40,015 bases of DNA. Source: Clostridia bacterium (lineage in GTDB: Bacteria > Bacillota > Clostridia > Christensenellales > UBA1242). Each line of letters starts with the position of its first letter. Positions within the stretch are counted from its first letter, which is position 1. The position numbers and the translations under genes are program-made. The notes below the pieces were generated by a model that saw nothing but the letters and a program-made list of their open reading frames with translations, was not told the origin of the DNA and did no database searches. The stretch is taken from contig JAFQUU010000032.1 in the NCBI GenBank assembly GCA_017408305.1, forward strand, positions 1 to 40,015. Direction: 5' to 3'. This document shows, piece by piece, positions 1 to 40,015 of the stretch.

Positions 1-1854
1 CAGCAGGAATATGAGGGCTTTGCGTTTGCAGTGAAAAAAATTTTGAAAGATGCTGAGGCCGATCGTGGCCTTAGAAGTAAATTCATTGGCGTTCTTGCCA
101 ACCTTGTGCAAGTGGAAGACAAGTTTGAAACTGCCATTGAAGTTGCACTTGGTGGGGCACTTCAAAACATTGTTACAGAAACTGACCAACAAGCCAAGGA
201 CCTTATTGCATACCTTAAAGCCAATCGTTATGGTAGAGCAACATTTATGCCAGTTAATGTTATGAAACCAAGATTTTTGTCTCAATCAGACAAAAATTTG
301 CTGACGGTGGAGGGCTGTTACGGTATTGCCAGCGACCTTATAAGATTTGATAAAAAGATTGAAAATGTAATAGGCAACCTTCTTGGCAATGTTGTTATTG
401 CAGAAAATCTTGACATTGCAACATCACTTGCAAAGCACTCAAACTTTAGGTTTAGGGTTGTAACGCTTGAGGGTGATGTTGTCAGCACAAGTGGTTCACT
501 TACTGGTGGCAGTAAAAAATCTAATGCTACAAACATTATAAGTAGAGACCGTGAGATTGAAGATCTTGCAAATTTAGTAAAAGAAAACAAAGTTTTGTAC
601 AGTGAGAAAAAGATTTTGCTTGCTAAACAAGAAGCAGAACTTGCTTCGCTTAAAGAAGCACTTTCGGACATTGAAAAACAAATCAATGCTTCCAATCTTT
701 CAGGGGCAGTGAAGCATGCAGAAATTCGTACAGAAATTTCTGCTCTGGAAAACGACTTTGTTCGCTTAAACGCAACCATTACAGATGCTGAAAGGCAAAA
801 AGAAGAACTTTCAAATCGCCTTGCACAAAACAAAAATATAATTTTGGAAGAAGAAGCAAAAATAGAGGCATACTTAAGGTCAAGCGAAAATCAAGAACTT
901 CAAACACGCCTTCAGCAAATCAAAATCATGCAAGATCAGCAAGAAATTGACAAAATCAAATTTCAGGAAATGCTTAGGCAAATTGATGCTGAAAAAGAGG
1001 CTGTTATGGGCCAAATCAATGTTGCAAGCGACAAAAAATACAAGGTGCAGGCAGACATGGAAAAACTGTCTAATGACCTTGACAATATGGCACAAAGGAT
1101 TTTGGAGGAATACAGCCTAACATACGAAACTTGCCAGCAGTTTAGAAATCCTGACTTTGAATTTGAAGGCTGTATGACTGAAATTTATAGGGTTAAGAAA
1201 GATATTTCAAAACTTGGGCATGTTAATGTTAATGCCATTGAGGACAGTAAGGCTGTATATCAAAGGTATGAAGAACTGTCAACTCAACTTAATGACCTTG
1301 AACAATCAAAAGCAGACACTTTGCAGGCGATAAGTGAACTTGCTAAGGAAATGAGTGTTAGGTTTGAAGAAAAATTTAATCAAATCAATTCAAACTTCCA
1401 AACAACATTTCGCGAACTTTTTGGAGGTGGCAATGCACATCTAGAATTAGTTGGCAGTGATAATATTTTGGAAGCAGGTGTTGACATTGTGGCAGAGCCA
1501 CCTGGCAAAAAACTACAAAACATCAACCTTTTAAGTGGTGGCGAAAAAGCCCTAACAGCAATTGCAATTTTGTTTGCAATACTAAAACTTAGGCCAATGC
1601 CGTTCTGCTTACTAGATGAAATTGAGGCCGCCCTTGATGAAGCGAATGTAGAGCGTTTTGCAAGGTACCTCCACAGATTTTCAGACACTACGCAGTTTAT
1701 CGTGGTAACCCACCGTAAACCAACAATGGAACTTGCTGACAGCCTGTATGGCGTAACTATGCAAGAAAAAGGCGTTTCAAGAATTGTATCAGTAAAACTT
1801 AGCGAAGCATATCAAAATGCCAAAGAAGGAGGCGAAGAAATTGGGGCTGTTTAA
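1..1854 (+). CDS. smc: SMC chromosome condensation ATPase, C-terminal part (5' end outside window)
   Basis: Frame 1 is open from nt 1 (same frame as track ORF 31..1854). Long coiled-coil-like E/K/Q/L-rich region, then ABC signature plus Walker B 'LSGGEKALTAIAILFAILKLRPMPFCLLDEIEAALD'. Followed by ftsY, as in Firmicutes. Confidence 0.95.
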   Translation, partial: QQEYEGFAFAVKKILKDAEADRGLRSKFIGVLANLVQVEDKFETAIEVALGGALQNIVTETDQQAKDLIAYLKANRYGRATFMPVNVMKPRFLSQSDKNLLTVEGCYGIASDLIRFDKKIENVIGNLLGNVVIAENLDIATSLAKHSNFRFRVVTLEGDVVSTSGSLTGGSKKSNATNIISRDREIEDLANLVKENKVLYSEKKILLAKQEAELASLKEALSDIEKQINASNLSGAVKHAEIRTEISALENDFVRLNATITDAERQKEELSNRLAQNKNIILEEEAKIEAYLRSSENQELQTRLQQIKIMQDQQEIDKIKFQEMLRQIDAEKEAVMGQINVASDKKYKVQADMEKLSNDLDNMAQRILEEYSLTYETCQQFRNPDFEFEGCMTEIYRVKKDISKLGHVNVNAIEDSKAVYQRYEELSTQLNDLEQSKADTLQAISELAKEMSVRFEEKFNQINSNFQTTFRELFGGGNAHLELVGSDNILEAGVDIVAEPPGKKLQNINLLSGGEKALTAIAILFAILKLRPMPFCLLDEIEAALDEANVERFARYLHRFSDTTQFIVVTHRKPTMELADSLYGVTMQEKGVSRIVSVKLSEAYQNAKEGGEEIGAV

Positions 1855-2734
1855 AAAAATTAAAGAAGCACTTGCAAAAACAAGAGATTCTTTTAGAAGA
1901 AAAATGGATGCACTTTTTAGTAAGGGCGAAATCAATGATGAATTTTATGAAGACCTAGAAGATATCCTTATTTCAAGTGATGTTGGCGTAAAAACCAGCA
2001 TGGAAATTTCAAACGAACTTTTTCAAAGGGTCCATAAAGAAAAGGTAAGAACTGCCGAAAACGCAAAAAACCTTTTAAAAACAATCATCGCTGAAACCTT
2101 AGAAGCCGAGACCCTCAAAATTGAATACCCAGCCATTATTACTGTTATTGGCGTGAACGGCGTTGGCAAAACAACCTCTGTTGGCAAACTTACAAACTTA
2201 TTTAAGTCAGAAGGTAAGTCAGTAACGCTTGTTGCAGGCGATACATTTAGGGCAGCAGCCTCTGCACAACTTGATGAATGGGCAAATCGTAATAAAGTCA
2301 AAATCATCAAACATCAAGAGGGGGCAGATGCAGCAGCAGTGGTGTATGATGCTATGGCAAGTGCAAAAGCAAAAAGGCCAGATGTTTTGATTGTTGACAC
2401 TGCAGGGCGTCTGCACACAAAAACAAACCTTATGGAAGAACTTGGAAAGATTGGAAGAGTTATTGACCGTGAAAATTATGGGGCAAATCGCTATACATTA
2501 ATCGCCCTTGATGCAACAACAGGACAGAATGCACTTTCTCAAATCAAAACATTTGATGAGTTTGTAAAAATTGATGGCATAATCCTAACCAAACTTGATG
2601 GCACAGCCAAGGGTGGTGTGGTGCTTTCAATTGCAAGAGAATACAAAAAACCGATTGTCTTTATTGGTACAGGCGAAAAACTTGAGGACATGGAATTCTT
2701 TAATCCAAAAGATTTTGCCGATAACTTGTTATAA
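1817..2734 (+). CDS. ftsY: Signal recognition particle receptor FtsY (short form, no acidic A domain)
   Basis: SRP-GTPase motifs 'GVNGVGKTTSVGKL', 'DTAGRLH', 'LTKLDGTAKGG'. In-frame TTG at 1841 sits 8 nt after GAAGGAGG (1825-1832) and may be the real start ('LGLFKKIKEAL'). Confidence 0.95.
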   Translation: MPKKEAKKLGLFKKIKEALAKTRDSFRRKMDALFSKGEINDEFYEDLEDILISSDVGVKTSMEISNELFQRVHKEKVRTAENAKNLLKTIIAETLEAETLKIEYPAIITVIGVNGVGKTTSVGKLTNLFKSEGKSVTLVAGDTFRAAASAQLDEWANRNKVKIIKHQEGADAAAVVYDAMASAKAKRPDVLIVDTAGRLHTKTNLMEELGKIGRVIDRENYGANRYTLIALDATTGQNALSQIKTFDEFVKIDGIILTKLDGTAKGGVVLSIAREYKKPIVFIGTGEKLEDMEFFNPKDFADNLL

Positions 2735-2737
2735 AAC

Positions 2738-2765
2738 AAAACACCGTTTGGGGTGTTTTTTTATT
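2738..2765 (+). terminator. Rho-independent terminator after ftsY
   Basis: aacacc/ggtgtt stem (2740-2757) followed by a T-run. Confidence 0.6.
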
Positions 2766-2788
2766 AATTATTGTCAATATTATGTGCA

Positions 2789-2843
2789 ATTTGTACAAAT
2801 ATCGCCAAAAATCCTTGGAATTTGTACAAATGTAGTGTATAAT
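2789..2843 (+). promoter_or_regulatory. Two copies of the 12-bp perfect palindrome ATTTGTACAAAT overlapping a putative promoter
   Basis: Palindrome at 2789-2800 and 2820-2831 (31-bp centre-to-centre). Candidate -35 TTGGAA at 2815-2820, 17-nt spacer, -10 TATAAT at 2838-2843. The second palindrome fills the spacer. Confidence 0.5.
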
Positions 2844-2871
2844 GCCAATGTCTAACAAAAGGAGAGCATTT

Positions 2872-3237
2872 ATGACATACAATAAAGACAAAGTAAAAAT
2901 CCAAACATCAAACATTTTGCTTCAAATTGGCATTCCTGGCAATGTGGCAGGCTCTAAGTATCTACTTAGGGCAGTTGAGATTGCCATAAACAACCCCATT
3001 GCCGTTATGTCTGTAACAAAAAACATTTATCCTATTATTGCTATGGAGTATAATACAAAGGCAACAAATATTGAACGTTCTATTCGCCATGCAATTGAAA
3101 TTTCTTGGAACAAGAACAAAATTGTTGGGCTAAACCAACTTTTTGGCATTGAAATTTACTCAAAAAAGGAAAAACCCACAAACAGTGAGTTTATTGCTCT
3201 TCTTGCAGAGCGTATCCCGTTTTTAATAACAAAATAA
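2872..3237 (+). CDS. Stand-alone Spo0A C-terminal (DNA-binding) domain protein, no receiver domain
   Basis: 'IGIPGNVAGSKYLLRAVEIAI...SVTKNIYPIIAMEYNTKATNIERSIRHAIEISW...KPTNSEFIALLAERI' parallels the Spo0A effector domain ('HIKGYLYLREAI...RVERAIRHAIEVAW...KPTNSEFIA'). ATG 2872 follows AAAGGAGAG; track start 2842 lies inside the -10 box. Confidence 0.8.
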   Translation: MTYNKDKVKIQTSNILLQIGIPGNVAGSKYLLRAVEIAINNPIAVMSVTKNIYPIIAMEYNTKATNIERSIRHAIEISWNKNKIVGLNQLFGIEIYSKKEKPTNSEFIALLAERIPFLITK

Positions 3238-3246
3238 TTGTGGTGC

Positions 3247-3275
3247 TTGACAAGCCACTTTTTTTATGCTAAACT
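3247..3275 (+). promoter_or_regulatory. rpsO promoter
   Basis: TTGACA (3247-3252), 17-nt spacer, TGcTAAACT extended -10 (3267-3275). Confidence 0.6.
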
Positions 3276-3455
3276 GCGTGCAGGGCTTTTTGCAAGGGTG
3301 CCAAGAGAATTCCCTTGGTGTAGGGCTTTAGAAGGGAGTTTTGTTCAACCTTAAAAGTTTTTGCACCTTGTGTAATGTGGGCAAGGAAAACCAATCCCAA
3401 TTGCACTTTTCGGGCATCGTTGTTTCAAGCGACTTTATTTAAAAGGGGAAGGAAA
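3276..3455 (+). promoter_or_regulatory. Long (~180 nt) structured 5' leader of rpsO, possible S15 autoregulatory element
   Basis: Unusually long leader for an 85-aa gene. Local helices such as ccaag...cttgg and ccttg...caagg. No class assignment made. Confidence 0.3.
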
Positions 3456-3710
3456 ATGAGAGAAAAAAGCGAAATTATCAGCGAATTCAAAATCAATGAA
3501 AAAGACACTGGCTCAACACAAGTGCAGATTGCTATCTTGACTGAAAGAATTAGACACCTTACTGAACACCTTAAAGTGAACAAGAAAGACAATCACTCAC
3601 GCCGTGGACTTTTGAAGATGGTTGGTCATCGCAAAAATCTTTTGAACTATCTTAAGAAAAAAGATTTGGATGCTTATAAAGACCTTAAAGCCAAACTTCA
3701 AATCAGATAG
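3456..3710 (+). CDS. rpsO: 30S ribosomal protein S15
   Basis: '[47 protein letters not shown]'. ATG 3456 follows AGGGGAAGGA. The upstream 27 codons of track ORF 3375 are leader. Confidence 0.95.
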
Positions 3711-3743
3711 GCTTGCCAGCGACAAAGGCTTCGCTAAATAAAA

Positions 3744-3777
3744 GTGCTACTTCAAAATTGGAAGTAGCCTTTTTTTA
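3744..3777. terminator. Bidirectional terminator between rpsO and murG
   Basis: gctacttc/gaagtagc stem (3746-3768) with an A-run on the left and a T-run on the right. Confidence 0.75.
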
Positions 3778-4830
3778 TTTTTGTTTTGCATAGTCAAGAA
3801 TATATTTTGTAATAAGGTTGTTTGCTTCAACGCCATTAAAGGTTTTCATATTAGAAATGTAGAAAAACTTGTTTTTTTCAAGTCTTGAAACTTTTTGAGA
3901 AAAATTTTCAAACGATAAATCTTTTTCTTCCAAAACTTCTGCATAGCCGTTGGTTTTAAAGACTTTTGCGTTTTCAATTTGGTCGCCCCTTGAAGCCTCT
4001 TTTGAAAGAGGAATTAAAAGCATTGGTTTTTGCATTGCCAAAAGTTCAAAAATACTGTTTGCCCCAGCCCTGCAAATCACAACATCACTTAATGCAAAAA
4101 AGTCATAAATATTCTCAGCAAATTCAATTTGGCAGTAGTTGGGAAGACTTTTTTCTTTTGCGTTGCCACGTCCAACAAAATGGATTATGTTGTAAGAGTC
4201 CATCTTGTCAAGATTGTCAAACACAAATTTGTTGATGTTTTTTGAGCCTAAACTGCCACCAAAAAACAAAATCGTTGGTTTTGAAGTTTGAAATCTGCAA
4301 AATTTTTCTGCCACTTCTTTGTTTGCAGAAAACACTTCTTGGCGTATTGGGCTTCCAGAATATATACATTTGTCAGATATGCAAGTTTCCCTAAAACTTG
4401 TAAACATTACTTTTGCATATCTATGTATAATTTTGTTTGCAAGGCCCATTGAATAGTCGCTTTCATGGGCAAGGATTGGTATTTTTAATTTCTTTCCTGC
4501 CATTGCTACTGGAAGCGAAACATATCCACCTTTTGCAAAGATTACGTTAGGTGCAATATCTTTTAGCACCTTTTTTGCAAATGCCACTGCCTTTAAAAGT
4601 TTGTAAGGCACCAAAATGTTTTTAGGCGTTAGTTTTCTTATAAGTTTTACGGCAGGAATTTCCACAAAAGTGATGTCCTTATCCTTGGAAACAAGTCTTT
4701 GCTCCATACTGTCCTTTTCGCCAAGATAAAAGATTTTAAAGTGTTTTTTCAGGTAGGGAATAAGTGCAAGGTTTGGCACTATGTGCCCACCAGTGCCACC
4801 TCCTGTCATAACAAGTTTTAATTTTTCCAT
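3775..4830 (-). CDS. murG: UDP-GlcNAc:lipid I N-acetylglucosaminyltransferase MurG
   Basis: N-terminal G-loop 'MTGGGTGGHIVPNLAL' and GT28 C-terminal pattern 'VICRAGANSIFELL'. Start taken at ATG 4830 ('MEKLKLVMTGGG'), which sits 6 nt after TATAAT (complement of 4837-4842) with no SD. Track start 4872 is less likely. Confidence 0.9.
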   Translation of the reverse strand: MEKLKLVMTGGGTGGHIVPNLALIPYLKKHFKIFYLGEKDSMEQRLVSKDKDITFVEIPAVKLIRKLTPKNILVPYKLLKAVAFAKKVLKDIAPNVIFAKGGYVSLPVAMAGKKLKIPILAHESDYSMGLANKIIHRYAKVMFTSFRETCISDKCIYSGSPIRQEVFSANKEVAEKFCRFQTSKPTILFFGGSLGSKNINKFVFDNLDKMDSYNIIHFVGRGNAKEKSLPNYCQIEFAENIYDFFALSDVVICRAGANSIFELLAMQKPMLLIPLSKEASRGDQIENAKVFKTNGYAEVLEEKDLSFENFSQKVSRLEKNKFFYISNMKTFNGVEANNLITKYILDYAKQK

Positions 4831-4902
4831 ACTAATATTATATACATAAACACTCGAAATATGTTTTGGCATATTGGCTCAATCTCTTTCATAAGATGAA
4901 GT

Positions 4903-5643
4903 ATGAAAATTTTTTCCTTTAGAATCAAAAAAACAAACAAAAGAAAAACTTTTTTAACAAATGCCATCATTTTTTCAATGCTTTTTGTTGTACTTGCGTT
5001 TTCTTATGCGGGTGGCACTCTTCAGGTTTTCAATAGAACTCAAGGAGAAGAAGCAATTTATTTTGGCGACAGAAACTCAAACAAAGTGTCGCTTATGGTT
5101 AATGTTTATTGGGGTGATGAGTTTATACAGCCAATGCTTGACATTTTTGAAGAAAAAAACTGCACGACAACTTTTTTTGTTGGTGGAGTGTGGGCAAGTA
5201 AGAACTCTGAAATGCTAAACAAAATTATTGAATATGGGCATGAAATTGGCAATCATGGCTATTATCATAAAGACCAAAACAAAATTTCAGAGGAAGAAAA
5301 CTATAAAGAGATTTCACAAACTCATCAAATTGTAAAAAGCCTTGCTGGCGTAGAGATGACACTTTTTGCCCCACCAAGTGGTGCATATAACAATACAACT
5401 CTTACAGTTGCCACAAGTCTTGGATACAAAACTATTATGTGGACGCTTGACACTATTGATTGGCGAGACCAAGACAAAAACCTTATTTTGTCGCGTGCCA
5501 CCAAAAACGCTAAGGGTGGAGACCTTATCCTTATGCACCCAACAGCAGAAACTTTAGAGGCACTGCCGGATATTATCGATACTTTAAAAGCCAAAGGTCT
5601 TGAAATTGCACCAGTTACAGAAACACTTGGTATTAGTTTATAA
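4903..5643 (+). CDS. Polysaccharide deacetylase (NodB homology), PdaB/YlxY-like, N-terminal membrane anchor
   Basis: 'VSLMVNVYWGDEFIQPMLDIFEEKNCTTTFFVGG', 'GHEIGNHGYYH', 'LFAPPSGAYN', 'GDLILMH'. Confidence 0.8.
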   Translation: MKIFSFRIKKTNKRKTFLTNAIIFSMLFVVLAFSYAGGTLQVFNRTQGEEAIYFGDRNSNKVSLMVNVYWGDEFIQPMLDIFEEKNCTTTFFVGGVWASKNSEMLNKIIEYGHEIGNHGYYHKDQNKISEEENYKEISQTHQIVKSLAGVEMTLFAPPSGAYNNTTLTVATSLGYKTIMWTLDTIDWRDQDKNLILSRATKNAKGGDLILMHPTAETLEALPDIIDTLKAKGLEIAPVTETLGISL

Positions 5644-5690
5644 TTGACAAACGCCTTTTTGTGTGGTAAGATTTTGGCATGAGGGAACAA

Positions 5691-6827
5691 ATGATATTTT
5701 TAGATAACGCAAGCACCACATCACTTTGCAAAAGTGGCGTGGAAAATCTTTTGAAATACAGTCAAGAACTGTTTTACAACCCAAGTGCAAGTTATTCAGT
5801 GGGTTTTGAAAATTACAAGCAAATTCAGGGTGTTAAGGCTCTTCTTGCCAAAAAACTTGGCGTGGAGTTTAAAAACAATATTATTTTTACTGGCAGTGCA
5901 ACAGAAGCAACCAATCTTGCCATTTTTGGCAGTTACAGAAAAAACTGGAAAAAAGCAGTTTTTTCAGCAGGGGAGCATCCATCAGTATATAACTGTTCCC
6001 TTGAACTTGAGGCAAGAGGGGTGAAGGTTGAATTTGTTGACCTTGACCAAAGTGGTGCAGTGGACCTTGAAAAATTATCTAAGGCACTTGATGAAGATGT
6101 TGCGTTTTTGTCAATCATGCAAGTCAGCAACGAAACTGGTGCAATAAACAACCTTGAAAAGATTTTTGCCCTAAAACAGCAAAAATGTAAGAACGCAATA
6201 TTCCATGTGGACGGCGTGCAGGCATTTGGAAAACTTAATGTTGATTTAACAAAATTCAATCCAGATTTTTACACAATCAGTGCACACAAATTTCATGGCC
6301 CTAAAGGCCTTGGTGCTCTTTATGCAAAAAATCCACAGAAACTAAAACCGGTAACGCTTGGTGGAGGACAGGAGTATAACCTTCGCTCTGGCACAGAAAA
6401 TTTGCCAGCGATAATGGCTCTTTATGGGGCACTTAACGAACTAAAAGAAACAGACTTTGCAAGGGTAACAAAAATAAATCAAGCCTTTAAGGAAGAACTT
6501 AAGAAAAACTTAGAGCCTAAGATATCCCTTAAGATTATGGAAGGTGAAAATTTTTCGCCGTATGTAATGAGTCTTAGTTTTAAAGGGATTAAAGGGGAAG
6601 TTCTTCAAAATCTTTGCGATAGTCAAGGGCTTTTAATCAGCACTGGCAGTGCCTGTTCTTCTAAAAAAAGTGGCAATAGGATTTTGGAAAATATTGGCCA
6701 TACTCAAGAAGAGATTGTTGGTAGCATAAGGGTAAGTTTTTCAAGAGAAACAACACTTGAAGAGGCACTTGAAGGTGCCAATATCTTGGCAAACTGCACA
6801 AACACACTTTGGAGGAACACAAGATGA
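5691..6827 (+). CDS. Cysteine desulfurase (NifS/IscS-type, PLP-dependent)
   Basis: 'SAHKFHGPKG' PLP-lysine motif and active-site 'STGSACSS'. ATG 5691 follows GAGGGA. Stop overlaps the thiI start (ATGA at 6824-6827). Confidence 0.9.
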   Translation: MIFLDNASTTSLCKSGVENLLKYSQELFYNPSASYSVGFENYKQIQGVKALLAKKLGVEFKNNIIFTGSATEATNLAIFGSYRKNWKKAVFSAGEHPSVYNCSLELEARGVKVEFVDLDQSGAVDLEKLSKALDEDVAFLSIMQVSNETGAINNLEKIFALKQQKCKNAIFHVDGVQAFGKLNVDLTKFNPDFYTISAHKFHGPKGLGALYAKNPQKLKPVTLGGGQEYNLRSGTENLPAIMALYGALNELKETDFARVTKINQAFKEELKKNLEPKISLKIMEGENFSPYVMSLSFKGIKGEVLQNLCDSQGLLISTGSACSSKKSGNRILENIGHTQEEIVGSIRVSFSRETTLEEALEGANILANCTNTLWRNTR

Positions 6828-8017
6828 AAAATGTAATTCTTCTTCGCTATGGCGAGATACATTTAAAGGGTAAAAACAGAGGTTTTTTTGAAAACGCACT
6901 TTTCCAAAACCTAAAAAACAGCCTTGAGGGGATAAACTGCAAAATTTCAAGGATTGCAGGCAGATATTTGGTTTCAGAATTTGAAGAAAAGGATATAAAA
7001 CTTATCACAGAAAAATGCCAAAAGGTGTTTGGGTTTGTGTCGTTAAGCCATGCTATGGAAGTTGAAACAAGTGAAGAAAATATTGTTTTGGCAGTTAAAA
7101 CTTTGATGGGCGAAGTTGAAAAAAATAGTGCTAAAGAAGTTATAACTTTCAAGGCAAAAACCAAGCGTGCTGATAAATCTTTCCCCGTAAAGAGTGATGA
7201 TTTTTCTGCATTTTTGGGCGAAGTAGTGCTAGACAATTTCAAGATTTTTAAGGTTAAACTTTCAGACTACGATATTGAACTTAATGTTGACATTCGCGAA
7301 AACGGCAAAACCTATGTTTTTTGCGACAAGGTTAATTGCCTTGGTGGCATGCCGGTTGGCACAGCAGGCAAGGGGCTTTTGATGCTTTCAGGTGGCATTG
7401 ACAGCCCAGTGGCTGGCTATATGATGGCAAAGCGTGGCCTAAAACTTTTTGCAATGCATTTTCACAGTTTTCCATACACCAGTTTGCAGGCTCGTGAAAA
7501 AGTGCTTTCTCTTGCAGAAATCTTAACTGATTACACCGGTGGAGACCTAACAGTCTTTATGGTGCCATTTACAAAAGTGCAAGAGGCAATCCACCAAAAA
7601 TGCGATAGTGCGTATATGATAAACATAATGCGTAGAATTATGTTTAGGATTGCTGAACGCGTTGCAGAGAAAAACAATATTCAAACAATTGTTACTGGGG
7701 AAAATTTAGGACAAGTTGCAAGCCAAACCATAGAAAGTTTGACAAATACAAACAGTGTGATGGATGTTATTCCTGTTATGAGGCCACTTATCGCTTTTGA
7801 CAAACTTGATATAATAAAAATTTCCAAAGAAATTGGCACATTTGAAACTTCAATTTTGCCATACGAAGATTGTTGCACTGTTTTCTTACCAGACAATCCA
7901 ATCATTAAACCAAGTATAAAAAACAGCCAAAAACAAGAAAAATTCTTGGATATTGAGAATTTAATTCAAGAAGCAATTGAAAACATAGAAATCGTAAAAA
8001 TAAAACCAAAAAAATAA
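6824..8017 (+). CDS. thiI: tRNA 4-thiouridine synthase ThiI (no rhodanese domain)
   Basis: 'LRYGEIHLKGKNR' N-terminus and PP-loop 'LSGGIDSPVA'. GGAGGA lies 7 nt upstream of ATG 6824. Confidence 0.9.
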   Translation: MKNVILLRYGEIHLKGKNRGFFENALFQNLKNSLEGINCKISRIAGRYLVSEFEEKDIKLITEKCQKVFGFVSLSHAMEVETSEENIVLAVKTLMGEVEKNSAKEVITFKAKTKRADKSFPVKSDDFSAFLGEVVLDNFKIFKVKLSDYDIELNVDIRENGKTYVFCDKVNCLGGMPVGTAGKGLLMLSGGIDSPVAGYMMAKRGLKLFAMHFHSFPYTSLQAREKVLSLAEILTDYTGGDLTVFMVPFTKVQEAIHQKCDSAYMINIMRRIMFRIAERVAEKNNIQTIVTGENLGQVASQTIESLTNTNSVMDVIPVMRPLIAFDKLDIIKISKEIGTFETSILPYEDCCTVFLPDNPIIKPSIKNSQKQEKFLDIENLIQEAIENIEIVKIKPKK

Positions 8018-8077
8018 AAATAATTACAAATAAATAAAAAATATTTATTTTTTTTATTTTTTGGTAAAAATATTTTA

Positions 8078-9811
8078 ATGAAACAAAAACAGCCACTTTC
8101 AAATTTTGATTTAAATCAAAAATTGTTTTGTTTTCCACTGTTTGTGGGGTTGTTTTGTCAAATGGACAAAAAATGTGTTTGTTGTTATGTTGATAAAAAA
8201 AGTGGTGAAATAAAATTAAAATCTTTTAACGCAAAAAACAGTTTGTTTTATCATGCTGGTATTCCTATTTTGCGAGGTATAGAATTTTTTGTTTTTTCAA
8301 TTATTAGTTATTTTCAAACGCTTAAAATTTTTGCATGGCATAGAAAATCTATCAATGCAGAAAAAGAAAGCCTTGATATCTTAAAAAAAACTTTGCTTGT
8401 GATTGGGATTGCAATTTTAATGGTAATAGGTGCCCTGTTTGTTGGGTGGGGAATTTTTGGGACACTTCCAAGCAAAATTGGGTTTTGGATTTTTCCAAAC
8501 AACTACAGTCCCGTTTTAAAAAAATTTTGTATTGCACTTGTTCGGCTTGCACTAATTGTCCTACTAATTTTAACGCTTTGGTTTGTGCCAAAATTTAAGG
8601 CACTTTGCAGGTTTAACACAGCAGGGAATATTACAATAAAAGGCAAAAATTTTTCTTCATTAAACTTTTTTAATGTTGTATCTCTTGCTTTACTCATAGA
8701 TGTTTTTGTGGTAACATTATTAGGGCTTACAGGAAATTTTTTACTTATCTTTCTTGTAAATATTGTTTTGTTTTTGCTGGCAAGTGGAGTGAGTTTTGAA
8801 ATTTGCTTGTTTCAAGAAAAAAAAGGTGGTTTGTTAGAAAAACTTTGTATGCTGACAAGTTTTTTGTTTTTCAGCCCTTGTGGTAAAACGGAAAAACAGG
8901 TGGCAAATGGCGTTATAATGGAGTGTGAACTTATGAAAAATGAAGATAGGGTATTGCTTGAAGAAAATGATTTGGGTCATGGAGAGGTGGCACTTGCGTT
9001 TGTGCTTGCAGATGTAAAAAATGCTTTAAAAAAAGCAGGCATTGAAGATTTTGGTGAGGCTGAGTGGCTGGTTGCAAATGTTTTGGGTGTTAAAAAACTT
9101 GACATAAGATTTGTAAAAGCCGTTACCTCTCAGGAAAAAAGAAAAATAGATATGGCACTTGAAAGGCGTCTTAATCACGAACCAATTGACAAAATTTTTG
9201 GGTTTACAGAGTTTTATGGTTTAAAATTTAAGGTAAATAAAAATGTTTTATCGCCAAGGCAAGAAACTGAACTTCTTGTTGAAAATGTCCTAAAAGAAAT
9301 TGAAGGAAAAAAAGTGCGTGTCCTTGATTTATGCACAGGCAGTGGTGCAATTGCAATTTCAGTTGCTAAGCACTCTCAGGCCGAAGTTTTGGGGGTAGAT
9401 ATAAGTGAAAGTGCATTAAGCATTGCAAAGTTTAATGCCGAAAACTTAGGGGCAAATGTAAAATTTAAGCATTCTGATATGTTTTCAAAACTTGGAAGAA
9501 ACAAGTTTGACATTATTGTCAGCAATCCTCCATACATCAAAACCAACGAAATTGAATTACTAGAAAAAGAAGTTAAGAACTTTGACCCCAGAATTGCACT
9601 TGATGGTGGCGAAGATGGTCTTTACTTTTATCGCTTAATTGCAAGCCTTGCACCAATGCACCTTAAACCAAAAGGCAAACTTTTTTTGGAAATTGGGTTT
9701 AGGCAGGGTACAAAACTAAAAAAACTATTGACAGAGAACTTTGAAAATATTAAAATACTAAAAGATTATGAGGGTAAACAACGAATTGTTGTTGCTACAA
9801 AAAAAGGATAA
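8078..9811 (+). CDS. prmC: In-frame fusion: degenerate DUF1385 (YqhQ-like) membrane domain plus release-factor glutamine N5-methyltransferase PrmC
   Basis: C-terminal half has 'LDLCTGSGAIAI' and 'VSNPPYI'. N-terminal ~285 aa has 'IPILRGIEFF' and 'VSFEICLF' like DUF1385, but 'RFNTAGNITIKG' replaces the family's 'YHGAEHK'. No stop codon separates the two parts. Confidence 0.8.
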   Translation: MKQKQPLSNFDLNQKLFCFPLFVGLFCQMDKKCVCCYVDKKSGEIKLKSFNAKNSLFYHAGIPILRGIEFFVFSIISYFQTLKIFAWHRKSINAEKESLDILKKTLLVIGIAILMVIGALFVGWGIFGTLPSKIGFWIFPNNYSPVLKKFCIALVRLALIVLLILTLWFVPKFKALCRFNTAGNITIKGKNFSSLNFFNVVSLALLIDVFVVTLLGLTGNFLLIFLVNIVLFLLASGVSFEICLFQEKKGGLLEKLCMLTSFLFFSPCGKTEKQVANGVIMECELMKNEDRVLLEENDLGHGEVALAFVLADVKNALKKAGIEDFGEAEWLVANVLGVKKLDIRFVKAVTSQEKRKIDMALERRLNHEPIDKIFGFTEFYGLKFKVNKNVLSPRQETELLVENVLKEIEGKKVRVLDLCTGSGAIAISVAKHSQAEVLGVDISESALSIAKFNAENLGANVKFKHSDMFSKLGRNKFDIIVSNPPYIKTNEIELLEKEVKNFDPRIALDGGEDGLYFYRLIASLAPMHLKPKGKLFLEIGFRQGTKLKKLLTENFENIKILKDYEGKQRIVVATKKG

Positions 9812-9815
9812 AAAT

Positions 9816-10892
9816 ATGTTTATTGAAACAACTAAAAAATTTAAAGAACGCTATGATGAACTGACAGACCTGATTATGAAGCCTGAAATTATCGCTGATA
9901 ACAAGGAGTGGAAAAAACTTGTTAAAGAAAGAAGTGGCCTAGAAGAAATTGCAAACAGCCATGTGGAGTATGAAAAAGCCCTTCTTGACAAAAAGGGTAT
10001 GGAGGAAACCATTGCCACAGAAACTGACCCTGAAATGAAAAAGTTTTTTGAAGAAGAACTGTATGAACTTAATGGCAAAATCTCACAAATGGAAGAGGAA
10101 ATAAAAATTCTTCTTCTTCCAAAAGATGAAAACGATAGTTCAAACGTTATTATGGAAATTAGGGCAGCAGCAGGAGGCGAAGAAAGTGCACTTTTTGGCG
10201 TTGAGCTTTTGAATATGTACAGGCGTTATGCCGAACGCCAACGTTGGCAAGTTGAAATGATTGATATTTCTGAAACCGAACTTGGTGGCATTAAGGAATG
10301 CACATTTATGATTAAAGGCAAAAATGTGTATAAAAACCTTAAGTTTGAAAGTGGCGTGCATAGGGTGCAAAGGGTTCCTGAGACTGAATCTCAAGGCCGT
10401 GTGCATACTTCAACCACAACTGTTGCTGTGCTTCCTGAAATGGAAGAGGTGGATTTTGAAATTCAGGAAAAAGACCTTCGCATTGACACATATCGTGCAA
10501 GTGGGGCAGGTGGCCAGCATGTTAACAAAACAGACAGTGCAATCCGTATGACTCATATACCAACAGGCATTGTGGTTTGCTGTCAGGATGAACGCAGTCA
10601 ACTTAAAAACCGTGAACGAGCAATGAATATCATGAAAAGTAAACTTCATGACTTTTATCAAAACCAAATTACAAGCGAGTATAAAGAAAATCGTCGCAGT
10701 CAAATTGGAAGTGGCGATAGAAGCGAACGCATAAGGACATACAACTTCCCACAGGGCAGAATAACTGACCATCGCATCAATTTTTCAATGTACAGTATGT
10801 CAAGTTTCCTTGATGGAGATATTCAAGAAATGATTGATGAACTGCTCCGTGCAGACCAAAAACTAAAACTTGAAGAAGCAAGTGGTAAATAA
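9816..10892 (+). CDS. prfA: Peptide chain release factor 1
   Basis: 'SGAGGQHVNKTDSAIRMTHIPTG' (GGQ) and 'RVPETESQGR' (PxT). ATG 9816 lies just after the prmC stop. Confidence 0.95.
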   Translation: MFIETTKKFKERYDELTDLIMKPEIIADNKEWKKLVKERSGLEEIANSHVEYEKALLDKKGMEETIATETDPEMKKFFEEELYELNGKISQMEEEIKILLLPKDENDSSNVIMEIRAAAGGEESALFGVELLNMYRRYAERQRWQVEMIDISETELGGIKECTFMIKGKNVYKNLKFESGVHRVQRVPETESQGRVHTSTTTVAVLPEMEEVDFEIQEKDLRIDTYRASGAGGQHVNKTDSAIRMTHIPTGIVVCCQDERSQLKNRERAMNIMKSKLHDFYQNQITSEYKENRRSQIGSGDRSERIRTYNFPQGRITDHRINFSMYSMSSFLDGDIQEMIDELLRADQKLKLEEASGK

Positions 10893-10893
10893 G

Positions 10894-11307
10894 ATGATCA
10901 AATTTGTTGAAAGTAGTTCCATGAAAGTTGATGTTTTAAAGCATCAACAAAAGCAAATTTCTTCTTTAGACAAAATTGAAAAGGTGCTTGAAGCAAAAAA
11001 GGCACTTGGTTTTGACATTGCCATGGATAATCAAACGGTGGGTTTTGCCATGGTAAGAGAATATCAAAATAACAAATATTTTTTGTGGGTGTATGCAATT
11101 GATAAAAAATTCCAAGGTCAAGGGCTTGGTAAAAAATGCTTGAAAGAGTTTTTAGTGTTTTTAAAGCAAAACTATGGTTGCACCGAACTTTCAACAACTT
11201 ACAAAATGGGAAATACTGTAGCAAAAAATTTATATGAAGGCCTTGGCTTTCAAGAAATAGAAAAAGTTGAAGAAGAAAAAGAAGTGGATATGATTTTAAA
11301 ATTATAA
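10894..11307 (+). CDS. GNAT-family N-acetyltransferase
   Basis: 'IDKKFQGQGLGKKCLKEF' acetyl-CoA motif (Q/RxxGxG) and 'KNLYEGLGF'. ATG 10894 lies 1 nt after the prfA stop. Confidence 0.75.
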   Translation: MIKFVESSSMKVDVLKHQQKQISSLDKIEKVLEAKKALGFDIAMDNQTVGFAMVREYQNNKYFLWVYAIDKKFQGQGLGKKCLKEFLVFLKQNYGCTELSTTYKMGNTVAKNLYEGLGFQEIEKVEEEKEVDMILKL

Positions 11308-11309
11308 AA

Positions 11310-11338
11310 AGTGGCTTGCGAAACAAGTCACTTTTTTT
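11310..11338. terminator. Bidirectional terminator (GNAT / 285-aa gene)
   Basis: agtggcttg-cgaaa-caagtcact stem-loop, A-run before and T-run after. Confidence 0.7.
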
Positions 11339-12194
11339 ACAAACTTTTGTCCAAATCTTCTTCAGGTGAAAATCCATTTAGAAGCTTTTCGCAATACTCT
11401 GAAATAAACTGTGATGCATTTACGGCGTTATCAAAACTTTGCGAGATGTGCTGGCGATTTTCATCTTCTCCTGCAATAAAATGCACTGTGCAGTTTGGCA
11501 AGTTGTGGTTTACATACTTCGCATAAGCATTAACAATATCAACACAACCTTCCAAAAATGCCACTGCAAAAGTGGAAGACACAAAAAATGGTTTTTGAAA
11601 TTTATCATTTAAAATGTCAATTTGCAAAATTGTTGGCTCTTTGTCGCCTTCTTGAAGATTAATTTCATTTTCAATAAAAAATTTTTTAAACAAACTTTCT
11701 TCTTTGCCACAAGAAATTGTATTGCGATAGTCCCTTTTTTTAATTCCATTTTTGTTTTTTGCAAAAAAAACAAAATCGCTGTTTGGTGAAGAATAAACTT
11801 TGTGCCCAAATTTTTCTTCCATAATTGTTTGGATTTCTACAATGTTTTTTGCAACCTTATTAATGTGTTTATCCAAAAGTTTGGTGCCATAGATGCTCTT
11901 GTCGTTTTCCATCATATAATTTAAGATATTTTTGTATGCAAACCACTTTCCAAATAAAATTCTGCCTTGTGGGTCGCTTACAATATCAAAATTTCTTGCA
12001 TCATAAGCAAAGTTGTTTTTTTGCGAGTTAAGATAGTCCAAATCACTATTAATTAAAAATTCTTCCTGAAGTGTTGCAGGTTGATTAAGTGTTGCAGGTG
12101 TAATTTCAAAAGTTTGGTCATAAAAACCTTGTGATTTTTCTAAAAATGCATCAGCATCTAATTTTTGCTTTTTTCTAAATAGCCCAAATGCCAT
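11337..12194 (-). CDS. Hypothetical protein, 285 aa, no recognised domain
   Basis: Long ORF with AGGAGA SD. Promoter TTGACA (complement of 12238-12243), 17 nt, TATAAC (complement of 12215-12220). Confidence 0.6.
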   Translation of the reverse strand: MAFGLFRKKQKLDADAFLEKSQGFYDQTFEITPATLNQPATLQEEFLINSDLDYLNSQKNNFAYDARNFDIVSDPQGRILFGKWFAYKNILNYMMENDKSIYGTKLLDKHINKVAKNIVEIQTIMEEKFGHKVYSSPNSDFVFFAKNKNGIKKRDYRNTISCGKEESLFKKFFIENEINLQEGDKEPTILQIDILNDKFQKPFFVSSTFAVAFLEGCVDIVNAYAKYVNHNLPNCTVHFIAGEDENRQHISQSFDNAVNASQFISEYCEKLLNGFSPEEDLDKSL

Positions 12195-12264
12195 AGTAAA
12201 TTCTCCTGACTTTTGTTATATCACAGGTTTGAAAGGTTGTCAATAAATAAAAAAAGCCCAAGAT

Positions 12265-12801
12265 TTAAGGCTCTTTGATTATGATTTTTGCGTTAATAAA
12301 ATTGATTTGTCTATGCTGTTGGTGTCTAAGTTCTGGTCTTCGAAAACATAAAAGGTCAAACGCTTCCCACACAAACACCCAAGAAAAAATGCTAATTGCC
12401 CCTTGCACAACAACCAAAATTTCTTTAAAGGTTAGGACAAGTGAAATTGTTAAAGTGCATAGGCCAATAAAAAGTGTAATTAATGCAAACCAAATATAGT
12501 TTTTCAGTTTTCTTTCGCTTTCAACAAATTCGTTATAATAGTAGTTTTTGATTGCAGTGGATATGGTTTCGTGGTCATACTTTTTTGTTGTGATTTCAAG
12601 GGTTAAGTCTTCCTTGATTGGCACATCTTTTACTGCGTTTTCCAAAAATTCAGCAAAATCGCCACTAATCACTTTTTGGTTGTTTTCTGCAAATGGCGAA
12701 ATCACATTTTTGCTATCATTAAGCGAAATTTGCACAGGGTTTGATGGTGGACTTACCCTATTTTTTTTAAGATTTCTTTTTGCTTTTCCGTACTTTGTCA
12801 T
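12265..12801 (-). CDS. Hypothetical membrane protein, 178 aa, two C-terminal TM helices
   Basis: ATG 12801 follows AGGAGA. Promoter TTGCAA (12844-12849), 17 nt, TATACT (12821-12826), minus strand. TM segments 'IWFALITLFIGLCTLTISLVLTF' and 'GAISIFSWVFVWEAFDLLCF'. The track extension to 12999 runs through the tRNA and is an artefact. Confidence 0.6.
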   Translation of the reverse strand: MTKYGKAKRNLKKNRVSPPSNPVQISLNDSKNVISPFAENNQKVISGDFAEFLENAVKDVPIKEDLTLEITTKKYDHETISTAIKNYYYNEFVESERKLKNYIWFALITLFIGLCTLTISLVLTFKEILVVVQGAISIFSWVFVWEAFDLLCFRRPELRHQQHRQINFINAKIIIKEP

Positions 12802-12863
12802 ATTTTCTCCTGATATTTTCAGTATAACAGTCCAAAAAGCAAATTGCAAATTTTTGGCAATAA

Positions 12864-12892
12864 AAAAACAAACCCGAATGGTTTGTTTTTTT
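12864..12892 (-). terminator. Terminator downstream of tRNA-Glu
   Basis: Minus strand aaacaaacc-attcg-ggtttgttt followed by a T-run. Confidence 0.6.
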
Positions 12893-12896
12893 AGAT

Positions 12897-12971
12897 TGGT
12901 ACTCCTAAGGGGAATCGAACCCCTGATTCCACCGTGAGAGGGTGGCGTCTTAACCGCTTGACCATAGGAGC
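12897..12971 (-). tRNA. tRNA-Glu (anticodon CUC), CCA encoded
   Basis: Reverse complement GCTCCTATGGTCAAGCGGTTAAGACGCCACCCTCTCACGGTGGAATCAGGGGTTCGATTCCCCTTAGGAGTACCA folds as a cloverleaf: 7-bp acceptor with G1-U72, D-loop AAGCGGTTAA, anticodon stem CCACC/GGTGG with loop CUCUCAC, T-arm AGGGG-TTCGATT-CCCCT. Confidence 0.85.
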
Positions 12972-12987
12972 ATATATTTATAAAAAT

Positions 12988-13016
12988 ATTATACCACAAA
13001 CCTTTGAGTTTTGCAA
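12988..13016 (-). promoter_or_regulatory. Promoter of tRNA-Glu
   Basis: Minus strand TTGCAA, 17 nt, TGgTATAAT. The -10 ends about 16 nt upstream of the mature 5' end. Confidence 0.6.
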
Positions 13017-13102
13017 GGGTATTTTAAAAAAATTAGTGAGTTTTTGATTTTGTTTGACTTTTTGAAGTGCGTTTAATATATTTATATCAAAGGGGGTGGA
13101 AT

Positions 13103-13291
13103 ATGTTTAGGTTTGGGACAGGTTTTGGAATTCTTGAATGTCCGTTAAGTGAATTTTTTAATGAGGATATTTACGGTGAAGATGCAAATCAAGACAAAGA
13201 AGAAACGCTTGAAAATATAAAATTTTCAAACAAAAAAAAGCTAAAATACCTAAAAGTGGCCTTTGAAGAAACGCTTGATATGGAAAGATAG
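13103..13291 (+). CDS. Small protein, 62 aa, 'MFRFG' family copy 1
   Basis: ATG 13103 after AAGGGGG. Promoter TTGACT (13054-13059), 17 nt, TATATT (13077-13082). Paralogous to the next ORF. Confidence 0.55.
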   Translation: MFRFGTGFGILECPLSEFFNEDIYGEDANQDKEETLENIKFSNKKKLKYLKVAFEETLDMER

Positions 13292-13301
13292 GGAGTAGGT
13301 T

Positions 13302-13508
13302 ATGTTTAGATTTGGTTATGGCATTGCACCGTTAAATTGCAAATTAAGTGAATTTAACCACGAAAAAGGTAAACCAACAAATGAACCCGTGAAGCGTAAG
13401 TTTTACAATTCTTATGCGTTTCAAGAAGAACCATTGAAATATAAGAAAAAAAAGAAGTTGAACAGTAAACCAAAAACTTTTGAAGAAGAATTTGATGTGG
13501 AGAGATAA
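13302..13508 (+). CDS. Small protein, 68 aa, 'MFRFG' family copy 2
   Basis: Shares 'MFRFGxG....C.LSEF' at the N-terminus and 'FEEx.D.ER' at the C-terminus with copy 1. SD GGGAG lies upstream. Confidence 0.55.
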   Translation: MFRFGYGIAPLNCKLSEFNHEKGKPTNEPVKRKFYNSYAFQEEPLKYKKKKKLNSKPKTFEEEFDVER

Positions 13509-13567
13509 AATCTTCTTTTTTTGAATATAATAGATTTTTTTTGAATAGTTTACTTCAAGGAGAATTT

Positions 13568-13933
13568 ATGAATAAACTTGATAAAATCCATAAAGAACTA
13601 GATTTTTATACGCAAACAGGCTTGGCGATTAAACTCAACTCTTTACGTGCGGCAAGAGCAAGCCTAAAAATTGATACAGTCAAGTATTCAATTGTTGGAG
13701 CGAGTGTTGGATTGTTTGGTGGCGTGGGAGAGTTTTTGCTTGCAAGTAGGATTGAGGATTGGAATTGTATTCTTTCGCCTGCAGAGTTTGGGCTTGCAGT
13801 TGGGGGCACCGCTTTTATTTGCATAAGTGCTGTGCCTATAGGCTGTTATTTGTTTCACAAACGCAAATTTTTAAAAAATTATGAAAAAAACAAGGATATT
13901 AAAATTCCACTTGGTGATGAATTAAAAATGTAG
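13568..13933 (+). CDS. Small membrane protein, 121 aa, two TM helices (holin-like topology)
   Basis: ATG 13568 after AAGGAGA. TM segments 'YSIVGASVGLFGGVGEFLLAS' and 'FGLAVGGTAFICISAVPIGCYLF', with a basic C-terminal tail. Confidence 0.55.
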   Translation: MNKLDKIHKELDFYTQTGLAIKLNSLRAARASLKIDTVKYSIVGASVGLFGGVGEFLLASRIEDWNCILSPAEFGLAVGGTAFICISAVPIGCYLFHKRKFLKNYEKNKDIKIPLGDELKM

Positions 13934-13968
13934 GGAATATTTTTGGTGTTTTTTGCAAAAATCATGTT

Positions 13969-14373
13969 ATGAATAAAAATAAGATAGAGAAATTTTTCAG
14001 TGTTGCAGAAAAATATCTTGGTTTCCCGTATGTTTGGGGTGGTGAAAGTCCAAAAACATCTTTTGATTGCTCGGGGTTTATATACTGGGTAATGAAAAAG
14101 GCAAAACTTGGAAGAGCAAAAAGACTTACCGCCCAAAAAATTTTTTACAAGTTGTGCTATAAAATCAAAACCTGTGAAATACAAAGGAGAGACTTTCTTT
14201 TTTTTGAAAAAACATATAAAACTAATAGGCGAATAACACATGTTGGTGTGTATGCTGGAGAGGGGCTTATGCTTCATTGTGGTTCAAAAAATGGCGTTGA
14301 ATATGTGGATTTAAAATCTTCGCCCTTAAAAAACAATTTTTATTGTGCAGGTCGCCCTAAAATGTTCTTATAA
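13969..14373 (+). CDS. NlpC/P60 (C40) cell-wall peptidase, catalytic domain only, no signal peptide
   Basis: 'YVWGGESPKTSFDCSGFIYWV' (catalytic Cys) and 'ITHVGVYAGEGLMLHC' (His). Confidence 0.8.
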   Translation: MNKNKIEKFFSVAEKYLGFPYVWGGESPKTSFDCSGFIYWVMKKAKLGRAKRLTAQKIFYKLCYKIKTCEIQRRDFLFFEKTYKTNRRITHVGVYAGEGLMLHCGSKNGVEYVDLKSSPLKNNFYCAGRPKMFL

Positions 14374-14375
14374 AA

Positions 14376-14405
14376 AATCGCCACTTCGATAGTGAAGTGG
14401 CGATT
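14376..14405. terminator. Hairpin repeat A1 (bidirectional terminator)
   Basis: Perfect 12-bp stem aatcgccacttc/gaagtggcgatt, loop gatagt, flanked by A6 and T4. Confidence 0.8.
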
Positions 14406-14714
14406 TTATTTTTCATGTTCTTGCTCTAATGAGTTTAAGTTCTTCAAGTGTTTTGCAAGGTTTTTATTTCTAATATTTATTACTGATTGTTTAAGTTTGG
14501 AAAACTTTGGTAAGTCTATGCCAGGCACAAAAACACAGCACCAATTACGCCTGTATGTTCTTGCACCTTTCTCAACCCCCTCGGCTTTTTGCATACTTTT
14601 AAAGTCTTTCCACCAGCTATAACCTTCACGAATTTTACCATTGCCTAAAAGATAAATTTTATTAGTTTCGAAATTTAATCTACCTATTTTCATGCCACCT
14701 GAACCACCTGGCAT
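14406..14714 (-). CDS. Small basic protein, 102 aa, 'KIGRRP' family copy 1 (long form)
   Basis: AAGGAGG SD. Promoter TTGACA (14767-14772), 17 nt, TATAAT (14744-14749), minus strand. Paralogous to 14825..15127, 15227..15397 and 15436..15615. Confidence 0.7.
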   Translation of the reverse strand: MPGGSGGMKIGRLNFETNKIYLLGNGKIREGYSWWKDFKSMQKAEGVEKGARTYRRNWCCVFVPGIDLPKFSKLKQSVINIRNKNLAKHLKNLNSLEQEHEK

Positions 14715-14794
14715 AATATTTACCTCCTTTCTGCTTTGACTATATTATATTTTGAGAGAAGAAAATTGTCAAACAAATTAAATCACATAGCAAA

Positions 14795-14824
14795 AATCAC
14801 TACTTCGATAGTGAAGTGGCGATT
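14795..14824. terminator. Hairpin repeat A2
   Basis: Same hairpin as A1 with two changes in the left arm (one mismatch, one G-T pair). Lies directly after the stop of copy 2. Confidence 0.7.
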
Positions 14825-15127
14825 TTATTTTTCATGTTCTTGCTCTAATGTGTTTAAGTTTTTCAAGTGCTTTGCAAGGTTTTTATTTCTAATATTTATT
14901 ACTGACTGTTTAAGTTTGGAAAACTTTGGTAAGTCTATGCCAGGCACAAAAAGACAACACCAATTGCGCCTGCCAGTTGTTGCACCTTTTTCAATCCCCA
15001 AACCTTTTCGCATACTTTTATTTTCTTTAAGCCAATCATAATCATCACGAATTTTAGCGTTACCTAAAAGCCCCATTTTCTTAGTTTCAAAGTTAAGGGT
15101 TCCCATAGGCCTTCTTCCAATTTTCAT
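14825..15127 (-). CDS. Small basic protein, 100 aa, 'KIGRRP' family copy 2 (long form)
   Basis: AAGGAGA SD. Promoter TTGACT (15177-15182), 18 nt, TATAAT (15153-15158), minus strand. The C-terminal 44 aa differ from copy 1 at 2 positions. Confidence 0.7.
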   Translation of the reverse strand: MKIGRRPMGTLNFETKKMGLLGNAKIRDDYDWLKENKSMRKGLGIEKGATTGRRNWCCLFVPGIDLPKFSKLKQSVINIRNKNLAKHLKNLNTLEQEHEK

Positions 15128-15193
15128 AATGTCTCCTTTTGTATTTTTAAGTATTATACGATAATAGTGTATGAAAAGTCAACAATATAGCAA

Positions 15194-15223
15194 AAATCGC
15201 CACTTCGATAGTGAAACAGCGTT
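15194..15223. repeat. Hairpin repeat A3 (decayed copy)
   Basis: Left arm and loop identical to A1 (aatcgccacttc gatagt). Right arm mutated (gaaacagcgttt), so the stem is largely lost. Confidence 0.6.
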
Positions 15224-15226
15224 TGA

Positions 15227-15397
15227 TTACCAGTCATTTCTGCGAGATTTGGCATCTTTAGCAATACCCTTGCCTTTTGCCATTCTTTCGTTTTCTTTAA
15301 ACCAATCGTAGTCGTCCCTTAAAGGGGTGTTGCCAAAAAGGTAAATCCTTTTTGTTTTAAAACCCAAAGGACCAGTAGGTCTTCTTCCAATTTTCAT
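15227..15397 (-). CDS. Small basic protein, 56 aa, 'KIGRRP' family copy 3 (short form; absent from the ORF track)
   Basis: Hand translation: MKIGRRPTGPLGFKTKRIYLFGNTPLRDDYDWFKENERMAKGKGIAKDAKSRRNDW*. An in-frame ATG two codons upstream (15403) is also possible. Weak SD AAGAGAG. Probably co-transcribed with copy 4. Confidence 0.6.
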   Translation of the reverse strand: MKIGRRPTGPLGFKTKRIYLFGNTPLRDDYDWFKENERMAKGKGIAKDAKSRRNDW

Positions 15398-15435
15398 ACT
15401 CATCTCTCTTTTTCAGTTTCATAATTATTTTATAA

Positions 15436-15615
15436 CTACCAGTCATTTCTGCGAGATTTGGCATCTTTAGCAATACCCTTGCCTTTTGCCATTCTTTCGT
15501 TTTCGTTAAACCAATCGTAGTCGTCCCTTAAAGGTGTGTTTCCCATAGTATATATTTTTTTTGTTTTGAAATCCAAACTGCCCGTAGGTCTTGTTCCAAT
15601 TTTGCAACCCGGCAT
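15436..15615 (-). CDS. Small basic protein, 59 aa, 'KIGRRP' family copy 4 (short form; absent from the ORF track)
   Basis: Hand translation: MPGCKIGTRPTGSLDFKTKKIYTMGNTPLRDDYDWFNENERMAKGKGIAKDAKSRRNDW*. SD AAGGAGGAAGG. Promoter TTGACT (15659-15664), 17 nt, TATAAT (15636-15641), minus strand. Confidence 0.65.
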   Translation of the reverse strand: MPGCKIGTRPTGSLDFKTKKIYTMGNTPLRDDYDWFNENERMAKGKGIAKDAKSRRNDW

Positions 15616-15745
15616 ATTCCTTCCTCCTTATATCAATTATACTCATGATAATTTATATAGTCAATCGAAATCTCAAAAAACACTGGTTTTATTGACTTTG
15701 GGACTTTTATTTGTTATTCATTTAATAATGAAGGAGCAGAAGGTT

Positions 15746-16123
15746 ATGTTTACTTTTTTGGTTGATTTAACATTAAGGTTTCCTGAAGATGTAAACCTTG
15801 ATGAGATTGAAAGAATTTTGGGCATGAAAGCAACAAGTAAGAAAACAAAAAAAGAATCAAAAAGCAAAAACAAATTTGCACGCATAAGTTTTTACACATC
15901 ACGCAAAAGAAGCACTAATCCCTCACAAGTGCTTGAAGACTTTTTGCTTAAAATTCACGAGAATATAAAAAAAGTTCCAGAAATCCTAAAAAAATATAAT
16001 GGAAGGGCATATCTTTGCCTAATCATGAATTTCTCTGAGTATGTGCCTACAGTTTTTCTATCTCAAACAGTTATTGATATTCTTTCAGAGTGCAAAATAG
16101 AATTTGACCTGGACTTTATGTAA
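15746..16123 (+). CDS. Hypothetical protein, 125 aa, resembles the DUF4279 pattern
   Basis: ATG 15746 after AAGGAG (ATG 15728 is also possible). Layout 'F.F...L.F.ED..LDEIERILGMKAT...' and ending '..IEFDLDFM' recalls DUF4279, from memory only. Track start 15536 overlaps copy 4 on the opposite strand. Confidence 0.45.
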   Translation: MFTFLVDLTLRFPEDVNLDEIERILGMKATSKKTKKESKSKNKFARISFYTSRKRSTNPSQVLEDFLLKIHENIKKVPEILKKYNGRAYLCLIMNFSEYVPTVFLSQTVIDILSECKIEFDLDFM

Positions 16124-16145
16124 AAGCCAATAACTGTTTAACGCA

Positions 16146-16179
16146 AAAATCGCTATTCCACTATGGGAATAGCGATTTT
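16146..16179. terminator. Hairpin repeat B1 (bidirectional terminator)
   Basis: 14-bp stem aaaatcgctattcc/ggaatagcgatttt with a 6-nt loop. Part of the 38-nt perfect repeat 16139-16176. Confidence 0.8.
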
Positions 16180-16180
16180 A

Positions 16181-17326
16181 TTATTTTTCTTGTTCAAAAT
16201 TTTGCCTTTGGTTGTCAGTTAATGATTTCCGCAAAACAGACTTCTTAAGTTGTTTAAGTTTAGTAAATTTAAACATATTAGATTGTTTTTCTTGTTTTTC
16301 CTCAAAGTCTTTAATTTTTTTATCAAGTTCGGGAATTGAGTGGTTGCAAAGTGCCAACAATTTTTGAAGTTTTTTGTTTTGTATGTAACATTCTTGTTCC
16401 CAATGATTTTTCAATATACATTTTGGAAATTTTTTAGGGTTATATTTTTCTTCATGAACATTGTAATGATATACTTTAACATTTTCTATAATTTGCTGAG
16501 GGATAGGGCATCCTAATTCAATAAGCTCAGCAATTGTGGAGCTTGCAAGCAAATAACAATATTCGTAATGGAAAGCATATGAATCTTTTAATTTTTGTTT
16601 ATTGCAAAAATAAGAATACAGTGTAATCTCATTGTCAAGATACCTTGGATAAGGAAGTCCATTCCTTGTAAACCAACTGATTGTGTCTAAATTAATTCCT
16701 ATAATCTTCAACGCCTTTTCTTCAAATGTATGTATTACTGGCATCTTGATTCCTACGGTTTTCGCCAGCATAACTTCTTCGGTTGTATAATAAGAATTTT
16801 CTTTTGCCTTTACCTTTCTTTGTTTGTTTCTTGCTAAAAGAAATTTTGTTATGTCTTTAGAAATTAGTTCTGCATCTTTTTTCCAACCATATTTCCTATA
16901 AGACCTTAAAATACTTACGTTGTGATAATATCGACATTCACAGTAATTTTCTCTAATGCTTTTTTCTTGTTCGGTTTGTTTAACTTTAGGTCCATATGCA
17001 TTTCTAAAAAGTTGCAATTGTTGATATGGCGAAAATTGTTCTTTAACAAAAGCTGGAATGCTGTTTATACTTTCCACAAAACCACTTTTTGCTGGTTCTC
17101 CGTATAAAGTTATGATTTGTTGATAATGCCTCATTCCAGAATCTTCATCATAAAAACTTACTGTTACGCCACCGTATTGGTCCTTATAATAAACAGTATC
17201 CAACTTATCAAATGGCTGAAAGCCTCTTCTTACGATTTTATCGCCTGTTGCAAGTTCTAGATAGTAAATGGTGGTATCATCTTTTTCGTTTGGGTCTTTT
17301 TCCCTGATTTCTTCAAAGTAATGCAT
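16181..17326 (-). CDS. Hypothetical protein, 381 aa, no recognised domain; K/Q/E-rich C-terminal tail
   Basis: GGAGA SD. Promoter TTGACA (17377-17382), 17 nt, TATACT (17354-17359), minus strand. The gene plus its promoter are bracketed by the B1/B2 repeats. Confidence 0.65.
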   Translation of the reverse strand: MHYFEEIREKDPNEKDDTTIYYLELATGDKIVRRGFQPFDKLDTVYYKDQYGGVTVSFYDEDSGMRHYQQIITLYGEPAKSGFVESINSIPAFVKEQFSPYQQLQLFRNAYGPKVKQTEQEKSIRENYCECRYYHNVSILRSYRKYGWKKDAELISKDITKFLLARNKQRKVKAKENSYYTTEEVMLAKTVGIKMPVIHTFEEKALKIIGINLDTISWFTRNGLPYPRYLDNEITLYSYFCNKQKLKDSYAFHYEYCYLLASSTIAELIELGCPIPQQIIENVKVYHYNVHEEKYNPKKFPKCILKNHWEQECYIQNKKLQKLLALCNHSIPELDKKIKDFEEKQEKQSNMFKFTKLKQLKKSVLRKSLTDNQRQNFEQEK

Positions 17327-17385
17327 TTTTTATTCTCCGTAAATTGTGATAAAAGTATAAATCAAATTTAAAAATTTGTCAATAG

Positions 17386-17423
17386 TAACGCAAAAATCGC
17401 TATTCCACTATGGGAATAGCGAT
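17386..17423 (-). terminator. Hairpin repeat B2 (terminator in the minus direction only)
   Basis: 38 nt identical to 16139-16176. On the minus strand the stem is followed by TTTTTG; on the plus strand it is followed by atatgatg, with no T-run. Confidence 0.7.
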
Positions 17424-17431
17424 ATGATGCT

Positions 17432-17538
17432 ATTGTAGGGTCGTGATGGCTGAAACCACTTAACTAGTGGGTGCCTTCTCCTTATCAAAGGAGGGTTGTT
17501 CCACAAGGCTTTGATAGCCTTGGGATGTGCCCTACAGT
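17432..17538. ncRNA. Unclassified 107-nt cloverleaf-like structured element (strand uncertain)
   Basis: Closing stem 17432-17440/17530-17538 (9 bp). Three internal hairpins: 17448-17475 (ggc..ccact-taact-agtgg..gcc), 17476-17495 (ttctcc-ttatcaaa-ggaggg) and 17501-17524 (cc-a-caaggct-ttgat-agccttg-gg). No convincing ORF. Confidence 0.35.
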
Positions 17539-17589
17539 TATATATTGTGCAGGAATTTTTGTTTTATGCAAACTTTTTAAAAAAATTTT

Positions 17590-18540
17590 TTATCTTTCCC
17601 TTTTGCCATTTTTTACATCTTCGATTATTTCATCTAAAGATTGAAATTCTCTGCGAATTCTGTCTTTCGCTAATTTAAATTTAAGTTTTAATTTTGAGTA
17701 TTTAAGGTTTGATTTTCTTTGGAACTTTTTTATAGTTTCAAGGTTTGAACAACTGATAATTTGGTTTGTTAGGTCTTTGTATTTGAAAAACAATTCTTTT
17801 TGTGCTCTGGTTGGCATATAATACAGTTTTTGATTTTTAGTACAATCACGTCGTGGTTGGCCAGGGTCTTTTTGGAAGCCAAGTTCTGTTATAGCCTTAT
17901 TAATTGAGTTGGTTTGAAGGCCCATAAGTTTTAGGTCAATTGCCATTTTGCAAAGAATTTTTGCATCAAAATGATACATCCCTTCAAGAGGAGTGTATTC
18001 GTAAGATGGTTTTATTAGTTCTTGGGCACCTATAATGGTTTTTGAGTTTACATAGTAAGGTTCAAAAGGCAAAACCTTGTGAGTTGTTCTTGCAAAAAGG
18101 GTTTGGGTGTACTTTTCTGTAAATAATTGCAAATCTTGTTTTGTAAAAATGTTTTTCTCAGTTTCGCAATTTTTTGTCATAAATTTCCATGCTAAAAGTA
18201 AAGTGTCTTCGTGAGGTTTAACAAATGAAGACTGAAGATAAAGTGAACTTGTTGAAATATAACAAAGTGTTGTTTCATCGCAAAATTTTTGCATATACAA
18301 ATCCAAAAAGTGTGAAAACAAATTATTTTGTTTTGAGTTTTCCATGAGTGGAATAATCTGCTTTGGGTTATAAGAATCTATATAATCACTTTTATCAATA
18401 TTTTTTATATTGGTTTCTGGTGGCAGGTTTTGAATTTTTTGAAGTTTCTTGTAAAGTTGCTTGGCTGAAATAAGCCCGTCATGATAATCTTCAAGGCCTT
18501 GTTCAAAATCTTCATATAATTCACGAGGTATTTTTTGCAT
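17590..18540 (-). CDS. Hypothetical protein, 316 aa, paralogue of the next gene
   Basis: ATG 18540 ('MQKIPREL') lies 6 nt after AAGGAG. Track start 18567 has no SD. Shares '..FTKxDLQxFxxKYxxTLFARTTH...GMYxxD..IL...PG.P.....QKL.YMPT..QKELF.KY..LT' with 18611..19405. Confidence 0.65.
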   Translation of the reverse strand: MQKIPRELYEDFEQGLEDYHDGLISAKQLYKKLQKIQNLPPETNIKNIDKSDYIDSYNPKQIIPLMENSKQNNLFSHFLDLYMQKFCDETTLCYISTSSLYLQSSFVKPHEDTLLLAWKFMTKNCETEKNIFTKQDLQLFTEKYTQTLFARTTHKVLPFEPYYVNSKTIIGAQELIKPSYEYTPLEGMYHFDAKILCKMAIDLKLMGLQTNSINKAITELGFQKDPGQPRRDCTKNQKLYYMPTRAQKELFFKYKDLTNQIISCSNLETIKKFQRKSNLKYSKLKLKFKLAKDRIRREFQSLDEIIEDVKNGKRER

Positions 18541-18610
18541 TTGTTTCTCCTTAGGCTCAAATAACATATGCTTCGGTTTTTGTCAAGCAAATAAACTTTT
18601 TTAAAAATTT

Positions 18611-19405
18611 TTAAAGATTTTTTTCTTGTTCTTTTTCAAGAAATTTTTGCTTGTATCTTTCCATATATTCTTTTTCTTTTTTCCTTCTTTGATAAGCCTT
18701 TTCTATTCCTTCGGCTAAGGTTGGAAATGGGCAATACTTTTGTGCAAAACGCTGTAGTTTATGTTTGCGTCTTGTTAATTTTGCGTGTTCTTTTTTTCTC
18801 AACATACTAACTGTTTCTGGCGTAGGGAAAGCGATAATGTGCTTGGTAAGTTCACGGTATTTAAGAAACAATTCTTTTTGCTGATAGGTTGGCATGTATT
18901 GAAGTTTTTGAGGTCTTGTAAAATCAAATTTTGGCTCGCCTGGGTCAACTTGAAAACAAAGGTTATTAATTGCTTTTTCTATGCTTTGTAGTTTTAAACC
19001 ATGATTTGCTAGTTCAGAGGCCATATAAAACAAAATTCTTACATCATGATAATACATACCACTAAGGGCTTCGTAAAACCAAAAGGGTTGAACCAGTTCT
19101 TTTCCGCCTACAATTGTGTCAGATTTAACCCAATAAGGTTCTTCCGTATATAAAGGATGAGTTGTCCTTGCAAAAAGTGTTTCAACATATTTATCTACAA
19201 AATATTGCAGGTCTCTTTTAGTAAAATAGTTTCCATTTTTTTCACAATTAAATGCCCAGAAACGCCACTTAGAAAGCAGGGCTTCTTCATAAGGTGCAAC
19301 AAAAGACCTTCTAACTTTCAAGCCACCATTATCGTGCTTTGTTGTGGTATCGTGGCAAAATTCTTCTAAATATTTGTCAAGTTCAGAGTGTGTTTCTTTC
19401 ATCAC
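18611..19405 (-). CDS. Hypothetical protein, ~264 aa, paralogue of the previous gene
   Basis: Start uncertain: GTG 19405 (9 nt after AAAGGA) or ATG 19402. The track start (TTG 19456) is the first three bases of a TTGACA -35 box. Confidence 0.6.
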   Translation of the reverse strand: MMKETHSELDKYLEEFCHDTTTKHDNGGLKVRRSFVAPYEEALLSKWRFWAFNCEKNGNYFTKRDLQYFVDKYVETLFARTTHPLYTEEPYWVKSDTIVGGKELVQPFWFYEALSGMYYHDVRILFYMASELANHGLKLQSIEKAINNLCFQVDPGEPKFDFTRPQKLQYMPTYQQKELFLKYRELTKHIIAFPTPETVSMLRKKEHAKLTRRKHKLQRFAQKYCPFPTLAEGIEKAYQRRKKEKEYMERYKQKFLEKEQEKNL

Positions 19406-19427
19406 TGTCAAATGTCCTTTAACATTT

Positions 19428-19456
19428 TGTATATCAAGAATATATTTTTTTGTCAA
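19428..19456 (-). promoter_or_regulatory. Promoter of the 264/316-aa paralogue pair
   Basis: Minus strand TTGACA (19451-19456), 17 nt, TATACA (19428-19433). Confidence 0.55.
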
Positions 19457-19495
19457 TCAAATAAAAAACTTTCAAAAAAATTTTAAAAAAGGTGT

Positions 19496-19523
19496 TTGCA
19501 AATACAAAGTTTTGTGCTATAAT
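19496..19523 (+). promoter_or_regulatory. typA promoter
   Basis: TTGCAA (19496-19501), 16 nt, TGcTATAAT (-10 at 19518-19523). Confidence 0.6.
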
Positions 19524-19589
19524 AGCAAAGTTTTTTAAAAAAGGGGTAACTTTAAGCCCTTTGACTATGTACGATAGGAGAAGTTTTTT

Positions 19590-21416
19590 ATGCAAAACGA
19601 AAAAATAAGAAATATCGCTATTATCGCTCACGTTGACCATGGCAAAACCAGCCTTGTAAACGAACTTTTAAAGCAAGGTGGAATATTTAGGGCAAACCAA
19701 GAGGTTGGCGATAGGGTGATGGATAGTAATGATTTGGAAAGAGAAAGAGGCATTACAATCCTCAGCAAAAACGCATCATTTTTTTATAAGGACATAAAAA
19801 TCAATGTTGTTGACACCCCTGGGCATGCTGACTTTGGTGGCGAAGTTGAAAGGGTGCTTAAGATGGTTGATGGGGTGCTACTCGTGGTTGATGCCTATGA
19901 AGGCCCAATGCCACAAACACGCTTTGTGCTTGAAAAAGCACTTGAACTTAACCACAAAATCATTATTGTAATCAACAAGATTGACAGAAAAGATGCACGC
20001 ATTCGTGAAGTTTGCGATGAGGTTTTAAATCTGCTTCTAGACCTTGATGCCAACGAAGAACAACTTTACAGCCCAATTGTTTACGCATCTGCAAGGTTTG
20101 GTACAGCAACGCTTAATCCTGATGTTGTTGCTGAAAGTATGGAGCCACTTTTTGAAACAATCGTAAACCACATACCAGCCCCAACCGGTGATGAAGATGC
20201 ACCATTTTGTATGCTTGTAAGTGCGACAGAGCAGAATGACTTTTTGGGCAAACTTGCTGTTGGCAAAATCACACAAGGCAAACTCCACACAGGTGATAAC
20301 CTTGCCGTTACAAACTATTTTGATGAAAGCAAAAACGGCAGTTTTAAGGTGCAAAATATGTTTGAGTTTGCTGGCATGAAAAAAGAGCAAACTGAGGAAG
20401 CCAACGTTGGCGACATTGTTTGTATTGCAGGTGCTGATGATATCACAGTTGGCGATACTCTTAGCGATAAAACAGCAATTCAAACCCTTCCGTTTGTGAA
20501 AATCAGCGAACCAAGCGTTGAAATGACATTTATGGTAAACAACAGTCCGTTTGCCGGCAAAGAAGGCAAGTTCTGCACAAGTAGGCACTTAAGAGACAGG
20601 CTTTATAAGGAAGCAGTGAAAGACCTTTCGCTTAAAGTGTTTGACACAGAAAGCGCAGACAGCTTTAGGGTGCTTGGCAGGGGAGAAATGCACCTTTCAA
20701 TCCTTATGGAGAACCTCCGTCGTGAAGGTTATGAGTTTCAAGTTAGTATGCCAAAAGTGCTTTTTAAAGAAGAAAATGGCGTAAAGATGGAACCTGTTGA
20801 AAGGCTTGTTGTTGATGTGCCAAGCGATAAGGTTGGAAATGTAATTAGCGCTCTTGGCACAAGAAAAGCAGATATGCAAGATATGAGTGTTAAGGGAAAC
20901 CGTACAAAACTTGAGTTTTTGATTCCTGCACGTGGGCTTTTTGGCTACAAAAACCAATTTTTGACAGACACCAATGGCGAAGGCATTATGAGCAGTGTTT
21001 TTGCAGAGTATCAAGAATATAAAGGCGAAATCAATAAACGTAACTTTGGTGCGCTTATTGCTTACGAACAAGGTGATGCGGTGCAATATGGCCTTTTCTA
21101 TGCACAAGAGCATGGCAGACTTTTCATTACACCAGGCGAAAAAGTGTATGGAGGCCTTGTGGTTGGCATAACACCAAAATCAAACGATATTGTTGTTAAT
21201 GTTTGCAAAACAAAGCACCTTTCAAATACAAGAAGCTCTTCAAGTGATGATGCACTTAGGCTTGAACCTGTTCAAAAACCATCGCTTGAACAGTATATTG
21301 ACCTTCTTGATGAAGATGAATATCTCGAAATCACTCCAAAAACAATTCGTATGCGTAAAATCATTCTTGACCATACTATTCGTGGTCGCCAAGACTTTAA
21401 AAAGAAGAATAATTAA
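19590..21416 (+). CDS. typA: Translational GTPase TypA/BipA
   Basis: '[18 protein letters not shown]', '[14 protein letters not shown]', 'NKIDR'. 608 aa with a typical BipA C-terminus. Confidence 0.95.
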
Positions 21417-21436
21417 GAAAATTTATATGATTTTTC

Positions 21437-21465
21437 AAAAAAGCCTTGCCAAAAGGCTTTTTTTA
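21437..21465 (+). terminator. typA terminator
   Basis: aaagcctt/aaggcttt stem followed by a T-run. Confidence 0.75.
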
Positions 21466-21494
21466 TGTTAGTATAAAGACACTTGTAAGTTTAG

Positions 21495-21525
21495 GAGTGG
21501 ACCACAAAGGTCCACTCTTATTCTT
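21495..21525 (+). promoter_or_regulatory. Leader hairpin upstream of nusA (possible attenuator)
   Basis: 9-bp stem gagtggacc/ggtccactc (21495-21517) followed by ttattctt, about 25 nt before the nusA SD. Confidence 0.35.
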
Positions 21526-21546
21526 AAATAAGCAAAAGGGGTAAAT

Positions 21547-22680
21547 ATGATTAACAAGGATTTCTTTCAGGCACTTGATGAACTTGAAAGTGAGAAAAAG
21601 ATTAATAAAGAACAATTTATTGAAACACTAGAGGCAGCACTTACATCTGCATATAAAAGAATGTATGGCGAAGCCAAAAGTGCACTTGTAAAACTTAATC
21701 CAGAAAAAAACACCATCAAAATATACAGTTACAAAACCGTTGTTGAAGAGGTTGAAGATTTTGACAAACAAATTTCTTTAGAAGATGCAAAAAAAATCAA
21801 ATCGTCATACAAACTTGGCGATACAATTCTTCAAGAAGAAAGCACAAAGGCATTTGGCAGAATTGCTGCACAAACTGCAGGTCAGGTTGTTATGCAACGC
21901 CTTAAGGAACTTGAACGCCAAATTGCAACTAGCGAAATGAGTGAAAAAGAAGACGAACTGTTAACTGCCGTTATTAAGCGTATAGAGCAAGGCATTGTGT
22001 ATGTGCAAATTGCAGGTTCTCACACAGAAGGCGTTATGCTTGAAAAAGACCAACTTCCAAACGATAAATATGCTGTTGGGGACAGAATTAAAGTTTATGT
22101 AAAGAAAATTAAAGATGGGTATTCTGGTCCACAAATTCAGGTTTCAAGAAGCAATGCAAATTTTGTGAAAAAACTTTTTGAACTTGAAGTTCCTGAAGTG
22201 CAAAATGGTGAAGTAATCATTAAAAATGTTGCTAGGGACCCTGGCAATCGTTCAAAAGTTGCTGTTTATGCAGAAAAAGCAAATGTTGATGCTTTGGGTG
22301 CATGCGTAGGCCTTAGGGGACAAAGAATCAACTCTATTAGTGCAGAACTTAATGATGAAAAGATTGACCTTGTTGAATACACCGATGACATTTTGGAATA
22401 TATTGCTGCAGCACTTAGCCCTGCAAGCGTGCTTAGCGTTGAAACCAACGAAAGTTTAAGGGCCTCAAGGGTGGTTGTGCCAGACAATCAACTTTCACTT
22501 GCAATTGGCAGAGGTGGTCAAAATGTGCGTCTTGCATCAAGGCTTACTGGATGGAAGATTGACATAAAACCTGAAAGCGAGGCAATGAAATCACTTTCTA
22601 AAGAAGCAGAGGACAGATTGGAAGAACTTGCAAAACAAAACGAAATTACTGATTTTTCTGACTTTGAGGATATAGAATAA
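21547..22680 (+). CDS. nusA: Transcription termination/antitermination factor NusA
   Basis: S1 plus KH pattern, 'LSLAIGRGGQNVRLASRLTGWKIDI'. Confidence 0.95.
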   Translation: MINKDFFQALDELESEKKINKEQFIETLEAALTSAYKRMYGEAKSALVKLNPEKNTIKIYSYKTVVEEVEDFDKQISLEDAKKIKSSYKLGDTILQEESTKAFGRIAAQTAGQVVMQRLKELERQIATSEMSEKEDELLTAVIKRIEQGIVYVQIAGSHTEGVMLEKDQLPNDKYAVGDRIKVYVKKIKDGYSGPQIQVSRSNANFVKKLFELEVPEVQNGEVIIKNVARDPGNRSKVAVYAEKANVDALGACVGLRGQRINSISAELNDEKIDLVEYTDDILEYIAAALSPASVLSVETNESLRASRVVVPDNQLSLAIGRGGQNVRLASRLTGWKIDIKPESEAMKSLSKEAEDRLEELAKQNEITDFSDFEDIE

Positions 22681-22700
22681 TAGGGTAATAAAGGTGGCTA

Positions 22701-22955
22701 ATGGAGAAAAAAATACCAATCAGGATGTGTAGCGTATGCAGAAATCATTTTGAAAAACCATATCTAATCCGTATTGTAAAAAACAAAAGTGGACAAATTT
22801 TTGTTGATAAAACTTTTAAGGCTGAGGGTAGGGGGGCGTATGTATGCAAAAGTGATGCCTGCCTTCAAAAACTTGAAAAAACAAAAGCACTAAACAGGGC
22901 ATTTAAATGTGATGTTCCAACTCATATTTACAGCGAAATAAAAGGAGAATTTTAA
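22701..22955 (+). CDS. ylxR: YlxR/DUF448 RNA-binding protein
   Basis: 'RMCSVCRNHFEKPYLIRIV' and 'GRGAYVC'. Located between nusA and infB. Confidence 0.9.
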   Translation: MEKKIPIRMCSVCRNHFEKPYLIRIVKNKSGQIFVDKTFKAEGRGAYVCKSDACLQKLEKTKALNRAFKCDVPTHIYSEIKGEF

Positions 22956-22958
22956 TAC

Positions 22959-25574
22959 TTGACAAACCAAACACAAAAAAAGGGTGGCACCTTTAACAAT
23001 CTTAAAGAAATTTATGCAATGCAAAAAAGTGGCAAAATTTCAGCACTTATTGAAGAAGTTCGCAAAAATGTTTCAAAGGCGAACAGTCTTTCTAATGCCT
23101 TTAACAGCAAAATGAAAGAAAAGGCAATTCTTGGCAAAAAAGAAGAAGAACTTGCAAAAATTCAAGCCAAAGAACTTGAAACACAGAAAAAACTTGAACA
23201 GGCACGCCTTGCTGAAGAAATGAAACAAAAACAACAGGAAGAAGAACGCCTTGCCGAAAGAAAACTTTTTCAACAGCAAATAGAAAACATTCCACAAAAG
23301 AAACCTGCTAGAAATGACCCTAAGCCATTTTTGCGTAAAGAAAACAAGCCAAAACAGTTTGGACAAAATTCTCAAACCCCTAAATATGACCAAAAACGCA
23401 CATTTAATCCTGATGCAAAAACCAGAACATTTAATTCAAACAATAGGCCTCAAGGTACAAAACCTGGCTTTAATACAAATGGTCAAAAACCACCATTTAA
23501 TAGATCTCAAGGTGGTCAAAGGCCAAATGGCACTGCAAGACCAACTTTTGCTTCAAGCAAAGAAAACAAATTTAAAAAATTTACTCCTGCACCAGAGCCA
23601 ATGATTGTTCAGCAAGAACGCAGTAACTATGGCAACAAAAATAAGTCTGGATTTAATAAAACAAGGGATGAAAAACGCCCAGGACAAAACCGAAGAATGC
23701 AAACAAGGCGTGGATTTATTGACCTTGACATTAATAACGAAGAACGCGTTACAATCCGTAAACTTGCAAAACCAAAGAAAAAGGCAGAAACTTTTGTTGC
23801 ACCAAGCGTTACAAGTGCTGTGATAAACGGAAGTTCTGTAACAGTTAAGACCCTAAGTGAAAAAATTGGTAAACCTGCTGGTGAAATCATTAAAAAACTT
23901 ATGATGCTTGGCGTAATGGCAACCATCAACTCAACAATCAATTTTGAAACTGCTGAACTTGTTGCAAGCGATTTTGATATAACTCTTGAACAAAAGATTG
24001 AGCAAACATTTGAAGAAAAACTTATGGATGAAACCCATAAACAAGAAGAGGAAGGTGCAATTAAACGCCCACCTGTTGTAACAGTTATGGGCCATGTTGA
24101 CCACGGCAAAACAAGTCTTTTGGATGCAATCCGTAAAACAAGTGTTGCAAGTGGTGAAGCAGGTGGTATCACCCAAAAAATTGGTGCTTATTCAATCACT
24201 GCTGGTGGCGAAAAGATCACATTTATTGACACCCCTGGCCATGCTGCATTTACTGCAATGCGTGCAAGAGGTGCACAGGTTACAGACATTGCAATTTTGG
24301 TTGTTGCTGCAGATGATGGCATTATGCCACAAACTGTTGAAGCAATCAGCCATATTAAAGCCGCAAATGTTCCAATTATTGTTGCCGTAAACAAAATGGA
24401 TAAACCAGAAGCGAATCTAGACCGTGTGAAGTCTGGACTTGCAGAAAATGGTGTTCTTCCAGAAGATTGGGGTGGCGATGCAATCCTTGTGCCACTTTCA
24501 GCAAAAACCGGCGTTGGAATTGATAAACTTTTGGAAAGCATTCTTCTTGTAAGCGAAATGGAAGAACTTAAGGCAAATCCAAACAAAATGGCAACTGGCG
24601 TTGTGATTGAAGCAGAACTTGACAAAAATCGTGGCCCTGTTGCAACTGTGCTTGTGCAAAGTGGAACACTTAAAGTTGGCGACAGTGTGATGAGTGGCCT
24701 TACATTTGGTAAGGTGCGTGCAATGTTTGATGAAAACGGCAAGCAAGTTAAAACTGCCACTCCATCAACACCTGTTGCTGTGCTTGGCTTTAATGATGTG
24801 CCAAACAGTGGAGACCAAGTTTTTGCAGTTGATGAAAAACTTTCTAAGAATGTAATTTCTGAACGCAAAAACAAGATTAAGGAAGACCAGTCTCGTCTTA
24901 CATCAGGTGTAAGCCTTGATGACTTTATGAATAAGGTTAACGAAGGCAAACTGAAGTCTCTTAACATAATTATTAAAGCCGATGTTCAAGGAAGTGCCGA
25001 AGCTCTTAAACAAACACTAACAGCCATTGAAAACGAAGAAGTTAGGGTTGTTTGTATCCACAGTGCTGTTGGTGCTGTTACAGAGTCTGACCTTGTGCTC
25101 GCAGAAGCAAGTGGTGCGATTATTGTAAACTTTAACCTTAAGGTTGCACCAAAAATTCAAACGCTTGCAGACCGTATGAAAGTTGAAGTTAAATCTTACA
25201 ATGTTATTTATGAAGTTGTGGAAGAACTTACTGATGCAATCAGTGGTATGATGACTGTCAAATACGAACAAGTTGTTGCTGGGCACGCAGAAGTTAGGGT
25301 TGTGTTCAAACTTTCAACCTATGGTCTTGTTGCCGGCAGTTATGTTAAGGACGGCAAAATTATCCGTGGTGCAATGGCAAGGCTTATTCGTGATGGCGAG
25401 ATAATCGCAGACACAGAAATTTCTGCACTTAAGATTGTTAAAGATGATAAGGCAGAAGTTAACACTGGATTTGAATGTGGCATTAAACTTGCTGACATTC
25501 CAGATCTTAAAGAAGGTGACATTATTGAATGTTATGAAAACATTCCAATTAAACGCACACCATCTCGTTCATAA
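22959..25574 (+). CDS. infB: Translation initiation factor IF-2
   Basis: '[17 protein letters not shown]', 'DTPGHAAF', 'NKMDK'. Low-complexity K/Q/N/P-rich N-terminus. Track start is TTG 22959, 11 nt after AAGGAG; ATG 23019 is an alternative. Confidence 0.93.
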
Positions 25575-25597
25575 CATAAAAAATTTGGAGGTGAAAA

Positions 25598-25978
25598 ATG
25601 AGTAATAGAATGCTTCGTGCAGATGCTGAAATCCAAAAAGAACTTGCAGAGATTATCAAAAATGACCTAAGCGACCCAAGACTTCAATCCCTTATTTCAG
25701 TTACAAGCGTAAAAACCAGCCCTGATTTTACAAGTGCAAAAGTAAGGGTTAGTATTTACGAACAAGAGCTTTCAAAACGCAAAGAAATTTTAAAACTTCT
25801 TCAAAAATCTTCTGGTTATATAAAAAGAATTTTGGCTGAGAATTTGTGTTTAAGAAACGTTCCTGCCCTCAATTTTCAACTTGATGATGGTGCATTTTAT
25901 GAAGAAAACATAAATAAAATTTTGGAAACCTTAAATATTTCTCCAGCTGAAGAGGAAAACAATGATACAAACGAATAA
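25598..25978 (+). CDS. rbfA: Ribosome-binding factor A
   Basis: 'RADAEIQKELAEIIKNDLSDPRL' and 'AKVRVSIY'. Located after infB. Confidence 0.9.
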   Translation: MSNRMLRADAEIQKELAEIIKNDLSDPRLQSLISVTSVKTSPDFTSAKVRVSIYEQELSKRKEILKLLQKSSGYIKRILAENLCLRNVPALNFQLDDGAFYEENINKILETLNISPAEEENNDTNE

Positions 25979-26651
25979 AGACGGCCTTGTGGTGATTGAC
26001 AAACCTTCGGGTTTGTCGTCTTTTTTGGCAGTAAATATTACAAAAAGAAGTTTAGGTGTCAAAAAAGCAGGGCATATGGGCACGCTTGACCCACTTGCAA
26101 GTGGTGTTTTGGTTGTTGGCGTTGGCAAAGGTACAAAACTTTTTGACCACTTTTTAGGTCATGAGAAATCATATTATGCAGAATATGAATTTGGCTATGA
26201 AACCGACACGCTTGACCTTGAAGGCAAGGTCTTAAACCAAAATGATTGTGATATTTCAAAAGAGGATATAGCAAAGGTTCTTCCAACTTTTATGGGCAAG
26301 ATTTTACAAATGCCACCTGTTTACTCTGCCAAAAAAATTGATGGCAAAAAAGCGTGCGATCTTGCAAGAAGTGGTCAAGAAGTAATCTTAAACCCCAAAG
26401 AGGTTGAAGTTTTTGAACTTGAACTTGTTAAAAAACTTGGTAAGAACAAGTTTGGCTTTAATATTAGGTGCTCAAGTGGTTTTTATGTAAGGGCTCTCGG
26501 TAGAGATATAGCCCAAAAACTTGGCACTTTTGCCACAACAACACTTATAAGACGCACAGAGTGCTGTGGATATTCTTTGGACAAAGCACAAACCCTTGAA
26601 GATATAAAGGCAGGCAAAGCAGTGGTTTATCCACTTGAGGAGATAAAATGA
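25962..26651 (+). CDS. truB: tRNA pseudouridine-55 synthase TruB
   Basis: 'KKAGHMGTLDPLASGVLVVGVG'. Confidence 0.92.
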   Translation: MIQTNKDGLVVIDKPSGLSSFLAVNITKRSLGVKKAGHMGTLDPLASGVLVVGVGKGTKLFDHFLGHEKSYYAEYEFGYETDTLDLEGKVLNQNDCDISKEDIAKVLPTFMGKILQMPPVYSAKKIDGKKACDLARSGQEVILNPKEVEVFELELVKKLGKNKFGFNIRCSSGFYVRALGRDIAQKLGTFATTTLIRRTECCGYSLDKAQTLEDIKAGKAVVYPLEEIK

Positions 26652-27505
26652 TAAGATTTGGTCCATCTGGCAACAGCCAAAGTTTTTATGATGATGGCAA
26701 CAAAACAAGCGTGCAGGCACCAAAGTGGCTAAGTGAAAAAGGCTTAAATGCGTATGAATTTTCTTTTGGTAGAGGCTACACAATGGGCTTAAAAACTGCC
26801 ACAGACCTTGGAAATGAGGCAGAAAAATACGGCGTTAAAGTAAGTATTCACGCACCATACTATATCAATCTTGCAAACCCTGATGAAGAAATGAAAATCA
26901 AATCTTTTGGGTATATCATAAAGGGTCTTGAACTTCTTAAGGCAATGAGGGGCAATCATCTTGTTTTTCATGTGGCATCTCAGGGCAAAATGGAAAGGGC
27001 AGAGGCAACTGCTTTGGCAGAAAAAAGGCTTGTTGAACTGTCAAAAGTATTAGATTTTGAAGGTGAAAACAAAGATTTGTTTTTATGCCTAGAAACTATG
27101 GGCAAACCCCTTCAAATTGGCACATTTAAAGAAATTATTGACCTTTGCACAATAAGTTCAAACTTTATTCCTTGCTTTGATTTTGGGCACATCAACGCCC
27201 TTACAGGTGGTGGCTTGAAAAAAGTGGAGGACTATCTGGAGATTTTGAATTACTCAATTGAAAAACTGGGATTTGAAAGAACAAAAAACTGTCATATTCA
27301 TTTTTCAAAAATTGAGTATGGTGCAAAAGGTGAAATTAGGCACTTAAATTATGATGATACTGTATATGGCCCAGAGTTTGACCCACTTGCAAAGGCACTT
27401 AAAATGTTAAATTTAACCCCAGTTGTTATATGCGAAAGCAAAACAATGATGGCAGAAGATGCGTGTGCTTTAAAAAATATTTACGAAAAAACACCTAAAA
27501 TATAG
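26648..27505 (+). CDS. Endonuclease IV-family (AP endonuclease 2 / xylose-isomerase-like TIM barrel) protein
   Basis: 'SIHAPYYINLAN', 'CLETMGK', 'CFDFGH', 'HIHFSK' and 'VICES' parallel the Nfo metal-ligand blocks. ATGA overlap with truB. Confidence 0.65.
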   Translation: MIRFGPSGNSQSFYDDGNKTSVQAPKWLSEKGLNAYEFSFGRGYTMGLKTATDLGNEAEKYGVKVSIHAPYYINLANPDEEMKIKSFGYIIKGLELLKAMRGNHLVFHVASQGKMERAEATALAEKRLVELSKVLDFEGENKDLFLCLETMGKPLQIGTFKEIIDLCTISSNFIPCFDFGHINALTGGGLKKVEDYLEILNYSIEKLGFERTKNCHIHFSKIEYGAKGEIRHLNYDDTVYGPEFDPLAKALKMLNLTPVVICESKTMMAEDACALKNIYEKTPKI

Positions 27506-27562
27506 ACATTTAAGTCAATTTGTGATATAATGAAAAAGTAATAGAAAATAAAGGAGAACATT

Positions 27563-28123
27563 ATGATAACAGCAGGAGATTTTAGAAAAGGCGTTACATT
27601 TGAAATGGACGGTGCCGTTTTTACTGTGGTTGACTTTTTGCATGTAAAACCAGGCAAAGGCTCTCCATTTGTAAGGACAAAAATTAAAAATGTAAAAACA
27701 GGTCAAGTGCTTGAACGCACATTTAACCCAACCGATAAATTTAAGGCAGCAGTAATTGAAAAAGTTACTATGCAATATCTTTACAATGAAGGCGATTTGT
27801 ACTATTTTATGGATATGGAAACTTATGACCAAATTCCTCTCAACAAATCACTTGTTGAAGATGCACTTAAGTTTATGATTGAAAACATGGAAGCAAGCGT
27901 TTATTTCTATGAAGGCGAAGCATTCAATGTTGAAGCACCAAACTTTGTTGAACTTACCATTACAGAGTGCGAACCTGGTGTACAAGGCGACACCTCAAAA
28001 GCCGGATACAAACCTGCAAAACTTGAAACAGGATATGAAATCCAAGTGCCACTTTTTGTCAACCAAGGCGAAAAAATCCGTGTTGACACACGCGATGGCA
28101 CTTATATGGAACGCGTAAAATAA
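27563..28123 (+). CDS. efp: Elongation factor P
   Basis: '[42 protein letters not shown]'. Confidence 0.95.
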
Positions 28124-28149
28124 TTTATTGAAGGAAGTTTAGCCTTCGA

Positions 28150-28177
28150 CTTTGACTTTTAAAGTCAAGGTTTTTTT
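28150..28177 (+). terminator. efp terminator
   Basis: ttgactt-tta-aagtcaa stem-loop (28152-28168) plus a T-run (28171-28177). Confidence 0.7.
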
Positions 28178-28201
28178 AAGCATAGAAGAAAAGGAAAAAA
28201 T

Positions 28202-29578
28202 ATGGAAAAGAAAATTTCAATGGAAAAACTTGTAAACCACTGCAAAAATATGGGCATTATCTTCCCAGGCAGTGAAATTTATGGTGGACTTGCAAATAGT
28301 TGGGACTATGGCCCAGTTGGTATTGAACTTAAAAACAATGTAAAAAAGGCTTGGTGGACTGCATTTGTGCAAGAAAGTGAACATAGTATGGGTGTTGATG
28401 CCAGCATTTTGATGAACCCAAGGGTTTGGGAGGCATCTGGTCATGTTGCAAGTTTTGCTGACCCACTTATGGATTGTAGGGAATGTAAAACACGTCATCG
28501 TGCAGACAAACTTATTGAAAACCACTCAAAAGGTGGTGTAAATGCCGATGCTATGAGCAACGAAGAAATGGAAGGTTATATCATTTCTCATAAATTTGCT
28601 TGCCCTGTTTGTGGAAAGCACAATTTTACACCAATTCGCCAGTTCAACCTTATGTTCCAAACAAACAGAGGTGTTACTCAAGAAAAAACAAATATTATTT
28701 ATCTTCGCCCAGAAACTGCACAAGGTGAGTTTGTAAACTTTTTAAATGTGCAAAGAAGTTTAAGAATGAAACTTCCTTTTGGTATTGGTCAAATCGGCAA
28801 GGCCTTTAGAAACGAAATTACACCAGGTAACTTTACTTTCAGAACTATTGAGTTTGAACAAATGGAACATCAACTTTTCTGCAAAGAAGGGCAAGACCAA
28901 GATTTTTATGACTTCTATAAGGGCAAGTCTATGGAATTTTTGGGTGGCCTTGGGCTTCCTGCCGAAAAACTTAGGTTTAAAGACCACGAAAAACTTGCTC
29001 ACTACGCAAAAGCAGCGTGTGATGTTGAATATCAGTTCAACTTTGGTTGGGGCGAAATCAATGGCGTACATAACCGTACTGACTTTGACCTTTCACGCCA
29101 CCAAGAATTTTCTGGAAAAAATATGGAATATACAGACCCTATTACAAACGAAAAGTTTATTCCTTATGTTGTTGAAGCGTCTTACGGTCTTGACAGAATC
29201 ATTCTTGCTCTTCTTGACAATGCTTATGAGATTGAAACACTTGAAGATGGCACGGAAAGGGAAGTGATGCGTTTTAAACCAGAAATTGCACCTTTCAAGG
29301 TTGGTGTGATGCCACTGATTAAAAAACTTCATGCCGAAAAAGCACATGAAGTTTATCGAATCTTGGCCAAAAAGTTTAGGGTTATCTTTGATGAAACAGG
29401 CAGTATTGGTAAACGCTATCGTCGCCAAGATGCAATTGGTACGCATTTCTGCGTAACTGTTGATGATGAAACAATAAACAACGGGACAGTAACTGTGCGT
29501 TTTAGGGACAGCATGGCACAAGAAGTTGTAAAACTTGAAGACCTTAAAGACTTTATTTCAAAAAAATTAGAAGATTAG
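28202..29578 (+). CDS. glyQS: Glycine--tRNA ligase (homodimeric class II GlyRS)
   Basis: 'GSEIYGGLANSWDYGPVGIELKNN' and 'FRNEITPGNFTFRTIEFEQME'. Confidence 0.93.
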   Translation: MEKKISMEKLVNHCKNMGIIFPGSEIYGGLANSWDYGPVGIELKNNVKKAWWTAFVQESEHSMGVDASILMNPRVWEASGHVASFADPLMDCRECKTRHRADKLIENHSKGGVNADAMSNEEMEGYIISHKFACPVCGKHNFTPIRQFNLMFQTNRGVTQEKTNIIYLRPETAQGEFVNFLNVQRSLRMKLPFGIGQIGKAFRNEITPGNFTFRTIEFEQMEHQLFCKEGQDQDFYDFYKGKSMEFLGGLGLPAEKLRFKDHEKLAHYAKAACDVEYQFNFGWGEINGVHNRTDFDLSRHQEFSGKNMEYTDPITNEKFIPYVVEASYGLDRIILALLDNAYEIETLEDGTEREVMRFKPEIAPFKVGVMPLIKKLHAEKAHEVYRILAKKFRVIFDETGSIGKRYRRQDAIGTHFCVTVDDETINNGTVTVRFRDSMAQEVVKLEDLKDFISKKLED

Positions 29579-29994
29579 TTGTCATATTTAGTAACATCAA
29601 AGTCTTTATAACCACTTTCTGCTTTAGGCTCAATGAGTGTAGGTGAAGATATGGTCGGAGAAGGAGCAATAAATGTTGGTTTTTCTGCCGCTATTTCAAC
29701 CTCTTCATTTTTTTGGGGAACTTCAACGGTTTCCACAGGTACGGCAACTTGCACGGTTTCTTTGTTTTTACGCGTTTTAAAGGGATTTTTAAATAATGTC
29801 AGTTTCCCTTTGTTTTTAATCACGAAAAACAAAAAGTAAAACGCTGCCATGCCAATGGCAAAATAGATGATTCTACTAAACAAACTTGATTGAGTGCCAA
29901 AAAAGCCTGCAACAAAATCATATTGAAAAGCACTTATAAAAAACCAATTTAAACAGCCAAGCCACATTAAAATAAAACTTATAAATGGTAGCAT
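29575..29994 (-). CDS. DUF378 membrane protein with hydrophilic P/E/T-rich C-terminal extension
   Basis: 'WLGCLNWFFISAFQYDFVAGFFG...SRIIYFAIGMAAF'. ATG 29994 after AAAGGA. Its stop codon overlaps the glyQS stop. Confidence 0.7.
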   Translation of the reverse strand: MLPFISFILMWLGCLNWFFISAFQYDFVAGFFGTQSSLFSRIIYFAIGMAAFYFLFFVIKNKGKLTLFKNPFKTRKNKETVQVAVPVETVEVPQKNEEVEIAAEKPTFIAPSPTISSPTLIEPKAESGYKDFDVTKYDN

Positions 29995-30061
29995 ATTTTT
30001 TCCTTTTGTGAGTATAATGTGAAATGTGGCAAAAAATATACAAATCAAAAGATAAAAATCT

Positions 30062-30090
30062 TTGACTTTTGATTAAGTATTGATTATAAT
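30062..30090 (+). promoter_or_regulatory. greA promoter (followed by a ~107-nt leader)
   Basis: TTGACT (30062-30067), 17 nt, TATAAT (30085-30090). Confidence 0.65.
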
Positions 30091-30197
30091 AAGTTCGCAA
30101 AATTATAAGCAAGTGGTTTTTTGTTGAAAGGGTTTTTGTGATTATAGCAAAAATCTTTTCATATTTTTTTGAAAAACCATAAATTAAAGGAGAAAAA

Positions 30198-30665
30198 ATG
30201 AAAATATATTTAACTGCCGAAGGCAAAAAAGAACTTGAAGCAAAACTTGAATACTTAAAAACCGTAAAACGCGAAGAAGTTACAAAGGCAATTGGTGCAG
30301 CACGCGAATATGGTGATTTAAGCGAAAACAGCGAATACGACACAGCAAAAGAAGCACAAGCACAACTTGAAGCCGAAATTATGGATATTGAAGCAAAACT
30401 TCGCGATTCTATCTTAATTGACAAGAAAAATATCGACACAAGCAAGGTTTCTATGGGTTGCTATGTAAAACTTTTTGACCAAGATTTTAACGAAGAAGTG
30501 GAATACAAAATCGTTGGGTCTGCAGAAAGCAACCCACTTAAAGGGCTTATCAGCAACGAAAGCCCTGTAGGTCTTGCACTTATGAACGCAAGCGTTGGCC
30601 AAACAGTAACTGTTCAAACACCAATGGGCGAAACAAAACTTAAGGTTCTTGCTATAAGGTCTTAA
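30198..30665 (+). CDS. greA: Transcription elongation factor GreA
   Basis: 'LTAEGKKELEAKLEYLK...AREYGDLSENSEYDTAKEAQ'. Confidence 0.95.
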   Translation: MKIYLTAEGKKELEAKLEYLKTVKREEVTKAIGAAREYGDLSENSEYDTAKEAQAQLEAEIMDIEAKLRDSILIDKKNIDTSKVSMGCYVKLFDQDFNEEVEYKIVGSAESNPLKGLISNESPVGLALMNASVGQTVTVQTPMGETKLKVLAIRS

Positions 30666-30672
30666 CAAAAAA

Positions 30673-30698
30673 CAAGCACTATGCTTGCTTTTTTTTTG
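30673..30698 (+). terminator. greA terminator
   Basis: caagca-cta-tgcttg stem-loop followed by cTTTTTTTTT. Confidence 0.55.
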
Positions 30699-30713
30699 GT
30701 TTTAAGGTATAAT
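30685..30713 (+). promoter_or_regulatory. dnaX promoter in a leaderless arrangement
   Basis: TTGCTT (30685-30690), 17 nt, TATAAT (30708-30713), then 6 nt to ATG 30720. No SD. Confidence 0.6.
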
Positions 30714-30719
30714 AATAAT

Positions 30720-31823
30720 ATGTCATATCAAGCATTATACAGAAAATATCGCCCAACAACCTTTGATGGCATAATTGGGCAAAATCATATAACAGACACG
30801 CTTGCCAACCAAATACAGGCAGGCAAAATTGTGCATGCATATCTTTTTTGTGGCAGTCGTGGCACAGGCAAAACTTCAACAGCCAAAATTTTTGCAAGGG
30901 CAATAAATTGTCTCTCTCCCAAAAATGGCAGTGCTTGTGGCATGTGTGATGTTTGCACGAATTCAGCCAGTGAAATGGATATTATTGAGATTGATGCTGC
31001 TTCAAACAACAGGGTTGATGAAATCAGAGACCTTCGCGAAAATGTAAAGTTTATGCCAACTTGTGGCAAGTACAAAATTTATATCATTGATGAAGTGCAT
31101 ATGCTGACAGACAGTGCTTACAACGCACTTTTAAAAACTTTGGAAGAGCCACCAAGCCATGTTGTCTTTATTTTGGCAACAACTGAAGCACACAAATTGC
31201 CAGCAACAATTTTGTCAAGATGCGTAAGGTTTGATTTTGAACTTGTGTCAGTTGAAAACCTTACAAAACATCTTGCTGATGTCTTTACAAAAGAGGGCAT
31301 AATCTATGAAGAAGATGCACTAAAGGTTATTGCAAGTGCCGGTGAGGGCAGTGTGAGGGATACTCTTTCAATTGCCGACAGCGTAACAGCCTATGCTGGT
31401 GGCAACATTACACTTGCAAAAGTTTTGGAAATCTTAAGTTTGAACGATAACCAAACTTATATAGATTTAACAAATGCAATGTTTAAACAGGACCTTGGCA
31501 AGTGCCTTGAAATGATTGACAGGGCATACCACGCAGGCAAAAATATGAGCGTTTTGGCAAAGGACCTTTCAAGGCATTGCAGAAATTTGTTGGTGATTAA
31601 AACTTGCAGTAGTCCAAATGAAATTTTGAATATTCCAGAAAATATTTATAAAGATTTTGAGTTACAGGCAAAACAAACCAAACAAAAAGACCTTATGCTT
31701 GCGATGAAAATTTTTGGTGGGATTGAGGCAGAACTGAGATACGCACTTTCGCCAAAACTGCTTATTGAAACAGCAATTGTGAATTTTATTACTGAAATAA
31801 GTGGCGATGTAAAAAAAAACTGA
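30720..31823 (+). CDS. dnaX: DNA polymerase III clamp-loader subunit DnaX, domains I-III (zero-frame product, 367 aa)
   Basis: 'MSYQALYRKYRP', 'GSRGTGKTSTAKIFA', Zn module 'CLSPKNGSACGMCDVC', 'IIDEVHMLT', 'ILSRCVRFDF'. Ends 'GDVKKN*' right after the A9 run at 31811-31819. Confidence 0.93.
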   Translation: MSYQALYRKYRPTTFDGIIGQNHITDTLANQIQAGKIVHAYLFCGSRGTGKTSTAKIFARAINCLSPKNGSACGMCDVCTNSASEMDIIEIDAASNNRVDEIRDLRENVKFMPTCGKYKIYIIDEVHMLTDSAYNALLKTLEEPPSHVVFILATTEAHKLPATILSRCVRFDFELVSVENLTKHLADVFTKEGIIYEEDALKVIASAGEGSVRDTLSIADSVTAYAGGNITLAKVLEILSLNDNQTYIDLTNAMFKQDLGKCLEMIDRAYHAGKNMSVLAKDLSRHCRNLLVIKTCSSPNEILNIPENIYKDFELQAKQTKQKDLMLAMKIFGGIEAELRYALSPKLLIETAIVNFITEISGDVKKN

Positions 31824-31825
31824 TT

Positions 31826-32170
31826 TTGACAGGTAACACAAAATCAAATGATATTATGACAATTTGGGGCAAAGTTGTTTTGTTTTTGAAAGAAAAAAAG
31901 CACATTGCACTTCAAATTGCGTGTGGTGATGTTACAAACATAAAACTGCTAGACAACAAACTGATTATTACTACTGATGAAAAGTATATAACCAAGATTT
32001 TGGAAAATGCTGAAAATCAAAAAATTTTAAAAGATGCTTTGTCTTGGCAAGGCATAAATGCTGAAATTGAAGTAAAACGAGTGCTTAAACTTGCAGAACT
32101 TCAAGAAATGGATTTGAATAAACTTAAGGGCCTTGGCCTTGATATAAAGATTGAAAAAGGAGATAAATAA
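31826..32170 (+). CDS. dnaX: DnaX C-terminal domain in the -1 frame relative to dnaX (split gene / frameshift product)
   Basis: 'IWGKVVLFLKEKKHIALQIACGD..IKLLDNKLIITT....TKILENAENQKILKDAL' resembles the C-terminal domain of full-length Firmicutes DnaX. This frame is open from 31796. No SD or promoter of its own. Confidence 0.6.
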   Translation: MTGNTKSNDIMTIWGKVVLFLKEKKHIALQIACGDVTNIKLLDNKLIITTDEKYITKILENAENQKILKDALSWQGINAEIEVKRVLKLAELQEMDLNKLKGLGLDIKIEKGDK

Positions 32171-32172
32171 TT

Positions 32173-32499
32173 ATGGGAAATTTTAGAGGTGGTTTCGGTG
32201 GATTTGGAGGAGCCAATTTAGGACAACTGATGAAACAAGCACAAAAAATGCAGGCAGATATGGAGAGTGCAAAAGCCACACTTCATGCAACAGAATTTGA
32301 AAGCATTGTTGGTGGTGGTATGGTGAAGGTGGTTATGCTGGGCAATCGCACAGTAAAGGCAATTGAAATCAAACCTGAAATTATTGACCCTGATGACAAA
32401 GAAATGCTTGAAGATTTGATTTTGGCTGGAGTTAATGATGCACTTGCAAAGATTGCCACAAAAGAGGCAGAACTCATGCCAAGCATGCCTGGTATGTAA
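32173..32499 (+). CDS. ybaB: Nucleoid-associated protein YbaB/EbfC
   Basis: 'LMKQAQKMQADMESAK...GGGMVKVVMLGNRTVKAIEIKPEIIDPDDKEMLEDLILAGVNDA'. Confidence 0.92.
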   Translation: MGNFRGGFGGFGGANLGQLMKQAQKMQADMESAKATLHATEFESIVGGGMVKVVMLGNRTVKAIEIKPEIIDPDDKEMLEDLILAGVNDALAKIATKEAELMPSMPGM

Positions 32500-32554
32500 T
32501 TGTTATTCAAATATTTGTAAAAAAAATAATTTTTAAATAAAATAAATTTAAATA

Positions 32555-32586
32555 ATAAAAAAATGCCAAATTTTTGGCATTTTTTA
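32555..32586. terminator. Bidirectional terminator (ybaB / 2H gene)
   Basis: atgcca/tggcat stem flanked by an A-run and a T-run. Confidence 0.65.
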
Positions 32587-32593
32587 TGTTTAA

Positions 32594-33049
32594 CTAAATT
32601 TTTTCTTGTTGAATTGTTTTTTGTTTTTCAAAAGAAATAAAACCTTTATTATTTTCAATAACAAAAAATCCAAATCTACCAGTTATTGTTACTGGGTTAA
32701 TTGGTTCAAATCTTAAATTACAAGTATTTACAGCCCTTGCTCCATTTGCCAAAGATGTTGTGATGTGTGGGGTTTTGGGAGTATTGTTAATATCAAAATT
32801 TTTAAACAAGTCTTTAAATTTGTCATCAAAGGCTATTTCAAATCCACTGTTTTCGTTGTTATTGCCATAGCCAATAAGACTTACATCGACATTTTGGCCG
32901 ACAAATTGGTTAAACAATTCAATCTCATTTGGCCTAAAAGCAAAAGTACAGTGGAAGTTGTTTGGTAAAAATTCCAAGCGTTGTTTTTCATTGTCAGAAA
33001 TTATTTTTGAGTTTTCTTTATTAAAAAATATTCCAAAATATTCAACCAT
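32594..33049 (-). CDS. 2H-phosphoesterase superfamily protein (LigT/YjcG-like size), 151 aa
   Basis: Two H-x-T/S motifs at typical spacing: 'FHCTFAF' and 'PHITTSL'. Confidence 0.6.
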   Translation of the reverse strand: MVEYFGIFFNKENSKIISDNEKQRLEFLPNNFHCTFAFRPNEIELFNQFVGQNVDVSLIGYGNNNENSGFEIAFDDKFKDLFKNFDINNTPKTPHITTSLANGARAVNTCNLRFEPINPVTITGRFGFFVIENNKGFISFEKQKTIQQEKI

Positions 33050-33055
33050 ATTTAA

Positions 33056-33084
33056 ATTATATTCTGTAAAAATTCAAAAGTCAA
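33056..33084 (-). promoter_or_regulatory. Promoter of the 2H gene in a leaderless arrangement
   Basis: Minus strand TTGACT (33079-33084), 17 nt, TATAAT (33056-33061), then 6 nt to ATG (33049). No SD. Confidence 0.65.
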
Positions 33085-33156
33085 ACGCTTTGAATTATTT
33101 TTCCATAAGAAAGTTTTCAATAATTTCCTTAGCATTAGGGCTACATAAGTCAAATT

Positions 33157-34245
33157 TTATTTTTGATGTAAAAGTTTTTTTGTTTCAATTTTAGGTTTTG
33201 GCTTTGGCGTAATCGATTTGAGGTCTATTGGCCTTTCAAGGTATTTCAAAAACAATGTTCTCATGTTTGCAATTTCCAAGTTTTCAAGGTATATTTGCAG
33301 TTCAAGTTCCTCTTGGGTTTCTTGTTGCTGTTGTTTGAGGGTGGAAGTAGGTTCGATGTTTTGTAGGTCAAGAGGCGTGTCAAGAAAATCAAAAAGCACT
33401 TTTTGGGCAAGACGCTTACCATATTCCTCTTGTAAATGTTGTTTTTTGTATGTTATTTTTTTTATTTTTTGCTTAAATTTTAAATGTGGTATATATTCAA
33501 CCTTGCCGACAAAAACAGGGAATGACTGATGTTTGTAATCTTTTTTTAAGTAAGGAAGGAAACGGCCTTCTCTTTTAATATCTTTAACAAAATCATCAAA
33601 ACTTATGGCAGATGCAGTTGTTGCCAAAAGTTTTTGGTTAATTTCGCTAATTTTTTGTGGGATATTAAAAGGTTTGTTGCCTATAAGATGGTGGTCAAAA
33701 GAAATAAGTTGAAGCCCAAGAAGCGTGCTTTCTGCCATAATTTGTGCATCATGTGGAAATTTATTAGGGTCATCTCTTAAAAAAGGTTTTTTGCGAATTT
33801 GAAGTGAAAGTGGAATATTGTTAGGAAATGCCGGTTTTTGAACATAGGCATTTGCGAGGTCATTAAATTTGGTTTTATAATCGCCAATAAATCCTTCATT
33901 GATATATGCAATTTTGATGTTTTGATTTTGGGTAAGAAATTTTTTTGAAATATTTTTAAAATAAAGAATATTATTAAGTTTTGTCATCTTGTCGGCAGTC
34001 ATAACCTTTTGTGCTGAAAGTTTTATTTGTGGTTTTCTTATTACTTCACGAAAAACAGTAAGTGGCACAACAAGTTCAATTTTGCCCAAATCAACCATTT
34101 TGCTTAGCCATAATAGGTTTTTGTAAGTTGTTTCTGACACTTTGTTGTAATAAAAAAATTTCTCTTTGGATAATAGACTCGCCATAGCCATATATCCCAA
34201 AACATTTGTGTCTATTGCAAACCTAATTTTTGTGATTTCTGTCAT
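33157..34245 (-). CDS. PIN-like domain protein with large insertion and repeat-containing C-terminal region, 362 aa
   Basis: 'IRFAIDTNVLGYM', 'LVVPLTVFREV' and 'HDAQIMAESTLLGLQLISFDHHL' match the PIN acidic-residue blocks. ATG 34245 after AAGGA. Confidence 0.55.
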   Translation of the reverse strand: MTEITKIRFAIDTNVLGYMAMASLLSKEKFFYYNKVSETTYKNLLWLSKMVDLGKIELVVPLTVFREVIRKPQIKLSAQKVMTADKMTKLNNILYFKNISKKFLTQNQNIKIAYINEGFIGDYKTKFNDLANAYVQKPAFPNNIPLSLQIRKKPFLRDDPNKFPHDAQIMAESTLLGLQLISFDHHLIGNKPFNIPQKISEINQKLLATTASAISFDDFVKDIKREGRFLPYLKKDYKHQSFPVFVGKVEYIPHLKFKQKIKKITYKKQHLQEEYGKRLAQKVLFDFLDTPLDLQNIEPTSTLKQQQQETQEELELQIYLENLEIANMRTLFLKYLERPIDLKSITPKPKPKIETKKLLHQK

Positions 34246-34332
34246 TTTTTGTCCTTTTTTTTCAAGGTGGAATATACCATAAAAAACCCCCTTTGGCAAG
34301 GAGATTGCGTAAATGCATTCTATTAAAAAATA

Positions 34333-35457
34333 CTATTGTTTAAAGGTTAAATAGCCACTTCCTTCTTGGTTTTTGTTAAAAGTGATAGGTTCGCAGTTTT
34401 CTGTTAAGATTTTCTTGATTTCAAAAGGGGTAAGTGCTGGATTTTGTTCAAGAAGCAGTGCAGAAACCCCAGCAACCATAGGTGTTGCAACGCTTGTGCC
34501 ACTAAGTTTGGTATATGGGGAAGTTATTCCACACGAAGTAATGTCAACTGCTGGGGCAACAAGGTCGGGCTTAAAGTTTTCAAGGGCTGGTCCTCGAGAA
34601 GAAAAGTCTGCAATTTCAAAGTATTCTGGCAAAAAGCTTTGCTCATCAATTCGGTTATCATCAAACCCACCAACCGTTATGATTTTTCTGCTTATACCTG
34701 GGCTTTTTATGGTTTTGTATTCAGGGCCACTATTGCCGGCAGCACTGACAACAACCAAATTCTTTTCCCAAAGTTTTTCTGCCCCTTGCATAATTGGGTC
34801 ATTTTCGCCAAGTGGTTCACTTCCAAAACTCATGCACACAACCTTGATGTTATATTTTTTGTGATAGTCGTAAACCCATTGCATAGCCTCTAAAATTTTT
34901 AAAGAGTTTGCTTCGCCTCCGTTATCTAATGCTTTGATTGCGATAATGTTTGATTTTGGGCATATACCACTATATTTTCCGTTAGACATTATACCACTGC
35001 CACTGCCTACACCTGCAACAAAAGTGCCATGCCCGTTGTCATCGTAAGGAAAAATACGATGATTAATGAGGTCTACAAATTTGATAATTCTGTTTTTGCC
35101 AAGTGTAAAGTCAAGATGTGGCGAAATGCCGGTGTCAATGTATGCAATTGTTTGGTTTTGGCCACTGCCTAGGGCTTGTGTTCCTATAATTTGCTTAGCA
35201 ATATTTATCATTGTAAAAACCTGTGTTTGGCTTGAGGCAAAAGTAACGCTTTTATCCAAAAAAAGGGTTTTTATTTCTTCCTTAGGTCCACAAACCGAAA
35301 TTGCATTTATAAATGGTAAAATTCCCAAGATTTTTATGTTTGTGTTTGCCAAAGTGCATTTTAGGCTTTCAAGATTATTTGTACGAAGCAAGCAATTAAT
35401 TTTTGCTTCAGTGGCATTTGAAAGCGTTTTTGCAAGAAGGTCATCATGTTTTTTCAT
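34333..35457 (-). CDS. Subtilisin-like serine peptidase (S8), AprX-like, no signal peptide
   Basis: Catalytic triad blocks 'AYIDTGI', 'HGTFVAGVGSG', 'SGTSVATPMVAG' and oxyanion 'AAGNSG'. Confidence 0.85.
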   Translation of the reverse strand: MKKHDDLLAKTLSNATEAKINCLLRTNNLESLKCTLANTNIKILGILPFINAISVCGPKEEIKTLFLDKSVTFASSQTQVFTMINIAKQIIGTQALGSGQNQTIAYIDTGISPHLDFTLGKNRIIKFVDLINHRIFPYDDNGHGTFVAGVGSGSGIMSNGKYSGICPKSNIIAIKALDNGGEANSLKILEAMQWVYDYHKKYNIKVVCMSFGSEPLGENDPIMQGAEKLWEKNLVVVSAAGNSGPEYKTIKSPGISRKIITVGGFDDNRIDEQSFLPEYFEIADFSSRGPALENFKPDLVAPAVDITSCGITSPYTKLSGTSVATPMVAGVSALLLEQNPALTPFEIKKILTENCEPITFNKNQEGSGYLTFKQ

Positions 35458-35747
35458 CAGATTTGATTTAAAAGCTCCTTTATATTTTTCTTTTGCTCAG
35501 GTGATAAAAATGCATCAAGTGAAGATAGTGTGCTTTCTAGTTTTTTAAGGTCAAAAGTTCCGTTTTGTTTTTGCTTTGCAACTTCTTGGTAGAAAGTTGC
35601 AAGAAGGTCTTCTCTTGGCATAGATTGGTAATGCTTAATTTGTTCTTCTAAATTGTTTGGTGGCTGAGGTTGTTTTTCTTCTGTTTGTGGATTGGTTTTG
35701 GGGTTTTGTGGTTTTGAAGAAGCATAGTCCCAAAGGCTTTTTTTCAT
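35457..35747 (-). CDS. Hypothetical small protein, 96 aa, translationally coupled to the S8 peptidase
   Basis: AAGGAGA SD. Its TGA stop shares one nucleotide with the S8 ATG (TGATG on the minus strand). P/Q/N-rich N-terminal half. Confidence 0.55.
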   Translation of the reverse strand: MKKSLWDYASSKPQNPKTNPQTEEKQPQPPNNLEEQIKHYQSMPREDLLATFYQEVAKQKQNGTFDLKKLESTLSSLDAFLSPEQKKNIKELLNQI

Positions 35748-35815
35748 GAATTTTTCTCCTTTTTATTGACTTAATTATTATATGATTGCATATATAATAA
35801 TGTTGCGAGGTGCTT

Positions 35816-36103
35816 ATGGATTTTTCTAGTTTGTTTTCAGGGCAAGAAGGCAAAAAAAACTTTGAAGATGCTGTCAGTCCTCAAAGCGAAGATTTGATTT
35901 CCAAGGTTTTGCCACTTTTGTCTGGTGGCAAAATGGATTCAAACGCACTTCTTAAAATTTTGGCAAATGGCAACCCAAGGATTAGTGGAATTATGCAACT
36001 AATGCCACTTTTGTCAAATGGCTTGGGGGCTGCAGCAAAACAAAATAGTCCTAAAAAAACTTATGAATATGTAAAAATTTGTGATTATTATAAAAATAAA
36101 TAA
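35816..36103 (+). CDS. Hypothetical small protein, 95 aa
   Basis: ATG 35816 after GAGG. Divergent from the 96-aa gene. No recognised domain. Confidence 0.45.
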   Translation: MDFSSLFSGQEGKKNFEDAVSPQSEDLISKVLPLLSGGKMDSNALLKILANGNPRISGIMQLMPLLSNGLGAAAKQNSPKKTYEYVKICDYYKNK

Positions 36104-36233
36104 AAAAATAAAATTTAATTATTATTTTTTATAAAATAATAAAAAATCGTTTTTTTGGGTTGAAAAATTTAAATTATCAAAAGTTTGATTTATTTTTTCT
36201 AGAATGTTATACTTTTTTTAAAAGGGGTGGGTT

Positions 36234-37010
36234 ATGAATTTAGAAAAAATAATGAAAAAACTTAAAGGCAAAAGTGCAGAGATTGCTGTTTTTTGTGGGT
36301 CTGGGCTTCATGGACTTGTTGCACTAGAGAACATAGAAAAAGTGTCGTATAAAGACCTCGGTTTTGAGTACGCAGAGATTTCTGGGCATGACAGGTTTTT
36401 GGAGTTTGGTGAGTTTCAGGGCAAAAAGGTTGTTATTGCTTCAAGGTTTCATTACTATGAAGATGGCTCGCCTAATGACATGTACTGGCTTCATAGAGTG
36501 CTTCAAAAACTTGGGGTAAAAACCATTATTGCAACAACAGCAGTTGGTGCAATAAATGAAAGTTATGAAGCAGGTGATATCGTGCTTGTAAAAGACCATA
36601 TCAATATGTCAGGCACAAATCCTTTTGTTGGCAAACTGCCAATTGAGTTTGTGGATATGACAAACGCTTATGATGTTGGACTTCGTGAACTTGTTAAAAA
36701 GATTGCAAAAAGTTTAAAAATCAGCATTCATGAAGGTACTCATATTCAATCAATTGGCCCATCATACGAAACACCAGCAGAAGTAAAGTTTTTTAGGATT
36801 ATTGGGGGCGACACTGTAAGCATGAGTCTTGTGCATGGCAATATTTGTGCAAATCATTTGGGGATGAAGTTTGTTGCATTTGCAAGTATCACAAACAAAG
36901 CAAGTACAGAAAAATCTGCACCTATCACCCATGAAGAAGTGCTTAAAAATTCACGACTTGTGGCAGAAAAACTTGGAAAAATTATTGCAAAACTTATAGA
37001 GAAAATATAA
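36234..37010 (+). CDS. Purine nucleoside phosphorylase, trimeric PNP family
   Basis: 'GSGL', 'RFHYYE', 'GPSYETPAEV', 'ASITNKA'. Promoter TTGATT, 17 nt, TGtTATACT upstream. Confidence 0.8.
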   Translation: MNLEKIMKKLKGKSAEIAVFCGSGLHGLVALENIEKVSYKDLGFEYAEISGHDRFLEFGEFQGKKVVIASRFHYYEDGSPNDMYWLHRVLQKLGVKTIIATTAVGAINESYEAGDIVLVKDHINMSGTNPFVGKLPIEFVDMTNAYDVGLRELVKKIAKSLKISIHEGTHIQSIGPSYETPAEVKFFRIIGGDTVSMSLVHGNICANHLGMKFVAFASITNKASTEKSAPITHEEVLKNSRLVAEKLGKIIAKLIEKI

Positions 37011-37071
37011 AAGTTGTCAGTATAAAATTTTACCTTTGACAAAAACTAACTCCAAATAAGGAGTTTTTTTC

Positions 37072-38226
37072 ATGAAAAGGTTTTTGGTTTTTGCGTTTTT
37101 GCTTGTTGTTTTGTGTGCATGTCTTGCAAACGGCAATCTGCCAATTAAAGTTTTTGCACAAGAAGAATTTTCTGTAGATGCAAAATCTGCCATTTTGGTT
37201 GACTATGCCAGTGGTGAGGTGCTTCTTGGGCAAAACATTGACACAAAACTTGAAATTGCAAGCATGGTGAAACTTATGACAATTTATCTTACTGTAAGTG
37301 CAGTAGAACAAGGCGAAATCTCCTTAGATGACTTTCTTACTGTAAGTGAGCACGCATCAAGTATGGGTGGCAGTCAAGTGTTTTTAGATGCAGGGGAAAA
37401 GTATAATGTTGGGAAAATGCTTCAAAGTGTGATTATGGCTTCTGCAAATGATGCAAGTGTTGCACTTAGTGAGTATATCTCGGGCAGTGAGAAGGCTTTT
37501 GTTGAAAAAATGAACCAAACTGCAGTGCAGTTAGGCATGAACAATACCTTATATGCCAATGCAACCGGCCTTCCTGCACCAATGCAATATTCAACGGCGT
37601 ATGACACAAGCATAATTCTTTCAAAACTTGTTTCAAATGATATTTATCATAACTTTTCATCACTTTGGATGGACGAACTTGTGCATCCAAGTGGCAGAAA
37701 GACGGAACTTGTTAATACAAATAAACTTACAAGATATTACAAAGGCTGTGACAGTGGTAAAACTGGTTTCACTGATGAGGCACTTTATTGCCTTGCATCA
37801 AGTGCAGTGCGTGATGATATGAGGCTTGTTGCAGTTGTTATGGGTGCAAAAACTGCAAACCAAAGGTTTGGAGAAAGCGTAAAACTTCTTAATTATGGCT
37901 TTGACAACTTTAAAAGCGAAACAATTATAGACACTGAAGTTTGCTTGGGCGAAATTTCTGTCGTAAAAAGCACTTTGACTTCTGCCAAAGTGTTTGCAAA
38001 AGATAATTTTGCAAGTGTTGTGAAAAAAGGTCAAAAGCACGAATATGAAATTTCTGTTAATATAGACAAAAAGGTTGTTGCCCCAAGTCTTAAAGGCGAA
38101 AAGGTTGGTGAAATTGTTGTTTCTAAACAAGGTGTGGTTGTTAAGGAAATAGACCTTGTTTTAGGTCAAGACATTGATGCGTTAACCTTTGGTCAGGCGT
38201 TTAGAAAAGTAAGCCAAGCGTGGTAA
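37072..38226 (+). CDS. D-alanyl-D-alanine carboxypeptidase (S11, PBP5-like) with signal peptide
   Basis: 'ASMVKLMT' (SxxK), 'ASANDAS' (SxN), 'GKTGFT' (KTG). Confidence 0.9.
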   Translation: MKRFLVFAFLLVVLCACLANGNLPIKVFAQEEFSVDAKSAILVDYASGEVLLGQNIDTKLEIASMVKLMTIYLTVSAVEQGEISLDDFLTVSEHASSMGGSQVFLDAGEKYNVGKMLQSVIMASANDASVALSEYISGSEKAFVEKMNQTAVQLGMNNTLYANATGLPAPMQYSTAYDTSIILSKLVSNDIYHNFSSLWMDELVHPSGRKTELVNTNKLTRYYKGCDSGKTGFTDEALYCLASSAVRDDMRLVAVVMGAKTANQRFGESVKLLNYGFDNFKSETIIDTEVCLGEISVVKSTLTSAKVFAKDNFASVVKKGQKHEYEISVNIDKKVVAPSLKGEKVGEIVVSKQGVVVKEIDLVLGQDIDALTFGQAFRKVSQAW

Positions 38227-38227
38227 A

Positions 38228-38250
38228 AAGAGTCAAAAGGCTCTTTTTTT
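38228..38250 (+). terminator. Terminator after the carboxypeptidase gene
   Basis: aagagtc-aaaa-ggctctt stem-loop (one G-T pair) plus a T-run. Confidence 0.65.
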
Positions 38251-38294
38251 ACACAAAAAAACAGGTGTTAGAACTTTTAAAAGTGCCAAATTGC

Positions 38295-38323
38295 TTGATT
38301 ATTTAGGAAGAATTTAATATAAT
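38295..38323 (+). promoter_or_regulatory. Promoter of the M50 peptidase gene in a leaderless arrangement
   Basis: TTGATT (38295-38300), 17 nt, TATAAT (38318-38323), then 6 nt to ATG 38330. No SD. Confidence 0.6.
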
Positions 38324-38329
38324 TATTCT

Positions 38330-38998
38330 ATGTTATATTTTTTAGCCGCAACAGGTGCAACAGGGCTTGAACTTTTTGCACTTGTCCTTGCTTTTCTTTT
38401 GGCAGTTTGTATTGGTATGACGCTTCACGAGTATGCACATGCTCGGGCTGCTTTTTCGCGTGGGGATGACACAGCAAGCCTTATGGGCAGAATGACCCTC
38501 AACCCTTTGGCACATGTCAGTGGCATGGGGCTTATATGCTTTTTATTGTTTGGTTTTGGTTGGGCAAAACCTGTGCCAATCAACCCTGCAAAGTTTAGAA
38601 ACTTTAAAAAAGATGCAACTTGGGTGTCTGTTAGTGGAATTTTAACAAACCTTGTGCTTGCACTTGTGTTTTCTGGGCTTTGGTTTTTTCTTGGCCCAAC
38701 TTTGATTCTTGCAGAAAACCTGTTTTTAACATTTCTTTATTACTTTTTATATTTTGGGTTTATCATAAATGTTGCACTTGCAGTTTTCAACCTTTTGCCA
38801 GTGCCACCACTTGATGGATTCCAAATTTTGTCTATTTGGCTGAGTTATAGTAACAAATTTCTTAAGTTTATGAGTCAATATGGTATCATATTCTTGCTTA
38901 TATTCATATTGCCAATTATCAATGGAACTTCGCTGCTTAGCATAATTTACGAGTCGTTTGAAGTGCTGTTTGTTTTGCTATGGGGGTTGTTTTTATGA
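38330..38998 (+). CDS. Site-2 protease family membrane metallopeptidase (M50)
   Basis: 'TLHEYAHA' (HExxH) and 'NLLPVPPLDGFQIL'. Multiple TM segments. Confidence 0.85.
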   Translation: MLYFLAATGATGLELFALVLAFLLAVCIGMTLHEYAHARAAFSRGDDTASLMGRMTLNPLAHVSGMGLICFLLFGFGWAKPVPINPAKFRNFKKDATWVSVSGILTNLVLALVFSGLWFFLGPTLILAENLFLTFLYYFLYFGFIINVALAVFNLLPVPPLDGFQILSIWLSYSNKFLKFMSQYGIIFLLIFILPIINGTSLLSIIYESFEVLFVLLWGLFL

Positions 38999-39765
38999 CA
39001 GAAGAGAATGTAACTCTTTATGAAGATGATGCTTATCTTTATAAACTTGAAAATTTTGAAGGGCCACTTGATTTGCTTCTTGAAATTATCAAGAAAAACA
39101 AACTTGATATAGAGGAAGTACGCATTACTGACATAACAAGTCAATATATGGAGTATATCCGCGATGTTGAAAAACTTGATATGGAAAAAGCGTCAGAATT
39201 TATTTTGATGGCTTCAACGCTGATTGAAATTAAGTCTAAAGCACTTATGCCAAGGCTTGATGAATCTGAGGAAGAGGAAGAAGACAGTGAGGCAATCTTA
39301 AAACTTAGGATTAGGGAATATCAACTTTTCAAGGAAACAGCAGAAACCTTGAAAACCCACGAAAACCTTGACCATTTCTATAAAAAACCTGACAAAAATG
39401 TTGGAAATCCTAGGTTTACGCTAAAAGATATGGCACTTGATAATCTTTTAGATGCGTTTGTAAAACTTATGACAAAGGTGGACCGTGAACTTGCTCACGA
39501 AGAACCTAAAAAAATTGAAAAAGACCGTTTTACTGTTGCAGAAAAAATTGCAAGCACAAAAGTTGTTTTAAAAGAAAAAAAGAATATTGAATTTGAAGAA
39601 CTTTTTGAAAAAAGTCAAACAAGAAGCGAACTTATAAATGTCTTTATGGCGTTATTAGAACTGTTAAAAATGCAGTATGCAAAAATTGAACAAAATGGAC
39701 TTTTTGGAAAAATAAAGATTTTTTATAATGAAGAATTTGGAGAAAAAAATGAGCAAACTGAGTGA
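38995..39765 (+). CDS. scpA: Segregation and condensation protein A
   Basis: 'FEGPLDLLLEIIKKNKLDIEEVRITDITSQYMEYI'. ATGA overlap with the preceding gene. Confidence 0.92.
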   Translation: MTEENVTLYEDDAYLYKLENFEGPLDLLLEIIKKNKLDIEEVRITDITSQYMEYIRDVEKLDMEKASEFILMASTLIEIKSKALMPRLDESEEEEEDSEAILKLRIREYQLFKETAETLKTHENLDHFYKKPDKNVGNPRFTLKDMALDNLLDAFVKLMTKVDRELAHEEPKKIEKDRFTVAEKIASTKVVLKEKKNIEFEELFEKSQTRSELINVFMALLELLKMQYAKIEQNGLFGKIKIFYNEEFGEKNEQTE

Positions 39766-40015
39766 AGTGATTAAGGCTACATTGTTTGTTGCAGGTGAAG
39801 GAATTGAAAAAGAGTTTATGGCAGAAAAACTAAATGTCACTGTCAAGGCTCTTGAAAAAGCCATTGAAGAATTAAAACTTGAAATGGGTGAAGAAAGTGG
39901 CATTCAAGTTATTGAATTTAAAAACAAAATTCAACTAACTTCAAACCCAATTTTTGTGGAAGAAATTGCAGAATTTTTAAATCCAATTCGTGAAAAAGCC
40001 CTCACAAAAGCAGCC
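39749..40015 (+). CDS. scpB: Segregation and condensation protein B, N-terminal part (3' end outside window; not in the ORF track)
   Basis: Hand translation from ATG 39749: 'MSKLSEVIKATLFVAGEGIEKEFMAEKLNVTVKALEKAIEELKLEM..GIQVIEFKNKIQLTS', open to the window end. Overlaps the scpA 3' end. Confidence 0.85.
   Translation, partial: MSKLSEVIKATLFVAGEGIEKEFMAEKLNVTVKALEKAIEELKLEMGEESGIQVIEFKNKIQLTSNPIFVEEIAEFLNPIREKALTKAA

Follow-up and report, generated by a model that had tools for sequence, protein, structure and literature searches.

The window, a stretch of 40,015 nucleotides from an uncultured gut Clostridia bacterium, contains an island of about 8 kb (positions 11337-19456) that is flanked by two housekeeping blocks, typA on one side and prfA-GNAT on the other. 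The island holds 14 ORFs and a stand-alone tRNA-Glu, the predicted coordinates of which were confirmed (Table 1). Its GC content is 0.30-0.35 versus 0.36-0.42 in the flanks. The longest ORF at o11 has 195 codons and overlaps o10; gene calls in relatives start at the position of 15746, and the real gene is probably the one of 125 aa that begins there.

Table 1. Features of the island between typA and prfA-GNAT (window coordinates)
Feature	Position	Strand	Description
o1	11337..12194	-	285-aa acidic orphan; own transcription unit
o2	12265..12801	-	178-aa membrane protein; hydrophobic block at residues ~99-153
tRNA-Glu(CTC)	12897..12971	-	ARAGORN and Rfam; own promoter and terminator
o3	13100..13291	+	MFRFG peptide 1, 63 aa counted from the MFRFG start; opens putative o3-o6 operon; polymorphic
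o4	13302..13508	+	MFRFG peptide 2, 68 aa
o5	13568..13933	+	121 aa; two TM segments, charged C-terminus; holin-like in topology only
o6	13969..14373	+	134-aa NlpC/P60 (C40) cell-wall endopeptidase domain, no signal peptide
Hairpin A1	14374..14407		bidirectional terminator common to o6 and o7; rearrangement breakpoint
o7	14406..14714	-	102-aa small basic protein; KIGR N-domain and K-rich tail ending LEQEHEK
Hairpin A2	14793..14826		o8 terminator
o8	14825..15127	-	100-aa o7 paralogue
Hairpin A3	15193..15224		terminator of o10-o9 unit
o9	15227..15403	-	58 aa; KIGRRP domain alone, tail missing
o10	15436..15615	-	59-aa o9 paralogue; opens o10-o9 unit
o11	15746..16123	+	125-aa DUF4279 (FdL-Imm5) protein; orphan immunity-type gene
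Hairpin B1	16146..16179		bidirectional terminator, o11 and o12; breakpoint
o12	16181..17326	-	381-aa Tyr-rich orphan; most polymorphic cassette
Hairpin B2	17396..17423		RNA terminator and o12 cassette boundary
Candidate structured small RNA	17430..17537	-	four-way junction fold; not in Rfam
o13	17590..18567	-	325-aa orphan; start probably 18540, giving 316 aa
o14	18611..19456	-	281-aa o13 paralogue; start probably 19405, giving 264 aa

Pfam matches were obtained for two of the 14 ORFs only, o6 (NlpC/P60, PF00877, E 2e-19) and o11 (DUF4279, PF14106, E 2e-11, above the gathering score). PHROGs, PADLOC and NCBIfam added nothing beyond P60-type matches, and o1 has no match in any of the four collections; the two families recognized in the original prediction are indeed the only familiar ones. 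DUF4279, which had been listed there among the parts without a recognized core function, is FdL-Imm5, a described immunity family of polymorphic toxins (PMC9424270; also PMC13304343). As predicted, family searches of the island found no integrase, transposase, ATPase or defence marker; they likewise found no toxin domain (Pfam), no secretion apparatus and no known defence gene, and PADLOC returned zero matches. In the sequence of o6 the DCSG Cys and HVG His motifs can be recognized. The closest annotated relatives of o6 (43-47% identity) form the C-terminal part of hydrolases, 660-730 aa long, that adjoin VirB4 on conjugative elements. No Pfam, PHROG or holin family matches o5. Together, o5 and o6 look like a holin and a wall hydrolase.

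The island proteins belong to very small families, of 3-15 clusters in databases of billions: the o12 and o13 families have 3 clusters each in 5.8 billion proteins, the small basic proteins have 13, and the o13 family profile recovered only 15 proteins among 1.84 billion representatives. Nothing similar was found in the GTDB representatives, INPHARED phages and IMG/VR gave no match, and in 80 related species the DNA up to 10 kb from typA contains no homologue of a single one of the 14 ORFs. The AF2 model of o12, an N-terminal beta domain followed by helices, has no analogue in the PDB, and that of o13 (pLDDT 69) none in the PDB or BFVD. The genes are not core content conserved in the same order among relatives; the island content is restricted to a single narrow lineage, inside which it is variable.

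Promoter sites that agree with the consensus in at least 11 of 12 positions are strongly enriched: the island has 5, as against 0.42 +/- 0.59 in Markov simulations (n=200, maximum 2 sites). They lie 20-29 nt upstream of o1 (TTGACA-17-TATAAC, with a Shine-Dalgarno sequence and a hairpin terminator), o7 (12/12), o8 and o10 (both 11/12), and o12. The claim that most genes carry their own near-consensus promoter thus holds as to the enrichment, but not for o3-o4-o5-o6 and o10-o9, which look like operons. The o9 gene has no promoter of its own and follows o10 after 32 nt, and the 35-nt gap between o5 and o6 contains no terminator. Autonomous promoter-ORF-terminator units are supported otherwise, and the hairpins do form a repeat family, of 43 nt, with five copies in two subtypes. 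B2 and the 43-nt B1 repeat share 95% identity, and TTTTTGC follows the 34-43-nt terminator hairpins.

Five independent metagenome assemblies from close relatives (designated by L numbers) carry the island at the same typA site; the prfA-GNAT far end was confirmed in the window and, among the five, in L095 alone. The presence/absence polymorphism and cassette shuffling that had been proposed as a test are real among these relatives: cassettes are lost, added, moved, or swapped for alleles of about 50% identity. L095, with flanks 99-100% identical to the window at the protein level, o1 98.6% and o2 98% identical, has no o13, has additional 156-aa and 182-aa cassettes, and carries o12 and o3 alleles of only 55% and 59% identity. 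L087 has an additional 293-aa paralogue and a second o12 allele. L006, a short contig from which most of o11-o3 is missing, is without o14 and o5-o12, and its o4 is shortened. In L001 the o12 unit has moved, hairpin to hairpin, to another position, and three o13-type paralogues are present; o10 is 98% and o2 only 64% identical (dS 2.5), and no o1 homologue occurs in the compared part.

The exchanged alleles are old. Against a background dS of 0.04-0.12, the o3 allele of the near-identical strain L095 has a dS of 1.2, sharing the N-terminus and the ..L-N-M-E-R end and differing in the middle, and the replacement o12 alleles of same-species strains (~49-55% identical) have a dS of about 1; conserved in them are the ~60 N-terminal aa and the ..EQEK end. 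Most mapped breakpoints fall at shared hairpins (A1, B1, B2), at repeats after stop codons and at promoter repeats. Window/L001 block boundaries coincide with A1, B1 is likewise a breakpoint, and B2 is one in both L001 and L006. The central part, o11-o3, has constant content and order in the window, L095 and L001, that is, in every assembly that covers it. Mis-assembly at repeats could explain some differences between metagenomic assemblies, a worry that is lessened because independent samples stand behind both L095/L096 and L001/L002-L005.

A candidate conserved structured small RNA, missed by the original prediction, lies between o13 and o12. Its MFE is -59.4 kcal/mol (z = -7.6); the L001 variant has the same predicted fold (z = -6.3), four pairs show compensatory changes, and Rfam gave no match at E <= 1. 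The RNA is kept in L087, L095, L006 and L001, even without o13. The tRNA-Glu is another conserved landmark inside the island; its relative place is unchanged in L001 and L095. Added cassettes directly follow its 3' end, one of 182 aa in L095 and two, of 158 and 506 aa, in L001.

The three predicted paralogue sets were confirmed by BLASTP: o3/o4 are 39% identical (E 6e-11), the small basic proteins 77% (o7/o8), 87% (o9/o10) and 59% (o8/o9), and o13/o14 40% (E 5e-66), the 264/316-aa pair of the prediction corresponding to these longest ORFs of 281 and 325 aa. The C-terminal third of o14 is almost identical to that of a 327-aa L001 paralogue, the rest of which is nearer to o13, which makes the gene a mosaic. 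Four unrelated families of the island have in common a K-rich tail ending in [DE]-x-E-[K/R], and o4 ends in ..FDVER. Most of the proteins are basic and lack both TM segments and an evident signal peptide; hydropathy gave TM segments in o2 and o5 only and no signal peptides.

The common tail could mean that these proteins share one destination or partner, for example a surface layer, the envelope or a structure resembling a spore, as parts of a lineage-specific cell-biological module in which variation is surface diversification rather than conflict. The conserved ends and variable middles of o12 and o3, as in flagellins or pilins, the Tyr-rich, Cys-containing o12-o14, the stable o11-o3 core and the o13 family, which elsewhere forms fixed tandem pairs, would fit. 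We consider such a module unlikely: signal peptides are absent, the promoters are of the vegetative sigma-A type and not sigma-E, -K or -G, no coat, S-layer, pilus or flagellar family matches, and we know of no targeting signal that resembles the tail. Still less probable is a single new anti-phage defence or toxin-antitoxin type system in which most of the 14 genes act jointly. Monocistronic, low-GC orphans with consensus, presumably constitutive, promoters do resemble the lactococcal Abi genes, and the content is strain-variable and horizontally exchanged. PADLOC, however, finds nothing, there are no nuclease, ATPase, helicase, NTPase, TIR or SIR2 domains and no structural match, and the free loss and swapping of cassettes in L006 and L095 argues against one obligate multi-gene machine. 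A variable accessory island fits better than the one functional system considered in the original prediction.

The island genes are under purifying selection, with dN/dS of 0.05-0.59 in all 13 orthologue pairs between the window and L001 (o4, 0.15; o5 and o6, 0.09 each). An artefact, either spurious ORFs in an AT-rich spacer or a chimeric metagenome assembly, is already contradicted and can hardly be credited. AT-rich sequence, short ORFs and the lack of anything similar in reference genomes would agree with it, but dN/dS is well below 1 throughout, orthologues are 82-98% identical, every ORF has a Shine-Dalgarno sequence, promoters are present, and the same arrangement recurs in at least 5 independent samples. 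In the L001 comparison, dS is 0.77-1.17 for typA, nusA, infB and rbfA and 0.07-0.33 for o6-o13, 3-10 times lower between species than in the flanking core genes; DNA identity is 79% in the flanks and 90-93% in the block. For L087, dS is 0.55 for nusA and 0.016 for o13. Because dS of o6-o13 is below that of the flanking core genes, recent horizontal exchange of this block between species is indicated.

Another reading is a decayed or domesticated remnant of an integrative conjugative element (ICE) or prophage inserted beside the tRNA gene, with o5-o6 as leftover wall-hydrolase or lysis functions and the orphans as former cargo or early genes. It would account for the C40 relatives of o6 in cell-wall hydrolases that adjoin VirB4 on ICEs and conjugative plasmids, the matches of o6 to PHROG tail-lysin families, the variable cassettes directly 3' of a tRNA gene inside the island, and the lower GC. 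This origin is nevertheless improbable. Integrase, relaxase, T4SS, capsid, tail and terminase genes are absent from the island and the rest of the 40 kb, no ORF apart from o6 matches PHROGs, INPHARED or IMG/VR, and purifying selection on all genes means that they are not decaying. The tRNA 3' end has no direct repeat, not being repeated elsewhere in the window, and the tRNA and its neighbours on both sides are fixed in place in two species.

Given the anatomy, single-lineage restriction, polymorphism, breakpoints and signals of selection and transfer observed, we give about an even chance to the interval being a lineage-restricted, strain-variable, recombination-driven accessory island at a core-gene-flanked site, possibly serving microbial conflict. 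It would consist of about 12 autonomous expression units, in each of which a strong sigma-A-type promoter and a Shine-Dalgarno sequence serve one to four ORFs and a hairpin acts as terminator. Judging from breakpoint positions in six assemblies including the window, homologous recombination between short repeats shared by the units may drive loss, gain, movement and allele swaps, and whole blocks would pass between related species, presumably via recombination in the conserved flanks. Hints of a role in conflict are the orphan immunity-type gene o11, the putative operon that encodes two small peptides together with a holin-like membrane protein and a cell-wall endopeptidase lacking a signal peptide, the polymorphic paralogue arrays with old alleles, among them those of o12 and o3, apparently maintained and exchanged in the population, and the low GC. 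Against such a role, an immunity-family match is limited to 1 of the 14 proteins, and toxin, secretion and known defence genes are absent. The stability of o11-o3 could also be explained by a lineage-specific housekeeping or structural role, and in other organisms the o13 family forms a fixed tandem pair accompanied by a third gene, an arrangement more reminiscent of a multi-subunit function than of immunity alleles that can be interchanged.

Several known systems resemble the island in part. Phage-derived lysis cassettes are reused for protein release in type 10 secretion and by TcdE in C. difficile (PMC13284979, PMC12150058). As there, o5 with its charged tail precedes a signal-less o6 in one putative operon among proteins without signal peptides; o5, however, belongs to no holin family, and o6 is nearest to conjugation hydrolases rather than endolysins. 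In the hydrolases of Gram-positive conjugative elements the C40 domain is C-terminal, whereas the 134-aa domain of o6 stands by itself, with no T4SS genes nearby. Integron cassette arrays likewise consist of single-gene units that end in imperfect palindromes and are moved, gained and lost there, but IntI and attI are absent from the 40 kb, the island units are distributed over both strands and have promoters of their own, and their palindromes, which come in two sequence types, are A-tract/T-tract intrinsic terminators rather than attC sites. The island also resembles the orphan or poly-immunity arrays of polymorphic toxin systems, such as acquired interbacterial defence clusters and the S8-PTS immunity families (PMC9424270), in its DUF4279/FdL-Imm5 gene without an adjacent toxin, its small cytoplasmic paralogous sets, its strain-level variation and its retention of old alleles; it differs in its single immunity match, in having no toxin, secretion gene or associated recombinase, and in being partly stable. 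Core-gene-flanked hotspots of horizontal transfer, islets without a mobility gene, are likewise integrase-free and strain-variable and show signs of flank recombination. Unlike them, the island is built of uniform promoter-ORF-hairpin units, the shared ends of which are internal breakpoints, and its families are almost all orphans, several of which carry the common C-terminal tail.

The island between prfA-GNAT and typA contains 14 ORFs (o1-o14) and a tRNA-Glu(CTC), with prmC-prfA-GNAT on its left and typA-nusA-infB-rbfA on its right. Its GC content is 0.30-0.35, compared with 0.36-0.42 outside. On the left side, a DUF1385-like membrane region (a weak, sub-threshold Pfam match) and a complete PrmC methyltransferase are fused in one 577-aa ORF that extends into the beginning of prfA; prmC precedes prfA. 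Two Pfam families are recognised in the island, NlpC/P60 in o6 and DUF4279 in o11, and no others. Searches of the island proteins against PHROGs, PADLOC and NCBIfam returned P60-type matches and nothing more, the PHROG matches being confined to o6. Several genes form paralogue sets: the MFRFG peptides o3 and o4 (39% identity), the small basic proteins (o7/o8, 77%; o9/o10, 87%; o8/o9, 59%) and the pair o13/o14 (40%). The proteins are mostly basic, and o12-o14 are rich in tyrosine. Among the 14, transmembrane segments are found in o2 and o5 alone, and a signal peptide is evident in none. In the PDB, the AF2 models of o13 (pLDDT 69) and o12 (pLDDT 71) resembled only generic helical repeats, 14-3-3 or designed proteins, at TM-scores below 0.3. 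BFVD, searched with the o13 model, had no match, and sequence searches of the PDB were empty.

The island is furnished with regular transcription signals. Promoters matching at least 11 of the 12 consensus positions occur five times, against 0.42 +/- 0.59 in simulations, and lie 20-29 nt upstream of o1, o7, o8, o10 and o12; matches at 10 of 12 positions precede o3, o14 and the tRNA. The terminators constitute a 43-nt repeat family with two subtypes. From the sequence, about 12 transcription units can be read: o1; o2; the tRNA; o3-o4-o5-o6; o7; o8; o10-o9; o11; o12; a small RNA; o13; and o14. TATTGACAA stands at the head of the promoter in several cassettes, those of o1, o12 and a 156-aa gene of relatives. 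For o12 and the 156-aa gene it directly follows a hairpin and TTTTTGC, which indicates that the terminator and the next promoter are one conserved junction module. The original prediction of 14 ORFs with two familiar families and several paralogue sets is thus borne out by the ORF, Pfam and paralogy results, and that of near-consensus promoters and a hairpin repeat family by the promoter simulation and the 43-nt repeats.

Coordinates of features in the window and in loci of other assemblies
Feature	Location	Strand	Remark
Island	window 11337-19456		
o6, NlpC/P60	window 13969-14373		
o11, DUF4279	window 15746-16123		probable extent
Type A terminator hairpins	window 14374-14407, 14793-14826, 15193-15224		
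Type B terminator hairpins	window 16146-16179, 17396-17423		
TATTGACAA promoter starts	window 12237-12245, 17376-17384	-	also at L001 and L095 junctions
Candidate structured small RNA	window 17430-17537	-	between o13 and the o12 promoter; four-way junction, then hairpin B2 (17396-17423)
Transposed o12 unit	window 17423-16145		
PrmC-containing ORF	window 8078-9811	+	577 aa
Second low-GC stretch	window 32594-35457	-	
Possible 2H phosphoesterase	window 32594-33049	-	151 aa
Orphan with PIN-like-looking N-terminus	window 33157-34299	-	380 aa
S8 subtilase	window 34333-35457	-	
o9 allele	L095 10213-10389		window counterpart 15227-15403
Mosaic paralogue P0003	L001 10001-10984		327 aa
RNA covariance-model match	L008 9724-9825	-	
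Distant o13-family pairs	L220 7578-9937; L221 514-2782		
Run of small orphans	L092 8630-11051		also L093, L094

The RNA between o13 and o12 folds with z = -7.6. The variant in another species (L001) has the same fold with an enlarged third arm, and compensatory changes are found at four pairs. The RNA is conserved in the loci L087, L095, L006 and L001, and is kept in L095 despite the missing o13. Rfam contains no match to it. The covariance model matched weakly (21 bits, E ~ 0.01) at a site 175 nt upstream of, and divergent from, the typA of L008, where TypA is 82% identical and no island ORF occurs within 10 kb on either side of typA. A 15-base pattern of the RNA gave 120 chance matches in public metagenomes; 78 of these loci were searched with the covariance model, which supported none. 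The four-way-junction RNA may represent a new RNA family.

The island adjoins typA in five independent metagenome assemblies, and its far end at prfA-GNAT is reached only in the near-identical strain L095. The flank proteins of L095 and L096 are 99-100% identical to those of the window. Their islands read o14, RNA, a second o12 allele, a 156-aa cassette, o11, o10-o7, o6-o4, a second o3 allele, tRNA, an extra 182-aa cassette, o2 and o1; o13 is missing from L095, and its o12 allele is about 49-55% identical (BLAST or global alignment). In L087 (TypA 99% identical) an extra 293-aa o13-type paralogue is followed by o14, o13, the RNA and the second o12 allele. In L006 the island comprises no more than an o13-like gene (76% identity), the RNA, some 260 nt of unrelated DNA, a truncated o4, and o3. 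L001, together with L002-L005, represents a different species (flank DNA 79%, TypA 95% identical); it contains three o13-type genes, the 156-aa gene, the o12 unit between o7 and o6, and two further genes past the tRNA. A role of the 156-aa gene as the cognate immunity gene of o12 allele 2 was rejected because their co-occurrence is inconsistent among L087, L095 and L001.

The breakpoints lie largely at the ends of the units. Collinear blocks shared by the window and L001 stop in the terminator hairpins A1, B1 and B2 and overlap there by 33-48 nt, from which it follows that the transposed o12 unit extends exactly from hairpin to hairpin. The 156-aa unit consists of promoter, ORF and hairpin and is inserted at hairpin B. 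The loss of o13 in L095 and that of o14 in L006 map to regions where the two paralogues resemble each other, downstream of their stop codons and in their promoters (repeat sets D9, D11 and D13). One end of the large L006 deletion is inside o4, outside any repeat. An integron was considered and rejected: an integron has an IntI tyrosine recombinase with attI beside an array of promoterless cassettes that end in attC sites, whereas the island units carry promoters of their own, matching 10-12 of 12 consensus positions, their palindromes have an AAAA-stem-TTTT form that scores as an intrinsic terminator, and an integrase was not found. No recombinase domain occurs in the ORFs compared with Pfam, which were those of the island, its left-hand neighbours and 29.5-39 kb. 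Site-specific integration at the tRNA, which in a prophage or ICE would go with an integrase, att repeats and structural or transfer genes, was also rejected, the tRNA 3' end not being repeated. The lack of both an integrase and a tRNA 3'-end repeat points to homologous recombination between short shared intergenic modules. The prfA-typA interval, originally proposed for comparison among relatives, thus displays presence/absence differences as well as cassette shuffling. The gains, losses and moves sustain the prediction of shuffled, self-contained cassettes; support for a single 14-gene system is wanting.

All orthologue pairs have dN/dS values of 0.05-0.59 (Nei-Gojobori), which indicates that the island genes are real. 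Between the window and L001, dS is 0.77-1.17 for typA, nusA, infB and rbfA versus 0.07-0.33 for o6-o13; for o5, o4, o3 and o2 it is at or near background. Similarly, dS between the window and L087 is 0.55 for nusA and 0.016 for o13. The low dS of o6-o13 relative to the core genes indicates that the block moved recently between species. Within the species, the background dS between the window and L095 is 0.04-0.12, and the values of 1.05 for o12 and 1.2 for o3, far above it, mark both as old alleles brought in by exchange. Conserved between the o12 alleles are the first ~60 residues and the ..EQEK end, and between the o3 alleles both ends. The L001 paralogue P0003 is closest to o13 in its N-terminal two thirds and nearly identical to the o14 tail in its last ~75 residues, a mosaic that suggests gene conversion between paralogues. 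The o9 allele of L095 is 90% identical to that of the window (dN/dS 0.7) and ends in ..KVDKPKRNDW, the form of the L001 species, the window form being ..KDAKSRRNDW. This C-terminus is another sign of between-species exchange.

The source is an uncultured, Christensenellales-like Clostridia organism from animal gut, and the nearest GTDB species, a water-buffalo caecum MAG, has a TypA 85% identical. In none of 80 related species does a homologue of any of the 14 ORFs occur within 10 kb of typA; the typA-nusA synteny itself is missing there. Among 5.8 billion proteins, o13 and o12 each form three clusters and the small basic family 13; the o13 family profile has 15 matches among 1.84 billion representatives. 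GTDB representatives gave no island-family match, including with a narrower profile. Neither a tblastn search of 50,697 INPHARED phage records (o1, o12, o13) nor IMG/VR scans (o13, small-basic alignment, o12 alignment, o6) found anything beyond generic P60 matches in the latter, and a prophage origin was rejected on these searches together with PHROGs. In other organisms, members of the o13 family are closely linked as a tandem pair, with a conserved third gene after them. Distant linked pairs of this kind, of two subtypes, are present in L220 and L221, followed by a 189-217-aa Cys-rich protein (..ILCYCLDN..) that matches no Pfam family and has no relative in the island or window. In another uncultured organism (L092-L094), a run of small orphans lies between rpsG and fusA. 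It holds a 23S_rRNA_IVP protein, an AAA_28 protein, a 65-aa relative of o7-o10 (MPGGSGSMKIG..), which is a distant member of the small basic family, and an 83-aa protein with the end FSKKKLKEKEIEK. Between fusA and tuf there is one more orphan, of 138 aa.

The predicted absence of a known defence marker was upheld when o1, o2, o5-o8 and o11-o14 were compared with PADLOC-DB v2; the best E values, 0.016-0.04, were not significant, and a known defence system was rejected. Spore or coat families were absent from the Pfam and NCBIfam results, and the promoters are of the sigma-A consensus, unlike those of sporulation genes (sigma-E, -K, -G). The protein o11 scores 44.6 bits on PF14106 (gathering cutoff 25, E 2e-11) over profile positions 2-115 of 116, and DUF4279 is FdL-Imm5, an immunity family of polymorphic toxins, paired for example with Ntox33 (PMC9424270, PMC13304343). 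In polymorphic toxin-immunity loci, including S8-PTS, a toxin gene with a trafficking and a toxin domain is directly upstream; o11 is instead flanked by the divergent o10 and the convergent o12. None of the 14 ORFs contains a toxin, LXG, Rhs, BetaH or Ntox domain, and the island lacks secretion or processing components such as an S8 peptidase or a T7SS. A second low-GC stretch of the window encodes an S8 subtilase lacking a signal peptide, a 380-aa orphan with a PIN-like-looking N-terminus (..FAIDTNVL..) and, towards its end, a repeated LD/ID-L..I.P motif, and a possible 2H phosphoesterase of 151 aa that has two H-x-T motifs. The subtilase, 15 kb away, was rejected as an S8-PTS partner of the island because both it and the next ORF lack a signal peptide.

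The 134-aa protein o6 scores 69.8 bits on PF00877 (gathering cutoff 23, E 2.2e-19) over profile positions 1-104 of 105 and has the catalytic ..FDCSGF.. (Cys) and ..THVGVY.. (His) motifs; its nearest relatives are the C40 domains of conjugation hydrolases. The order o5-o6 has the layout of a lysis cassette, a holin followed by a signal-less hydrolase. The fit of o5 is in topology alone (two transmembrane segments and a charged C-terminus), as it matches no holin family in Pfam or PHROGs. Such cassettes have elsewhere been taken over for the release of proteins (PMC13284979, PMC12150058).

An E-[K/R] end is shared by six island proteins of four unrelated families (o3/o4, o7/o8, o12 and o13), and three of these families end in [DE]-x-E-[K/R], with a K-rich stretch of the K[FY][ST]KLK type before it. 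The E-[K/R] end is found in none of the 33 other window proteins and in at most 13 (1.6%) of the 805 ORFs of 200 aa or more in the 80 related loci; its presence in 4 of 9 families has a binomial P of ~ 8e-6. The motif also occurs on relatives of o12, on o13-family members of other organisms (..VDLER, ..IEMEK, ..FTVEK) and on the 83-aa orphan of L092 (..KEKEIEK). The o7/o8 and o12 tails are alike in DNA too (repeat set D7). It is conceivable, if rather improbable, that the K-rich amphipathic tail, borne by four island families and by orphans of other uncultured Clostridia, is a shared sorting signal, that the conserved holin-like o5 and signal-less P60 protein o6 form the exit route, and that the island is a new kind of polymorphic effector/immunity locus that releases leaderless proteins in a T10SS-like manner and diversifies its repertoire by cassette exchange. 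If the tail is a real targeting signal, it would define a co-functioning protein set and give a route to more members.

The best-supported reading is that of a lineage-restricted accessory island which recombination drives and horizontal transfer spreads, and which may have a part in microbial conflict. At minimum, the island is a clean natural case of cassette-level gene flux via short intergenic repeats. New here are its protein families, the tail and the RNA; variable islands at core-flanked sites are a known kind of locus. Accessory-gene hotspots have mostly been studied in cultured Proteobacteria and Bacilli, where they are filled with recognisable defence or mobile-element genes. Unlike these, the present island belongs to an uncultured gut Clostridia lineage, nearly all of its protein families are new, and its units are uniform and self-sufficient; their shared promoter and terminator ends appear to serve as recombination substrates, and blocks of them cross species boundaries with no mobility gene visible.

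What the first reader, a model, noticed from the sequence alone, without database searches (positions are those of the whole stretch)
14406..15615. Four-copy family of small basic proteins with 5'-variable / 3'-near-identical (mosaic) genes and very strong expression signals
Four minus-strand genes encode paralogues sharing 'KIG(R/T)RP.G.L.F.TK+iy..GN..+R+DYDW.KEN..M.KG.GI.K.A...RRN(D)W'. Two of them are under 60 aa and missing from the ORF track. They fall into two pairs. Copies 1 and 2 are 159/166 nt identical over 14388-14553 vs 14807-14972, then drop to roughly 60-65% identity. Copies 3 and 4 are 102/104 nt identical over 15228-15331 vs 15437-15540, then diverge. The 3' halves are therefore homogenised with sharp boundaries, while the N-terminal ~25 codons vary. 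That fits recent gene conversion or cassette recombination, or diversification of the N-termini. Copy 1 has a consensus TTGACA-17-TATAAT promoter, copies 2 and 4 have near-consensus TTGACT/TATAAT promoters, and all three have AAGGAG-type SDs. I do not recognise the family.
Basis: seen in the sequence. Interest (0 to 1): 0.65.

Follow-up and report, generated by a model that had tools for sequence, protein, structure and literature searches.

The report
Orphan small basic protein gene array
Four tandem genes in an uncultured ruminant-gut Clostridia chromosome encode a small basic protein family with no known relatives, and the copies overwrite each other's 3' ends by gene conversion; the family is real and new, but the evolutionary process is ordinary and the function is unknown.

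Summary
Four minus-strand paralogues are present and the quoted identities are exact (159/166 and 102/104). Three consensus or near-consensus sigma-70 promoters drive three transcription units: c4-c3, c2 and c1.

New points:
- c1 and c2 carry a 44-residue C-terminal tail (CC.FVPGIDLPKFS...EQEHEK) that c3 and c4 lack. The near-identical c1/c2 segment is this tail plus the shared terminator, not the family core.
- Both core and tail are under purifying selection (dN/dS about 0.05-0.5), so these are real genes.
- Gene conversion is supported by significant breakpoints (p<0.0005), fourfold lower dS in the tract, and conflicting relationships with orthologous arrays in related strains.
- c1 also has a strain-hypervariable central segment.
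- Independent assemblies reproduce the locus.

The family is an orphan. About 16 clusters exist among 5.8 billion proteins, all from ruminant-gut metagenomes. Pfam, NCBIfam, PHROGs, PADLOC, phage and plasmid records, IMG/VR and GTDB genomes give no hit. AlphaFold gives no confident fold.

The array lies in a strain-variable island between a DUF4279 immunity-type gene and a holin-like/NlpC-P60 pair. Other members sit beside defence genes. Function is only inferred: abundant cytoplasmic polyanion-binding proteins, possibly conflict-related.

The parts
14406..14714 (-). c1: 102-aa paralogue. Core is 14541-14714 (58 aa, MPGGSGGMKIGR... type); the 44-aa tail is 14409-14540.
   Evidence: ORF. SD AAAGGAGG lies 8 nt before the ATG. 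Orthologues in L007, L098 and L101 show dN/dS <1 in the tail.
14825..15127 (-). c2: 100-aa paralogue. Core is 14960-15127 (56 aa, MKIGRRPMG... type); the 44-aa tail is 14828-14959.
   Evidence: Core dN/dS vs L007 is 0.04/0.16. The tail is discordant with its orthologue.
15227..15397 (-). c3: 56-aa paralogue without tail. An upstream in-frame ATG at 15403 would give 58 aa. Probably co-transcribed with c4.
   Evidence: the L007 orthologue starts with GTG at the equivalent of 15397. No promoter-like site lies between c4 and c3.
15436..15615 (-). c4: 59-aa paralogue without tail, first gene of the c4-c3 unit.
   Evidence: Compared with the L007 orthologue there are 4 synonymous and 1 non-synonymous differences.
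14744..14772 (-). Promoter P1 for c1: TTGACA-17-TATAAT (12/12).
   Evidence: It is the only 12/12 site in the window and is identical in L007.
15153..15182 (-). Promoter P2 for c2: TTGACT-18-TATAAT (11/12).
15636..15664 (-). Promoter P4 for c4-c3: TTGACT-17-TATAAT (11/12).
   Evidence: It is conserved in L007.
14374..14407 (.). Bidirectional hairpin terminator after c1, shared with the convergent NlpC/P60 gene. Related copies lie after c2 (14793-14826, weakened) and after c3 (15198-15221).
   Evidence: Folding energies are -21.1, -12.6 and -9.9 kcal/mol. This hairpin type occurs only in the island.
14373..14553 (-). Conversion tract 1 (tail plus terminator). Its partner is 14792-14972 in c2.
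   Evidence: 159/166 identity; breakpoint p<0.0005; tail dS 0.18 vs core 0.71; site patterns.
15228..15331 (-). Conversion tract 2 (the last ~34 codons of c3). Its partner is 15437-15540 in c4.
   Evidence: 102/104 identity; breakpoint p<0.0005. c3 in L007, L098 and run X2 has a different 3' end.
15746..16123 (+). DUF4279 gene (125 aa), divergent from c4. It is the constant left neighbour of the array in L007, L098 and L100.
   Evidence: Pfam E=2e-11. It is 97-99% identical between strains. DUF4279 is the FdL-Imm5 immunity family (PMC9424270).
13568..14373 (+). A 2-TM holin-like protein (121 aa) and a signal-less NlpC/P60 hydrolase (13969-14373), convergent with c1. They are the usual right neighbours of the array.
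   Evidence: Pfam NLPC_P60 E=2e-19; sequences; neighbourhoods.

Best explanation
This is a genuine, lineage-restricted family of small, strongly basic, hydrophilic proteins (56-59 aa core). It is kept as a four-gene tandem array in a strain-variable chromosomal island of an uncultured Christensenellales-like gut Clostridia species.

Shown:
- There are three transcription units, P4-c4-c3-T, P2-c2-T and P1-c1-T. Each has a consensus-grade sigma-70 promoter, and each promoter-proximal gene (c4, c2, c1) has a strong SD.
- c1 and c2 are the core fused to a 44-residue, probably helical, Cys-Cys-containing tail.
- Both core and tail are under purifying selection.
- The '5'-variable / 3'-identical' mosaic comes from ectopic gene conversion between neighbouring paralogues. 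The tracts end at the stop codon or terminator. In the lineage shared by the window and L098, the c2 tail was overwritten by the c1-type tail. In the window's own strain, the last third of c3 was later overwritten by c4.

Inferred (about 35-40% likely):
- The products are abundant cytoplasmic proteins that bind a polyanion (RNA, DNA or the ribosome).
- The tail adds dimerisation or metal binding.

Inferred (about 30-40% likely):
- The family takes part in inter-genomic conflict. This rests on its island context, its narrow distribution, the hypervariable c1 segment, and the defence or immunity genes next to members.
For: Genes and signals.

Coding:
- The ORFs are conserved in all strains.
- Tail dN/dS is 0.05-0.35 in most comparisons. 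Core dN/dS is 0.05-0.47.

Conversion:
- Breakpoints have p<0.0005 in the window pairs, against p=0.06-0.08 in L007.
- dS in the tract is 0.18 vs 0.71 in the core.
- The four-taxon site patterns switch from the orthology pattern to W_c1=W_c2=L007_c1, differing from L007_c2, at the W-CC junction.
- Recombinant L103 has core dS 0.06 to L007 c1 but tail dS 0.15 to L007 c2.
- The c3 tail is polymorphic in an independent run.

Not an artefact:
- The Logan unitigs of run X1 are identical to the window.
- One 1259-nt contig of run X2 spans c2, c3, c4 and DUF4279.
- The same array is present in L007, L098, L008-L010 and L100.

Orphan status.

Physical properties: pI 9.7-10.5, GRAVY -0.6 to -1.2, no TM segment or signal peptide.

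Context:
- DUF4279 and NlpC/P60 are the neighbours.
- A SpbK-like TIR protein (1.5e-48) and a Lit-like peptidase lie beside P0013.
- An rve integrase lies beside P0012.
- The island is absent from the 80 nearest GTDB species.
Against: - No expression data exist, because no RNA run holds the locus.
- There is no confident structure: pLDDT is 50 for both models, from an alignment with Neff of only about 1.8. Binding to nucleic acid is therefore inferred from charge alone.
- DUF4279 is nearly invariant between strains, and it is missing from the other two family contexts. The conflict reading thus rests on neighbourhood only.
- The direction of each conversion is inferred from a handful of strains.
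- Two orthology-pattern sites remain inside the converted c2 tail. The event may therefore be patchy or older than a single clean tract.
Confidence: 0.7

Rival explanations
1. Effector/immunity module. The small cationic proteins would be leaderless toxins or bacteriocin-like effectors. They would be made constitutively, neutralised in the producer by the adjacent DUF4279 immunity-type protein, and released by the adjacent holin-like/NlpC-P60 lysis pair, as in colicin-type release.
For: - DUF4279 is an immunity family of polymorphic toxin systems (PMC9424270).
- The order DUF4279, array, NlpC/P60 plus 2-TM protein is conserved in L007 and L098. NlpC/P60 also follows the long copy in L102 and L105.
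- The genes are tandem, cationic and leaderless, and c1 has a hypervariable segment.
Against: - No toxin domain is detected.
- The proteins are very hydrophilic, unlike membrane-active leaderless bacteriocins.
- DUF4279 is upstream and divergent rather than downstream and co-directional. It is invariant while c1 varies, and it is absent beside P0013 and P0015.
- No transporter gene is present.
Confidence: 0.12
2. Translation-associated small basic proteins: accessory ribosome-binding factors or paralogue-like ribosomal proteins.
For: - Size, charge and very strong constitutive signals resemble ribosomal proteins.
- Two unrelated contexts lie beside translation genes. The array is upstream of typA/nusA/infB, and P0015 lies in an insertion between rpsG and fusA.
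- There is a weak bS21 hit (E=0.2).
Against: - The bS21 hit is not significant, and hhalign to bL28 gives probability below 1%.
- The family is absent from all close relatives.
- It sits in a variable island, and the single-copy members lie beside defence genes instead.
- A hypervariable segment is atypical for ribosome components.
Confidence: 0.1
3. The 3' near-identity reflects stronger constraint (protein- or RNA-level) on an old shared tail, not gene conversion.
For: The tail is under purifying selection (dN/dS 0.05-0.35) and includes the terminator.
Against: - Synonymous divergence is also fourfold lower in the tract.
- In L007 the same two tails differ at 29 of 132 coding positions.
- The window c2 tail is closer to the c1 tails than to its own orthologue's tail.
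- The same logic applies to c3/c4.
Confidence: 0.05
4. A programmed cassette-switching (antigenic-variation-like) system that deliberately shuffles segments among copies.
For: Mosaics of core types and two tail alleles recur across strains. A 381-aa neighbour flanked by 43-nt hairpin repeats has moved within the island.
Against: - There is no recombinase and there are no silent, promoterless donor cassettes. c4, c2 and c1 have their own promoters and c3 follows c4.
- The proteins have no export signal.
- The divergence inside the tracts (dS 0.18) indicates rare, old events rather than frequent switching.
- The unitigs of run X1 show a single form.
Confidence: 0.04
5. Assembly artefact (collapsed or duplicated repeat), or non-coding or spurious ORFs.
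For: Repeats of 100-180 nt can confuse short-read assemblers. Two of the ORFs are shorter than 60 aa.
Against: - Independent assemblies from several samples and two assemblers give the same four-gene order.
- The copies differ enough to be resolved.
- dN/dS is below 1 and the SDs and promoters are conserved.
Confidence: 0.03

Closest known systems
Concerted evolution of tandem bacterial paralogues by ectopic gene conversion (for example tufA/tufB; general principle from established knowledge)
   Same: There are tracts of near-identity with statistically sharp ends, reduced synonymous divergence inside the tract, and a tree conflict between the tract and the rest of the gene.
   Different: The genes here are tiny (171-309 nt) and the tracts cover only the 3' part. 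The tract ends coincide with the stop codon or terminator. One tract is a C-terminal extension present in only two of the four copies.
Polymorphic toxin / immunity loci with DUF4279 (FdL-Imm5) immunity proteins (Li, Tan & Zhang 2022, PMC9424270)
   Same: A DUF4279 gene is the fixed neighbour of the array. The locus is strain-variable, the 3' segments are mosaic, and the setting is an accessory island.
   Different: There is no toxin domain, no trafficking domain and no signal peptide. The immunity gene is divergent and upstream, and it is invariant. The family also occurs without DUF4279.
Leaderless multi-peptide bacteriocins (aureocin A70, enterocin L50 type; from established knowledge)
   Same: Several small cationic, Trp-containing, leaderless peptides are encoded in tandem with strong signals.
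   Different: These proteins are highly hydrophilic (GRAVY -0.6 to -1.2) and have no amphipathic or hydrophobic stretch. The island has no ABC transporter.
Fur-regulated basic proteins (FbpA/B/C) and similar small basic RNA-chaperone-like proteins of Firmicutes (from established knowledge)
   Same: They are of similar size (about 50-60 aa), have a high pI, occur as several paralogues, and have no recognisable domain.
   Different: There is no sequence similarity, no Fur box or sRNA partner was looked for or seen, and the promoters look constitutive.
PsbR (photosystem II 10 kDa protein) and ribosomal protein bS21: the best PDB sequence hits
   Same: There is a short motif resemblance, ET.K..L.G..K....DW......KG.GV, to Chlamydomonas PsbR (E=0.012). 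bS21 scores E=0.2.
   Different: Neither is significant once the other searches are counted. The Pfam PsbR and S21 models do not hit at E<=1, and homology to PsbR is biologically implausible.

Membership tests
Tandem multigene family under ectopic gene conversion | Significant change-point in paralogue divergence | tested here: met
   Max chi-square p<0.0005 for c1/c2 and for c3/c4.
Tandem multigene family under ectopic gene conversion | Synonymous divergence reduced inside the tract | tested here: met
   Tail dS 0.18 vs core dS 0.71 for window c1/c2.
Tandem multigene family under ectopic gene conversion | Tract and flank give conflicting relationships with orthologues | tested here: met
   The window c2 core groups with L007 c2, while its tail groups with the c1 tails. 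L103 is a reciprocal mosaic. The c3 end equals c4 only in the window strain.
Polymorphic toxin-immunity module (DUF4279/FdL-Imm5 type) | Recognisable toxin domain in the partner protein | tested here: not met
   No hit in Pfam, NCBIfam, PADLOC or PHROGs.
Polymorphic toxin-immunity module (DUF4279/FdL-Imm5 type) | Immunity gene immediately downstream of and co-directional with the toxin gene | tested here: not met
   DUF4279 (15746-16123, +) is upstream of and divergent from c4.
Polymorphic toxin-immunity module (DUF4279/FdL-Imm5 type) | N-terminal signal or trafficking domain on the toxin | tested here: not met
   The proteins are 56-102 aa with no hydrophobic N-terminus.
Leaderless multi-peptide bacteriocins | Amphipathic or hydrophobic helical peptide | tested here: not met
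   GRAVY is -0.6 to -1.2. The maximum 15-residue Kyte-Doolittle window is at most 0.4 in the core.
Leaderless multi-peptide bacteriocins | Adjacent dedicated transporter or immunity genes | tested here: not met
   No ABC transporter is present in the 11.3-19.5 kb island.
Type I toxin tandem repeats (Ldr/Ibs-like) | Small hydrophobic membrane peptide | tested here: not met
   No TM segment.
Type I toxin tandem repeats (Ldr/Ibs-like) | Overlapping antisense RNA | not testable with these tools
   No RNA-seq run holds the locus. Rfam finds nothing except the tRNA.
Ribosomal proteins bS21 / bL28 | Significant sequence or profile similarity | tested here: not met
   bS21 scores E=0.2. hhalign to E. 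coli and B. subtilis bL28 gives probability 0.1-0.3%.
PsbR (PSII 10 kDa protein) | Significant similarity reproduced by an independent model | tested here: not met
   The PDB-only hit has E=0.012. No Pfam hit appears at E<=1. It would not be significant at the scale of the 1.84-billion-protein search.
Phage or plasmid gene | Relatives on phage, viral or plasmid records | tested here: not met
   Nothing significant in INPHARED phages (one tblastn hit at E=0.2; no blastn match). No match in PLSDB, IMG/VR or PHROGs.

The most novel reading that the evidence does not exclude
The array is the effector part of an undescribed conflict system. Constitutively made, leaderless, cationic mini-proteins would be kept harmless by the neighbouring DUF4279 immunity-type protein and released through the adjacent holin-like/NlpC-P60 pair. 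Two of them carry an exchangeable Cys-Cys helical tail. Gene conversion and a hypervariable central segment would generate strain-specific variants.
Probability: 0.1. Interest if true: 0.7.

Novelty: new member of a known kind. Interest (0 to 1): 0.33.

Why it matters
If real, as the evidence indicates, this adds one more lineage-specific small-protein family to the large unannotated fraction of gut-microbe genomes. Two of its genes are short enough to be missed by default gene callers.

It is a clean, well-bounded natural example of gene conversion acting on very short genes, and of a C-terminal module being swapped among paralogues.

Its practical value is modest unless a function is found. 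The constant pairing with a DUF4279 immunity-type gene and a lysis-like pair, and the defence genes next to single-copy members, make a conflict role testable by simple expression and toxicity experiments.

Tried and rejected
- Known-family match. Pfam, PHROGs, PADLOC and NCBIfam gave nothing for any copy.
- Remote homology.
  - The word-indexed search of 5.8 billion proteins found 13 clusters, and 16 after the profile was extended.
  - The exhaustive HMM search of 1.84 billion representatives found 4 true clusters and one spurious repeat protein.
- Structure. Two AlphaFold runs gave pLDDT of about 50 and mutually inconsistent secondary structure. Fold search was therefore not run, because its matches would be meaningless.
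- PsbR and bS21 hits in the PDB were judged to be chance.
- A recalled resemblance of GRRP.G...TKR to the bL28 N-terminus was rejected by hhalign. An AT-hook reading of GRRP was rejected because the Arg-Arg-Pro is not conserved (absent from c1 and P0015; c4 has TRP).
- Tail shared with the 381-aa neighbour. BLASTP gave E=0.055, but a tail-only HMM does not find that protein at E<=50. Only the terminator type is shared.
- Genome-wide REP element. The AAATCGC...GCGATTT hairpin occurs only inside the island.
- Phage, plasmid or viral origin. Nothing significant: one tblastn hit at E=0.2 in phage records, otherwise no match.
- JGI metagenomes and GTDB genomes held no relatives.
- S8-PTS reading of the S8 peptidase at 34.3 kb. 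The neighbouring 380-aa protein has no signal peptide and a PIN-like start, so this was not pursued.
- Expression evidence. No RNA run was available.
Full report
**What is there.** Region 14.4-15.6 kb carries four minus-strand ORFs:
- c1, 14406-14714, 102 aa.
- c2, 14825-15127, 100 aa.
- c3, 15227-15403, 58 aa.
- c4, 15436-15615, 59 aa.

They share a core of about 56 residues, (M)KIG.RP.G.L.F.TKKIYLLGN..IRDDYDW.KEN..M.KG.GI.KGA.T.RRNW. An HMM of the family finds exactly these four copies in the window.

c3 and c4 stop right after the terminal Trp. c1 and c2 continue for 44 more codons: CC(V/L)FVPGIDLPKFSKLKQSVINIRNKNLAKHLKNLN(S/T)LEQEHEK. The near-identical c1/c2 segment is this tail plus the terminator, not the 3' half of the shared core.

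**Expression signals.**
- The promoter scan places TTGACA-17-TATAAT (12/12) before c1. It places TTGACT-18-TATAAT and TTGACT-17-TATAAT (11/12) before c2 and c4.
- In the whole window there are 12 sites of at least 11/12, against 2.6 expected. The c1 site is the only perfect one.
- The SDs are AAAGGAGG (c1), AAAGGAGA (c2) and TAAGGAGG (c4).
- c3 lies 32 nt behind c4 without a promoter and with a weak SD. Its orthologue in L007 starts with GTG at the second Met position. c3 is therefore most likely 56 aa (15227-15397) and co-transcribed with c4.
- A hairpin of one sequence family follows c1, c2 and c3. Folding energies are -21.1, -12.6 and -9.9 kcal/mol.
- That hairpin type occurs only inside this island.
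- No RNA-seq run holding the locus could be found, so expression is inferred from sequence only.

**Are the genes real?**
- Orthologous arrays exist in related strains or species: L098 (typA 99.8% identical), L007 (typA 95%), L008-L010, and L100-L105.
- Nei-Gojobori estimates give dN/dS of 0.05-0.47 for cores, and 0.05-0.35 for tails in most comparisons.
- The tail frame stays open in all 11 tailed sequences, despite 33% GC.
- Both core and tail are therefore translated and constrained.
- Independent Logan assemblies reproduce the locus. The unitigs of run X1 match with no differences. Run X2 has one 1259-nt contig across c2, c3, c4 and DUF4279. An assembly artefact is excluded for practical purposes.

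**Gene conversion.** Three tests agree.
1. Breakpoints.
   - Maximum chi-square gives 39/160 vs 4/125 differences for c1/c2, and 20/72 vs 1/96 for c3/c4. Both have permutation p<0.0005.
   - The same pairs in L007 give p=0.06-0.08.
2. Synonymous divergence. For window c1/c2, dS is 0.18 in the tail and 0.71 in the core.
3. Incongruence.
   - The window c2 core is close to L007 c2 (dS 0.16), but its tail is far from it (0.65) and close to the c1 tails.
   - L103 is the reverse mosaic. Its core has dS 0.06 to L007 c1, and its tail has dS 0.15 to L007 c2.

Two tail alleles circulate over different core types...NKNLAKHLKNLN.LEQEHEK and ...NKQLAKC.KNLTSIEQE.E.

The window c3 ends like c4 (AKDAKSRRNDW). 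In L007, L098 and run X2, c3 ends KVDKPKRNDW. The timing follows from this. The c2 tail event predates the window/L098 split. The c3 event is specific to the window's strain.

With codon-aware alignment the 5' parts of c1/c2 are about 76% identical rather than 60-65%.

**Extra variation.** Between strains, c1-type genes have a hypervariable central segment of 20-23 codons:
- window: NGKIREGYSWWKDFKSMQKA.
- L007: AKVKGTSRKKDNYWKTYERMQKG.
- L105: NAKIRENYNYEKEFKRMQKG.

In this segment pN is about 0.35 and pS about 0.33, while the flanks are nearly identical. The equivalent c2 segment is conserved. One tail position switches between His and Cys (AKHL / AKCV) next to the invariant Cys-Cys. This hints at a metal site, which is an inference only.

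**What the family is not.**
- No copy hits Pfam, PHROGs, PADLOC or NCBIfam.
- A profile search of 5.8 billion clustered proteins returns 13 clusters, and 16 after the profile was extended. All come from gut metagenomes.
- An exhaustive HMM scan of 1.84 billion representatives returns four true clusters.
- GTDB species genomes, IMG/VR viral contigs, JGI metagenomes and PLSDB plasmids give no match. INPHARED phages give only one insignificant tblastn hit (E=0.2).
- The best PDB sequence hits are Chlamydomonas PsbR (E=0.012) and bS21 (E=0.2). They are not significant given all the searches made, and Pfam does not reproduce them.
- A recalled likeness to bL28 was rejected by hhalign.
- AlphaFold2 on c2 and on c4 gave pLDDT of about 50. 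The only moderately confident element is a tail helix. The alignment has Neff of about 1.8, so this does not prove disorder.
- The proteins have pI 9.7-10.5 and GRAVY -0.6 to -1.2, with no TM segment or signal peptide.

**Context.**
- The window is a chromosome segment of an uncultured Clostridia (Christensenellales-like) bacterium. Its genes include SMC, FtsY, S15, MurG, ThiI, PrmC, RF1, BipA, NusA, IF2, RbfA, TruB and EF-P.
- The best GTDB BipA match is 85%, to a water-buffalo caecum MAG. The runs that hold the locus are sheep, goat and other gut metagenomes.
- The array lies in an island of about 8 kb of unknown genes (11.3-19.5 kb) between GNAT/prfA and typA. The island's content differs between L098, L007 and the window. 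It is absent next to typA in the 80 nearest GTDB species.
- The constant neighbours are as follows.
  - A divergent DUF4279 gene (15746-16123) is 97-99% conserved. It belongs to the FdL-Imm5 immunity family of polymorphic toxin systems (PMC9424270).
  - A convergent signal-less NlpC/P60 gene is preceded by a 2-TM holin-like protein.
- Other members sit elsewhere.
  - Single-copy P0012 and P0013 lie at the edge of a variable spot. That spot holds a Lit-like U49 peptidase, a SpbK-like TIR protein (1.5e-48) or an rve integrase.
  - The divergent P0015 lies in an insertion between rpsG and fusA, with a 23S_rRNA_IVP gene and an AAA_28 gene.

**Interpretation.**
- Shown: a real, orphan, tandem small-protein family whose mosaic identity pattern is produced by ectopic gene conversion.
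- Inferred: abundant cytoplasmic proteins that bind a polyanion, about 35-40% likely. The tail would act as a dimerisation or metal-binding add-on.
- Inferred: a role in inter-genomic conflict, about 30-40% likely.

Rivals:
- A DUF4279-neutralised, lysis-released effector (about 0.12). It is weakened by gene orientation, the invariance of DUF4279, its absence from other contexts, and the lack of any toxin domain.
- A translation-associated factor (about 0.10).
- Constraint without conversion (0.05).
- Programmed cassette switching (0.04).
- Artefact or non-coding sequence (0.03).

**Verdict.** The evolutionary mechanism is ordinary. The family is new but narrowly distributed, and its function is unresolved. 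Interest is moderate to low (0.33). It would rise if the conflict-system reading were confirmed.

Noticed in passing
window 13104-13508 (+): A second tandem pair of small paralogous genes. One is about 62 aa (MFRFGTGFG...) and one is 68 aa (MFRFGYGIAPL...). They share the N-terminus and upstream repeats (D7 and D8). Orthologues of 65-80 aa are present in L007 and L098. No family hit was sought.
   Followed up: partly
window 13568-14373 (+): A 121-aa protein with two TM segments and a basic C-terminus is followed by a signal-less 134-aa NlpC/P60 hydrolase. This is a holin/endolysin-like pair with no other phage genes around it. It is conserved next to the array in L007, L098, L102 and L105.
   Followed up: partly
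window 16139-17428: The 381-aa orphan gene (16181-17326, -) is flanked by 43-nt direct-repeat hairpins (16139-16181 and 17386-17428, 95% identical). Its 92% orthologue in L007 sits downstream of c1 instead, and L098 has only a 49% relative. The gene has therefore relocated within the island, perhaps by recombination at the terminator-like hairpins.
   Followed up: partly
window 17590-19456 (-): Two adjacent orphan paralogues of 325 and 281 aa share ...FTK.DLQ.F..KY..TLFARTTH.... L007 carries three such copies. No hit in any library.
   Followed up: no
L005 64-1014 and L001 8166-9782: A defence hot spot lies next to the single-copy family member P0013. It holds a SpbK-like TIR protein (PADLOC 1.5e-48) in one strain. 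A 538-aa Peptidase_U49 (Lit-like) protein is present in L005 as well as in L001 and L002.
   Followed up: partly
L091 8630-11051: An insertion of seven small genes lies inside the str operon between rpsG and fusA. It includes 23S_rRNA_IVP, coiled-coil mini-proteins, the family member P0015 and an AAA_28 NTPase. A further 138-aa orphan lies between fusA and tuf.
   Followed up: no
window 2842-3237 (+): A stand-alone 131-aa protein consisting only of the Spo0A C-terminal DNA-binding domain (Pfam E=2.4e-34), with no receiver domain.
   Followed up: no
window 32594-35457 (-): A subtilase (S8) gene is followed by a 380-aa protein with a PIN-like N-terminus (IRFAIDTNVL) and a 151-aa orphan. The 380-aa protein has no signal peptide, so this does not fit the S8-PTS toxin architecture.
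   Followed up: partly
window 12897-12971 (-): A tRNA-Glu(CTC) gene lies inside the island. It is overlapped by the spurious 5' part of ORF 12265-12999; the real gene probably starts near MTKYGKAKRN. It could mark an old integration site, but no integrase is present.
   Followed up: no
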